From NCBI RefSeq assembly GCF_003790525.1, contig NZ_CP033635.1: DNA of 64,000 bases, one strand, 5' to 3'. This stretch comes from Escherichia coli. Its GTDB lineage: Bacteria > Pseudomonadota > Gammaproteobacteria > Enterobacterales > Enterobacteriaceae. Both the position numbers and the translations under genes were made by a program. Below the pieces are notes generated by a model. It made no database searches, was not told the origin of the DNA, and saw nothing but the letters and a program-made list of their open reading frames with translations. This document shows, piece after piece, positions 1 through 64,000 of this stretch (positions within the stretch are counted from its first letter, which is position 1; every line of letters starts with the position of its first letter).

Positions 1-1376
1 CATGGATTGATGTGGTAAACCCTGCAACAGAGGCTGTCATTTCCCGCATTCCCGATGGTCAGGCCGAGGATGTCCGTAAGGCAATCGATGCAGCAGAACG
101 TGCACAACCAGAATGGGAAGCGTTGCCTGCTATTGAACGCGCCAGTTGGTTGCGCAAAATCTCCGCCGGGATCCGCAAACGCGCCAGCGAAATCAGTGCG
201 CTGATTGTTGAAGAAGGGGGCAAGATCCAGCAGCTGGCTGAAGTCGAAGTGGCTTTTACTGCGGACTATATCGATTACATGGCGGAGTGGGCACGGCGTT
301 ATGAAGGCGAGATTATTCAAAGCGATCGTCCAGGAGAAAATATTCTTCTGTTTAAACGTGCGCTTGGCGTGACTACCGGCATTCTGCCGTGGAACTTCCC
401 GTTCTTCCTCATTGCCCGCAAAATGGCCCCCGCTCTTTTGACCGGTAATACCATCGTCATTAAACCCAGTGAATTTACGCCAAACAATGCGATTGCATTC
501 GCCAAAATTGTCGATGAAATAGGCCTTCCGCGCGGCGTGTTTAACCTTGTTCTGGGGCGTGGTGAAACCGTTGGGCAAGAACTGGCGGGTAACCCAAAGG
601 TCGCAATGGTCAGTATGACAGGCAGCGTCTCTGCAGGTGAAAAGATTATGGCGACTGCGGCGAAAAACATCACCAAAGTGTGCCTGGAATTGGGGGGTAA
701 AGCACCGGCTATCGTAATGGACGATGCCGATCTTGAACTGGCAGTCAAAGCCATCGTTGATTCACGCGTTATTAATAGTGGGCAAGTGTGTAACTGTGCA
801 GAACGTGTTTATGTACAGAAAGGCATTTATGATCAGTTTGTCAATCGGCTGGGTGAAGCGTTGCAGGCGGTTCAATTTGGTAACCCCGCTGAACGCAACG
901 ACATTGCGATGGGGCCGTTGATTAACGCCGCGGCGCTGGAAAGGGTCGAGCAAAAAGTGGCGCGCGCAGTAGAAGAAGGGGCGAGAGTGGCGTTGGGTGG
1001 CAAAGCGGTAGAGGGGAAAGGATATTATTATCCGCCGACATTGCTGCTGGATGTTCGCCAGGAAATGTCGATTATGCATGAGGAAACCTTTGGCCCGGTT
1101 CTGCCGGTGGTCGCATTTGATACGCTGGAAGAGGCTATCTCAATGGCGAATGATAGTGATTACGGCCTGACCTCATCAATCTATACCCAAAATCTGAACG
1201 TCGCGATGAAAGCCATTAACGGGCTGAAGTTTGGTGAAACTTACATCAACCGTGAAAACTTCGAAGCTATGCAAGGCTTCCACGCCGGATGGCGTAAATC
1301 TGGTATTGGCGGCGCAGATGGTAAACATGGCCTGCATGAATATCTGCAGACCCAGGTGGTTTATTTACAGTCTTAA
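1..1376 (+). CDS. aldA: Aldehyde dehydrogenase A (lactaldehyde/glycolaldehyde dehydrogenase), 3' portion; 5' end lies upstream of the window
   Basis: ORF 12..1376 translation matches AldA C-terminal ~455 aa (catalytic Cys/Glu region, ends VVYLQS); reading frame is open to window start. Confidence 0.95.
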   Translation, partial: WIDVVNPATEAVISRIPDGQAEDVRKAIDAAERAQPEWEALPAIERASWLRKISAGIRKRASEISALIVEEGGKIQQLAEVEVAFTADYIDYMAEWARRYEGEIIQSDRPGENILLFKRALGVTTGILPWNFPFFLIARKMAPALLTGNTIVIKPSEFTPNNAIAFAKIVDEIGLPRGVFNLVLGRGETVGQELAGNPKVAMVSMTGSVSAGEKIMATAAKNITKVCLELGGKAPAIVMDDADLELAVKAIVDSRVINSGQVCNCAERVYVQKGIYDQFVNRLGEALQAVQFGNPAERNDIAMGPLINAAALERVEQKVARAVEEGARVALGGKAVEGKGYYYPPTLLLDVRQEMSIMHEETFGPVLPVVAFDTLEEAISMANDSDYGLTSSIYTQNLNVAMKAINGLKFGETYINRENFEAMQGFHAGWRKSGIGGADGKHGLHEYLQTQVVYLQS

Positions 1377-1386
1377 TGAGTGGAAG

Positions 1387-1409
1387 AGGCGGAGGTTTTT
1401 CCTCCGCCT
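1387..1409. terminator. Hairpin shared by convergent aldA and gapC (aggcggagg-ttttt-cctccgcct)
   Basis: Perfect 9-bp inverted repeat with T5 loop/run located between the two converging stop codons. Confidence 0.6.
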
Positions 1410-1416
1410 GTGTGCG

Positions 1417-2418
1417 TCAGAGTTTAGCGAATTTTTCGAGGGTGCGAATGAGCTGTGTGACGAAGCCATATTCGTTATCGTACCAGGCGACCGTTTTCAC
1501 CAGTTGTAAATCGCCCACGGCGGTAATTTCCGTTTGCGTGGCATCAAACACCGAACCGAAATGGCTGCCAATGATATCGGAAGAGACTATTTCTTCATCG
1601 GTATAACCAAATGACTCGTTATTGGTGGTTGCTTGTTTAAGTGCGTTATTCACCTCTTCGGCAGTCACTTTTTTTCCGAGAATGGACACCAGCTCAGTGA
1701 CCGAACCTGTTTTCACCGGCACGCGTTGCGCATGACCTTTCAGTTTGCCGCTCAGTTCCGGGATCACCAGACCAATGGCTTTTGCCGCACCTGTAGTGTG
1801 GGGAATGATATTTTCTGCCGCTGCACGTGAAGCGCGTAGATCTTTACCTCGCGGACCATCCACCAGTGACTGAGTGCCGGTATAGGCATGAATGGTCGTC
1901 ATCGTGCCGACTTCTATTCCGAAACTGTCGTGCAAGGCTTTGGCCATCGGTGCAAGACAGTTAGTGGTGCATGACGCCACGGAAACAATGGTGTCGTTGC
2001 CATCCAGTGTGTCGTCATTGACGTTATAAACGATGGTTTTCATTTCACCGGCAGGGGCGGAAATCAACACCTTCTTCGCACCAGCATCAAGGTGCGCCTG
2101 CGATTTCTCGGCGGAGGTATAAAAGCCAGTACATTCGACAATGATTTCTGCGCCTTTCGCTTTCCATGGAATATTTTTAGCCTCTTTTTCGGCGTAAACC
2201 GCGATACTTTTTCCATCAACGATAAGTGAATCTTCCGTAAAATCAACGCTCCAGGGGAACGGTCCGTAGTTTGAATCATGTTTCAACAGGTAGGCGAGAA
2301 TTTTTGGGGAAGTGAGATCATTAATAGCAACAATGTCTATGTTGCTTTTGACTTCAAGTAATCGACGCAACACCAGTCGACCGATACGACCAAAACCGTT
2401 AATACCAACTTTACTCAT
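1417..2418 (-). CDS. gapC: Glyceraldehyde-3-phosphate dehydrogenase C, intact 333-aa reading frame
   Basis: ORF translation has GAPDH hallmarks (NGFGRIGR Rossmann motif, SCTTNCLAP active site); uninterrupted here. Confidence 0.9.
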
Positions 2419-2606
2419 GGTCTTCTCCTGTCAGGAACGTTCGGATGAAAATTGATCCTTTCCAGGCTTAGACCAGGATGGCGGGATGGGCAATCTACAT
2501 TCTTGCCGTGAAACGTAACGTACTGAAAACGGGTGAACAATATTTAATGAAATTTTAAGAAAAGCTCGTTATGTTAACGGAAAATTATGTTAAAGCAGGA
2601 AATGTT

Positions 2607-3137
2607 ATGGAAAGTAAATATTCAAGGTTACAAATCGGCATTCACTGGCTGGTCTTTTTGCTGGTTATCGCAGCGTATTGCGCAATGGAGTTTCGTGGTT
2701 TTTTCCCACGTGGCGATAGGCCGCTTATCAACATGATTCATGTTTCCTGTGGCATCTCAATTCTCGTGCTGATGGTTGTTCGTCTTTTGTTAAGGCTTAA
2801 ATACCCAACTCCGCCGATTGTACCTAAACCAAAACCGATGATGACGGGACTGGCGCATTTGGGACATTTGGTGATCTATCTCCTGTTTATTGCGCTGCCA
2901 GTGATTGGTTTGGTGATGATGTATAACCGGGGCAACCCGTGGTCTGCGTTTGGTATGACAATGCCTTATGCAGCAGAGGCCAATTTCGAACGGGTTGATA
3001 GCTTAAAGTGGTGGCATGAGACGCTGGCGAATCTGGGATATTTTGTCATCGGGTTGCACGCTGCGGCTGCACTGGCACACCACTATTTCTGGAAGGACAA
3101 CACACTTCTACGCATGATGCCGCGTAAACGTTCCTGA
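2607..3137 (+). CDS. cybB: Cytochrome b561
   Basis: ORF 2571..3137; internal start MESKYSRLQIGIHW at 2607 matches CybB N-terminus (176 aa, multi-TM haem protein). Confidence 0.92.
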   Translation: MESKYSRLQIGIHWLVFLLVIAAYCAMEFRGFFPRGDRPLINMIHVSCGISILVLMVVRLLLRLKYPTPPIVPKPKPMMTGLAHLGHLVIYLLFIALPVIGLVMMYNRGNPWSAFGMTMPYAAEANFERVDSLKWWHETLANLGYFVIGLHAAAALAHHYFWKDNTLLRMMPRKRS

Positions 3138-3147
3138 AGGATATTTA

Positions 3148-3211
3148 AAGAAAACGCCTGTACTAAAACCGACCCGTGGTACAGGCGAAGAATACGGGTC
3201 TACATCGGAAG
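3148..3211 (-). ncRNA. rydC: RydC small regulatory RNA (Hfq-dependent, pseudoknot)
   Basis: Reverse complement reads CTTCCGATGTAGACCCGTATTCTTCGCCTGTACCACGGGTCGGTTTTAGTACAGGCGTTTTCTT, the 64-nt RydC sequence as I recall it, in the cybB-ydcA intergenic region. Confidence 0.8.
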
Positions 3212-3381
3212 CGCCTATTATATTTATTTGTATGACAAATAAAACCATAATCCTGGTCCATACGTCCATCTGGCTTATCTTTAATCAATTCACCCGATCT
3301 TTGATCTCATCAACGGTATCAAAATAAACCAGCGTATAACGTTCAAATCGAACATAAGATTCGATAAACCATGGAGGTTAT

Positions 3382-3555
3382 ATGAAAAAACTGGCACTTA
3401 TCTTGGTTATAGGAGCGCTTGTTTCCTTTTATGCCGATGCCGGGCGCAAACCCTGTTCTGGTTCGAAAGGGGGGATCTCACACTGTACGGCAGGCGGCAA
3501 ATTTGTCTGTAATGATGGTTCTATTAGTGCATCGAAAAAAACATGCACTAACTGA
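3382..3555 (+). CDS. ydcA: Small secreted protein YdcA (57 aa, signal peptide)
   Basis: ATG at 3382 preceded by GGAGG; translation MKKLALILVIGALVSFYADAGRKPCSGSKGGISHCTAGGKFVCNDGSISASKKTCTN; below the 60-aa ORF-track cutoff. Confidence 0.85.
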   Translation: MKKLALILVIGALVSFYADAGRKPCSGSKGGISHCTAGGKFVCNDGSISASKKTCTN

Positions 3556-3600
3556 AGTGTAAAAGGGGTGCCATGAGAAAATGAATCTGCTAGTCAGATG

Positions 3601-3619
3601 CGCGGGGAAAATCCCCGCG
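3601..3619 (-). terminator. Hairpin downstream of hokB (cgcgggg-aaaa-tccccgcg)
   Basis: GC-rich inverted repeat 8 bp downstream of the hokB stop codon on the minus strand; no clear U-tract. Confidence 0.4.
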
Positions 3620-3626
3620 CTTGCCC

Positions 3627-3822
<196 letters not shown>

Positions 3823-3834
<12 letters not shown>

Positions 3835-3885
3835 TCGTTGGCCTCGGTTGATAGAAATATTGGTCGGGGCCTTCGTCTTTCTGAT
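3823..3885 (+). ncRNA. sokB: SokB antisense RNA (antitoxin of hokB/mokB); boundaries approximate
   Basis: Position antisense to the mokB RBS/start as in hok/sok loci; exact 5'/3' ends not determinable by eye. Confidence 0.35.
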
Positions 3886-4108
3886 TCCCGGTTAGCCTGA
3901 AAACAGAAAGTCTCAGGCACCCGTGAGCATCCTATGTGGTTTCCTTAAGGACGAAAATAATCACCTGACGAAATTGCGTGCTGTTTTCCAGAATTTTTCG
4001 TCATTCGGTTTAGCCAGTTTAATCATTCGTTACTCTCTTCATTCCAATGGCATTATTCTTCTCTGCCATAATTGTTGTAAAAATGTGACGCAAAGAGGTT
4101 TTTGGTCG

Positions 4109-4135
4109 TAAGAAATTACCGTCAAGTGCCGATGA
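4109..4135 (+). promoter_or_regulatory. Putative sigma-28 (FliA) promoter for trg: TAAG-N15-GCCGATGA
   Basis: Close match to flagellar class 3 consensus TAAA-N15-GCCGATAA, about 40 bp upstream of the trg start codon. Confidence 0.45.
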
Positions 4136-4174
4136 CTTTCTATCAGGAGTAAACCTGGAAGAGAGACAACGGTA

Positions 4175-5815
4175 ATGAATACAACTCCCTCACAGCGATT
4201 AGGTTTTTTGCATCACATCAGGCTGGTTCCGTTATTTGCCTGCATTCTTGGCGGTATCTTAGTTCTATTCGCATTAAGTTCTGCTCTGGCTGGCTATTTC
4301 CTCTGGCAGGCCGATCGCGATCAGCGTGATGTTACTGCGGAGATTGAGATTCGGACCGGGTTAGCGAACAGTTCAGATTTTTTGCGTTCAGCCCGGATCA
4401 ATATGATTCAGGCCGGGGCAGCGAGTCGTATTGCGGAAATGGAAGCAATGAAGCGAAATATTGCGCAAGCCGAATCGGAGATTAAACAGTCGCAGCAAGG
4501 TTATCGTGCTTATCAGAATCGACCGGTGAAAACACCTGCTGATGAAGCCCTCGACACTGAATTAAATCAACGCTTCCAGGCTTATATCACGGGTATGCAA
4601 CCGATGTTGAAATATGCCAAAAATGGCATGTTTGAAGCGATTATCAATCATGAAAGTGAGCAGATCCGACCGCTGGATAATGCTTATACCGATATTTTGA
4701 ACAAAGCCGTTAAGATACGTAGCACCAGAGCCAACCAACTGGCGGAACTGGCCCATCAGCGCACCCGCCTGGGTGGGATGTTCATGATTGGCGCGTTTGT
4801 GCTTGCCCTGGTGATGACGCTGATAACATTTATGGTGCTACGTCGGATCGTCATTCGTCCACTGCAAAATGCCGCACAACGGATTGAAAAAATCGCCAGT
4901 GGCGATCTGACGATGAATGATGAACCGGCGGGTCGTAATGAAATCGGTCGCTTAAGTCGTCATTTACAGCAAATGCAGCATTCACTGGGGATGACTGTAG
5001 GGACCGTTCGACAGGGCGCGGAAGAGATTTATCGTGGCACCAGCGAAATTTCAGCTGGCAATGCGGACCTGTCATCTCGCACCGAAGAACAAGCGGCGGC
5101 TATCGAACAAACTGCCGCCAGCATGGAGCAACTCACTGCGACGGTGAAACAGAATGCGGATAACGCGCATCATGCCAGCAAACTGGCGCAGGAGGCTTCT
5201 ATTAAAGCCAGCGATGGCGGGCAGATGGTTTCCGGTGTAGTAAAAACGATGGGCGCTATCTCCACGAGTTCGAAGAAAATTTCTGAGATCACCGCCGTCA
5301 TCAACAGTATTGCTTTCCAGACGAATATTCTGGCACTGAATGCTGCCGTTGAAGCCGCGCGAGCGGGTGAGCAAGGACGTGGATTTGCCGTTGTCGCCAG
5401 CGAAGTACGGACACTCGCAAGCCGCAGCGCTCAGGCGGCGAAAGAGATTGAAGGCTTGATCAGTGAATCAGTCAGGTTAATTGACCTGGGGTCGGATGAG
5501 GTGGCAACGGCAGGGAAAACCATGAGCACTATTGTTGATGCCGTCGCGAGTGTCACACATATCATGCAGGAAATCGCCGCCGCCTCGGATGAACAAAGTA
5601 GAGGCATAACGCAGGTTAGCCAGGCGATTTCTGAAATGGATAAGGTGACGCAACAGAATGCTTCTCTGGTAGAAGAGGCCTCAGCGGCGGCGGTGTCCCT
5701 TGAAGAACAGGCGGCACGATTAACTGAGGCGGTGGACGTATTCCGTCTGAACAAACATTCTGTGTCGGCAGAACCTCGCGGAGCGGGTGAACCAGTTAGT
5801 TTCGCTACGGTGTGA
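4175..5815 (+). CDS. trg: Methyl-accepting chemotaxis protein III (ribose/galactose sensor)
   Basis: 546-aa ORF with two TM segments, HAMP domain and conserved MCP signalling domain ([34 protein letters not shown]). Confidence 0.95.
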
Positions 5816-5825
5816 AAATGTTCAA

Positions 5826-5852
5826 GGAAGGGATCGACAGATCCCTTCACCT
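5826..5852 (+). terminator. Terminator hairpin after trg (aagggatc-gaca-gatccctt)
   Basis: 8-bp perfect stem 11 bp after the trg stop, between convergent trg and ydcI. Confidence 0.55.
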
Positions 5853-5853
5853 T

Positions 5854-6777
5854 TCAGAACGGCATTGATTTTCGAATAGCGTTAATCATCAACTGGCAAC
5901 CAGAAGAGAACGTCGCATCTACGCGGGTCAGTATTCCAATCGGTTCGCCTGCACCATGTCCCGGAACAGGCAGGGCCACCAGCGTGGCATGACGCAGGTC
6001 GTCTTTTACAGCGCCAGAAGGGACAAACCACACGTAGTCGTATTCAACCGTAAGTTGACGAGATAGCGAAGCAGACAGCGTTTCGATACAACCCGAAGGA
6101 ATTTTACATCCCTGGCTCTGCACTAATGCATCTGAATGCTGGCGTGGCGCAGTGCCTTCTGGTGATACAACGACCGGCCATTCCAGCACCCGGCTTAGCG
6201 TTACGTTCTCCTGAAGTAGCGGATGATTGGGGCGGACAACCAGCTTCAGCGATTCAAGAAACAGCAGTTCGTAATTAAGCCCGGTCATCAGTTCAGGATC
6301 TGACATCCGACCAATGCCGATATCGATTTCCCCGGTTTTTAAACCCGCCAGAATCATAGGGTTACTCATTGTCGCAACTTGCAAGGTCGTCTCTTTTTGT
6401 TGCTGATGAAACTGACCTATAACCGAAGGTAATATCCCCAGTGCCGCAGTAGGTAGTGCACCAACCCTGACGATATCATTATTAAGACCTTCTTTACGAT
6501 GAAGCGACTGTCCAGCAGTGTTGATGGCGTCAAGAACTCTGACTGCATGCGTTAAAAATTGTTCGCCGGGTAAGGTAAGTTGCGCCCCCTGACGACCACG
6601 CTCAAACAAGCGAGCGCCCGTCAGCTGCTCCAGTTCATTCAATGTCTTAGAGAGCGCAGGTTGACTCAAATTAAGGGTTTCAGCCGCGCGCCCCAAAGTT
6701 CCTTGTTGTGCGACAGCTACGAATGTATGAAGGTGGCGCAAACGGATGCGCTGACTAAACAGACTATTTTTTTCCAT
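5854..6777 (-). CDS. ydcI: LysR-family transcriptional regulator
   Basis: ORF 5854..6918; start chosen at MEKNSLFSQRIRLRHLHTFVAVAQQG (307 aa); N-terminal HTH plus LysR substrate-binding domain. Confidence 0.88.
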   Translation of the reverse strand: MEKNSLFSQRIRLRHLHTFVAVAQQGTLGRAAETLNLSQPALSKTLNELEQLTGARLFERGRQGAQLTLPGEQFLTHAVRVLDAINTAGQSLHRKEGLNNDIVRVGALPTAALGILPSVIGQFHQQQKETTLQVATMSNPMILAGLKTGEIDIGIGRMSDPELMTGLNYELLFLESLKLVVRPNHPLLQENVTLSRVLEWPVVVSPEGTAPRQHSDALVQSQGCKIPSGCIETLSASLSRQLTVEYDYVWFVPSGAVKDDLRHATLVALPVPGHGAGEPIGILTRVDATFSSGCQLMINAIRKSMPF

Positions 6778-6993
6778 AAGCGATGTTAAAAACGAAGCGG
6801 TGTCGCTGACAAGTGAAGTTGTTTGATTATGATAACTTGATTGCAAAATATTATTAACAATTAAAGCAATTATGTTACAGCAAAATGGATAATATTGATG
6901 TTTTCGCGGCGAGATCACAGTTTGTAAATTCTTCCCGCCGGAGTGAATGCGGTTACCTACACTCCAGATTACTGACCACTGGAGGCAGACACT

Positions 6994-8337
6994 ATGGCGA
7001 ACAGCATCACGGCGGATGAGATTCGGGAACAGTTTTCGCAGGCAATGTCAGCCATGTACCAGCAAGAAGTTCCGCAGTACGGCACGCTGCTGGAACTGGT
7101 AGCTGATGTGAATCTGGCTGTGCTGGAAAACAATCCTCAACTGCACGAAAAAATGGTAAATGCAGACGAGCTGGCGCGACTGAATGTTGAACGTCATGGG
7201 GCGATTCGTGTTGGGACTGCACAAGAGCTTGCTACTCTTCGGCGGATGTTTGCCATTATGGGGATGTACCCGGTGAGCTATTACGATCTCTCGCAGGCGG
7301 GAGTGCCGGTACATTCCACAGCATTTCGGCCCATTGATGATGCTTCTCTGGCGCGTAATCCCTTCCGCGTTTTTACCTCATTACTCCGCCTTGAGCTTAT
7401 CGAGAACGAATTTTTGCGCCAGAAAGCGGCGGAGATTCTGCGTCAGCGCGATATCTTCACCCCACGTTGTCGACAACTGTTAGAGGAGTATGAGCAGCGG
7501 GGCGGTTTTAACGAAACACAGGCACAGGAGTTTGTGCAGGAAGCCCTGGAAACGTTTCGTTGGCACCAGTCAGCAACGGTAGATGAAGAAACCTATCGCG
7601 CCTTGCACAACGAACATCGGTTGATTGCTGATGTGGTCTGTTTTCCTGGATGCCATATCAACCACCTGACGCCACGTACGCTGGATATTGACCGGGTGCA
7701 GTCGATGATGCCTGAATGCGGGATTGAACCCAAAATTCTGATCGAAGGGCCGCCGCGCCGCGAGGTATCTATTTTACTACGCCAGACCAGCTTTAAAGCA
7801 CTGGAAGAGACGGTGTTGTTTGCAGGGCAGAAACAGGGCACGCATACCGCGCGCTTTGGTGAAATAGAGCAGCGTGGCGTGGCATTAACGCCGAAAGGAC
7901 GACAACTGTATGATGATCTACTGCGGAACGCTGGAACCGGGCAGGATAATCTCACTCACCAAATGCATTTACAGGAAACCTTCCGCACTTTTCCTGACAG
8001 TGAGTTTTTAATGCGTCAGCAAGGGTTGGCATGGTTCCGGTACCGTCTGACGCCTTCAGGTGAGGCGCATCGTCAGGCGATTCATCCCGGAGACGATCCA
8101 CAGCCCTTAATTGAACGTGGTTGGGTAGTGGCGCAACCCATTACCTATGAAGATTTCTTGCCTGTTAGCGCGGCGGGGATCTTCCAGTCAAATCTGGGTA
8201 ATGAAACGCAGGCACGCAGTCACGGTAATGCCAGTCGCGAAGCATTTGAGCAGGCGTTGGGCTGCCCGGTTTTGGATGAGTTCCAGCTTTATCAGGAAGC
8301 GGAAGAACGCAGTAAACGTCGCTGTGGTTTGCTTTAA
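6994..8337 (+). CDS. ydcJ: Uncharacterized protein YdcJ (DUF1338)
   Basis: 447-aa ORF at the K-12 position between ydcI and opgD. Confidence 0.88.
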   Translation: MANSITADEIREQFSQAMSAMYQQEVPQYGTLLELVADVNLAVLENNPQLHEKMVNADELARLNVERHGAIRVGTAQELATLRRMFAIMGMYPVSYYDLSQAGVPVHSTAFRPIDDASLARNPFRVFTSLLRLELIENEFLRQKAAEILRQRDIFTPRCRQLLEEYEQRGGFNETQAQEFVQEALETFRWHQSATVDEETYRALHNEHRLIADVVCFPGCHINHLTPRTLDIDRVQSMMPECGIEPKILIEGPPRREVSILLRQTSFKALEETVLFAGQKQGTHTARFGEIEQRGVALTPKGRQLYDDLLRNAGTGQDNLTHQMHLQETFRTFPDSEFLMRQQGLAWFRYRLTPSGEAHRQAIHPGDDPQPLIERGWVVAQPITYEDFLPVSAAGIFQSNLGNETQARSHGNASREAFEQALGCPVLDEFQLYQEAEERSKRRCGLL

Positions 8338-8561
8338 ATTCTGACCATCCGCCTTTGCAAAAATTTGCCTGATTTTACAAACGAATCAGGCTCATCCCAT
8401 CGACATAAAAAAATTGCCGATTTATGCATATTCTCTCAGTTCAACAATTGGATTATTAATAAATATTGTCTAGAGTGAGCGGTCATAAATAAGCACTTTC
8501 TTGCCGCTGAAAACGTTCAGCGCGGGACCATTCACAACACCAGAAGGACTCACTTTCAGGT

Positions 8562-10217
8562 ATGGATCGTAGACGATTTATTAAAGGTTCAATGGCTATG
8601 GCCGCCGTGTGCGGTACCAGCGGCATTGCTTCTCTTTTTTCTCAGGCGGCATTCGCGGCAGATTCTGATATTGCCGACGGGCAAACCCAGCGTTTTGACT
8701 TCTCCATTCTACAGTCAATGGCGCACGACTTAGCGCAAACAGCGTGGCGTGGTGCGCCGCGTCCGTTACCTGACACTCTGGCGACAATGACGCCGCAGGC
8801 TTATAACAGTATTCAATACGACGCCGAAAAATCGCTCTGGCATAACGTTGAGAACCGTCAACTGGACGCTCAGTTCTTCCATATGGGAATGGGATTCCGT
8901 CGCCGCGTTCGTATGTTTTCTGTAGATCCCGCAACACATCTGGCGCGTGAAATTCACTTTCGCCCGGAGTTGTTCAAATACAACGATGCGGGTGTTGATA
9001 CCAAACAATTAGAAGGGCAAAGCGATCTCGGTTTTGCCGGTTTTCGCGTGTTTAAAGCCCCCGAACTGGCGCGCCGTGATGTCGTATCATTCCTCGGTGC
9101 GAGTTATTTCCGCGCCGTTGACGACACATATCAATACGGTCTATCGGCTCGCGGCCTGGCGATCGACACTTACACCGACAGTAAAGAAGAGTTCCCCGAC
9201 TTTACCGCCTTCTGGTTTGATACGGTAAAACCGGGGGCAACCACCTTTACCGTTTATGCGTTGCTCGATAGCGCCAGCATTACTGGTGCCTATAAGTTCA
9301 CTATCCATTGCGAGAAAAGTCAGGTGATTATGGATGTGGAAAATCACCTGTATGCGCGCAAAGACATTAAACAGCTGGGCATTGCGCCGATGACCAGTAT
9401 GTTCAGCTGCGGTACTAATGAACGTCGGATGTGCGACACCATTCATCCGCAAATCCATGACTCTGATCGTTTGTCCATGTGGCGGGGCAACGGCGAGTGG
9501 ATTTGTCGTCCGCTGAACAATCCGCAAAAATTGCAGTTCAATGCTTACACCGACAACAACCCGAAAGGGTTTGGTTTATTGCAACTGGATCGTGATTTCT
9601 CCCATTATCAGGACATTATGGGCTGGTATAACAAACGCCCAAGTCTGTGGGTGGAACCGCGTAACAAGTGGGGTAAGGGCACCATCGGCCTGATGGAAAT
9701 CCCAACAACGGGCGAAACGCTGGATAACATTGTCTGCTTCTGGCAGCCAGAAAAAGCTGTAAAAGCGGGTGATGAGTTTGCATTCCAGTATCGTCTGTAC
9801 TGGAGTGCGCAACCGCCTGTTCATTGCCCATTAGCGCGCGTTATGGCGACGCGTACCGGCATGGGTGGTTTCCCGGAAGGTTGGGCTCCAGGTGAACACT
9901 ATCCCGAAAAATGGGCGCGTCGTTTTGCCGTCGATTTCGTTGGTGGTGATCTGAAAGCTGCCGCGCCAAAAGGCATTGAGCCGGTGATTACGCTTTCCAG
10001 TGGGGAAGCGAAGCAAATCGAAATTCTCTATATTGAACCCATTGATGGTTATCGTATTCAGTTTGACTGGTATCCGACTTCGGACTCCACTGATCCGGTC
10101 GATATGCGGATGTATCTGCGTTGTCAGGGCGACGCTATCAGTGAAACATGGCTGTATCAGTATTTCCCGCCAGCGCCCGATAAACGTCAGTATGTTGACG
10201 ACCGCGTGATGAGTTAA
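8562..10217 (+). CDS. opgD: Glucans biosynthesis protein D (periplasmic, Tat signal RRRFIKGS)
   Basis: 551-aa ORF with twin-arginine signal peptide and MdoG/MdoD-family sequence. Confidence 0.93.
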
Positions 10218-10356
10218 TCGTTTTTTCTTCGGCACCTTCTTCGGGAGGTGCCGTCTGGTTAAACACGATCCCGCTCGCATTTTTCCCTAAGTTAAATGAG
10301 TAATCTGATGGTGTGTATTTCAGATACACCTTGTCAGCCACTAACAGGGAGTGCGT

Positions 10357-10581
10357 ATGTTTCCAGAATATCGAGATTTAATATCCCGTCTGAAAAACGA
10401 AAATCCTCGCTTTATGTCCTTGTTCGATAAACACAATAAACTTGATCATGAAATTGCCAGAAAGGAAGGTTCCGACGGTCGAGGGTACAATGCGGAAGTG
10501 GTCCGCATGAAAAAACAAAAGCTACAGTTAAAAGATGAGATGCTCAAAATCCTGCAGCAGGAGAGCGTCAAAGAGGTGTAA
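10357..10581 (+). CDS. ydcH: Small protein YdcH (DUF465); ORF track starts 6 nt earlier at GTG 10351
   Basis: MFPEYRDLISRLKNENPRFMSLFDKHNKLDHEIARKEG...; AGGGA RBS 8 nt upstream of ATG 10357. Confidence 0.85.
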   Translation: MFPEYRDLISRLKNENPRFMSLFDKHNKLDHEIARKEGSDGRGYNAEVVRMKKQKLQLKDEMLKILQQESVKEV

Positions 10582-10589
10582 ACTTTCCT

Positions 10590-10615
10590 AAGCCGCCAGC
10601 TAGGCGGCTTTTTTA
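10590..10615 (+). terminator. Rho-independent terminator after ydcH (agccgcc-agct-aggcggct + T5)
   Basis: GC stem followed by a T-run immediately after the ydcH stop. Confidence 0.7.
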
Positions 10616-10643
10616 ACAACTGCATGGAGTGACTGGAGATAAG

Positions 10644-11183
10644 ATGACCGAAACGATAAAAGTAAGTGAATCACTTGAATTACATGCTGTTGCAGAAAGT
10701 CATGTCACACCTCTTTATCAGTTAATCTGTAAAAATAGAACCTGGCTACAGCAGTCGCTAAACTGGCCGCAGTTTGTTCAAAGTGAAGAGGACACGCGAA
10801 AAACGGTGCAGGGCAATGTAATGTTGCATCAACGCGGATATGCCAAAATGTTCATGATTTTCAAAGAAGATGAACTTATCGGCGTTATCTCGTTTAATCG
10901 TATTGAACCACTGAATAAAACCGCTGAAATCGGCTACTGGCTGGACGAATCTCATCAGGGGCAGGGGATCATTTCTCAGGCGCTGCAGGCATTGATTCAT
11001 CATTACGCTCAGTCTGGTGAACTTAGACGCTTCGTGATCAAATGTCGGGTGGACAATCCGCAAAGCAACCAGGTCGCTTTGCGCAATGGTTTTATCCTTG
11101 AAGGTTGCCTGAAACAGGCTGAGTTTCTGAATGATGCCTATGATGATGTGAACTTATACGCGCGTATTATCGATTCACAATAA
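10644..11183 (+). CDS. rimL: Ribosomal-protein-L7/L12 serine N-acetyltransferase
   Basis: 179-aa GNAT acetyltransferase starting [16 protein letters not shown]; GGAG RBS. Confidence 0.9.
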
Positions 11184-12155
11184 CCCTGCCAGCGGCGTTC
11201 GCGTAATGCGCTCCTCGCCGTTAATGACTTTTGGACCACGGACATGAACCGTGTCGCCATCAAAGGCTTCAACGACGGCGTGGTCGGTTAACTCCACATG
11301 GTTTTCAATTATCACCGCACCTGTAATACGGCTCTCACCTTGTATGACAACGTGCTCGTCGAGCAGAATCGGTCCGCCACGTACCACGGCATTTCCGCCA
11401 ATCAAGACATGATGTTTTAACACACAATTACCTTCCACAATGGCATATTCCGCCACCTGCGAACTGTAATGAATCGTCGGAATGGCATCTTCTTCTATGC
11501 CAGCTTTCACCTGCGCGTGACCGTAGACTTTAGCACAATCGCATAGCCAGACGTTGTTCTCTTCATTACCCTCAATACTGGCAAAATCAAAAACTTCGGC
11601 GCGATGTTCAATAAAAGCATACCGGACGACGGCATCGCCATAAATTTGTGCCTGGTGGACAATCCGCGAGGCGCTAACCCTCGCGCGATCATAAATTTGT
11701 AGCAGGAGTTGATGGTCGGGCGTTAAGCCTTGTGCGGCGACGATCATAGAATGTTGATCAATTAAGGCGTGACCAAATATTCTACATTGACCGCAAACTA
11801 ATGAGTCACTAATGGTGACACTGTCACTTATATATGCACCCTGGCTGATTTCACTATTATCGATCCAGACATTATCCGTTGCGTAAACCTCTCCCCACAG
11901 CACGCTGGTGCCGGTGATACGCGTATTCCCGGAAATCACCGTTCCGCCGAACGCAATAGCATTCTGGTCGTAAATCCAGCAATTTCCTTCCTGTGCTAAC
12001 ACCGTTTCGCGATCGATCCAGCCGCCAGCGGTTCCTGCTATCACATCGTTAAAATCGCTAATGGCGATAATCTGCCGTAATAACACATTTTTTTTAGTGC
12101 CATCTTCCTGATAACTAAAGGCTCGCTGTTCTTCACTTAGACGATATTTGCGCAT
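11175..12155 (-). CDS. ydcK: Hexapeptide-repeat (left-handed beta-helix) putative acyltransferase YdcK
   Basis: 326-aa ORF with repeated [IVL]G-x-x-x-x hexapeptide pattern; 3' end overlaps rimL by 9 bp. Confidence 0.85.
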
Positions 12156-12278
12156 AGCGTTTTCCCACAGGTGACTTACTATAACCGTAGCAAATTCTGC
12201 GGCTCTGGCTATGCTCGAGAAAATTCCATAAAATGCATTTCAAATATACTTTATAAATTAAACAAAATGAGTAAGAAG

Positions 12279-13271
12279 ATGCAGAGCGATAAAGTGCTCA
12301 ATTTGCCGGCAGGCTACTTTGGTATTGTGTTGGGGACGATAGGGATGGGATTTGCCTGGCGCTATGCCAGCCAGGTTTGGCAGGTCAGCCACTGGTTGGG
12401 GGATGGGCTGGTGATTCTGGCGATGATCATCTGGGGATTATTGACTGGCGCATTTATTACCCGACTCATACGCTTTCCGCATAGCGTGCTGGCAGAAGTG
12501 CGCCATCCAGTGCTGAGCAGTTTTGTGAGTTTGTTTCCGGCAACGACGATGCTGGTGGCGATTGGTTTTGTTCCGTGGTTTCGCCCACTGGCGGTGTGCC
12601 TGTTCAGTTTTGGTGTCGTGGTTCAGTTGGCTTATGCCGCCTGGCAAACTGCGGGATTATGGCGCGGATCTCACCCTGAAGAAGCTACCACGCCTGGACT
12701 GTATCTGCCGACAGTTGCCAACAACTTTATCAGCGCAATGGCCTGTGGTGCGTTGGGCTACACCGACGCCGGTCTGGTGTTTTTAGGCGCAGGCGTTTTC
12801 TCATGGCTAAGCCTGGAACCGGTGATCTTGCAGCGTCTGCGCAGTTCGGGAGAATTACCCACGGCACTGAGGACATCACTCGGCATTCAGCTCGCTCCTG
12901 CGCTGGTGGCCTGTAGTGCCTGGCTGAGCGTCAACGGCGGCGAGGGTGACACGCTGGCGAAAATGCTTTTCGGTTATGGACTGCTGCAACTGCTGTTTAT
13001 GCTACGTCTGATGCCATGGTATCTCTCCCAGCCATTTAATGCTTCATTCTGGAGTTTCTCGTTCGGCGTATCTGCACTGGCAACCACCGGTTTGCATCTG
13101 GGGAGTGGCAGCGATAATGGATTTTTCCATACGCTGGCGGTGCCGCTGTTTATCTTTACCAATTTTATTATTGCAATACTGCTCATCCGTACTTTTGCGC
13201 TTCTGATGCAGGGAAAATTGTTAGTCAGAACCGAGCGCGCCGTTTTAATGAAAGCAGAGGACAAAGAATGA
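12279..13271 (+). CDS. tehA: Tellurite resistance / dicarboxylate-type anion transporter TehA
   Basis: ORF 12171..13271; start at [19 protein letters not shown] (330 aa), 10-TM protein. Confidence 0.92.
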
Positions 13272-13861
13272 TCATTCGTGACGAAAACTATTTTACTGAT
13301 AAATATGAATTAACCCGCACACACTCTGAAGTGCTGGAAGCGGTGAAAGTGGTTAAACCGGGTAAAACGCTGGATCTGGGCTGTGGCAATGGTCGTAACA
13401 GTCTTTACCTGGCAGCCAATGGTTATGATGTTGACGCATGGGATAAAAATGCCATGAGTATCGCCAACGTCGAGCGCATTAAGTCCATTGAAAATCTGGA
13501 TAATTTACACACCCGGGTCGTTGATCTGAATAACCTCACATTTGATGGACAGTACGATTTTATTCTTTCGACTGTGGTGCTGATGTTCCTTGAGGCTAAA
13601 ACCATCCCAGGGCTGATTGCCAATATGCAACGTTGCACTAAACCTGGCGGTTACAACCTGATTGTGGCGGCGATGGATACCGCTGATTATCCATGTACCG
13701 TCGGCTTCCCGTTTGCCTTCAAAGAGGGAGAATTACGTCGATATTACGAAGGCTGGGAGAGGGTGAAATACAATGAGGACGTCGGCGAGCTGCACCGCAC
13801 CGACGCCAACGGTAATCGTATTAAACTGCGTTTCGCCACGATGCTGGCACGTAAAAAATGA
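13268..13861 (+). CDS. tehB: Tellurite methyltransferase TehB (SAM-dependent)
   Basis: 197-aa ORF with SAM motif [15 protein letters not shown]; start overlaps the tehA stop (ATGA). Confidence 0.93.
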
Positions 13862-14163
13862 TCCGGTAAGAACAAAGCGCGTGAAAATTCCCCACGCTGA
13901 GATGGTTTACTGTTCTTCTTTTCGGTAAGCATATTTTTAATCAAAAGGATGTGAAATTAATCACAGTAGTCGAAGTTTTTCATCAGATTAACGCACTGAT
14001 ATTTAACTACTGATGATTGACTTAGCCCCTTTTTCGGCATTGACTATGTCGTCTGTAAAGGGGCTGAAAAATTTATTTTCACCAACACTTTTTTTGCCAC
14101 AACACGAAGCGGCGCTTTTTGCTATAACTTAAAAAGTAATATAATCATCTCAGGAAACTATTC

Positions 14164-14832
14164 ATGCGTACCACATCATTTGCGAAAGTTGCAGCTTTAT
14201 GCGGCTTGTTGGCTCTGTCTGGTTGTGCCTCTAAAATCACCCAGCCAGATAAATATTCTGGTTTTTTAAACAATTACTCTGATTTAAAAGAAACAACCTC
14301 AGCAACAGGTAAACCTGTTTTACGTTGGGTAGACCCGAGTTTTGATCAAAGCAAATATGACAGCATCGTCTGGAACCCAATCACTTATTATCCGGTACCA
14401 AAACCTTCTACCCAGGTAGGGCAGAAAGTTCTGGATAAAATTTTGAACTATACCAACACCGAAATGAAAGAAGCGATAGCGCAGCGTAAACCACTGGTTA
14501 CCACCGCTGGGCCGCGTAGTCTGATTTTCCGTGGGGCCATTACCGGTGTAGATACCAGCAAAGAAGGGCTGCAATTCTATGAAGTGGTTCCTGTTGCATT
14601 AGTGGTTGCGGGGACGCAAATGGCTACAGGCCACCGTACCATGGATACTCGCTTGTATTTTGAAGGTGAGCTGATTGATGCAGCGACTAATAAACCGGTT
14701 ATCAAAGTCGTTCGTCAGGGCGAAGGTAAAGACCTGAATAACGAAAGTACGCCAATGGCTTTCGAAAATATTAAACAAGTTATTGATGACATGGCGACCG
14801 ATGCCACCATGTTTGACGTTAACAAAAAGTAG
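14164..14832 (+). CDS. ydcL: Lipoprotein YdcL (DUF3313)
   Basis: 222-aa ORF with lipoprotein signal peptide (LLALSGC lipobox). Confidence 0.88.
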   Translation: MRTTSFAKVAALCGLLALSGCASKITQPDKYSGFLNNYSDLKETTSATGKPVLRWVDPSFDQSKYDSIVWNPITYYPVPKPSTQVGQKVLDKILNYTNTEMKEAIAQRKPLVTTAGPRSLIFRGAITGVDTSKEGLQFYEVVPVALVVAGTQMATGHRTMDTRLYFEGELIDAATNKPVIKVVRQGEGKDLNNESTPMAFENIKQVIDDMATDATMFDVNKK

Positions 14833-14840
14833 TTCCAGAC

Positions 14841-14866
14841 GCGCCATCGTTAGATGGCGCTTTTTA
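14841..14866. terminator. Bidirectional terminator between ydcL and the ydcO 3' end (gcgccatc-gtta-gatggcgc + T5)
   Basis: 8-bp perfect stem plus T-run 9 bp after the ydcL stop. Confidence 0.7.
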
Positions 14867-15168
14867 TTATCGGTTTCTGTCAGCGATTAAATTCAACACC
14901 ACGTAACAAACGCCTCCGGCAATTAATCCCCAAAACGCAGAACCAATCCCGACCAGCGTCAATCCACTTGCCGTTACCAGAAATGCCACCACCGCCGCGT
15001 CGCGCTCACGCTCATTATGCAGCGCCTGATACAAACTGCCGCCAATGGTACTCAACAGCGCCAGACCTGCCAGCATCTGGATCCAACTTACGGGCAGGGT
15101 AGTCATCATCCCGGTAATGGCACTACCAAACAGACCTGCGAGCAAATAGAAAATGCCTGCAACGGCAG
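14867..15168 (-). pseudogene. ydcO: ydcO (BenE-family benzoate transporter) C-terminal fragment, separated from the rest of the gene by IS4
   Basis: Minus-strand frame ...LIGITAVAGIFYLLAGLFGSAITGMMTTLPVSWIQMLAGLALL...NLIADRNR* is open up to the IS4 left end; hydrophobic transporter C-terminus. Confidence 0.8.
15157..15168. repeat. IS4 target-site duplication, left copy (CTGCAACGGCAG)
   Basis: Identical 12-mer directly abuts both IS4 termini (second copy 16594..16605). Confidence 0.85.
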
Positions 15169-16593
15169 TAATGCCGATCAGTTAAGGATCAGTTGACCGA
15201 TCCAGTGGCTGTGTAAGAATCCGGAAACGCTCACTTGTTTCCGGATTTTTTATGCACATTGGACAGGCTCTTGATCTGGTATCCCGTTACGATTCTCTGC
15301 GTAACCCACTGACTTCTCTGGGGGATTACCTCGACCCCGAACTCATCTCTCGTTGCCTTGCCGAATCAGGTACTGTAACGCTACGCAAGCGCCGTCTTCC
15401 CCTCGAAATGATGGTCTGGTGTATTGTTGGCATGGCGCTTGAGCGTAAAGAACCTCTTCACCAGATTGTGAATCGCCTGGACATCATGCTGCCGGGCAAT
15501 CGCCCCTTCGTTGCCCCCAGTGCCGTTATTCAGGCCCGCCAGCGCCTGGGAAGTGAGGCTGTCCGCCGCGTGTTCACGAAAACAGCGCAGCTCTGGCATA
15601 ACGCCACGCCGCATCCGCACTGGTGCGGCCTGACCCTGCTGGCCATCGATGGTGTGTTCTGGCGCACACCGGATACACCAGAGAACGATGCAGCCTTCCC
15701 CCGCCAGACACATGCCGGGAACCCGGCGCTCTACCCGCAGGTCAAAATGGTCTGCCAGATGGAACTGACCAGCCATCTGCTGACGGCTGCAGCCTTCGGC
15801 ACGATGAAGAACAGCGAAAATGAGCTTGCTGAGCAACTTATAGAACAAACCGGCGATAACACTCTGACGTTAATGGATAAAGGTTATTACTCACTGGGAC
15901 TGTTAAATGCCTGGAGCCTGGCGGGAGAACACCGCCACTGGATGATACCTCTCAGAAAGGGAGCGCAATATGAAGAGATCAGAAAACTGGGTAAAGGCGA
16001 TCATCTGGTGAAGCTGAAAACCAGCCCGCAGGCACGAAAAAAGTGGCCGGGACTGGGAAATGAAGTGACAGCCCGCCTGCTGACCGTGACGCGCAAAGGA
16101 AAAGTCTGCCATCTGCTGACGTCGATGACGGACGCCATGCGCTTCCCCGGAGGAGAAATGGCGGATCTGTACAGTCATCGCTGGGAAATCGAACTGGGAT
16201 ACAGGGAGATAAAACAGACGATGCAACTGAGCAGGCTGACGCTGAGAAGTAAAAAACCGGAGCTTGTGGAGCAAGAGCTGTGGGGTGTCTTACTGGCTTA
16301 TAATCTGGTGAGATATCAGATGATTAAAATGGCAGAACATCTGAAAGGTTACTGGCCGAATCAACTGAGTTTCTCAGAATCATGTGGAATGGTGATGAGA
16401 ATGCTGATGACATTGCAGGGCGCTTCACCGGGACGTATACCGGAGCTGATGCGCGATCTTGCAAGTATGGGACAACTTGTGAAATTACCGACAAGAAGGG
16501 AAAGGGCCTTCCCGAGAGTGGTAAAGGAGAGGCCCTGGAAATACCCCACAGCCCCGAAAAAGAGCCAGTCAGTTGCTTAACTGACTGGCATTA
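15169..16593 (+). mobile_element. IS4 insertion sequence (1425 bp) with 18-bp imperfect terminal inverted repeats
   Basis: Left end TAATGCCGATCAGTTAAG, right end CTTAACTGACTGGCATTA; encodes a 442-aa IS4-family transposase; flanked by 12-bp direct repeats. Confidence 0.9.
15252..16580 (+). CDS. insG: IS4 transposase (DDE; Y-x2-R-x3-E-x6-K signature [16 protein letters not shown])
   Basis: 442-aa ORF beginning [28 protein letters not shown], which I recognise as IS4 InsG. Confidence 0.9.
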
Positions 16594-16605
16594 CTGCAAC
16601 GGCAG
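16594..16605. repeat. IS4 target-site duplication, right copy (CTGCAACGGCAG)
   Basis: Identical to 15157..15168. Confidence 0.85.
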
Positions 16606-17476
16606 CGGCCAGCCAACGTTGATCTTTATCCGGATGCGCTTCCGGGCTTTGGCAAATAGCCGCGGTGATTGCCGCAATACCGACGGAATAAACGCCGAAA
16701 GGGGAAAAAACCAGTGCCAGCAATCCAGTAAATACAATTAATGGCGAAACAGGAGCCGAATATCCGGCTGCTTTCATTGCTGCGATACCCGGTGCGTTTT
16801 GCGATGCCATCGTCACCAGAAAAAGGGGGAGTGCAACGCTCAGGCTGTGAGCAAACGAAAAATCAGGGCTAATATAAGTGGGGAGAACGGGTTTAAAGAC
16901 AACATCAGTTGTGACAATGTCACCTTGCGCGATAACGATCACGACCCCAATAATCATCGCGGCAATTACCGCATAGCGCGGCGCAACGGCCCTGGTTGCC
17001 AGCCATACCAGCAACATACTGCCACACAACGTAAATTGACCATCCAGGCTCGCAAACGCCTGTAAACCAAAGCGTAATAAAATCCCGGCAAGCATTGCCG
17101 CCGCAAGCGAGTGCGGAATAATGCGCATCAGATGAGCAAAGAGTCCCGTTATGCCGCAGAGGACTATTAACGCGTTGGTGACAATAAAAACGCCGATGGT
17201 TTCGTTAAGTGTTAGTCCCTGCAATCCGGTGACCAACAAAGCCGCGCCAGGCGTTGACCATGCGGTGAGAACAGGTACGCGATACCATAATGTCAGAGCC
17301 AGCGTACTGACGCCCATTGCCAGCCCCAGCGCCGTCATCCAGCCAGAGATTTGTGCAGTGGTGGCTCCGGCGACAATCGCTGCTTGCCAGATTATTGCCG
17401 CTGAACTGGCGTAGCCAATTAATACCGCCAGAAACCCCGCCAGTAGCGTGGGTGGAGGAATAGAAAACAGACGCAT
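16594..17476 (-). pseudogene. ydcO: ydcO (BenE-family transporter) N-terminal portion, truncated by IS4
   Basis: Start MRLFSIPPPTLLAGFLAVLIGYASS with GAGG RBS; the frame runs into the IS4 right end and stops inside it; joining with 14867..15168 after removing one 12-bp repeat restores a ~391-codon gene. Confidence 0.8.
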
Positions 17477-17567
17477 AGTCACCTCGTGCGTTATAGCGTA
17501 CAGGCACCGTAGCATTTGTCCGTTATAACGCACAAGTGATAAACTTCCGTTTTGCCGGAGGAGTCGC

Positions 17568-18104
17568 ATGGAAAATCTCGCTCGCTTTTTATCCACCACA
17601 CTTAAACAACTACGCCAGCAGCGCGGCTGGAGTCTTTCGCGACTGGCCGAAGCGACGGGCGTTTCTAAAGCAATGTTAGGGCAGATTGAGCGTAATGAAT
17701 CCAGCCCGACGGTCGCGACATTATGGAAAATTGCCACCGGGTTGAACGTACCATTTTCAACATTTATTTCTCCGCCGCAGTCCGCTACACCTTCAGTTTA
17801 TGATCCACAACAGCAGGCGATGGTGATCACTTCGCTGTTTCCTTATGATCCACAACTCTGCTTTGAACACTTCTCGATTCAGATGGCATCTGGTGCAATA
17901 AGCGAATCGACGCCCCATGAGAAGGGGGTAATCGAACATGTCGTCGTCATTGATGGACAACTTGATCTGTGCGTTGATGGTGAATGGCAGAGCCTTAATT
18001 GTGGGGAAGGCGTTCGATTTGCTGCAGACGTCACGCATATCTATCGTAATGGTGGGGAGCAAACCGTACATTTTCATTCCCTCATCCATTACCCGCGCAG
18101 TTAA
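17568..18104 (+). CDS. sutR: HTH-XRE plus cupin-domain transcriptional regulator
   Basis: 178-aa ORF with N-terminal XRE helix-turn-helix (LGQIERNESSPTVATLWKIATGL). Confidence 0.88.
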   Translation: MENLARFLSTTLKQLRQQRGWSLSRLAEATGVSKAMLGQIERNESSPTVATLWKIATGLNVPFSTFISPPQSATPSVYDPQQQAMVITSLFPYDPQLCFEHFSIQMASGAISESTPHEKGVIEHVVVIDGQLDLCVDGEWQSLNCGEGVRFAADVTHIYRNGGEQTVHFHSLIHYPRS

Positions 18105-18176
18105 GCGGGAAAACTATTTCGCAACGTCGCGCTTGTGGCTAAAATAGCAGCCATTTTTCAGCTACTGGATAAGAAT

Positions 18177-20138
18177 GTGACCGTATCTTCTCATCGACTT
18201 GAACTGTTAAGCCCGGCACGCGATGCCGCCATTGCCCGCGAAGCTATTTTGCACGGTGCCGATGCTGTTTATATCGGCGGACCTGGTTTTGGTGCCCGTC
18301 ATAATGCCAGTAATAGCCTGAAAGATATTGCCGAGTTGGTGCCGTTTGCCCATCGTTATGGTGCAAAAATTTTCGTCACGCTTAACACCATTTTGCATGA
18401 TGATGAGCTGGAACCCGCACAACGGCTGATTACCGACCTCTATCAGACCGGCGTCGATGCGCTGATTGTTCAGGATATGGGGATTCTGGAACTTGATATT
18501 CCGCCGATTGAACTGCACGCCAGTACGCAGTGCGACATTCGTACAGTAGAAAAAGCGAAGTTCCTCTCTGATGTTGGCTTCACGCAGATTGTGCTGGCGC
18601 GAGAGCTGAATCTTGAGCAGATCCGCGCGATTCACCAGGCCACGGACGCGACCATTGAATTCTTTATTCATGGCGCACTGTGCGTGGCCTATTCGGGTCA
18701 GTGCTACATTTCTCATGCGCAAACAGGGCGTAGCGCCAACCGTGGCGATTGCTCGCAGGCGTGCCGTTTGCCATACACATTGAAAGACGATCAGGGGCGG
18801 GTGGTTTCCTATGAAAAACATCTGCTGTCGATGAAAGATAACGATCAGACTGCCAACCTCGGCGCGCTGATTGATGCTGGCGTACGCTCCTTCAAGATTG
18901 AAGGGCGTTACAAAGATATGAGCTACGTGAAGAATATCACCGCCCATTATCGTCAGATGCTGGATGCCATTATTGAAGAACGTGGCGATCTAGCGCGCGC
19001 TTCATCAGGTCGTACTGAACATTTCTTTGTTCCATCGACGGAAAAGACTTTCCACCGTGGTAGCACAGATTATTTTGTGAATGCCCGTAAAGGCGATATT
19101 GGCGCGTTCGATTCGCCGAAATTTATCGGCCTGCCGGTGGGTGAAGTATTGAAAGTGGCGAAAGATCATCTCGATGTTGCCGTTTCCGAACCACTGGCAA
19201 ATGGCGATGGCCTGAACGTGATGATTAAACGTGAAGTCGTCGGTTTTCGTGCCAATACGGTAGAGAAAACCGGAGAAAATCAGTACCGCGTCTGGCCCAA
19301 TGAAATGCCAGCAGAGTTGCACAAAATTCGCCCGCATCACCCACTAAACCGTAATCTTGATCATGACTGGCAGCAGGCACTGACAAAAACCTCTAGCGAA
19401 CGTCGGGTGGCGGTAGACATTGAACTGGGCGGCTGGCAGGAACAACTGATTCTGACCCTCACCAGTGAAGAGGGTGTCAGCATCACGCATACGCTGGACG
19501 GGCAGTTCGACGAAGCCAATAACGCCGAAAAAGCAATGAACAATCTAAAGGATGGTCTGGCAAAACTGGGGCAAACCATCTATTACGCCCGCGATGTGCA
19601 AATTAATTTGCCGGGTGCGCTGTTTGTACCAAACAGTCTGCTAAACCAGTTCCGCCGTGAAGCCGCCGATATGCTTGATGCTGCGCGTCTTGCCAGTTAC
19701 CAGCGCGGCAGCCGTAAACCGGTTGCTGATCCTGCGCCGGTTTATCCGCAAACGCATCTGAGTTTCCTCGCGAACGTATACAACCAGAAAGCGCGTGAAT
19801 TTTATCATCGCTATGGTGTGCAACTGATTGACGCGGCGTATGAGGCACATGAAGAGAAGGGCGAAGTCCCGGTGATGATCACCAAGCATTGTCTGCGCTT
19901 TGCCTTCAATCTGTGCCCGAAACAGGCGAAAGGCAATATCAAAAGCTGGAAGGCAACGCCAATGCAACTGGTTAACGGTGATGAAGTGTTAACGCTGAAA
20001 TTTGATTGCCGCCCATGCGAGATGCACGTCATTGGCAAAATCAAAAATCACATACTGAAAATGCCGTTACCGGGAAGCGTAGTGGCATCCGTAAGTCCGG
20101 ATGATCTGCTGAAAACATTGCCGAAGCGAAAAGGGTAA
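18177..20138 (+). CDS. ydcP: Peptidase U32-family protein YdcP
   Basis: ORF 18135..20138; probable GTG start at 18177 (653 aa); U32 collagenase-like family. Confidence 0.85.
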   Translation: MTVSSHRLELLSPARDAAIAREAILHGADAVYIGGPGFGARHNASNSLKDIAELVPFAHRYGAKIFVTLNTILHDDELEPAQRLITDLYQTGVDALIVQDMGILELDIPPIELHASTQCDIRTVEKAKFLSDVGFTQIVLARELNLEQIRAIHQATDATIEFFIHGALCVAYSGQCYISHAQTGRSANRGDCSQACRLPYTLKDDQGRVVSYEKHLLSMKDNDQTANLGALIDAGVRSFKIEGRYKDMSYVKNITAHYRQMLDAIIEERGDLARASSGRTEHFFVPSTEKTFHRGSTDYFVNARKGDIGAFDSPKFIGLPVGEVLKVAKDHLDVAVSEPLANGDGLNVMIKREVVGFRANTVEKTGENQYRVWPNEMPAELHKIRPHHPLNRNLDHDWQQALTKTSSERRVAVDIELGGWQEQLILTLTSEEGVSITHTLDGQFDEANNAEKAMNNLKDGLAKLGQTIYYARDVQINLPGALFVPNSLLNQFRREAADMLDAARLASYQRGSRKPVADPAPVYPQTHLSFLANVYNQKAREFYHRYGVQLIDAAYEAHEEKGEVPVMITKHCLRFAFNLCPKQAKGNIKSWKATPMQLVNGDEVLTLKFDCRPCEMHVIGKIKNHILKMPLPGSVVASVSPDDLLKTLPKRKG

Positions 20139-20186
20139 AACGTCAGTTTTCGGGTTACTCACCACTCATCAAATCTGCATGATATT

Positions 20187-20222
20187 GCCTGGCGGGTAAG
20201 GCGTCATGCCGCATCCGGCAAC
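20187..20222. repeat. REP (repetitive extragenic palindromic) element
   Basis: GCCTGGCGGGTAAGGCGTCATGCCGCATCCGGCA, REP-like palindrome between convergent ydcP and yncJ. Confidence 0.6.
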
Positions 20223-20229
20223 AAATGAC

Positions 20230-20460
20230 TCAACGCTGTCCCGCTTCTGGTTTGCGCGATTTTTGCCAGTAAAAATGCTCGCGCAAACCTTCCGCCGACT
20301 CTTCCGCCACAGCACGCAATTCATCGCTGTCCGCTTCATGACGCAGCTGATGATCCACATTCTTTACCCACATAAATTCATGTCCTTTGTGCCCTGCCAT
20401 GAGTTGTCCTGAGAACAGTGCACACGTTAATAAGACAACCGATAACGCCTTCGAAAACAT
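20230..20460 (-). CDS. yncJ: Small exported protein YncJ (DUF2554)
   Basis: 76-aa ORF with signal peptide MFSKALSVVLLTCALFSGQLMA. Confidence 0.85.
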   Translation of the reverse strand: MFSKALSVVLLTCALFSGQLMAGHKGHEFMWVKNVDHQLRHEADSDELRAVAEESAEGLREHFYWQKSRKPEAGQR

Positions 20461-20681
20461 CCCGCCACCTTTTTCTAACCTTTTGCCGCTATGATGCCAA
20501 TCGTTTCTTGAGGTTATTATTCAGTTTTGCAAATTAGCGCAAAGAAATTCTGGAATCTTCCTTCCTGATTTTGCATTGCATTCTGCCGTTGCGGCGATTT
20601 AGTGCTATTTTCGAGCAAATTACACACGGAGGTAAACACTAATGTTTACTTTGTTGATATACTCAGCGGCAGGGAGGCGAT

Positions 20682-20858
20682 GTGAAACAAAGCGAGTTCA
20701 GACGTTGGCTCGAATCTCAGGGCGTCGATGTAGCGAATGGCAGCAACCATTTAAAACTGAGGTTTCATGGGAGGCGCAGTGTCATGCCGCGTCACCCCTG
20801 CGATGAGATTAAAGAACCATTGCGTAAAGCAATCCTGAAACAACTCGGTTTGAGTTAA
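20682..20858 (+). CDS. hicA: Type II toxin HicA (mRNA interferase), GTG start
   Basis: 58-codon frame MKQSEFRRWLESQGVDVANGSNHLKLRFHGRRSVMPRHPCDEIKEPLRKAILKQLGLS; below ORF-track cutoff; immediately upstream of hicB. Confidence 0.88.
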   Translation: MKQSEFRRWLESQGVDVANGSNHLKLRFHGRRSVMPRHPCDEIKEPLRKAILKQLGLS

Positions 20859-20882
20859 TCGCCAATTAAAAAGGTTAATGAC

Positions 20883-21320
<438 letters not shown>

Positions 21321-21398
21321 TAACAGTTAATGAAAAGTTGTCATTTTTAACAACTGATATAGACTGCCGAATCACCTGCACATAATAACGATTCGATA

Positions 21399-22805
21399 AT
21401 GAAAAAATACCAGCAGCTTGCAGAACAATTACGCGAGCAGATTGCGTCGGGTATCTGGCAACCCGGAGATCGTTTGCCTTCGTTGCGTGACCAGGTGGCA
21501 CTTTCTGGCATGAGCTTTATGACCGTGAGCCATGCCTATCAGTTGCTCGAAAGTCAGGGATATATTATCGCACGACCGCAGTCGGGTTATTACGTTGCGC
21601 CACAGGCAATAAAAATGCCGAAAGCGCCAGTCATTCCAGTCACTCGAGATGAAGCAGTCGATATCAACACTTATATTTTTGATATGTTGCAGGCCAGTCG
21701 CGATCCGTCGGTCGTTCCGTTTGCCTCGGCCTTTCCCGACCCGCGACTTTTCCCCCTCCAACAACTAAACCGCTCGCTGGCGCAGGTAAGCAAAACCGCC
21801 ACAGCGATGAGCGTGATTGAAAACTTACCGCCAGGAAACGCAGAACTGCGTCAGGCTATTGCTCGTCGCTATGCCTTACAGGGCATCACTATTTCTCCAG
21901 ATGAAATTGCCATTACCGCCGGGGCGTTAGAGGCATTAAACCTCAGTTTGCAAGTGGTAACTGAACCGGGCGATTGGGTGATAGTAGAGAATCCTTGTTT
22001 CTACGGCGCTTTGCAGGCGCTGGAGCGGTTACGGCTGAAGGCGTTATCGGTGGCGACGGACGTTAAAGAAGGGATCGATCTTCAGGCGCTGGAACTGGCG
22101 TTGCAGGAGTATCCGGTGAAAGCGTGCTGGCTGATGACTAATAGCCAGAATCCACTCGGATTTACCTTAACACCGCAAAAAAAAGCACAACTGGTGGCGT
22201 TGCTCAATCAGTACAACGTAACGCTGATTGAAGATGACGTTTACAGCGAACTTTATTTTGGACGGGAAAAACCGCTGCCTGCGAAAGCGTGGGATCACCA
22301 CGATGGTGTTTTGCATTGCTCTTCGTTTTCGAAATGTCTGGTGCCTGGTTTTCGTATTGGTTGGGTCGCCGCCGGAAAACATGCACGTAAAATTCAACGC
22401 TTGCAGTTGATGAGTACGCTTTCCACCAGCTCACCGATGCAGCTTGCGCTGGTGGATTACCTTTCTACTCGCCGATACGATGCTCATCTTCGTCGTCTGC
22501 GTCGCCAGCTTGCGGAACGTAAACAACGCGCCTGGCAGGCTTTGCTGCGTTATCTGCCTGCGGAAGTCAAAATTCATCACAATGACAGCGGTTATTTTCT
22601 CTGGCTGGAGCTCCCCGAGCCGTTAGATGCAGGAGAATTAAGCCTGGTGGCACTGACGCATCATATCAGTATTGCGCCGGGTAAAATGTTTTCTACCGGT
22701 GAAAACTGGTCACGTTTTTTTCGTTTTAATACCGCGTGGCAGTGGGGAGAACGTGAAGAACAGGCGGTAAAACAATTAGGCAAACTTATTCAAGAACGGC
22801 TGTAA
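21399..22805 (+). CDS. ydcR: MocR/GntR-family regulator with aminotransferase (PLP) domain
   Basis: 468-aa ORF: N-terminal GntR HTH (LPSLRDQVALSGMSFMTV) plus class I aminotransferase-like domain. Confidence 0.88.
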   Translation: MKKYQQLAEQLREQIASGIWQPGDRLPSLRDQVALSGMSFMTVSHAYQLLESQGYIIARPQSGYYVAPQAIKMPKAPVIPVTRDEAVDINTYIFDMLQASRDPSVVPFASAFPDPRLFPLQQLNRSLAQVSKTATAMSVIENLPPGNAELRQAIARRYALQGITISPDEIAITAGALEALNLSLQVVTEPGDWVIVENPCFYGALQALERLRLKALSVATDVKEGIDLQALELALQEYPVKACWLMTNSQNPLGFTLTPQKKAQLVALLNQYNVTLIEDDVYSELYFGREKPLPAKAWDHHDGVLHCSSFSKCLVPGFRIGWVAAGKHARKIQRLQLMSTLSTSSPMQLALVDYLSTRRYDAHLRRLRRQLAERKQRAWQALLRYLPAEVKIHHNDSGYFLWLELPEPLDAGELSLVALTHHISIAPGKMFSTGENWSRFFRFNTAWQWGEREEQAVKQLGKLIQERL

Positions 22806-23049
22806 TAGCGTTTAATTTAATTCCTCTCAGGATGGGTAATATGAATTTCGAATAGCAGTCATATTTCCTAACTCCTTGTCTATACTCCAGAATATAACCT
22901 TACAGAGGGCATAATGCGCGGTAGCTCACAACCTGATTAAATTTTCTCAGGGGCGAAGGTGTGCCTGCTAGCCGCCGTCTATGGTTAAACAAGGAGATAT
23001 TTTTACGGCACGGCGGCTGAACAATTAATTACGACAGGAGTAAGACCTT

Positions 23050-24195
23050 ATGAGCAAGATTTTTGCCCGCAGCAGCCTGTGTGCGCTCACCATGACAATA
23101 ATGACCGCTCACGCCGCCGAACCGCCTACCAATTTAGATAAACCGGAAGGGCGACTGGATATTATCGCCTGGCCGGGATACATCGAACGCGGACAAACTG
23201 ATAATCAATACGACTGGGTAACGCAATTCGAAAAAGAGACAGGCTGCGCGGTGAATGTGAAAACCGCCGCGACTTCCGATGAAATGGTCAGTCTGATGAC
23301 CAAAGGGGGTTACGATCTGGTTACGGCATCCGGCGATGCCTCGCTGCGCCTGATTATGGGCAAACGCGTGCAGCCGATTAATACCGCATTGATTCCCAAC
23401 TGGAAAGCGCTCGATCCGCGCGTGGTTAAAGGCGACTGGTTTAACGTTGGCGGCAAAGTTTACGGCACACCTTACCAATGGGGGCCGAACCTGCTGATGT
23501 ACAACACTAAAACCTTCCCGACGCCGCCGAATAGCTGGCAAGTGGTTTTTGTTGAGCAGAATCTGCCGGACGGCAAGAGCAATAAAGGCCGCGTTCAGGC
23601 TTATGATGGCCCTATCTACATTGCGGACGCTGCGTTGTTCGTTAAAGCCACTCAGCCGCAGTTGGGCATCAGCGATCCGTATCAACTCACCGAAGAACAG
23701 TACCAGGCGGTGCTGAAAGTGCTGCGCGATCAACATAGTTTGATCCATCGCTACTGGCATGACACTACCGTGCAAATGAGCGATTTCAAAAACGAGGGTG
23801 TAGTTGCTTCCAGTGCATGGCCCTATCAGGCCAACGCCCTGAAAGCCGAAGGCCAGCCTGTCGCTACCGTTTTCCCGAAAGAGGGCGTTACCGGTTGGGC
23901 TGACACCACCATGCTACATAGCGAAGCGAAACATCCGGTTTGCGCCTACAAATGGATGAACTGGTCATTAACCCCAAAAGTGCAGGGCGATGTGGCGGCC
24001 TGGTTTGGCTCGCTACCAGTAGTGCCGCAAGGGTGTAAAGCCAGTCCGTTATTAGGCGAGAAAGGTTGTGAAACAAACGGTTTTAACTATTTCGATAAAA
24101 TCGCCTTCTGGAAAACGCCTATAGCAGAAGGGGGCAAGTTTGTTCCCTACAGTCGCTGGACGCAGGATTACATTGCCATTATGGGTGGTCGCTAA
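23050..24195 (+). CDS. ydcS: ABC transporter periplasmic binding protein (polyamine type)
   Basis: 381-aa ORF with signal peptide, PotD/PotF-like; first gene of ydcSTUV-patD cluster. Confidence 0.9.
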   Translation: MSKIFARSSLCALTMTIMTAHAAEPPTNLDKPEGRLDIIAWPGYIERGQTDNQYDWVTQFEKETGCAVNVKTAATSDEMVSLMTKGGYDLVTASGDASLRLIMGKRVQPINTALIPNWKALDPRVVKGDWFNVGGKVYGTPYQWGPNLLMYNTKTFPTPPNSWQVVFVEQNLPDGKSNKGRVQAYDGPIYIADAALFVKATQPQLGISDPYQLTEEQYQAVLKVLRDQHSLIHRYWHDTTVQMSDFKNEGVVASSAWPYQANALKAEGQPVATVFPKEGVTGWADTTMLHSEAKHPVCAYKWMNWSLTPKVQGDVAAWFGSLPVVPQGCKASPLLGEKGCETNGFNYFDKIAFWKTPIAEGGKFVPYSRWTQDYIAIMGGR

Positions 24196-24212
24196 CTTCG
24201 CTGGGGTGTTTT

Positions 24213-25226
24213 ATGACGTACGCAGTGGAGTTTGACAACGTCTCACGGTTGTACGGTGACGTGCGCGCAGTAGATGGCGTCAGTATTGCGATAAAAGATG
24301 GTGAGTTCTTCTCTATGCTGGGGCCGTCCGGTTCCGGCAAAACCACCTGCCTGCGCCTGATTGCTGGATTCGAACAACTTTCCGGCGGGGCTATCTCTAT
24401 CTTTGGTAAACCCGCCAGCAATCTGCCACCGTGGGAGCGGGACGTGAATACTGTCTTCCAGGACTACGCGCTATTTCCGCATATGTCGATTCTTGACAAC
24501 GTCGCCTACGGGCTGATGGTCAAAGGCGTGGATAAAAAACAGCGGCATGCGATGGCGCAAGAGGCGCTGGAGAAAGTGGCGCTGGGTTTTGTTCAGCAAC
24601 GTAAACCGTCACAACTTTCTGGTGGTCAGCGCCAGCGGGTTGCTATCGCCAGAGCACTGGTGAATGAACCGCGCGTATTGCTGTTGGATGAACCGCTCGG
24701 CGCACTGGATCTCAAATTGCGTGAGCAGATGCAGCTGGAACTGAAAAAACTGCAACAGTCTCTCGGTATCACTTTTATCTTCGTTACCCACGATCAGGGC
24801 GAAGCGTTATCGATGTCCGATCGTGTGGCGGTTTTCAATAATGGACGCATTGAGCAGGTCGATTCCCCGCGCGATCTCTATATGCGCCCGCGCACGCCGT
24901 TTGTTGCCGGGTTCGTTGGTACATCGAATGTTTTTGATGGACTGATGGCAGAGAAACTTTGTGGCATGACGGGAAGCTTCGCCCTGCGACCGGAACATAT
25001 CCGCCTCAACACCCCTGGTGAACTGCAGGCCAATGGCACGATCCAGGCGGTGCAATATCAGGGCGCGGCAACTCGTTTTGAACTGAAATTGAACGGCGGT
25101 GAAAAACTGCTTGTGAGTCAGGCCAATATGACAGGCGAAGAACTGCCTGCCACGCTCACGCCCGGACAACAGGTGATGGTTTCCTGGTCGCGTGATGTGA
25201 TGGTGCCGCTGGTTGAGGAGAGGTGA
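24213..25226 (+). CDS. ydcT: ABC transporter ATP-binding protein
   Basis: 337-aa ORF with Walker A GPSGSGKTT, ABC signature LSGGQRQR, Walker B LLLDEP. Confidence 0.92.
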   Translation: MTYAVEFDNVSRLYGDVRAVDGVSIAIKDGEFFSMLGPSGSGKTTCLRLIAGFEQLSGGAISIFGKPASNLPPWERDVNTVFQDYALFPHMSILDNVAYGLMVKGVDKKQRHAMAQEALEKVALGFVQQRKPSQLSGGQRQRVAIARALVNEPRVLLLDEPLGALDLKLREQMQLELKKLQQSLGITFIFVTHDQGEALSMSDRVAVFNNGRIEQVDSPRDLYMRPRTPFVAGFVGTSNVFDGLMAEKLCGMTGSFALRPEHIRLNTPGELQANGTIQAVQYQGAATRFELKLNGGEKLLVSQANMTGEELPATLTPGQQVMVSWSRDVMVPLVEER

Positions 25227-26168
25227 ATGGCGATGAATGTATTGCAATCACCTTCACGTCCAGGTCTGGGTAAGGTGTCCTGTTTCTTCTGGCGTAATCC
25301 GGGGCTGGGGCTGTTTTTACTGCTGCTTGGCCCGCTAATGTGGTTTGGCATTGTCTATTTCGGCTCGCTGCTGACGCTGTTATGGCAGGGCTTTTATACC
25401 TTTGACGATTTCACCATGTCGGTAACGCCGGAACTGACGCTGGCGAATATCCGTGCGCTGTTTAATCCGGCGAATTACGACATCATTCTCCGCACGCTGA
25501 CTATGGCTGTGGCAGTCACTATCGCCAGCGCCATTCTGGCTTTTCCAATGGCGTGGTATATGGCGCGCTATACCAGCGGGAAAATGAAAGCGTTTTTTTA
25601 TATTGCGGTAATGTTGCCGATGTGGGCGAGCTACATTGTTAAAGCCTATGCCTGGACGTTATTGCTGGCAAAAGATGGCGTGGCTCAGTGGTTTTTACAA
25701 CATCTTGGGCTGGAACCACTGCTGACTGCGTTCCTTACATTACCTGCGGTGGGCGGCAATACGCTGTCAACTTCCGGGCTGGGGCGCTTTCTGGTGTTTC
25801 TCTATATCTGGCTGCCGTTCATGATCCTCCCGGTGCAGGCGGCGCTTGAGCGTTTGCCGCCGTCATTGTTGCAGGCGTCAGCTGATCTCGGCGCACGTCC
25901 ACGACAAACCTTTCGCTATGTGGTGCTGCCGCTGGCGATCCCGGGTATTGCCGCTGGCTCTATCTTTACCTTCTCACTCACACTGGGCGATTTTATCGTC
26001 CCGCAGCTGGTTGGCCCGCCAGGATATTTTATCGGCAATATGGTTTATTCCCAGCAGGGGGCGATTGGCAATATGCCGATGGCGGCGGCATTCACCCTGG
26101 TGCCGATTGTTCTCATCGCACTGTACCTGGCGTTCGTGAAACGTCTGGGAGCGTTCGATGCACTCTGA
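25227..26168 (+). CDS. ydcU: ABC transporter permease
   Basis: 313-aa multi-TM ORF starting directly after the ydcT stop. Confidence 0.9.
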
Positions 26169-26952
26169 ACGCGCACCGTTTTTCCTTAAACTGGCGGCCT
26201 GGGGCGGCGTGGTTTTCCTACATTTTCCCATCCTGATTATCGCCGCTTATGCGTTTAACACTGAAGATGCGGCGTTTAGTTTTCCACCGCAAGGCCTGAC
26301 GTTGCGCTGGTTTAGCGTGGCAGCACAGCGTAGTGACATTCTTGATGCCGTGACACTGTCACTTAAGGTGGCGACGCTGGCGACATTAATCGCGCTGGTG
26401 TTAGGGACGCTGGCTGCTGCCGCACTATGGCGACGAGACTTTTTCGGTAAAAACGCCATTTCGTTGTTACTGCTGCTGCCCATTGCGCTGCCGGGCATTG
26501 TCACTGGTCTGGCGCTATTAACCGCTTTTAAAACCATCAATCTGGATCCGGGATTTTTCACCATCGTGGTCGGTCATGCGACTTTTTGCGTAGTGGTGGT
26601 GTTTAACAATGTCATCGCCCGTTTTCGCCGCACCTCGTGGAGTCTGGTTGAGGCGTCAATGGATCTTGGGGCTAATGGGTGGCAAACCTTCCGCTACGTA
26701 GTGTTGCCGAATCTCAGTTCGGCGCTACTGGCAGGAGGAATGCTGGCATTTGCCTTGTCGTTCGATGAAATCATCGTGACGACCTTTACGGCAGGTCATG
26801 AACGAACGTTACCGTTGTGGTTGCTCAATCAGCTTGGGCGACCGCGTGATGTACCGGTAACCAACGTGGTGGCACTGCTGGTTATGTTGGTAACAACCTT
26901 GCCGATCCTGGGGGCCTGGTGGCTAACCCGCGAAGGCGACAATGGTCAATAA
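26158..26952 (+). CDS. ydcV: ABC transporter permease
   Basis: 264-aa multi-TM ORF overlapping the ydcU stop by 11 bp. Confidence 0.9.
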
Positions 26953-26973
26953 CCACTGATACAGGAATATGCT

Positions 26974-28398
26974 ATGCAACATAAGTTACTGATTAACGGA
27001 GAACTGGTTAGCGGCGAAGGGGAAAAACAGCCTGTCTATAATCCGGCAACGGGGGACGTTTTACTGGAGATTGCCGAGGCATCCGCAGAACAGGTGGATG
27101 CTGCTGTTCGCGCGGCAGATGCAGCATTTGCCGAATGGGGGCAAACCACGCCAAAAGCGCGTGCGGAATGCCTGCTGAAACTGGCGGATGTTATCGAAGA
27201 AAATGGTCAGGTTTTTGCCGAACTGGAATCCCGTAATTGTGGCAAACCGCTGCATAGTGCGTTCAATGATGAAATTCCGGCGATTGTCGATGTTTTTCGC
27301 TTTTTCGCGGGTGCGGCGCGCTGTCTGAATGGTCTGGCGGCAGGTGAATATCTTGAAGGTCATACTTCGATGATCCGTCGCGATCCGTTGGGGGTTGTGG
27401 CTTCTATCGCACCGTGGAATTATCCGCTGATGATGGCAGCGTGGAAACTGGCTCCGGCGCTGGCGGCAGGGAACTGCGTAGTGCTTAAACCATCAGAAAT
27501 TACCCCGCTGACCGCGTTGAAGTTGGCTGAGCTGGCGAAAGATATCTTCCCGGCAGGCGTGATTAACGTACTGTTTGGCAGAGGCAAAACGGTGGGCGAT
27601 CCGCTGACCGGACATCCCAAAGTGCGGATGGTGTCGTTGACGGGCTCTATCGCCACCGGCGAGCACATCATCAGCCATACCGCGCCGTCCATTAAGCGTA
27701 CTCATATGGAACTTGGTGGTAAAGCGCCAGTGATTGTTTTTGATGATGCGGATATTGAAGCAGTGGTCGAAGGTGTACGTACTTTTGGCTATTACAATGC
27801 TGGACAGGATTGTACTGCGGCTTGTCGGATCTACGCGCAAAAAGGCATTTACGATACGCTGGTGGAAAAACTCGGTGCTGCGGTGGCAACGTTAAAATCT
27901 GGTGCACCGGATGACGACTCTACGGAGCTTGGACCTTTAAGCTCGCTGGCGCATCTCGAACGCGTCAGCAAGGCGGTAGAAGAGGCGAAAGCGACAGGGC
28001 ACATCAAAGTGATCACTGGCGGTGAAAAGCGCAAGGGTAATGGCTATTACTATGCGCCGACGCTGCTGGCTGGCGCATTACAGGACGATGCCATCGTGCA
28101 AAAAGAGGTATTTGGTCCGGTAGTGAGTGTTACGCTCTTCGACAACGAAGAACAGGTGGTGAACTGGGCAAATGACAGCCAGTACGGACTTGCATCCTCG
28201 GTATGGACGAAAGATGTGGGCAGGGCGCATCGCGTCAGCGCGCGGCTGCAATATGGTTGTACCTGGGTCAATACCCATTTCATGCTGGTAAGTGAAATGC
28301 CGCACGGTGGGCAGAAACTTTCTGGTTACGGCAAGGATATGTCACTTTATGGGCTGGAGGATTACACCGTCGTCCGCCACGTCATGGTTAAACATTAA
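26974..28398 (+). CDS. patD: Gamma-aminobutyraldehyde dehydrogenase
   Basis: 474-aa aldehyde dehydrogenase (ELGGKAP, catalytic Cys in GQDCTAA context). Confidence 0.92.
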
Positions 28399-28438
28399 GG
28401 ATAATATTGCAGATCGTAATAGTATGAGATGATCTTGC

Positions 28439-28471
28439 GTACTGTCAGAGCACTGATTTCTCTGACAGTAC
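28439..28471. terminator. Perfect hairpin (gtactgtcagag-N9-ctctgacagtac) between convergent patD and yncL
   Basis: 12-bp perfect inverted repeat; no U-tract on either strand, so terminator function is uncertain. Confidence 0.35.
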
Positions 28472-28494
28472 GTGCTGCGTGCAAAATCACTACA

Positions 28495-28590
28495 TCAAAT
28501 AAACCAGCCAAATCTCATAGAGATAAGAGTAAATAAACCAACAGCAGCAAAGACATTTATCAGTACTACAGTTCTACTGGAAACATTCAT
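28495..28590 (-). CDS. yncL: Small membrane protein YncL (31 aa)
   Basis: Minus-strand frame MNVSSRTVVLINVFAAVGLFTLISMRFGWFI*, single TM; below ORF-track cutoff. Confidence 0.75.
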   Translation of the reverse strand: MNVSSRTVVLINVFAAVGLFTLISMRFGWFI

Positions 28591-28784
28591 TTTTGCCACC
28601 TTTTATCATTGCCCCTATGTGTATAGTACGGGTTCAGAAAATCCGCAATAATACTCATTCTGAAGATGGATAAGGGCAAGTTGCTGTTAGATGATTTTTT
28701 CTCAAACGGGTGAAAAAACTTGATGCACGTCAAAAAATGACGCATATTTGCGCGCGTTTTATTCATCTGGCTGGACGCCCGTAC

Positions 28785-28958
28785 ATGTCTCTCTATCAAC
28801 ACATGCTTGTTTTTTATGCGGTTATGGCAGCAATCGCATTTCTTATCACCTGGTTTCTTTCTCACGATAAGAAACGCATCCGTTTCTTAAGCGCCTTTCT
28901 GGTGGGGGCAACATGGCCGATGAGTTTCCCGGTGGCGCTGTTGTTTTCACTGTTTTAA
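28785..28958 (+). CDS. ortT: Orphan toxin OrtT (YdcX; 57-aa membrane peptide)
   Basis: Internal start of ORF 28710..28958: MSLYQHMLVFYAVMAAIAFLITWFLSHDKKRIRFLSAFLVGATWPMSFPVALLFSLF. Confidence 0.8.
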   Translation: MSLYQHMLVFYAVMAAIAFLITWFLSHDKKRIRFLSAFLVGATWPMSFPVALLFSLF

Positions 28959-29043
28959 ATCTTACTCACTGGCTTGACGGCACCACGCAGACTTATATCA
29001 TTTGGATGAATCGATAAATTTCACAAGTGGCTAAGGAGAAAGT

Positions 29044-29277
29044 ATGTCGCATCTGGATGAAGTCATCGCGCGCGTGGATGCCGCGATTGAAGAGAGCGTC
29101 ATTGCCCATATGAACGAATTATTAATCGCCCTGAGCGATGACGCGGAGTTAAGTCGGGAAGATCGCTACACCCAGCAGCAGCGTTTGCGCACAGCGATCG
29201 CCCATCACGGTCGCAAGCATAAAGAAGATATGGAAGCGCGCCATGAACAGTTAACCAAAGGCGGCACCATCCTGTGA
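29044..29277 (+). CDS. ydcY: Small protein YdcY (DUF2526)
   Basis: 77-aa ORF at the conserved position. Confidence 0.85.
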   Translation: MSHLDEVIARVDAAIEESVIAHMNELLIALSDDAELSREDRYTQQQRLRTAIAHHGRKHKEDMEARHEQLTKGGTIL

Positions 29278-29727
29278 TTAAAATGAGCGTCTGGCTACCA
29301 ACCAGGCGCCAACCACAAGTAAAATTGCGCCACAAATTGGGCCGAACAACGCCCGTAGTGGTACGCCATGACTGCGGAAGATATCCAGAACCAGACCGCC
29401 AATCAGCTGGCTGGCGACCAGTACTGCAATAGTTGTCGCCGCTCCCACATTCTGATATCCGCTGATACTGGCGAAGACAAAAAACGATCCCAGCAAGCCA
29501 GGTATAAGTGTCCACCAGCGCACGCTGGACACCAGTTCGCCAAACCCCGCCATACCTTGTTTAAACCATAAAATAGAAACAAAGAGCACAATCCCCACCA
29601 GTGAGTTCAGCAACATGGCGATGAGAATGGTAGAGGAGGTCTGGGTGATGCGCACCATCAGCGTGTTTTGCACCACCAGACCAATTCCGGCGGCAATCAA
29701 AAAGGCAAGGGTGAGCGACTGATTCAT
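29278..29727 (-). CDS. ydcZ: Inner-membrane protein YdcZ (DMT-like, DUF606)
   Basis: 149-aa 4-5 TM ORF; overlaps the mnaT stop by 4 bp. Confidence 0.85.
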   Translation of the reverse strand: MNQSLTLAFLIAAGIGLVVQNTLMVRITQTSSTILIAMLLNSLVGIVLFVSILWFKQGMAGFGELVSSVRWWTLIPGLLGSFFVFASISGYQNVGAATTIAVLVASQLIGGLVLDIFRSHGVPLRALFGPICGAILLVVGAWLVARRSF

Positions 29728-30242
29728 CCAATCGCGTCCGGTTCACTGCGTTCGTCGAGTTGCAACTGCATAAATGTCAGATCCAGCCAGCGCCCAAATT
29801 TAGTGCCCACCTGCGGCATTTGCGCGGTGACGACAAATCCCAGCGACTGGTGCAGATGCAAAGACGCCTGATTTTGCGATTCGATCCCGGCGACCATGAC
29901 ATGCTTCCCGCAATCCCTCGCTTCATCAATCAATCGGCTTAACAATTTACGCCCAAGACCTTTGCCCTGATGATCGGGATGGACATAAATCGAATGTTCC
30001 ACGGTATGGCGAAAACCATCGAAACTACGCCAGTCGCCAAACGAGGCATATCCCGTCACTACGCCATCTTGTTCACTCACCAGCACCGGATAACCAGCTA
30101 AAGTCCGCGCTTCAAACCAGGCAATGCGATTATCTGCATCCACCGTTTGGTCATTCCAGATAGCCGCCGTATACAACACGGCGTGGTTATAAATTTCCGC
30201 AATGGCAGCACAGTCGGCTTTGCGGGCAAAACGGATGGACAT
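29724..30242 (-). CDS. mnaT: L-amino acid N-acyltransferase MnaT (GNAT)
   Basis: ORF 29724..30476; start chosen at MSIRFARKADCAAIAEIYNHAV (172 aa). Confidence 0.88.
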   Translation of the reverse strand: MSIRFARKADCAAIAEIYNHAVLYTAAIWNDQTVDADNRIAWFEARTLAGYPVLVSEQDGVVTGYASFGDWRSFDGFRHTVEHSIYVHPDHQGKGLGRKLLSRLIDEARDCGKHVMVAGIESQNQASLHLHQSLGFVVTAQMPQVGTKFGRWLDLTFMQLQLDERSEPDAIG

Positions 30243-30422
30243 GTCTGGCCTCGATAAAATAATGATGATGATGTTATCAATACTATCGAAAACAGCCCGA
30301 AGCAACGGATTCCTCGATGAAATTATTGCGTGTTGCAGAGGGGATGTGACGGCTGCAAACAAAACCAATCCCGTGAGCCTGCTACTATTGATGGATTCAT
30401 GCCAAAAGCACAGGAGAGCACT

Positions 30423-31460
30423 ATGGGGCAACAAAAGCAGCGTAACCGCCGTTGGGTTCTGGCCTCGCGTCCGCATGGCGCGCCGGTTCCGGAGAATTTC
30501 CGTCTTGAAGAAGATGATGTCGCCACACCGGGTGAAGGTCAGGTGTTACTGCGCACAGTTTATTTGTCACTGGACCCGTATATGCGTGGACGTATGAGCG
30601 ATGAGCCATCTTATTCACCGCCGGTTGATATTGGCGGCGTGATGGTCGGCGGTACGGTGAGCCGTGTCGTGGAGTCGAATCATCCTGATTATCAGCCTGG
30701 CGACTGGGTGCTGGGCTACAGTGGATGGCAGGACTATGACATATCCAGTGGTGATGATCTGGTGAAACTTGGCGATCATCCGCAAAATCCATCGTGGTCG
30801 CTGGGTGTGCTGGGGATGCCAGGCTTTACCGCTTATATGGGGCTGCTGGATATCGGTCAGCCTAAAGAGGGCGAAACGCTGGTGGTAGCTGCGGCGACAG
30901 GACCAGTGGGGGCGACGGTGGGGCAAATCGGCAAACTTAAAGGTTGCAGGGTGGTGGGGGTTGCCGGTGGCGCGGAAAAATGCCGCCATGCCACCGAAGT
31001 GCTGGGTTTTGATGTTTGCCTTGACCATCACGCGGATGATTTTGCCGAACAACTGGCGAAAGCGTGCCCAAAAGGTATTGATATCTATTATGAAAACGTT
31101 GGTGGTAAGGTATTTGATGCGGTGCTACCGTTACTCAATACATCTGCGCGCATTCCCGTCTGCGGCTTAGTGAGCAGCTATAACGCTACAGAGCTACCAC
31201 CCGGTCCGGATCGTTTACCCCTGTTGATGGCTACGGTGCTGAAAAAACGCATTCGATTACAAGGGTTTATTATTGGTCAGGATTATGGTCACCGTATCCA
31301 TGAGTTTCAGCAGGAGATGGGACAATGGGTGAAAGAGGGGAAAATTCACTATCGTGAACAAATTACCAACGGTTTGGAGAACGCCCCACAGACGTTTATT
31401 GGCCTGCTGAACGGCAAAAACTTCGGTAAAGTTGTTATTCGCGTCGCGGATGATGATTAA
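30423..31460 (+). CDS. curA: NADPH-dependent curcumin/dihydrocurcumin reductase (MDR superfamily)
   Basis: ORF 30330..31460; start at MGQQKQRNRRWVLASRPHG with AGGAGA RBS (345 aa). Confidence 0.9.
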   Translation: MGQQKQRNRRWVLASRPHGAPVPENFRLEEDDVATPGEGQVLLRTVYLSLDPYMRGRMSDEPSYSPPVDIGGVMVGGTVSRVVESNHPDYQPGDWVLGYSGWQDYDISSGDDLVKLGDHPQNPSWSLGVLGMPGFTAYMGLLDIGQPKEGETLVVAAATGPVGATVGQIGKLKGCRVVGVAGGAEKCRHATEVLGFDVCLDHHADDFAEQLAKACPKGIDIYYENVGGKVFDAVLPLLNTSARIPVCGLVSSYNATELPPGPDRLPLLMATVLKKRIRLQGFIIGQDYGHRIHEFQQEMGQWVKEGKIHYREQITNGLENAPQTFIGLLNGKNFGKVVIRVADDD

Positions 31461-31658
31461 AGATACGACGGCGGCATAAAGCCGCCATAAAAATCCAGGC
31501 AAAAATCTTTTTTCCAGCTTTAATTAACTTACCACTTCTCTGTTCTGTAGCTAATAACAATAAAGGTGAGTGGATAATGATTATTCAGCTTCATACGCCA
31601 GGTAAACGACTTCTGCTGTGCTGGCAGAGTTGGAACGAAAACACCTGAAGGAAATAAC

Positions 31659-32324
31659 ATGCCTGGAACGGAAAAAATACCGCATATCAGTTTAACTATG
31701 CAGGTTGAGAACGACCTGAAACATCAGCTTAGTATTGGCGCACTAAAACCTGGCGCACGCCTGATTACTAAAAATCTGGCGGAGCAATTAGGTATGAGTA
31801 TTACACCCGTGCGTGAAGCATTATTACGTCTGGTTTCGGTGAATGCGCTTTCTGTCGCACCAGCGCAAGCATTTACAGTTCCGGAAGTGGGGAAATGTCA
31901 ATTAGACGAAATCAATCGGATCCGCTACGAACTGGAATTAATGGCAGTTGCTCTGGCTGTTGAAAACCTCACCCCGCAAGACCTGGCGGAATTCCATGAT
32001 TTACTCGAGAAATTACAGCAGGCGCAAGAAAAGGGCGACATGGAACAAATCATTAATGCGAACAGACTATTTCGCTTAGCGATTTATCATCGCTCAAATA
32101 TGCCCATCCTGTGTGAAATGATTGAGCAACTGTGGGTCAGGATGGGACCTGGTTTACATTATCTCTATGAAACGATTAATCCAGCGGAATTACGGGAGCG
32201 TATAGAAAACTATCATCTATTACTCGCCGCGTTAAAAGCAAAAGACAAAGAGGGATGCAGACATTGTCTTGCTGAAATTATGCAACAAAATATTGCTATT
32301 TTATATCAGCAATACAATCGTTAA
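31659..32324 (+). CDS. mcbR: GntR/FadR-family transcriptional regulator
   Basis: 221-aa ORF with N-terminal GntR HTH (ITKNLAEQLGMSITPVREALLRL) and FCD domain. Confidence 0.88.
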   Translation: MPGTEKIPHISLTMQVENDLKHQLSIGALKPGARLITKNLAEQLGMSITPVREALLRLVSVNALSVAPAQAFTVPEVGKCQLDEINRIRYELELMAVALAVENLTPQDLAEFHDLLEKLQQAQEKGDMEQIINANRLFRLAIYHRSNMPILCEMIEQLWVRMGPGLHYLYETINPAELRERIENYHLLLAALKAKDKEGCRHCLAEIMQQNIAILYQQYNR

Positions 32325-32359
32325 AGTAAATGCCCGGCAAATACCGGGCATCAAGGTAA

Positions 32360-34462
32360 TTACTCAAATCGCCACGCAATATTCATGCCGACACCATAAT
32401 TTCGCCCGGGCGCAGGTTCGTAATATCGACCGTTTGACTCATTGACAATGACAGAACCAACGTATCCTTTATCGAATAAATTATCGACACGACCAAATAA
32501 ATCCACAGTCAAATTGTGGTAATTGTATTTATACCCGGTGAATAAGCCGACGAGAGTATAAGACGGCGCTTTGGCCGTATTTTCATCATCTGCCATAATA
32601 TCGCCCATATATCGCGCTTCCGTGCCTGCATACCAGCCTTCTTCCGGTACATAACCTATCGATGCAAAGCCCATATTACGGGCGATCCCTGGCATCCGGT
32701 TACCGTTACAATCCTGTTCATTGCACACATTGCTGCGATAGGTCGCATCAAGCCAGGTCCAGGACGCTTTTACGCGAAAATCTCCCGCGAAACGTTGATC
32801 CCATGCCAGTTCAGCGCCTTGACGACGGGTCTTTCCGGCATTTTTATATGTGGTACGCCCACCGCTACTGCTATCGACAACAATTTCATCATCGGTGTCG
32901 GTCTGGAACAATGCGAGACTCAGCAGCCCATCACCAATACGCGTTTTACTGCCGATCTCAATTGTATCGTTGGTAGATGGTTTTAAACCAAAGTTCATAC
33001 CGCTTTGCCCATCAGCGCGATAAGACAGTTCATTAATCGTCGGCGTTTCAAAACCACGCCCGGCTGCCAGATAGATATTCCAGGCATCGTTCATTGCATA
33101 TTTTAACGAACCGGCAGGTAGCCATTTGTGATAACTGGCATCACCGCTGTCATCGCCGTTACCCGGAGTAACGTAATGGTCGTTGGAATCAAACCATACG
33201 GAGCTGTAGCGCACGCCAGCATCCAGCGACAGTTTTTCGCTCAGCTGCCACTGTGTCTGTAAATAGGGATCGACATTCCACATCAGATTGCGTTCGTCGC
33301 GACGTAACTCACCTTTTTGCCCGTATTCCGGCACGCCGCTATTCAGGCGGAAGTTATTGTAGCCCTTGCGGTTTTCACTCATGTTTTCGTAGTTCAGGCC
33401 AGTAGTGAACGTGACCGGAACACCCAGCTCGCCATGGTGTGTCCAGCGGCTGTCTATCCCCTGATAATGGCGTTGCAGAGTAATCACGCCGCCCGCATGC
33501 GACGGATTAAGTTGAGGGGCCATCGGGATTGACTGGTACTGGGTCGTTTCTCGCTCTCCGGCATACATCATTACACTCATATCATCTTGCGCGCTCAGGC
33601 TACGTTCATAGCGCAACCCAGCCTGAGTTTGCTTGATGGTTTTTCGCGTGTCGTACTGTTCAGCGCGTGGCGCTTGTTGCGGATTCGCCTTCCATTCTGC
33701 TTCGGTTAGCCCACCTGGGTCATCTGCTTTGATATCCACACTATTGAAAATCAGGCTTAATTTGCTGGCTTCATCAATGCGAACGCCCAGTTTGGCATTG
33801 GCTAAATTTTTCTGTGCGCCACTATGGTCACGATAGCCGTGGGTCGTAAAACGCGTGGTTGAGACGGTGTAATCGACATCGCCAGGCTGTGTGCCGTCGC
33901 CCGTTGCGCCTGTTGCTTTCAGCCCATAGCGCCAGCTGCCAAAACTGCCGTAGTAACTACTGGCTTCAATGGTTGGTGGCTGTTGTCCGGTCTGGGTGAT
34001 GACATTCATTACACCGCCAGACGCGTTGCCATACAGAGCAGAGAAGGGGCCACGCAGCACTTCCACATTTTGCACACTGCTTAAATCGATGTTGGATGTT
34101 TGCCCTTGCCCGTCGGGCATGGTGGCGGGAATACCGTCCACATACAGGCGAATACCGCGAATTCCGTAAGTGGAGCGGGAGCCAAATCCGCGAATCGACA
34201 GCTGTAAATCTTGCGCATAGTTCTGCCGGTTTTGTACCTGCAAACCAGGCACGCCAGTCAGTGATTCAGACAAGTTAATGCGCGGTGTTGCCAGGCGCAT
34301 CTCCTCGCCATCCACCACGCTTACTGCTGCTGGCGTATCCAGTTCTGAAACCACCTGCGGCGCGGCACTGACAATCATGGTCTGTTCATCAGCGGCAAAA
34401 ACAACGGGGGAAAGGACAAGCAGTGCGGGCAAAACGGTCTGTCGGACGGAAAAAATCTTCAT
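32360..34462 (-). CDS. yncD: TonB-dependent outer-membrane receptor
   Basis: 700-aa ORF with signal peptide, TonB box (DEQTMIVSA), plug domain and C-terminal aromatic residue. Confidence 0.9.
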   Translation of the reverse strand: MKIFSVRQTVLPALLVLSPVVFAADEQTMIVSAAPQVVSELDTPAAVSVVDGEEMRLATPRINLSESLTGVPGLQVQNRQNYAQDLQLSIRGFGSRSTYGIRGIRLYVDGIPATMPDGQGQTSNIDLSSVQNVEVLRGPFSALYGNASGGVMNVITQTGQQPPTIEASSYYGSFGSWRYGLKATGATGDGTQPGDVDYTVSTTRFTTHGYRDHSGAQKNLANAKLGVRIDEASKLSLIFNSVDIKADDPGGLTEAEWKANPQQAPRAEQYDTRKTIKQTQAGLRYERSLSAQDDMSVMMYAGERETTQYQSIPMAPQLNPSHAGGVITLQRHYQGIDSRWTHHGELGVPVTFTTGLNYENMSENRKGYNNFRLNSGVPEYGQKGELRRDERNLMWNVDPYLQTQWQLSEKLSLDAGVRYSSVWFDSNDHYVTPGNGDDSGDASYHKWLPAGSLKYAMNDAWNIYLAAGRGFETPTINELSYRADGQSGMNFGLKPSTNDTIEIGSKTRIGDGLLSLALFQTDTDDEIVVDSSSGGRTTYKNAGKTRRQGAELAWDQRFAGDFRVKASWTWLDATYRSNVCNEQDCNGNRMPGIARNMGFASIGYVPEEGWYAGTEARYMGDIMADDENTAKAPSYTLVGLFTGYKYNYHNLTVDLFGRVDNLFDKGYVGSVIVNESNGRYYEPAPGRNYGVGMNIAWRFE

Positions 34463-34703
34463 GAAAAAAGCCAGGTTAAGAATGGGAAAACGCCGTCATG
34501 GTAATAAAATTGTAAATTTATGGAAAACGAAACGGCACGATACGTTAAGTAATTGAGAGAATTGTAGTCGTAACGGCAAGAAATGCTCCACATTTGAGAA
34601 AATAATGATTACCATTCCCATTTATAACAAGAGCGTAACGATGATTACGCTTAGCGAAGCATTGTGAAGCAGCAAAAATATCGGTTCATCAAAGGGAGTC
34701 GTC

Positions 34704-35765
34704 ATGCATTTACGTCATCTGTTTTCATCGCGCCTGCGTGGTTCATTACTGTTAGGTTCATTGCTTGTTGCTTCATCATTCAGTACGCAGGCCGCAGAAG
34801 AAATGCTGCGTAAAGCGGTAGGTAAAGGTGCCTACGAAATGGCTTATAGCCAGCAAGAAAACGCGCTGTGGCTCGCCACTTCGCAAAGCCGCAAACTGGA
34901 TAAAGGCGGCGTGGTTTATCGTCTTGATCCGGTTACTCTGGAAGTGACGCAGGCGATCCATAACGATCTCAAGCCGTTTGGTGCCACCATCAATAACACG
35001 ACTCAGACGTTGTGGTTTGGTAACACTGTAAACAGCGCGGTCACGGCGATAGATGCCAAAACGGGCGAAGTGAAAGGACGTCTGGTGCTTGATGAGCGTA
35101 AACGTACCGAAGAAGTGCGTCCGTTGCAGCCGCGTGAGCTGGTAGCTGATGATGCCACGAACACCGTTTACATCAGTGGTATTGGTAAAGAGAGCGTGAT
35201 TTGGGTCGTTGATGGCGAGAATATCAAACTGAAAACCGCCATCCAGAACACCGGTAAAATGAGTACCGGTTTAGCGCTGGATAGCAAAGGCAAACGTCTT
35301 TACACCACTAACGCTGACGGCGAATTGATTACCATCGACACCGCCGACAATAAAATCCTCAGCCGTAAAAAGCTGCTGGATGACGACAAAGAGCACTTCT
35401 TTATCAACATCAGCCTTGATACCACCAATCAGCGTGCATTTATCACCGATTCTAAAGCGGCAGAAGTGTTAGTGGTTGATACCCGTAATGGCAATATTCT
35501 TGCGAAGGTTGCGGCACCGGAATCACTGGCTGTGCTGTTTAACCCAGCGCGTAATGAAGCCTACGTGACGCATCGTCAGGCAGGTAAAGTCAGTGTGATT
35601 GACGCGAAAAGCTATAAAGTGGTGAAAACGTTCGATACGCCGACTCATCCGAACAGCCTGGCGCTGTCTGCAGATGGCAAAACGCTGTATGTCAGTGTGA
35701 AACAAAAATCCACTAAACAGCAGGAAGCTACCCAGCCGGACGATGTGATTCGTATTGCGCTGTAA
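34704..35765 (+). CDS. yncE: Periplasmic beta-propeller protein YncE
   Basis: 353-aa ORF with signal peptide and repeated beta-propeller blades. Confidence 0.9.
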   Translation: MHLRHLFSSRLRGSLLLGSLLVASSFSTQAAEEMLRKAVGKGAYEMAYSQQENALWLATSQSRKLDKGGVVYRLDPVTLEVTQAIHNDLKPFGATINNTTQTLWFGNTVNSAVTAIDAKTGEVKGRLVLDERKRTEEVRPLQPRELVADDATNTVYISGIGKESVIWVVDGENIKLKTAIQNTGKMSTGLALDSKGKRLYTTNADGELITIDTADNKILSRKKLLDDDKEHFFINISLDTTNQRAFITDSKAAEVLVVDTRNGNILAKVAAPESLAVLFNPARNEAYVTHRQAGKVSVIDAKSYKVVKTFDTPTHPNSLALSADGKTLYVSVKQKSTKQQEATQPDDVIRIAL

Positions 35766-35846
35766 TAGATATGGCGAGGGTGAAAACGGAGAGACTTGCC
35801 TGACTTTTATCACGCCGTATCCGGCACCTTCGTCAGTAATTTGAAT

Positions 35847-35873
35847 TTGCCCGGCACGTAGCCGGGCAATTTT
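35847..35873 (+). terminator. Rho-independent terminator after yncE (ttgcccggc-acgta-gccgggcaa + T4)
   Basis: 9-bp perfect stem followed by TTTT in the yncE-ansP convergent gap. Confidence 0.7.
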
Positions 35874-35877
35874 GCAA

Positions 35878-37377
35878 TTAACTCGCCGTTTCAGGCTTAA
35901 ACACAATTTCCTGTTGTTCTTCATCTTCCTCGACGACTGGCGCAGTGCTGTGAATTTCAGCAACGCGTTTGCGCACACCAAACCAGCCTATAACCAGCAG
36001 AATACCGATAATCGGTAGCGCCGCGATAGTATAAGTCCCGTTCGGGTAATCGAACGCCATCAGCACCAGAACACTCAGTAAAAACAGTAATGTCAGCCAG
36101 GAAGTGAAGGGCGCGCCAGGCAGTTTAAAACTGACATCCGCTGCTTTGCCTTCTTTAATCGCTTTACGCAGGCGCATCTGGCACACGATGATAAACGCCC
36201 ATGAAGCGATGATTCCCAGCGACGCGAAGTTCAACACAATCTCAAATACGCGCGACGGCACCAGATAGTTGAGGAATACGCCGACGACATACACAACCAG
36301 TGTCGCCAGAATCCCGGCATACGGCACATGCTGACGACTCATTTTCGCCATAAAACTCGGTGCGGAACCGCCCATCGCCATTGAGCGCAGAATGCGTCCG
36401 GTGCAGTACAGACCTGAATTCAGGCTGGAGAGGGCAGCGGTCAGCACCACAATGTTCATAATGCTGCCGATATATGGCACACCCAGTTTAGAGAAAAACG
36501 TCACGAACGGACTTTGCCCCGCCTGATACGCGCTCCACGGCAATAGCATAACCAGCAACACCACGGAGCCGACGTAAAACAGGCCAATACGCCAAATCAC
36601 ACTGTTAATCGCTTTAGGCACCATGGTCTGCGGATCTTTACATTCTCCGGCCGCTGTACCCACCATTTCAATAGAGGCAAAAGCAAACACTACGCCCTGA
36701 ATCAACACCAGCGCAGGCAGCAAACCGTGGGGGAAGAAGCCGCCATTATCGGTAATTAAATGAAAGCCAGTGGTGTTGCCATCCAGCGGCTGACCGCTAC
36801 CGAGGAACACTGTACCCACGACCAAAAAGGTCACGATGGCGAGCACTTTAATAAGCGCAAACCAGAACTCCATCTCCGCAAACCATTTCACACCAATCAT
36901 ATTCATGGTGCCAACGATGGTCAGCGCAGCGAGCGCAAAGACCCACTGCGGCACGCCGCCAAACGCACCCCAGTAATGCATATACAGAGCGACGGCGGTG
37001 ATATCGACAATCCCTGTCATCGCCCAGTTGATGAAGTACATCCAGCCTGCAACGTAAGCGGCTTTCTCTCCTAAAAACTCACGGGCATAAGAGACAAAAC
37101 TGCCACTGGAAGGGCGGTGTAGCACCAGCTCACCCAATGCACGCAGAATAAAAAATGAAAACAGGCCGCAGATTAAATAGACCAGTGCCAGTGCTGGCCC
37201 CGCCATTTGCAGTCGGGCTCCTGCACCTAAAAACAAGCCGGTGCCAATCGCGCCGCCAATGGCGATCATCTGAACCTGGCGATTGCCCATCGCTTTGTGA
37301 TACCCCTCTTCGTGGGCATTAAGCCAGCGGCGTTTCGCGGCGTGCTGATCTGAAGTGTCGGTGTCGTGTTTACTCAT
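35878..37377 (-). CDS. ansP: L-asparagine permease (APC family)
   Basis: ORF 35878..37428; start at MSKHDTDTSDQHAAKRRWLN (499 aa), 12-TM amino-acid permease. Confidence 0.92.
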   Translation of the reverse strand: MSKHDTDTSDQHAAKRRWLNAHEEGYHKAMGNRQVQMIAIGGAIGTGLFLGAGARLQMAGPALALVYLICGLFSFFILRALGELVLHRPSSGSFVSYAREFLGEKAAYVAGWMYFINWAMTGIVDITAVALYMHYWGAFGGVPQWVFALAALTIVGTMNMIGVKWFAEMEFWFALIKVLAIVTFLVVGTVFLGSGQPLDGNTTGFHLITDNGGFFPHGLLPALVLIQGVVFAFASIEMVGTAAGECKDPQTMVPKAINSVIWRIGLFYVGSVVLLVMLLPWSAYQAGQSPFVTFFSKLGVPYIGSIMNIVVLTAALSSLNSGLYCTGRILRSMAMGGSAPSFMAKMSRQHVPYAGILATLVVYVVGVFLNYLVPSRVFEIVLNFASLGIIASWAFIIVCQMRLRKAIKEGKAADVSFKLPGAPFTSWLTLLFLLSVLVLMAFDYPNGTYTIAALPIIGILLVIGWFGVRKRVAEIHSTAPVVEEDEEQQEIVFKPETAS

Positions 37378-37643
37378 TGCTCTCCCTGATTGCTTTAATG
37401 AAAAAGTCATATAAGTTGCCATGAACAATGTTTATTCATCCTGGCGATGATAGTTATCACCATTATTCTTTATGGGTATAAAACTATCGGCGCAGCATCC
37501 TACCCGTTATCGATAAACGATGCAAAACATCCCCTTACAATCCTGAAGGGGAATAATACAACTGACGAAAAAATGACAAATCCTTTTGCTGGTTAACCTG
37601 TGTACTGTCCTACACTTAATCTTTAAAAGATTGTGAGGGGCAT

Positions 37644-38261
37644 ATGATTAAGGTGTATGGCGTACCCGGCTGGGGCTCTACAATCAGTGAGCTGATGCTA
37701 ACACTGGCTGATATTCCTTATCAGTTCGTTGATGTCAGTGGTTTTGACCGCGAGGGAACTTCACGCGAGTTATTGAAAACCCTGAACCCGTTGTGTCAGA
37801 TTCCGACACTGGCGCTGGAAAATGACGAGATTATGACGGAGACAGCGGCGATTGCATTGATGGTTCTCGATCGTCGCCCGGACCTTGCGCCACCGCTTGG
37901 GCGCGTCGAACGTCAGCAGTTTCAACAGTTATTGGTCTGGCTGGTTGCTAATGTCTATCCAACATTCACTTTCGCCGATTACCCTGAGCGTTGGGCTCCT
38001 GACGCACCCGAACAGTTAAAGAATAATGTTATTGAATATCGTAAATCGCTTTATATCTGGCTGAATTCACAATTGACCGCTGAACCGTATGTGTTTGGAG
38101 AGCAACTAACGCTGGTGGACTGTTATCTCTGCACCATGCGCACATGGGGACCGGGACACGAATGGTTTCAGGATAATGCCCCGAACATCAATGCGATTGC
38201 TGATGCTGTATGTCAGATACCAAAGCTAAAAGGGATACTAAAGAGGAATGGAATCATTTAA
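37644..38261 (+). CDS. yncG: Glutathione S-transferase homolog YncG
   Basis: 205-aa ORF with GST N/C-domain pattern. Confidence 0.88.
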   Translation: MIKVYGVPGWGSTISELMLTLADIPYQFVDVSGFDREGTSRELLKTLNPLCQIPTLALENDEIMTETAAIALMVLDRRPDLAPPLGRVERQQFQQLLVWLVANVYPTFTFADYPERWAPDAPEQLKNNVIEYRKSLYIWLNSQLTAEPYVFGEQLTLVDCYLCTMRTWGPGHEWFQDNAPNINAIADAVCQIPKLKGILKRNGII

Positions 38262-38853
38262 TTATTTTTCCCATCGATTTCGCCCACTTTCTTTCGCCCG
38301 GTATAACGCAGCGTCGGCATCTGAAATAATTTGTTCAGCCGTTTTTGCGGGAGCAGAACAGGTAATCCCCTGACTAACCGTAACGAATGCATTAACAGCA
38401 GATGCCTGATGCGGGATAGCTGCCAGTTTAAGTTCTTGCTTCACTCTGGCTGCTACCGTCTCTGCTTCCGGCAATGTTGCATTAAAAAGTATGATGACAA
38501 ACTCTTCGCCACCATAACGGACAACAACATCCTCCGACTGGCGAGTTGAACGCTGTAGAGCGTCGGCAACTTGTATTAGACAACGATCCCCAGCAGGATG
38601 CCCGTAAGTGTCGTTGTAACGTTTAAAAAAATCGACATCCAGCATAATAAGAGCAAATGACCCGCCGTTATCTATCGCGTCGTGTAAGATACTGTTCATT
38701 GCACGTCGGTTTGCTATCCCAGTTAAAGGATCACGATGTGCTAATGCATCAAGGCGATTAATTAACTGGTTGTTATAACTGTTTTGTACCCATGCTTCTT
38801 CAAACCAACGTAACAAAATGAGTCGCCCACCATATAGCGCCAGTGAAAAAATA
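38262..38853 (-). pseudogene. Diguanylate cyclase (GGDEF domain, RYGGEEF active site), C-terminal part separated from its N-terminus by IS1
   Basis: Minus-strand frame ...SLALYGGRLILLRWFEEAW...DPLTGIANRRAM...RYGGEEFVIIL...LYRAKESGRNRWEK*; the apparent TTG start in the ORF track lies inside the IS1 inverted repeat. Confidence 0.8.
38846..38853. repeat. IS1 target-site duplication, left copy (AAAAAATA)
   Basis: Same 8-mer directly flanks the other IS1 end at 39622..39629. Confidence 0.7.
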
Positions 38854-38868
38854 GGTAATGACTCCAAC

Positions 38869-39372
38869 TTATTGATAGTGTTTTATGTTCAGATAATGCC
38901 CGATGACTTTGTCATGCAGCTCCACCGATTTTGAGAACGACAGCGACTTCCGTCCCAGCCGTGCCAGGTGCTGCCTCAGATTCAGGTTATGCCGCTCAAT
39001 TCGCTGCGTATATCGCTTGCTGATTACGTGCAGCTTTCCCTTCAGGCGGGATTCATACAGCGGCCAGCCATCCGTCATCCATATCACCACGTCAAAGGGT
39101 GACAGCAGGCTCATAAGACGCCCCAGCGTCGCCATCGTGCGTTCACCGAATACGTGCGCAACAACCGTCTTCCGGAGCCTGTCATACGCGTAAAACAGCC
39201 AGCGCTGGCGCGATTTAGCCCCGACATAGCCCCACTGTTCGTCCATTTCCGCACAGACGATGACGTCACTGCCCGGCTGTATGCGCGAGGTTACCGACTG
39301 CGGCCTGAGTTTTTTAAGTGACGTAAAATCGTGTTGAGGCCAACGCCCATAATGCGGGCTGTTGCCCGGCAT
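38869..39372 (-). CDS. insB: IS1 InsB (transposase catalytic part, expressed by -1 frameshift as InsAB')
   Basis: 167-aa [28 protein letters not shown]... recognised as IS1 InsB. Confidence 0.9.
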
Positions 39373-39566
39373 CCAACGCCATTCATGGCCATATCAATGA
39401 TTTTCTGGTGCGTACCGGGTTGAGAAGCGGTGTAAGTGAACTGCAGTTGCCATGTTTTACGGCAGTGAGAGCAGAGATAGCGCTGATGTCCGGCGGTGCT
39501 TTTGCCGTTACGCACCACCCCGTCAGTAGCTGAACAGGAGGGACAGCTGATAGAAACAGAAGCCAC
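39291..39566 (-). CDS. insA: IS1 InsA (zinc-finger repressor / transposase N-terminal part)
   Basis: 91-aa [46 protein letters not shown]... Confidence 0.9.
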
Positions 39567-39621
39567 TGGAGCACCTCAAAAACACCATCATATACTAAAT
39601 CAGTAAGTTGGCAGCATCACC

Positions 39622-40135
39622 AAAAAATACACCATACAACAGCAAAATGAATATTGATCTGTTGATTAAGCATAAGACTCGCTATTGGAGTGGTGAACCA
39701 TAAGGGAATGACAAATGCGAGCAATGATGGGGTATGGAAATAAAGTGCGATAACGCCACTAAGCATTAATAATACACATAGTGGATAAGCAAACTGCAGC
39801 GTCCAGTACGCAATAAAGTGATAACTACACCATGACCATAGCAGGCTCAGGGCAACTAATAGCACCTGGATAGGTAATGTTTTTTGCCGAGGGATGAGTA
39901 GTAAACCACTGCAAATCAGCAGAATACCCGTTGCAGATATATCAATAGAATGTATAAGGCTTTTTTCATTTAACCAGGGTGGAGTAAGGTCATTAAACAG
40001 AACACGGCGCAGCAAAATTATCAATGCAAAACTGACATTGATAAAAGCAAACCATGGCAAACTAATCGTCATGCCGCGAATAACCATATCGCGGCGGGTT
40101 TTCCATGAGTGATGCGTTTTTCTTCGTTCAGCCAT
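39622..40135 (-). pseudogene. Diguanylate cyclase N-terminal membrane-sensor portion (about 5 TM helices), truncated by IS1
   Basis: Frame MAERRKTHHSW...QINIHFAVVWCIF runs into the IS1 inverted repeat and stops there; in phase with 38262..38853 once IS1 and one 8-bp repeat are removed (about 366 aa). Confidence 0.75.
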
Positions 40136-40142
40136 TTTTTAA

Positions 40143-40167
40143 CCAAAAAAGGGCAGGATACCTGCCC
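40143..40167 (-). terminator. Rho-independent terminator of the alkylsulfatase gene (gggcagg-ata-cctgccc + T6 on minus strand)
   Basis: Perfect 7-bp stem followed by TTTTTT on the coding strand, 15 bp after the stop. Confidence 0.7.
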
Positions 40168-40181
40168 GGTATGCAGTAAAT

Positions 40182-42158
40182 TTATGGTGTCACTATATTG
40201 AACCAAAATTCAAAATTATCCATATAACCTAACAGCTCGTTGAGTTTTTCCGCATTGCCAGTAATTTTGACATCTTCTTTGGCCGTGGCTTCTTTCAGCG
40301 TCTCTTCTTTCAGTACAATTTTGTTCAATACATCACGAGACAGAGTGATAGTGGCATCAGCATCCGAAGCCTCTACACCAGCGGTATGATTGAGAACACC
40401 ATTTTCAAGCTCCACTTTATAGGTGCCGCCATCTTCACCAAAATCGAAATTCAACACGGTTTTGGCATCTGCCGCTTTCTCACCATTAATATGGACGGCA
40501 AGATAATCAAAGAACATCTCCGGCGTCATCGCACGCACGGTGTCTGGGCTGGCAGTATTTGGTGTTGGTAATTTTTGTACGCCATTACGCAATTCCTGTG
40601 CGCCAGTGAGATAGAAATTACGCCACGGCCCAGATTCAGCCTGATAGCCTAACTGCTCAAGCGCATCAGCTTCCAGATTTCTCGCTGCCTGGTTGTTTGG
40701 ATCGGTAAACACCACCTTACTAACAACTTGGGCAACCCAGCGGAAATTACCCTGGTCATAATCCTGTTTGGCTTTCTGTAAAATGGCATCAGCACCGCCC
40801 ATATACTCGACGAATTTTTTTGCGCCTTCTTCTGGCGGCAGTTCATCAAGCGTCGCGGGGTTACCATCAAACCAGCCGAGATAAAGCACGTAAGTTGCTT
40901 TCACGTCATGACTTACCGAACCGTAATAGCCGCGATTCGCCCAGGTATTAGCCAGTGAAGAGGGCAGTTTAAAGTTTGCGGCAATTTCATCACGGGTCAT
41001 CCCTTGATTTGCCATACGCAGAGTTTGATCATTGATGTAACGATACAAATCACGCTGGCTTTTAAGCAGTTTGACCACGTTATCGTTGCCCCAGGTTGGC
41101 CAGTGATGTTGAGCGAGAATAATCTCGGCTTTATCTCCCCATAAATTGAGAGCTTCGTTAATATATTTTGACCACGGCAGCGGTTGGCGAATTTTAGCCC
41201 CACGCAGCGAATAGGTGTTATGAAGGGTGTGCGTGACATCTTCAGCGGTTTCGATCAGTTTCTTTTCTTCAATAAACCACAGCATTTCAGAAGGCGCTTC
41301 AGAGCCTGGCGCCATCAAGAAATCATAGGTCAACCCGTCAATAGTTTCTTTTTGTCCGGTTTTGGTGATGTAGTTAGTAGGAGCAATCAACGTGACCGTT
41401 CCTGCTGAAGTGGTTGTTCCCAGTCCCGCGCCAACCTGGCCTTTAACATCAGGTTTCAATAAGTTGCCATACATATAACTGGCTCGTCGGCTCATCACAT
41501 TGCCAGCCATAATATTTTCGGAAACGGCTTCCTCCAAAAATCCGGCTGGCGCGTAGATTTTAACTTTGCCTGATTTAACGTCAGCTTCATCAATTACGCC
41601 GCGAACACCACCGTAGTGATCGACATGACTGTGTGTGTAGATAACCGCTACTACCGGTTTTTTGTCGCGATTTTTGTAATAGAGATCCATACCCACTTTG
41701 GCTGTTTCTGCTGAAACAAGGGGATCAACGATGGTAATACCCTCTTTGCCTTCAATGATGGTCATATTTGATAGATCGAGATTGCGAATCTGATAGACAC
41801 CTTCAGTTACTTCGAATAACCCGCTGATATTTATCAGTTGCGCCTGACGCCATAAACTTGGATTCACCGTATCAGGGGCTTTATCACCTTCTTTAATAAA
41901 AGCGTATTGTTGTGGATCCCAGATAACATTTCCTTTTTCGCCCTTAATCACGTCTTGAGGGATAGGGGCAACAAAACCTTTATGGGCATCAGTAAAGTCA
42001 GTGTTATCAGAAAACGGCAACTGGTTGTAGAGTAAATTGTTTGCTTGTTGCGTGGCTGCGGTGGCGTCTTTAGGGGCTTCCGCCGCGAGGAGTGGCAAAG
42101 AACTGGTGGTGAATAATCCCGTTATTAGCAGACTTTTAACAATATGATTAAGCTGCAT
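40182..42158 (-). CDS. Secreted metallo-beta-lactamase-fold alkyl/aryl-sulfatase (SdsA1/YjcS family)
   Basis: 658-aa ORF with signal peptide (LPLLAAEAP), MBL zinc motif YTHSHVDHYGG, size and layout typical of SdsA1-like alkylsulfatases. Confidence 0.8.
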   Translation of the reverse strand: MQLNHIVKSLLITGLFTTSSLPLLAAEAPKDATAATQQANNLLYNQLPFSDNTDFTDAHKGFVAPIPQDVIKGEKGNVIWDPQQYAFIKEGDKAPDTVNPSLWRQAQLINISGLFEVTEGVYQIRNLDLSNMTIIEGKEGITIVDPLVSAETAKVGMDLYYKNRDKKPVVAVIYTHSHVDHYGGVRGVIDEADVKSGKVKIYAPAGFLEEAVSENIMAGNVMSRRASYMYGNLLKPDVKGQVGAGLGTTTSAGTVTLIAPTNYITKTGQKETIDGLTYDFLMAPGSEAPSEMLWFIEEKKLIETAEDVTHTLHNTYSLRGAKIRQPLPWSKYINEALNLWGDKAEIILAQHHWPTWGNDNVVKLLKSQRDLYRYINDQTLRMANQGMTRDEIAANFKLPSSLANTWANRGYYGSVSHDVKATYVLYLGWFDGNPATLDELPPEEGAKKFVEYMGGADAILQKAKQDYDQGNFRWVAQVVSKVVFTDPNNQAARNLEADALEQLGYQAESGPWRNFYLTGAQELRNGVQKLPTPNTASPDTVRAMTPEMFFDYLAVHINGEKAADAKTVLNFDFGEDGGTYKVELENGVLNHTAGVEASDADATITLSRDVLNKIVLKEETLKEATAKEDVKITGNAEKLNELLGYMDNFEFWFNIVTP

Positions 42159-42462
42159 CTTAAGCGTCTCCAGAATGGACTTTTATTGGGGGTAATTACG
42201 GATGAAAATTTTTGTGAGGGCAAGAATAACTATAATGGGCGTTAATAAATTGGCAAGCCGGGAACTTGATGTTTTCTTAATGGCATGTTGGCGAAGAATA
42301 TATTCTGCAAGTTGACGTTTTTGTTGGCGCTTTATTTAAAAGGGTGTAGTACAAATCTGTACAAATTCAAGTAGGCATTATTGCCGTAAAAAAGCATCAC
42401 CGGACACATAACATTCACAACGTGTGTTAATTTTACTGACATCTTTCAAAAGGAGCACAATC

Positions 42463-42690
42463 ATGCCGCACATAGACATTAAATGTTTTCCACGTGAACT
42501 GGACGAACAACAAAAAGCAGCACTTGCTGCAGATATTACCGACGTTATTATTCGCCATCTGAACAGTAAAGACAGTTCGATAAGCATTGCTCTACAGCAG
42601 ATTCAACCAGAATCATGGCAAGCTATCTGGGACACCGAAATTGCGCCCCAAATGGAGACGCTGATAAAGAAACCTGGTTACAGCATGTAA
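42463..42690 (+). CDS. pptA: Tautomerase PptA (4-oxalocrotonate tautomerase family)
   Basis: Internal start [33 protein letters not shown] of ORF 42424..42690; catalytic Pro2; AAGGAG RBS. Confidence 0.88.
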
Positions 42691-42693
42691 TGC

Positions 42694-43263
42694 TTAACCT
42701 GCCGTAACACGCTTGCCGCTGGTAACAAACGTGCCAGCGCCTAAATGATGCAACGTATTGAGCTTATCATCATCAAACTGCCAGCGGCCTTCGACAAATA
42801 CCCGTACGTCTGCCGCTGCAGATACCACTTCGCCAAATAGCGAATCGTATTTTTCTTGCGCGGAAGTTGCAGGTAGCAGGCGACACTCCATCCACGCCAG
42901 ACATTTTTCCTCGACCAGCGGCAAACCAAGCACCGGGCCTTTCACAACCGGAATACCATAGCAATTAAACTTATCTTCATCACGCCCCGACACACTTCCC
43001 ACCGCCCACGTCCAGTTAGTTGCTGCAACGCCCGGGATAACGATGCCAAATTTACCGTTACGTTCAATCAACTCCCTGGTCCATGTCGATTTATCTACCA
43101 CAATCGCGACGCGTGGCGGTTCAAACTCCACCGGCATTGACCAGGCTGCAGCCATAATGTTACGCCGCTGGGATTGCTCATCGAAACTGGTGATCATGAC
43201 AGTTGGGCCATGATTTAACAGACGGCTGGCATGGTGTAATTCGACGGGGATGAATCGGCTCAC
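42694..43263 (-). CDS. yddH: Flavin reductase-like protein YddH
   Basis: 189-aa ORF adjacent to pptA. Confidence 0.85.
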   Translation of the reverse strand: MSRFIPVELHHASRLLNHGPTVMITSFDEQSQRRNIMAAAWSMPVEFEPPRVAIVVDKSTWTRELIERNGKFGIVIPGVAATNWTWAVGSVSGRDEDKFNCYGIPVVKGPVLGLPLVEEKCLAWMECRLLPATSAQEKYDSLFGEVVSAAADVRVFVEGRWQFDDDKLNTLHHLGAGTFVTSGKRVTAG

Positions 43264-43437
43264 GGTATCGCCTCGCTAAGAAGGGTGTTTTAAAAGCGTA
43301 GCTCGTAACGCTATAAGTAACGAAATTAACGGGATTGGCGATTTGCGAACGTGATGCATGTCCGCGATCGCACAAAATAGCCGGTGCAGCGTCTATTCCA
43401 GGTTATAAGTTGAGAAAACCACTAAGGGAAACGCCTG

Positions 43438-44283
43438 ATGACGCCCATTCTGAATCATTATTTTGCCCGTATTAACTGGTCGGGAGCTGCTGCGGCCAAT
43501 ATTGATACGCTGCGTGCATTGCACCTGAAACACAATTGCACCATTCCATTTGAAAACCTCGACGTTTTGCTGCCAAGGGAAATACAGCTTGATGATCAAT
43601 CGCTGGAAGAGAAACTGGTGACAGCCCGTCGTGGCGGTTACTGTTTTGAGCAGAATGGCGTGTTTGAGCGTGTGTTACGCGAGCTGGGGTTTAACGTTCG
43701 CAGCTTGTTAGGGCGCGTAGTGTTATCAAATCCGCCAGCATTACCGCCGCGCACCCATCGTTTGTTGTTGGTGGAACTGGAAGGGGAAAAATGGATTGCT
43801 GATGTCGGTTTCGGTGGACAGACGCTAACCGCGCCGATTCGGTTAGTTCCCGAGCTCGTGCAGACCACGCCACACGGAGAGTATCGGTTGTTGCAGGAGG
43901 GTGATGATTGGGTGTTGCAGTTTAATCATCATCAGCACTGGCAGTCGATGTACCGTTTTGATCTCTGCGAGCAGCAACAAAGCGATTATGTGATGGGCAA
44001 TTTCTGGTCGGCGCATTGGCCGCAGTCGCATTTTCGCCATCATTTGCTGATGTGCCGCCATTTACCGGACGGCGGCAAGCTGACACTGACCAATTTTCAT
44101 TTTACCCATTATGAAAATGGGCACGCAGTTGAGCAGCGAAATCTACCAGATGTGGCGTCGTTATATGCCGTGATGCAGGAACAGTTTGGTCTGGGCGTAG
44201 ATGATGCGAAACATGGCTTTACTGTGGATGAGTTAGCGCTGGTGATGGCGGCGTTTGATACGCACCCGGAGGCGGGAAAATAA
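43438..44283 (+). CDS. nhoA: Arylamine N-acetyltransferase / N-hydroxyarylamine O-acetyltransferase
   Basis: 281-aa ORF with NAT catalytic Cys context (RRGGYCFEQN). Confidence 0.92.
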   Translation: MTPILNHYFARINWSGAAAANIDTLRALHLKHNCTIPFENLDVLLPREIQLDDQSLEEKLVTARRGGYCFEQNGVFERVLRELGFNVRSLLGRVVLSNPPALPPRTHRLLLVELEGEKWIADVGFGGQTLTAPIRLVPELVQTTPHGEYRLLQEGDDWVLQFNHHQHWQSMYRFDLCEQQQSDYVMGNFWSAHWPQSHFRHHLLMCRHLPDGGKLTLTNFHFTHYENGHAVEQRNLPDVASLYAVMQEQFGLGVDDAKHGFTVDELALVMAAFDTHPEAGK

Positions 44284-44294
44284 TTTATGTCAGG

Positions 44295-44372
44295 TTGCCG
44301 GATGTGGCGTAAATGCCTAATCCGGCATACATTAGTCCGGTTGTAGGCCTGATAAGCGAAGCGCATCAGGCA
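44295..44372. repeat. BIME: two REP elements in the nhoA-yddE intergenic region
   Basis: TGCCGGATGTGGCGTAAATGCCTAATCCGGCATAC and GTAGGCCTGATAAGCGAAGCGCATCAGGCA, classic REP palindromes. Confidence 0.75.
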
Positions 44373-44378
44373 ACGGTT

Positions 44379-45272
44379 TCAGAGTTTAATTGCCCATTCG
44401 GCATGAAACAAAATCACCGCCGTGCCAGAAATGGTGACTTTCTCCGGTTGGTTATCACGAATTGTCACCGTCACTTCAATCACGCCGTCACGCCCTAATG
44501 CGCGCCCCTGATGGCCTTTAACACGCAACACGTTGCCATCGTGTGGCAATACGTTGTGATGTACTAACTATGCACCCATCGGGCCATTGGCATTGCCAGT
44601 CACCGGATCTTCCACAATACCAATCGCAGGCGAGAACATGCGACCATCGGTTTCGTTTTTGCCTGGGCGGATCTGGAACGGGAAGAAACCATTGCAGCCA
44701 ATCTGTTTGCTGATTGTGGTCAGCGCAGCAAGGTCAGGCGAAAGGGCGTCGATATCCACTTCCGGCTTCAGTGGAATCATCACTTTTGAGTGTCCTGTGG
44801 TAGCCACCTGGATTGGCAAGCCTTGCAAAATATCGTCTTCAGTGAGATGAAGCGCGTTGATAATCGCTGCACGTGTTTCACCTTCCAGCGGTGGTTCAAA
44901 GCCCGGCGTACCTTGCTCCAGCGAAATACGATAATCATCATTTTGCTTTTCGATAGTCACACGATGTTTTCCTGCCAGCGACGTTTGCCAGACGGTGCAA
45001 TTTCCTAAACCTAACACCTTTGCACGTACATAGTGCGCAGCTACTGTCGCGTGACCACAAATCGGAACTTCAACCGTTGGCGTAAAGTAGCGGATGCGCA
45101 CATCGCTGTCGTCGCTGTGCAGCAGAAAAGCAGTTTCCGAATGACCTAACTCGCGGGCGATAAGCTGCATTTGCGCTTCGCTAAGATTATCGGCGGGGAA
45201 AACAACACCGGCAGAATTGCCGCGAAACGGTTGAGAGGTAAAAGCATCGACGTGGTAAACCTGCGGTTTCAT
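44379..45272 (-). pseudogene. yddE: PhzF-family isomerase yddE carrying an in-frame amber (TAG) codon at codon 235; full frame would be 297 codons
   Basis: Frame MKPQVYHVDAF...GNANGPMGA-TAG-LVHHNVLPHDGNVLRVKGHQGRALG...HAEWAIKL*; the only interruption is the TAG at 44568..44570, where I recall W in K-12 YddE. Confidence 0.8.
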
Positions 45273-45351
45273 TAATGTTCTCCTGTGGCTGGAGAACTAT
45301 CATAGCCTGCAAGTGGCCGGAGAGCGAAGAGCTATCCGGCCCGCGAGAGAA

Positions 45352-46032
45352 TTAACGCCGCGAACGCACAATCTGATACCGACGAGTAAAGTACTCAAAC
45401 GGCGCGCTCCAGACATGCACCAGTCGGGTGAACGGGAAGAGCAGAAAGATGGTCATTCCAAGCACCAGATGAACGCGGAATATAAAGGCGACACCATCAA
45501 GATGCGTAGATGCACCGCCCTGGAAAGTGACAATGCTTTGCGCCCAGCCCACCAGCTTCATCATTTCACTGCCGTCCGGATGTTGTGCTGAAAAAGGAAT
45601 GGTGGTTAACCCAAGAATGCACTGAATTAACAAAATGGCGAGGATCAGGATATCCGCACCAGAAGACGTCGCCCTGATACGCGGATTTGTTAAACGACGC
45701 ACCAGTAGCCCCGCACCGCCAATCAGCGTCAATACCCCGCATATTCCGCCGAGGATCATCGCCATCTGCTGTTTTACCGCCACCGGCAGAAACCACGCGT
45801 ACATCCAGTGCGGTGTTAACATGCCGAACAGGTGCCCGAAGAAAATCCCCAAAATGCCAATATGGAACAGATTCGACCATATCACCATCCCGCGTTTATC
45901 GAGCATTTGACTTGAGGAGGCGCGCCAGGTGTACTGCCCGTAGTCATAGCGCAGCCAGCTGCCAAGGAAAAACACCGTCGCACAAATGTACGGGTAGATA
46001 TCGTAAAAAAAGACGTTCAGATACTGAATCAT
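45352..46032 (-). CDS. narV: Nitrate reductase Z gamma subunit (cytochrome b)
   Basis: 226-aa multi-TM ORF, last gene of the narZYWV cluster. Confidence 0.93.
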
Positions 46033-46724
46033 TTCCCACCTCCCGCACTGATGTCGACATATTGCGGCGCGACATCCTGGCTAAAGCGTCGCTGATATTG
46101 ATTAAGCGGCGAGCTGTCACACGCCGTGGCGTTATCTTCAATAAACTTCACCTGTTCCTCTTCCCACACCGCATCCAGTGCCTGGCGGGTGTCATCGCGC
46201 TCCTCACTGTTCACCTGTTTTGTGACACTGTCACTTGAAAGTGTACTTCCTGCCAGTTGCAACAGGGTGTCAAATAACGCGTACCACGGTGCCTCGCGTT
46301 GTTTTAAGCGTCCGCCAAGCAGGGCGAGGATCGGCGCAACGTTGAGCAAGCCTTCTTTCGCCTGATCGTCCGGCAGTACGCTTAAGTACTCCAGATACAG
46401 CGGTAGATAATCGGGCAGTTCTCGACAATCCAACTGCAGGCCGACCTTTTCATACTCCGCCAGCAGGTCCACCATTGCCTGGCCGCGATCGCGGGACTCG
46501 GCATGAACATGTTCGAACAGCAGCAGCGATGTGGTACGTCCACGGTCAAACACTTCGCACCATTCGGCCTGTTTATCCAGCAGCGGCGCGTTAAGCAGGT
46601 TGCGGGTAAAATCCGTAAGCATCGGTGCGTCGCGGCGGATCAACGCCAGCGCGTCCTCCTTACATTCCCACAACAGCTCGTCCGGATACTCCATCAACAG
46701 GCCGATCACTTTGAGGATCTGCAT
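46029..46724 (-). CDS. narW: Nitrate reductase Z assembly chaperone
   Basis: 231-aa ORF (NarJ family) between narY and narV, 4-bp overlaps. Confidence 0.93.
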
Positions 46725-48268
46725 TATTCGCCCTCCGCTTTGTCGCGCACTTCGGTGATGTTGATGGCATCGATACGGCTACTGTTGAACAGGTTGAATT
46801 TGCTGTCCGAGCCGTGGCAACCGTCGCCAAAGGTAAAACCGCAGCCGTTGCGTTCTGCGAAGGCATCGCCCGCCATTTCCCGATGGCTTGTCGGGATGAC
46901 AAAACGGTCTTCATAGTTGGCAATGGCGAGGTAACGATACATCTCTTCGACCTGGGCGACGCTCAGACCTACTTCGTCGATGGCACGAGTATCAGTAACG
47001 CCTTCCACGGTTTGTGAACGCATATAGTGGCGCATCGCCATCATCCGTTTCAGCGCCCGCAGTACCGGACCGGTATCACCGGCACTCAACATATTGGCGA
47101 GATATTGCACCGGAATACGCAGGCTTTCGATGGCGGGCAGCACGCCTTCGCTTTTCGGCAAACCTCCCGCATCAGCGTAGGACTGAATCGGTGACAGCGG
47201 CGGAACGTACCAGACCATCGGCAGGGTGCGGTATTCAGGGTGCAGCGGTAGCGCCAGTTTCCAGTCCATTGCCATTTTGTAGACTGGCGAACGCTGGGCA
47301 GCGTCAATCACGTTTTGTGGAATACCTTGTTTCAGGGCTTCCTCGATCACCGAGGGATCGTGCGGATCGAGGAACACTTCGCACTGGCGTTCATAGAGGT
47401 CAACTTCGCGCTCGGTGCTCGCCGCTTCCTCGATGCGGTCGGCGTCGTAAAGCAGCACGCCCAGATATCGGATGCGACCCACGCAGGTTTCTGAGCACAC
47501 GGTGGGTTGGCCTGACTCAATTCGTGGGTAACAGAAGATGCATTTTTCTGACTTGCCGCTTTTCCAGTTGAAGTAGATTTTTTTGTACGGACAACCGCTA
47601 ATGCACAAACGCCAGCCACGGCATTTATCCTGATCAATCAGCACAATGCCGTCTTCTTCACGTTTGTAGATAGCACCGCTTGGGCAGGTCGCCACGCAGC
47701 TGGGATTGAGGCAGTGTTCGCACAGGCGCGGCAGGTACATCATGAACGTGTTTTCAAACTGCCCGTACATCTCCTTTTGCATGGCCTCGAAGTTGCGGTC
47801 GCGGGCGCGTTTTTCAAATTCGCCGCCCAACAATTCTTCCCAGTTTGGCCCCCAGATCACTTTGTCCATCCGTTTGCCGTCAATCAGTGAACGCGGGCGC
47901 GCAGTAGGAATATGTTTACCTTCTGGCGCGCTATGCAAATGTTCGTAGTCGAAGGTGAAAGGTTCGTAGTAATCATCAATCTGCGGCACCACCGGGTTGG
48001 CGAAGATTTTGGTAATCACGCCCATCTTGCTGCCCAGACGCGGGCGGATCTTGCCATTCACATCACGCACCCAGCCGCCTTGCCACTCTTCCTGATCTTC
48101 CCAGTTTTTCGGATAACCAATGCCCGGTTTGGTTTCGACGTTGTTAAACCATGCGTACTCCATGCCTTCGCGTCCGGTCCAGACGTTTTTACAGGTCACC
48201 GAACAGGTATGGCAGCCGATACATTTATCGAGGTTAAGCACCATGCCGACTTGCGAACGTATTTTCAT
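46724..48268 (-). CDS. narY: Nitrate reductase Z beta subunit (Fe-S)
   Basis: 514-aa ORF with four Cys clusters (CIGCHTCSVTC..., CEHCLNPSCVATCP...). Confidence 0.95.
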   Translation of the reverse strand: MKIRSQVGMVLNLDKCIGCHTCSVTCKNVWTGREGMEYAWFNNVETKPGIGYPKNWEDQEEWQGGWVRDVNGKIRPRLGSKMGVITKIFANPVVPQIDDYYEPFTFDYEHLHSAPEGKHIPTARPRSLIDGKRMDKVIWGPNWEELLGGEFEKRARDRNFEAMQKEMYGQFENTFMMYLPRLCEHCLNPSCVATCPSGAIYKREEDGIVLIDQDKCRGWRLCISGCPYKKIYFNWKSGKSEKCIFCYPRIESGQPTVCSETCVGRIRYLGVLLYDADRIEEAASTEREVDLYERQCEVFLDPHDPSVIEEALKQGIPQNVIDAAQRSPVYKMAMDWKLALPLHPEYRTLPMVWYVPPLSPIQSYADAGGLPKSEGVLPAIESLRIPVQYLANMLSAGDTGPVLRALKRMMAMRHYMRSQTVEGVTDTRAIDEVGLSVAQVEEMYRYLAIANYEDRFVIPTSHREMAGDAFAERNGCGFTFGDGCHGSDSKFNLFNSSRIDAINITEVRDKAEGE

Positions 48269-51200
48269 TTTTTCGCCTCCTGAACCTGATCGCGACCTTC
48301 ATCATCCAGCCAGTTAACGTTCTTCATCTTGCGGATCATGATGAATTCGTCGCGGTTCGAGCCGACGGTGCCGTAGTAGTTAAAGCCCCAGGCCAGCTGC
48401 GCGTAACCGCCAATCATATGCGTTGGTTTCGGACAAACGCGGGTGACCGAGTTATGAATGCCGCCGCGCATGCCAGTTACTTCCGAACCAGGAATATTCA
48501 TAATGCGTTCCTGGGCGTGATACATCATGGTCATACCCGGCGGTACACGTTGGCTGACCACCGCGCGGGCAGTCAGCGCGCCGTTGGCGTTAAACACTTC
48601 CACCCAGTCGTTATCGACAATGGTCAGTTCACGGGCATCGGTTTCGCTGATCCAGACAATTGGTCCACCGCGAGAGAGCGTCAGCATTAGCAGGTTTTCA
48701 CTGTAGGTTGAGTGAATGCCCCATTTCTGGTGCGGCGTCAGGAAGTTAAGTGCTTTTTCCGGGAAGCCGTTTGGCGGTATCTGGCGCATTTCACTGACGC
48801 TACGGGTGTCGATAGGCGGGCGATAAGCCACCAGGCTTTCACCAAAAGCACGCATCCACGGATGATCCTGATAGAGCTGCTGGCGTCCCGACAGCGTGCG
48901 CCACGGAATTAACTCATGAACGTTGGTGTATCCCGCGTTATAGGAAACGTGATCGCTTTCCAGACCGGACCATGTGGGGCTGGAGATAATTTTACGTGGC
49001 TGCGCCTGAATATCGCGAAAGCGAATCTTCTCGTCCTCTTTGTGCAGCGCCAGATGGGTATGTTCGCGTCCGGTGATCTCGCCCAGCGCCTGCCACGCTT
49101 TGACTGCAACATGACCGTTGGTTTCCGGTGCCAGCGCCAGAATCACTTCTGATGCGTCAATGGCGGTGTCAATCAGCGGACGCCCCTGTGCCGGGCCTTC
49201 ACGCTTGGTGTAGTTGAGTTTGCCGAGGAAATCGATTTCATCCTGGGTATTCCACGAAATCCCTTTACCGCCGTTGCCAAGTTTGTCCATCAATGGCCCG
49301 AGCGAGGTAAAGCGTTCATAGGTAGCAGGGTAGTCGCGTTCCACCGCCACAATATTGGGCGCGGTTTTACCCGGGATCAGATCGCATTCGCCTTTGCGCC
49401 AGTCGAGCACTTCACACGGCTGGGAGAGTTCTGCCGGAGAGTCATGTAGCAGTGGTTGTAATACCACGTCGGTTTCTTTGCCAAGATGACCCACGCACAG
49501 TTGCGAAAATGCTTTGGCGATACCTTTGTAGATTTCCCAGTCGCTGCGTGATTCCCACGCCGGATCGACCGCCGCAGAAAGCGGATGAATAAACGGATGC
49601 ATATCCGAGGTGTTCATATCGTCTTTTTCGTACCAGGTGGCGGTGGGCAGAACGATATCGGAGAACAGGCAGGTACTGGACATACGGAAGTCGAGCGTCA
49701 CCAGCAGGTCGAGCTTGCCTTCAATCGCCGCAGTTTGCCACTCGACTTCTTCCGGTTTGATCCCGTCGCTGGCACCGAGTTCCTCGCCCTGAATCCCGCT
49801 TTCGGTCCCCAGCAGATACTTCTGCATATACTCGTGGCCTTTGCCGGAGGAACCAAGCAGGTTAGAACGCCAGACAAACAAATTACGCGGATGATTGCTG
49901 CCGCTATCGGGTTGTTCGCAGGCCATACGTAAATCGCCCGATTTCAACGCCTGGGCGGTGAATTCTGTGGGAGATAATCCGGCCTTGTCGGCTTCAGCTT
50001 TAATCCCGAGCGGATTACGCCCCAACTGCGGCGCAGAAGGTAGCCAGCCCATACGTTCGGCGCGAACGTTGAAATCAATCAGATGACCGCTGTACTTACT
50101 GGCATCGGCAAGCGGTGAAAGTAACTCCTGAGCAGAGACTTTTTCATAGCGCCATTGGCTGGAATGATTGTAGAAAAACGAGGTGCTGTTCATCTGGCGC
50201 GGTGGTCGGTTCCAGTCGAGCGCAAAGGCCAGAGGCAGCCAGCCGGTTTGCGGGCGCAGTTTTTCCTGACCGACATAGTGTGCCCAGCCGCCACCGCTTT
50301 GCCCGACACAACCGCAGAAGATCAGCATGTTGATCATCCCACGGTAGTTCATGTCCATGTGATACCAATGGTTGACGCCAGCACCGAGGATAATCATCGA
50401 ACGCCCATGCGTTTTATGGGCGGTATCGGCAAATTCACGGGCGATGGTTTCAATATACTGGCGCGGCACGCCGGTAATTTGCTCACCCCAGGCTGGGGTG
50501 TACGGTTTGATTTCAGCGTAATCTTTCGCGCTGTTTTCATCTTCCAGCCCGCGATCGAGGCCATAATTCGCCAGTACCAAATCATAAACGCTGACGACCG
50601 GACAGGTGTTGCCATCGGCTAATGTCAGGTTTTTAACGGGCAATTGGCGCACCAGGACCGGATTGTGTTTTACGCGGCGAAAATGCGGATTTTCAATGCC
50701 GCCAAAGTAGGGGAAGGCCACGCCTGCAACGGCATCATGTTGACCGAGCAGAGTTAACGACAATTCGGTTTCCGTACCGGCGGCAATGGATTCCAGATTC
50801 CATTTGCCTTTTTCTCCCCAGCGAAAACCAATCGAACCGTTCGGCACCACCAGTTCACCTGCGGTATTAACTGCCACGGTTTTCCACTGCGGATTATTGC
50901 TTTCGCCCAGTCCATCCACCAGGTCAGATGCGCGGACCATGCGCCCGGGAACGTAGCTGCCGTCGTCGCGAGGTTCCAGCATTACCAGCATCGGCATGTC
51001 GCTGTAGCGGCGGCAGTAGTTGATAAAGTAGTCGCTGGGATTATCGAGATGAAACTCTTTTAAAATGACATGGCCCATTGCCATTGCCAGGGCACTATCA
51101 GTGCCTTGTTTCGGTGCCAGCCACTGGTCGCACAATTTGGCCACTTCAGAGTAGTCAGGGGTAATGGCGATGGTTTTAGTGCCTTTGTAGCGTACTTCGG

Positions 51201-52005
51201 TAAAGAAATGGGCGTCCGGCGTACGTGTCTGCGGTACGTTAGACCCCCAGGCGATGATGTAACTGGAGTTATACCAGTCGGCAGATTCCGGTACGTCGGT
51301 TTGCTCGCCCCAGGTCATCGGCGAGGCGGGCGGCAGGTCGCAATACCAGTCGTAGAAGCTTAAACAGGTGCCACCTAACAGCGACAGATAACGTGTTCCG
51401 GCGGCGTAAGAAACCATCGACATCGCCGGGATCGGCGAGAAACCGGCAACGCGATCCGGGCCGTAAGTTTTGATGGTCCAGACGTTAGCAGCGGCAATCA
51501 GCTGGTTTAGCTCCTGCCAGTTGGAGCGGATAAAGCCGCCGCGTCCACGTACTTGTTTGTAGCTCAGGCACTTTTGCGGATCGTTCATAATTGATGCCCA
51601 CGCCAGTACCGGATCGCTGTGTTGCTTGAGGGCTTCGCGCCACAGTTCAATCAGTCGTTTACGAATGAGCGGGTATTTCAGGCGGTTAGCGCTGTAGAGA
51701 TACCAGGAGTAACTTGCGCCACGCGGGCAGCCGCGAGGTTCGTGATTTGGCAGGTCAGGGCGAGTGCGCGGGTAGTCGGTCTGTTGGATTTCCCAGGTCA
51801 CCAGACCATTTTTAACGTAGATTTTCCAGCTACAGGAGCCTGTACAGTTAACACCGTGGGTGGAACGCACGATTTTGTCGAACTGCCAACGCTGGCGATA
51901 GCTGTCCTCCCAGTCGCGGTTGCTATGCATCACCTGTCCGTGACCATCGGCAAAGGTATCGCCCTTTTGTTTGAAGTAGCGAAAGCGATCCAAAAGTTTA
52001 CTCAT
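48265..52005 (-). CDS. narZ: Nitrate reductase Z alpha subunit (molybdopterin)
   Basis: ORF 48265..52128; start chosen at MSKLLDRFRYFKQKGDTFADGHGQ (1246 aa). Confidence 0.95.
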   Translation of the reverse strand: MSKLLDRFRYFKQKGDTFADGHGQVMHSNRDWEDSYRQRWQFDKIVRSTHGVNCTGSCSWKIYVKNGLVTWEIQQTDYPRTRPDLPNHEPRGCPRGASYSWYLYSANRLKYPLIRKRLIELWREALKQHSDPVLAWASIMNDPQKCLSYKQVRGRGGFIRSNWQELNQLIAAANVWTIKTYGPDRVAGFSPIPAMSMVSYAAGTRYLSLLGGTCLSFYDWYCDLPPASPMTWGEQTDVPESADWYNSSYIIAWGSNVPQTRTPDAHFFTEVRYKGTKTIAITPDYSEVAKLCDQWLAPKQGTDSALAMAMGHVILKEFHLDNPSDYFINYCRRYSDMPMLVMLEPRDDGSYVPGRMVRASDLVDGLGESNNPQWKTVAVNTAGELVVPNGSIGFRWGEKGKWNLESIAAGTETELSLTLLGQHDAVAGVAFPYFGGIENPHFRRVKHNPVLVRQLPVKNLTLADGNTCPVVSVYDLVLANYGLDRGLEDENSAKDYAEIKPYTPAWGEQITGVPRQYIETIAREFADTAHKTHGRSMIILGAGVNHWYHMDMNYRGMINMLIFCGCVGQSGGGWAHYVGQEKLRPQTGWLPLAFALDWNRPPRQMNSTSFFYNHSSQWRYEKVSAQELLSPLADASKYSGHLIDFNVRAERMGWLPSAPQLGRNPLGIKAEADKAGLSPTEFTAQALKSGDLRMACEQPDSGSNHPRNLFVWRSNLLGSSGKGHEYMQKYLLGTESGIQGEELGASDGIKPEEVEWQTAAIEGKLDLLVTLDFRMSSTCLFSDIVLPTATWYEKDDMNTSDMHPFIHPLSAAVDPAWESRSDWEIYKGIAKAFSQLCVGHLGKETDVVLQPLLHDSPAELSQPCEVLDWRKGECDLIPGKTAPNIVAVERDYPATYERFTSLGPLMDKLGNGGKGISWNTQDEIDFLGKLNYTKREGPAQGRPLIDTAIDASEVILALAPETNGHVAVKAWQALGEITGREHTHLALHKEDEKIRFRDIQAQPRKIISSPTWSGLESDHVSYNAGYTNVHELIPWRTLSGRQQLYQDHPWMRAFGESLVAYRPPIDTRSVSEMRQIPPNGFPEKALNFLTPHQKWGIHSTYSENLLMLTLSRGGPIVWISETDARELTIVDNDWVEVFNANGALTARAVVSQRVPPGMTMMYHAQERIMNIPGSEVTGMRGGIHNSVTRVCPKPTHMIGGYAQLAWGFNYYGTVGSNRDEFIMIRKMKNVNWLDDEGRDQVQEAKK

Positions 52006-52099
52006 GACATAACTCCTGCTCCAGGAATGAATTGGGATCTGATGCTTTGTCGGGTGCGACACGGTTGTAGCCTGATAAGACGTGTCAGGCATCGATCTC

Positions 52100-53488
52100 T
52101 TATTTTTGGCTGAACTTCCGCCGACCATAAACCAGCCAGGTCAGCAGCACACAAACGATGTAGAAGATTAAAAACACTTTCATCGCGCCCACCGGAGAGC
52201 CGGTCATATTGAGCGACATGCCAAACGCCTGCGGAATAAAAAAGCCGCCCACTGCGCCAATGGCTGAGATAAAGCCCAGAGCGGCTGCCGTTTCGGTGAC
52301 GGCTTCTCTTTGAGCTTGCTCATCACTACCGCCTTTCATCTTCACCCGATAAATGGTTATCTGGCGAAAGATGACGGCGATCATCTGGAAAGTAGAACCA
52401 CTTCCCAGACCCGCGGTCAGAAACAGCCCCATAAATACGGCGTAAAATGCGATGAAATTACCGGAGCCTGTGCCCGGTAAGGTAAGGAACAGCAGGGCGC
52501 TGAAAATCGCCATAAAAATGAAGTTGATCAACGTCACCCGCACGCCGCCGAATTTATCGGAAATAGCACCACCAAGCGATCGCGCGATGGCACCGATAAA
52601 TGGGCCAAAGAACGCCAGGCGCAGAATATTCACATCCGGGAACTGAGTTTTCGCCAGCATGGCAAAACCCGCAGAAAAACCGATAAACGAACCGAAGGTG
52701 GCAAGGTAAAGCAGGCTCAGCAGCCAGAGATGCAGGCGTTGTAACACTGGCAGCTGGTCGGCAATTGACGCGCGTGAACTGGCGATATCATTCATCCCTG
52801 ACCAGGCGGCGATCGTGGCAATCGCCAGTAATGGCACCCAAATCCATGCGGCATTCGCCAGCGACATTACCGAACCGTCGGCCTGCGGTACGCCATTGAC
52901 GCCGAGAAAGGCAAATACGGGTACAAAAATGACCAGCGGTGCAACCAGCTGCATCACACTTACACCTAAGTTTCCTAATCCGCCATTAATCCCAAGTGCG
53001 CTCCCTTGTTTGGCTTTTGGGAAGAAGAAACTGATATTGCCCATGCTCGAAGCAAAGTTCGCACCTGCAAAACCGCATAGCAAAGCGATAACGATAAATA
53101 TCCCAAAAGGAGTATTCGGATTCTGCACGGCAATTCCGAGCCAGACGCAAGGAATAATCAGGATTGCAGTACTAAAAACCGTCCATCGGCGTCCACCGAA
53201 TATAGGCACCATAAAGGAGTAGGGGACACGCAATAATGCGCCAGAAACGGAGGGTAATGCGGTTAATAAAAAGAGTTGATCGGTAGTGAAATTAAAACCG
53301 ATTTTATTGAGATTAACAGTAACTGCGCTAAATAGCATCCAGACACAGAAGGCAAGAAGTAGACAACTGACTGATATCCAGAGGTTTCTTCGTGCAATAT
53401 GTTTTCCTTTATTTTCCCAGAAGGCCGGATTTTCTGGTTTCCAGTCGCGTAAAAGATAACGACTATTTTTCTCATTTTGCAGTGCCAT
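52100..53488 (-). CDS. narU: Nitrate/nitrite transporter (MFS, NNP family)
   Basis: ORF 52100..53530; start at MALQNEKNSRYLLRDWKPENPAFWENKGK (462 aa). Confidence 0.93.
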   Translation of the reverse strand: MALQNEKNSRYLLRDWKPENPAFWENKGKHIARRNLWISVSCLLLAFCVWMLFSAVTVNLNKIGFNFTTDQLFLLTALPSVSGALLRVPYSFMVPIFGGRRWTVFSTAILIIPCVWLGIAVQNPNTPFGIFIVIALLCGFAGANFASSMGNISFFFPKAKQGSALGINGGLGNLGVSVMQLVAPLVIFVPVFAFLGVNGVPQADGSVMSLANAAWIWVPLLAIATIAAWSGMNDIASSRASIADQLPVLQRLHLWLLSLLYLATFGSFIGFSAGFAMLAKTQFPDVNILRLAFFGPFIGAIARSLGGAISDKFGGVRVTLINFIFMAIFSALLFLTLPGTGSGNFIAFYAVFMGLFLTAGLGSGSTFQMIAVIFRQITIYRVKMKGGSDEQAQREAVTETAAALGFISAIGAVGGFFIPQAFGMSLNMTGSPVGAMKVFLIFYIVCVLLTWLVYGRRKFSQK

Positions 53489-53797
53489 ATTGTTCCTCAC
53501 ATGCACACATTGGTAATGAAAAAAAGACAAAACAGGAGGTAAGGCGCAATAGCCAGTTATTAGAATTAAGGATGAATCAGGTGAAGTGCTGATTAGAAGA
53601 ATAGATAAGAAAGCGTAACTGCGGGGGCAGAATGTGGATTAGACAGACAGATATGTGTTACTAAATGTAACCATTAAACGGGGGTTAATCTTTGAACGTA
53701 TGTCATGTTTCAACCCTTCAGATCGTGAATCTAAAGGGTTGCATATTAACTATATTCTCAACAAGACCAGACACTTATAGAATTAGTGATGATTTAT

Positions 53798-64000: not shown

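What the first reader, a model, noticed from the sequence alone, without database searches (positions are those of the whole stretch)
44379..45272. yddE (PhzF-family isomerase) carries a single in-frame amber codon
The reading frame is continuous for 297 codons except for a TAG at 44568..44570 where I recall Trp (TGG) in K-12 YddE; downstream sequence still encodes the conserved C-terminus. This is either a very recent nonsense mutation, a sequencing error, or it is read through in a strain with an amber suppressor.
Basis: partly seen in the sequence, partly recalled or inferred. Interest (0 to 1): 0.4.

Follow-up and report, generated by a model that had tools for sequence, protein, structure and literature searches.

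The report
Private nonsense mutation truncating yddE
One E. coli lineage close to strain SMS-3-5 carries a single G-to-A change that turns Trp235 of the non-essential enzyme-like gene yddE into a stop codon, which is an ordinary, very recent gene inactivation.

Summary
yddE lies on the minus strand at 45272..44379 (297 codons plus TAA). Codon 235 is TAG (44570..44568) where K-12 YddE (PDB 1QY9) and SMS-3-5 have Trp/TGG.

The 64-kb window matches E. coli SMS-3-5 except for three changes:
- this C>T change on the plus strand at 44569;
- a fdnG D66E SNP at 59214;
- a 768-bp IS1 insertion at 38854..39621.

None of 5,426 complete RefSeq E. coli genomes has the TAG. About 20 clone-mates match the window over 24 kb apart from its two SNPs and at most one further mismatch.

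The TAG is unlikely to be a one-off base-calling error. The exact 234-aa product and the TAG-bearing DNA occur in Logan assemblies of SRA runs SRR25608274 (a 15.3-kb contig seen in 7 samples) and SRR25608277. Both contigs are 100% identical to the window.

The truncation removes 63 residues, which is 55 of 281 Pfam PhzC-PhzF profile positions. The product is therefore most likely non-functional. The 3' remainder is unchanged, so the event is recent.

Amber suppression cannot be tested because the window holds no tRNA genes, and it is unlikely a priori. This is an ordinary lineage-private pseudogene of low interest.

The parts
44379..45272 (-). yddE (PhzF-family isomerase homologue). The 297-codon frame is interrupted at codon 235.
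   Evidence: Translation. SMS-3-5 annotates yddE / WP_000804420.1 at the matching position. Pfam PF02567 matches at E=3.5e-94 for the restored protein. It is near-identical over all 297 residues to PDB 1QY9 YddE (E=6e-199).
44568..44570 (-). In-frame amber codon TAG replacing TGG (Trp235). The changed base is 44569: T on the plus strand, C in SMS-3-5.
   Evidence: No complete E. coli genome holds the TAG-bearing 61-mer or 31-mer. The TAG is present in Logan contigs L004 and L006.
44571..45272 (-). The 234 codons that remain translatable, giving the truncated YddE product.
   Evidence: ORF 44568..45272 of 234 aa. It covers Pfam profile positions 1-226 of 281. The exact sequence is in the protein collection as P0002, from Logan only.
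44379..44567 (-). Orphaned 3' part of yddE: codons 236-297 plus TAA. It is still in frame and identical to SMS-3-5.
   Evidence: No second difference occurs anywhere in the gene.

Best explanation
A single spontaneous G:C>A:T transition (TGG>TAG on the coding strand) arose recently in one sub-lineage of the SMS-3-5-like E. coli clone. Translation of yddE now ends after residue 234 of 297. The product lacks the last fifth of the PhzC-PhzF domain, so it is most likely misfolded or inactive, and yddE is a young pseudogene. The base change, its derived state and its presence in independent read sets are shown. Loss of function, neutrality and the absence of read-through are inferred. yddE is the last gene on its strand and converges on nhoA, so no polar effect on a downstream gene is expected.
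For:: 44569 is the only difference from SMS-3-5 in 7,051 bp; over the full 64 kb there are only three differences (this SNP, fdnG D66E and an IS1 insertion); ten complete genomes from humans, dogs and river water tie with SMS-3-5 at two mismatches over 24,379 bp, and ten more have three. TGG is therefore the state in the clone and TAG is derived; 0 of 5,426 complete genomes have the TAG-bearing 61-mer or any 28-base word across it, while 4,301 genomes match the flanks; the exact 234-aa product is on record, and Logan contigs from SRR25608274 (15,286 bp, seen in 7 samples) and SRR25608277 are 100% identical to the window including ...GCATAGTTA...; the truncated product covers 226 of 281 Pfam profile positions; alignments to the distant homologues 3EDN and PhzF (1U1V) run to residues 287-289, so the lost segment belongs to the conserved domain; the downstream neighbour nhoA is convergent.
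Against: Function was not measured. The conserved SET motif around Glu46 and the DPVTG segment (221-225) are retained, so residual activity cannot be formally excluded. The rest of the genome is unavailable, so a suppressor tRNA cannot be ruled out. If the SRA runs are the reads from which the window's own assembly was built, they confirm the base call but are not independent isolates. I could not establish their provenance.
Confidence: 0.9

Rival explanations
1. The TAG is a sequencing or assembly error, and the strain really has TGG.
For: The change is one base and is absent from all 5,426 complete RefSeq genomes. The window's source genome is itself not in that collection, because no record matches at 100%.
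Against: The same base is found in Logan short-read assemblies of SRR25608274 (a contig shared by 7 samples) and SRR25608277. It is a substitution. From general knowledge, long-read assembly errors are mostly indels.
Confidence: 0.04
2. The strain carries an amber suppressor tRNA (supE- or supF-like), so full-length YddE is still made by read-through.
For: There is no direct evidence. The 3' 62 codons are intact, but that is equally expected for a very young mutation.
Against: The window has no tRNA gene, so nothing supports it. From general knowledge, suppressors are rare in natural isolates. Also from general knowledge (Poole, Brown and Tate 1995), the codon is followed by T (UAG-U), a context recalled as favouring efficient termination in E. 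coli. The zero divergence downstream is explained by the clone's age alone.
Confidence: 0.03
3. Loss or truncation of YddE was selected, either as adaptive gene loss or because the 234-aa fragment keeps or changes activity.
For: All three private changes in the window alter proteins: a nonsense mutation, a D66E substitution and an IS1 insertion in a GGDEF gene. The allele is shared by at least 8 sequencing runs.
Against: Three events are too few to show selection. Two SNPs in 24 kb is within the range of clone-mates, which carry about 0 to 3 each. No parallel yddE amber allele exists in other lineages. The 8 runs have consecutive accession numbers, so they may be one strain or one study.
Confidence: 0.03

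Closest known systems
E. coli K-12 YddE (PDB 1QY9, 1QYA, 1SDJ), a PhzF-family 'uncharacterized isomerase'
   Same: Same gene. The 297-residue alignment has no gaps and 9 substitutions, with W235 in K-12. The genomic position is also the same, between narZYWV (annotated narI in SMS-3-5) and nhoA.
   Different: In the window, codon 235 is TAG, so only residues 1-234 can be made.
SMS-3-5 yddE (WP_000804420.1) and the same gene in about 24 clone-mate genomes
   Same: Identical DNA over the gene and its flanks. The 1,051-bp query shows a single mismatch to 24 genomes.
   Different: One base, at 44569.
Pseudomonas PhzF (trans-2,3-dihydro-3-hydroxyanthranilate isomerase, PDB 1U1V and others)
   Same: Same Pfam family PF02567. 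The sequence match covers residues 8-287 (E=3e-26).
   Different: E. coli has no phenazine pathway (general knowledge), and the substrate of YddE is unknown. Similarity is at family level only.
Strain-specific nonsense pseudogenes in bacterial clones
   Same: A single in-frame stop in an otherwise intact, conserved gene, with intact orthologues in the nearest relatives.
   Different: Nothing distinguishes this case.

Membership tests
PhzF / PhzC-PhzF family (Pfam PF02567) | Significant match to the family profile above the curated cut-off | tested here: met
   315.9 bits for the Trp-restored protein and 265.2 bits for the 234-aa product, against a cut-off of 27.
PhzF / PhzC-PhzF family (Pfam PF02567) | Complete domain encoded as one uninterrupted polypeptide | tested here: not met
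   the truncated product covers profile positions 1-226 of 281, and the intact protein covers 1-280; there is a stop at codon 235.
PhzF / PhzC-PhzF family (Pfam PF02567) | Conserved acidic catalytic residue (Glu45 in PhzF, from general knowledge) in the N-terminal half | tested here: met
   'GHSETAF' (Glu46) aligns with 'GFNETSF' of 3EDN. The equivalence to PhzF Glu45 is from memory, because that alignment was not printed.
PhzF / PhzC-PhzF family (Pfam PF02567) | Isomerase activity | not testable with these tools
   To my knowledge no substrate is known for YddE. The literature search found nothing on its function.
Recent nonsense pseudogene | In-frame stop at a position that is a sense codon in the closest relatives | tested here: met
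Recent nonsense pseudogene | The mutation is real, meaning it is seen in more than one read set | tested here: met
   Logan assemblies of SRR25608274 (plus 6 further samples with the same contig) and SRR25608277.
Recent nonsense pseudogene | No full-length product is made | not testable with these tools
   This needs protein data or the strain's full tRNA set.
Amber-suppressed gene (supE/supF background) | A tRNA gene with a CUA anticodon in the same genome | not testable with these tools
   the 64-kb window has no tRNA gene, and the rest of the genome is not available.

The most novel reading that the evidence does not exclude
The amber allele may not be a dead end. One possibility is that the lineage carries a natural amber suppressor. 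Another is that the three protein-altering private changes in 64 kb (yddE W235*, fdnG D66E, IS1 in a GGDEF gene) reflect a lineage under relaxed or shifted selection, or with a raised mutation or transposition rate. In that case yddE loss would be part of an adaptive or mutator trajectory.
Probability: 0.05. Interest if true: 0.3.

Novelty: already known. Interest (0 to 1): 0.07.

Why it matters
It matters little. Annotators should mark yddE as a pseudogene (internal stop) in this strain. The TAG, together with the IS1 insertion and fdnG D66E, can serve as a marker for this sub-lineage of the SMS-3-5-like clone. It says nothing new about PhzF-family biology or translation termination, unless a suppressor were found.

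Tried and rejected
- **Planted or artefactual base.** Rejected, because real SRA-run assemblies carry it.
- **TAG shared with other complete genomes.** The 61-mer search gave 0 exact matches among 4,301 aligned genomes, and the 31-mer search gave no hit at all. The limitation is that a genome with TAG plus another SNP within 3-15 bases on both sides would escape both searches.
- **ENA contig L005.** It looked like a third carrier, because its product is exactly 234 aa. It is in fact a contig that ends on the wild-type 'TG', so it was rejected as evidence.
- **Same strain as the Logan contig?** I tried to test whether that contig also carries fdnG D66E. The E66 N-terminal product (P0016) is on record only from NCBI and has no gene position on record. 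The 10-kb flank limit stops short of the site, so this is unresolved.
- **Dcm hotspot.** The wild-type context AACCATG is not CCWGG, so 5-methylcytosine deamination at a Dcm site is not the cause.
- **Literature on YddE function.** Nothing useful was found.
- **Recoding.** Pyrrolysine-type recoding was rejected from general knowledge, because E. coli has no Pyl machinery.
- **Not run.** I did not run structure prediction or large homology searches. PDB and Pfam already settle the family and the extent of the truncation.

Full report
**Observation.** The stretch 44379..45272 encodes a protein on the minus strand. Translation gives MKPQVYHVDAFT...GPMGA*LVHHNVL...AEWAIKL*, which is 297 positions with one internal stop at codon 235 and a terminal TAA. 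The internal stop is TAG, seen as 'cta' at 44568..44570 on the plus strand. Mechanical ORF listing returns a 234-aa ORF (44568..45272), and downstream only a 56-aa TTG-initiated fragment.

**Identity of the gene.** With Trp restored at position 235, the protein matches PDB chains 1QY9, 1SDJ and 1QYA ('uncharacterized isomerase YddE' of E. coli) end to end at E about 1e-199. Those chains have W at position 235. It matches Pfam PF02567 (PhzC-PhzF) over residues 8-290, profile positions 1-280 of 281. A 1,051-bp query around the gene hits 5,399 of 5,426 complete E. coli genomes, annotated 'yddE: PhzF family isomerase'. None matches at 100%, and the best 24 differ by one base.

**Where the window comes from.** The best hit is E. 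coli SMS-3-5 (NC_010498.1). Over a 7,051-bp locus, 44569 is the only difference: T in the window and C in SMS-3-5, which is TAG versus TGG on the coding strand.

I compared all 64 kb with SMS-3-5 record positions 1699408-1763407. Window 1..38853 is 100% identical. Window 39622..64000 has two mismatches: 44569, and 59214 (fdnG GAT>GAA, D66E). Between the two blocks sits a 768-bp IS1 flanked by an 8-bp duplication, AAAAAATA. The window is therefore not SMS-3-5 itself but a very close relative carrying three private changes.

**Is the TAG derived and private?**
- A 61-mer centred on the TAG aligns in 4,301 complete genomes, none of them exactly.
- A 31-mer, which megablast can only hit through an exact 28-base word spanning the TAG, finds nothing.
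- Over the 24,379 bases 39622..64000, ten complete genomes tie with SMS-3-5 at the score for two mismatches, and ten more score one mismatch lower. They come from humans, dogs and river water.
- By my reading of those bit scores, clone-mates carry roughly 0 to 3 SNPs of their own in this stretch. The window's two SNPs are therefore not an unusual load, and no mutator needs to be invoked.

The clone's state is thus TGG, and TAG is a derived singleton among complete genomes.

**Is it a sequencing error?** The exact 234-aa product is on record in the 15-billion-protein collection, from Logan assemblies only. Its encoding contigs are SRR25608274_67 and SRR25608277_348. The first is 15,286 bp, and the same contig was seen in 7 samples. 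The second is 975 bp. The 10,930 bp read from the first contig, and all 975 bp of the second, are 100% identical to the window, and both read ...GGTGCATAGTTAGTA....

A third apparent carrier, ENA contig k141_144179, simply ends at '...GCATG'. That is the wild-type G at the contig's last base, so it is not a carrier.

The TAG is therefore reproducible in at least 8 read sets. I could not establish whether those runs are the window's own strain or sister isolates. The flank limit stopped short of the fdnG site, and the E66 product has no gene position on record.

**Consequence.** The stop removes 63 of 297 residues. The remaining product covers Pfam profile positions 1-226 of 281. Alignments to distant family members (3EDN, and PhzF 1U1V) extend to residues 287-289, so the lost part is conserved domain and not a dispensable tail.

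From general knowledge, the PhzF/DapF fold is two interlocked beta-rich domains, and its C-terminal strands complete the second domain. A fragment lacking them would not be expected to fold. That step is inference, not a test.

The conserved Glu46 (SET) and the DPVTG segment are retained, so residual activity cannot be formally excluded. The 62 codons after the stop are unchanged from SMS-3-5. This fits a very young mutation and needs no selection for read-through. yddE converges on nhoA, so polarity on downstream genes is not an issue.

**Suppression.** The window contains no tRNA gene, so the supE/supF idea cannot be tested here. The base after the codon is T (UAG-U). I recall this as a context that terminates efficiently in E. 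coli, which is general knowledge and was not tested. I give read-through about 3%.

**Cause of the mutation.** It is a G:C>A:T transition, the commonest spontaneous class. The wild-type context AACCATG is not a Dcm site.

**Comparison with what is known, and verdict.** This is yddE, a known gene of the PhzF family whose function in E. coli is unknown. A literature search gave nothing further on that function. Here the gene carries a lineage-private nonsense mutation. Family membership holds at the sequence level, but the intact-domain criterion fails in this strain, so the correct label is 'yddE pseudogene (internal stop)'.

Nothing about it is mechanistically new. Interest is low, at about 0.07. 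The main residual uncertainties are the untested suppressor background and the provenance of the SRA runs.

Noticed in passing
window 38854..39621 (duplication 38846..38853 / 39622..39629): A 768-bp IS1 (insA 39566..39291, insB 39372..38869, minus strand) with an 8-bp target duplication AAAAAATA. It splits a GGDEF-domain gene (SMS-3-5 WP_000236738.1; window 40087..39622 plus 38853..38262). It is absent at this site from SMS-3-5 and from all 5,426 complete E. coli genomes: no record covers 80% or more of the junction query.
   Followed up: partly
window 59214 (fdnG, 59017..62064, + strand): A private T>A change makes fdnG codon 66 GAA (Glu) instead of GAT (Asp). No complete genome has the exact 61-mer. 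An identical 195-aa N-terminal product with E66 exists in NCBI as AYW30475.1 and RLY44390.1. The longest contig is 5.54 Mb, and its lineage is unknown.
   Followed up: partly
window 59602..59604: fdnG has an in-frame TGA at codon 196, identical in SMS-3-5. This is the normal selenocysteine codon of formate dehydrogenase-N, not a defect. A reader with no tools could mistake it for a second nonsense codon.
   Followed up: yes
window about 14867..17515: ydcO (BenE-family transporter) is split by an IS4 element (transposase about 15252..16580). This is inherited, since it is annotated the same way in SMS-3-5 and the window is 100% identical there.
   Followed up: partly
window 44284..44378 (yddE-nhoA intergenic region): This is a palindromic, REP-like sequence (gccggatg...cctgatgcg-type). 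Both Logan contigs that carry the TAG end inside it, at 44343, which is probably an assembly break at a repeat.
   Followed up: no
L005 (ENA ERZ27280762 k141_144179), last base = window 44569: This metagenome contig is 100% identical to the window for 1,535 bp. It ends exactly on the variant position with the wild-type G. It mimics a 234-aa product only because the contig stops there.
   Followed up: yes
window 55498..55785 and neighbouring 54.2-55.1 kb: A leucine-rich-repeat gene fragment is annotated as a pseudogene in SMS-3-5, next to an intact 418-aa LRR gene. It is not found in the K-12 gene order as I recall it. I did not examine it.
   Followed up: no
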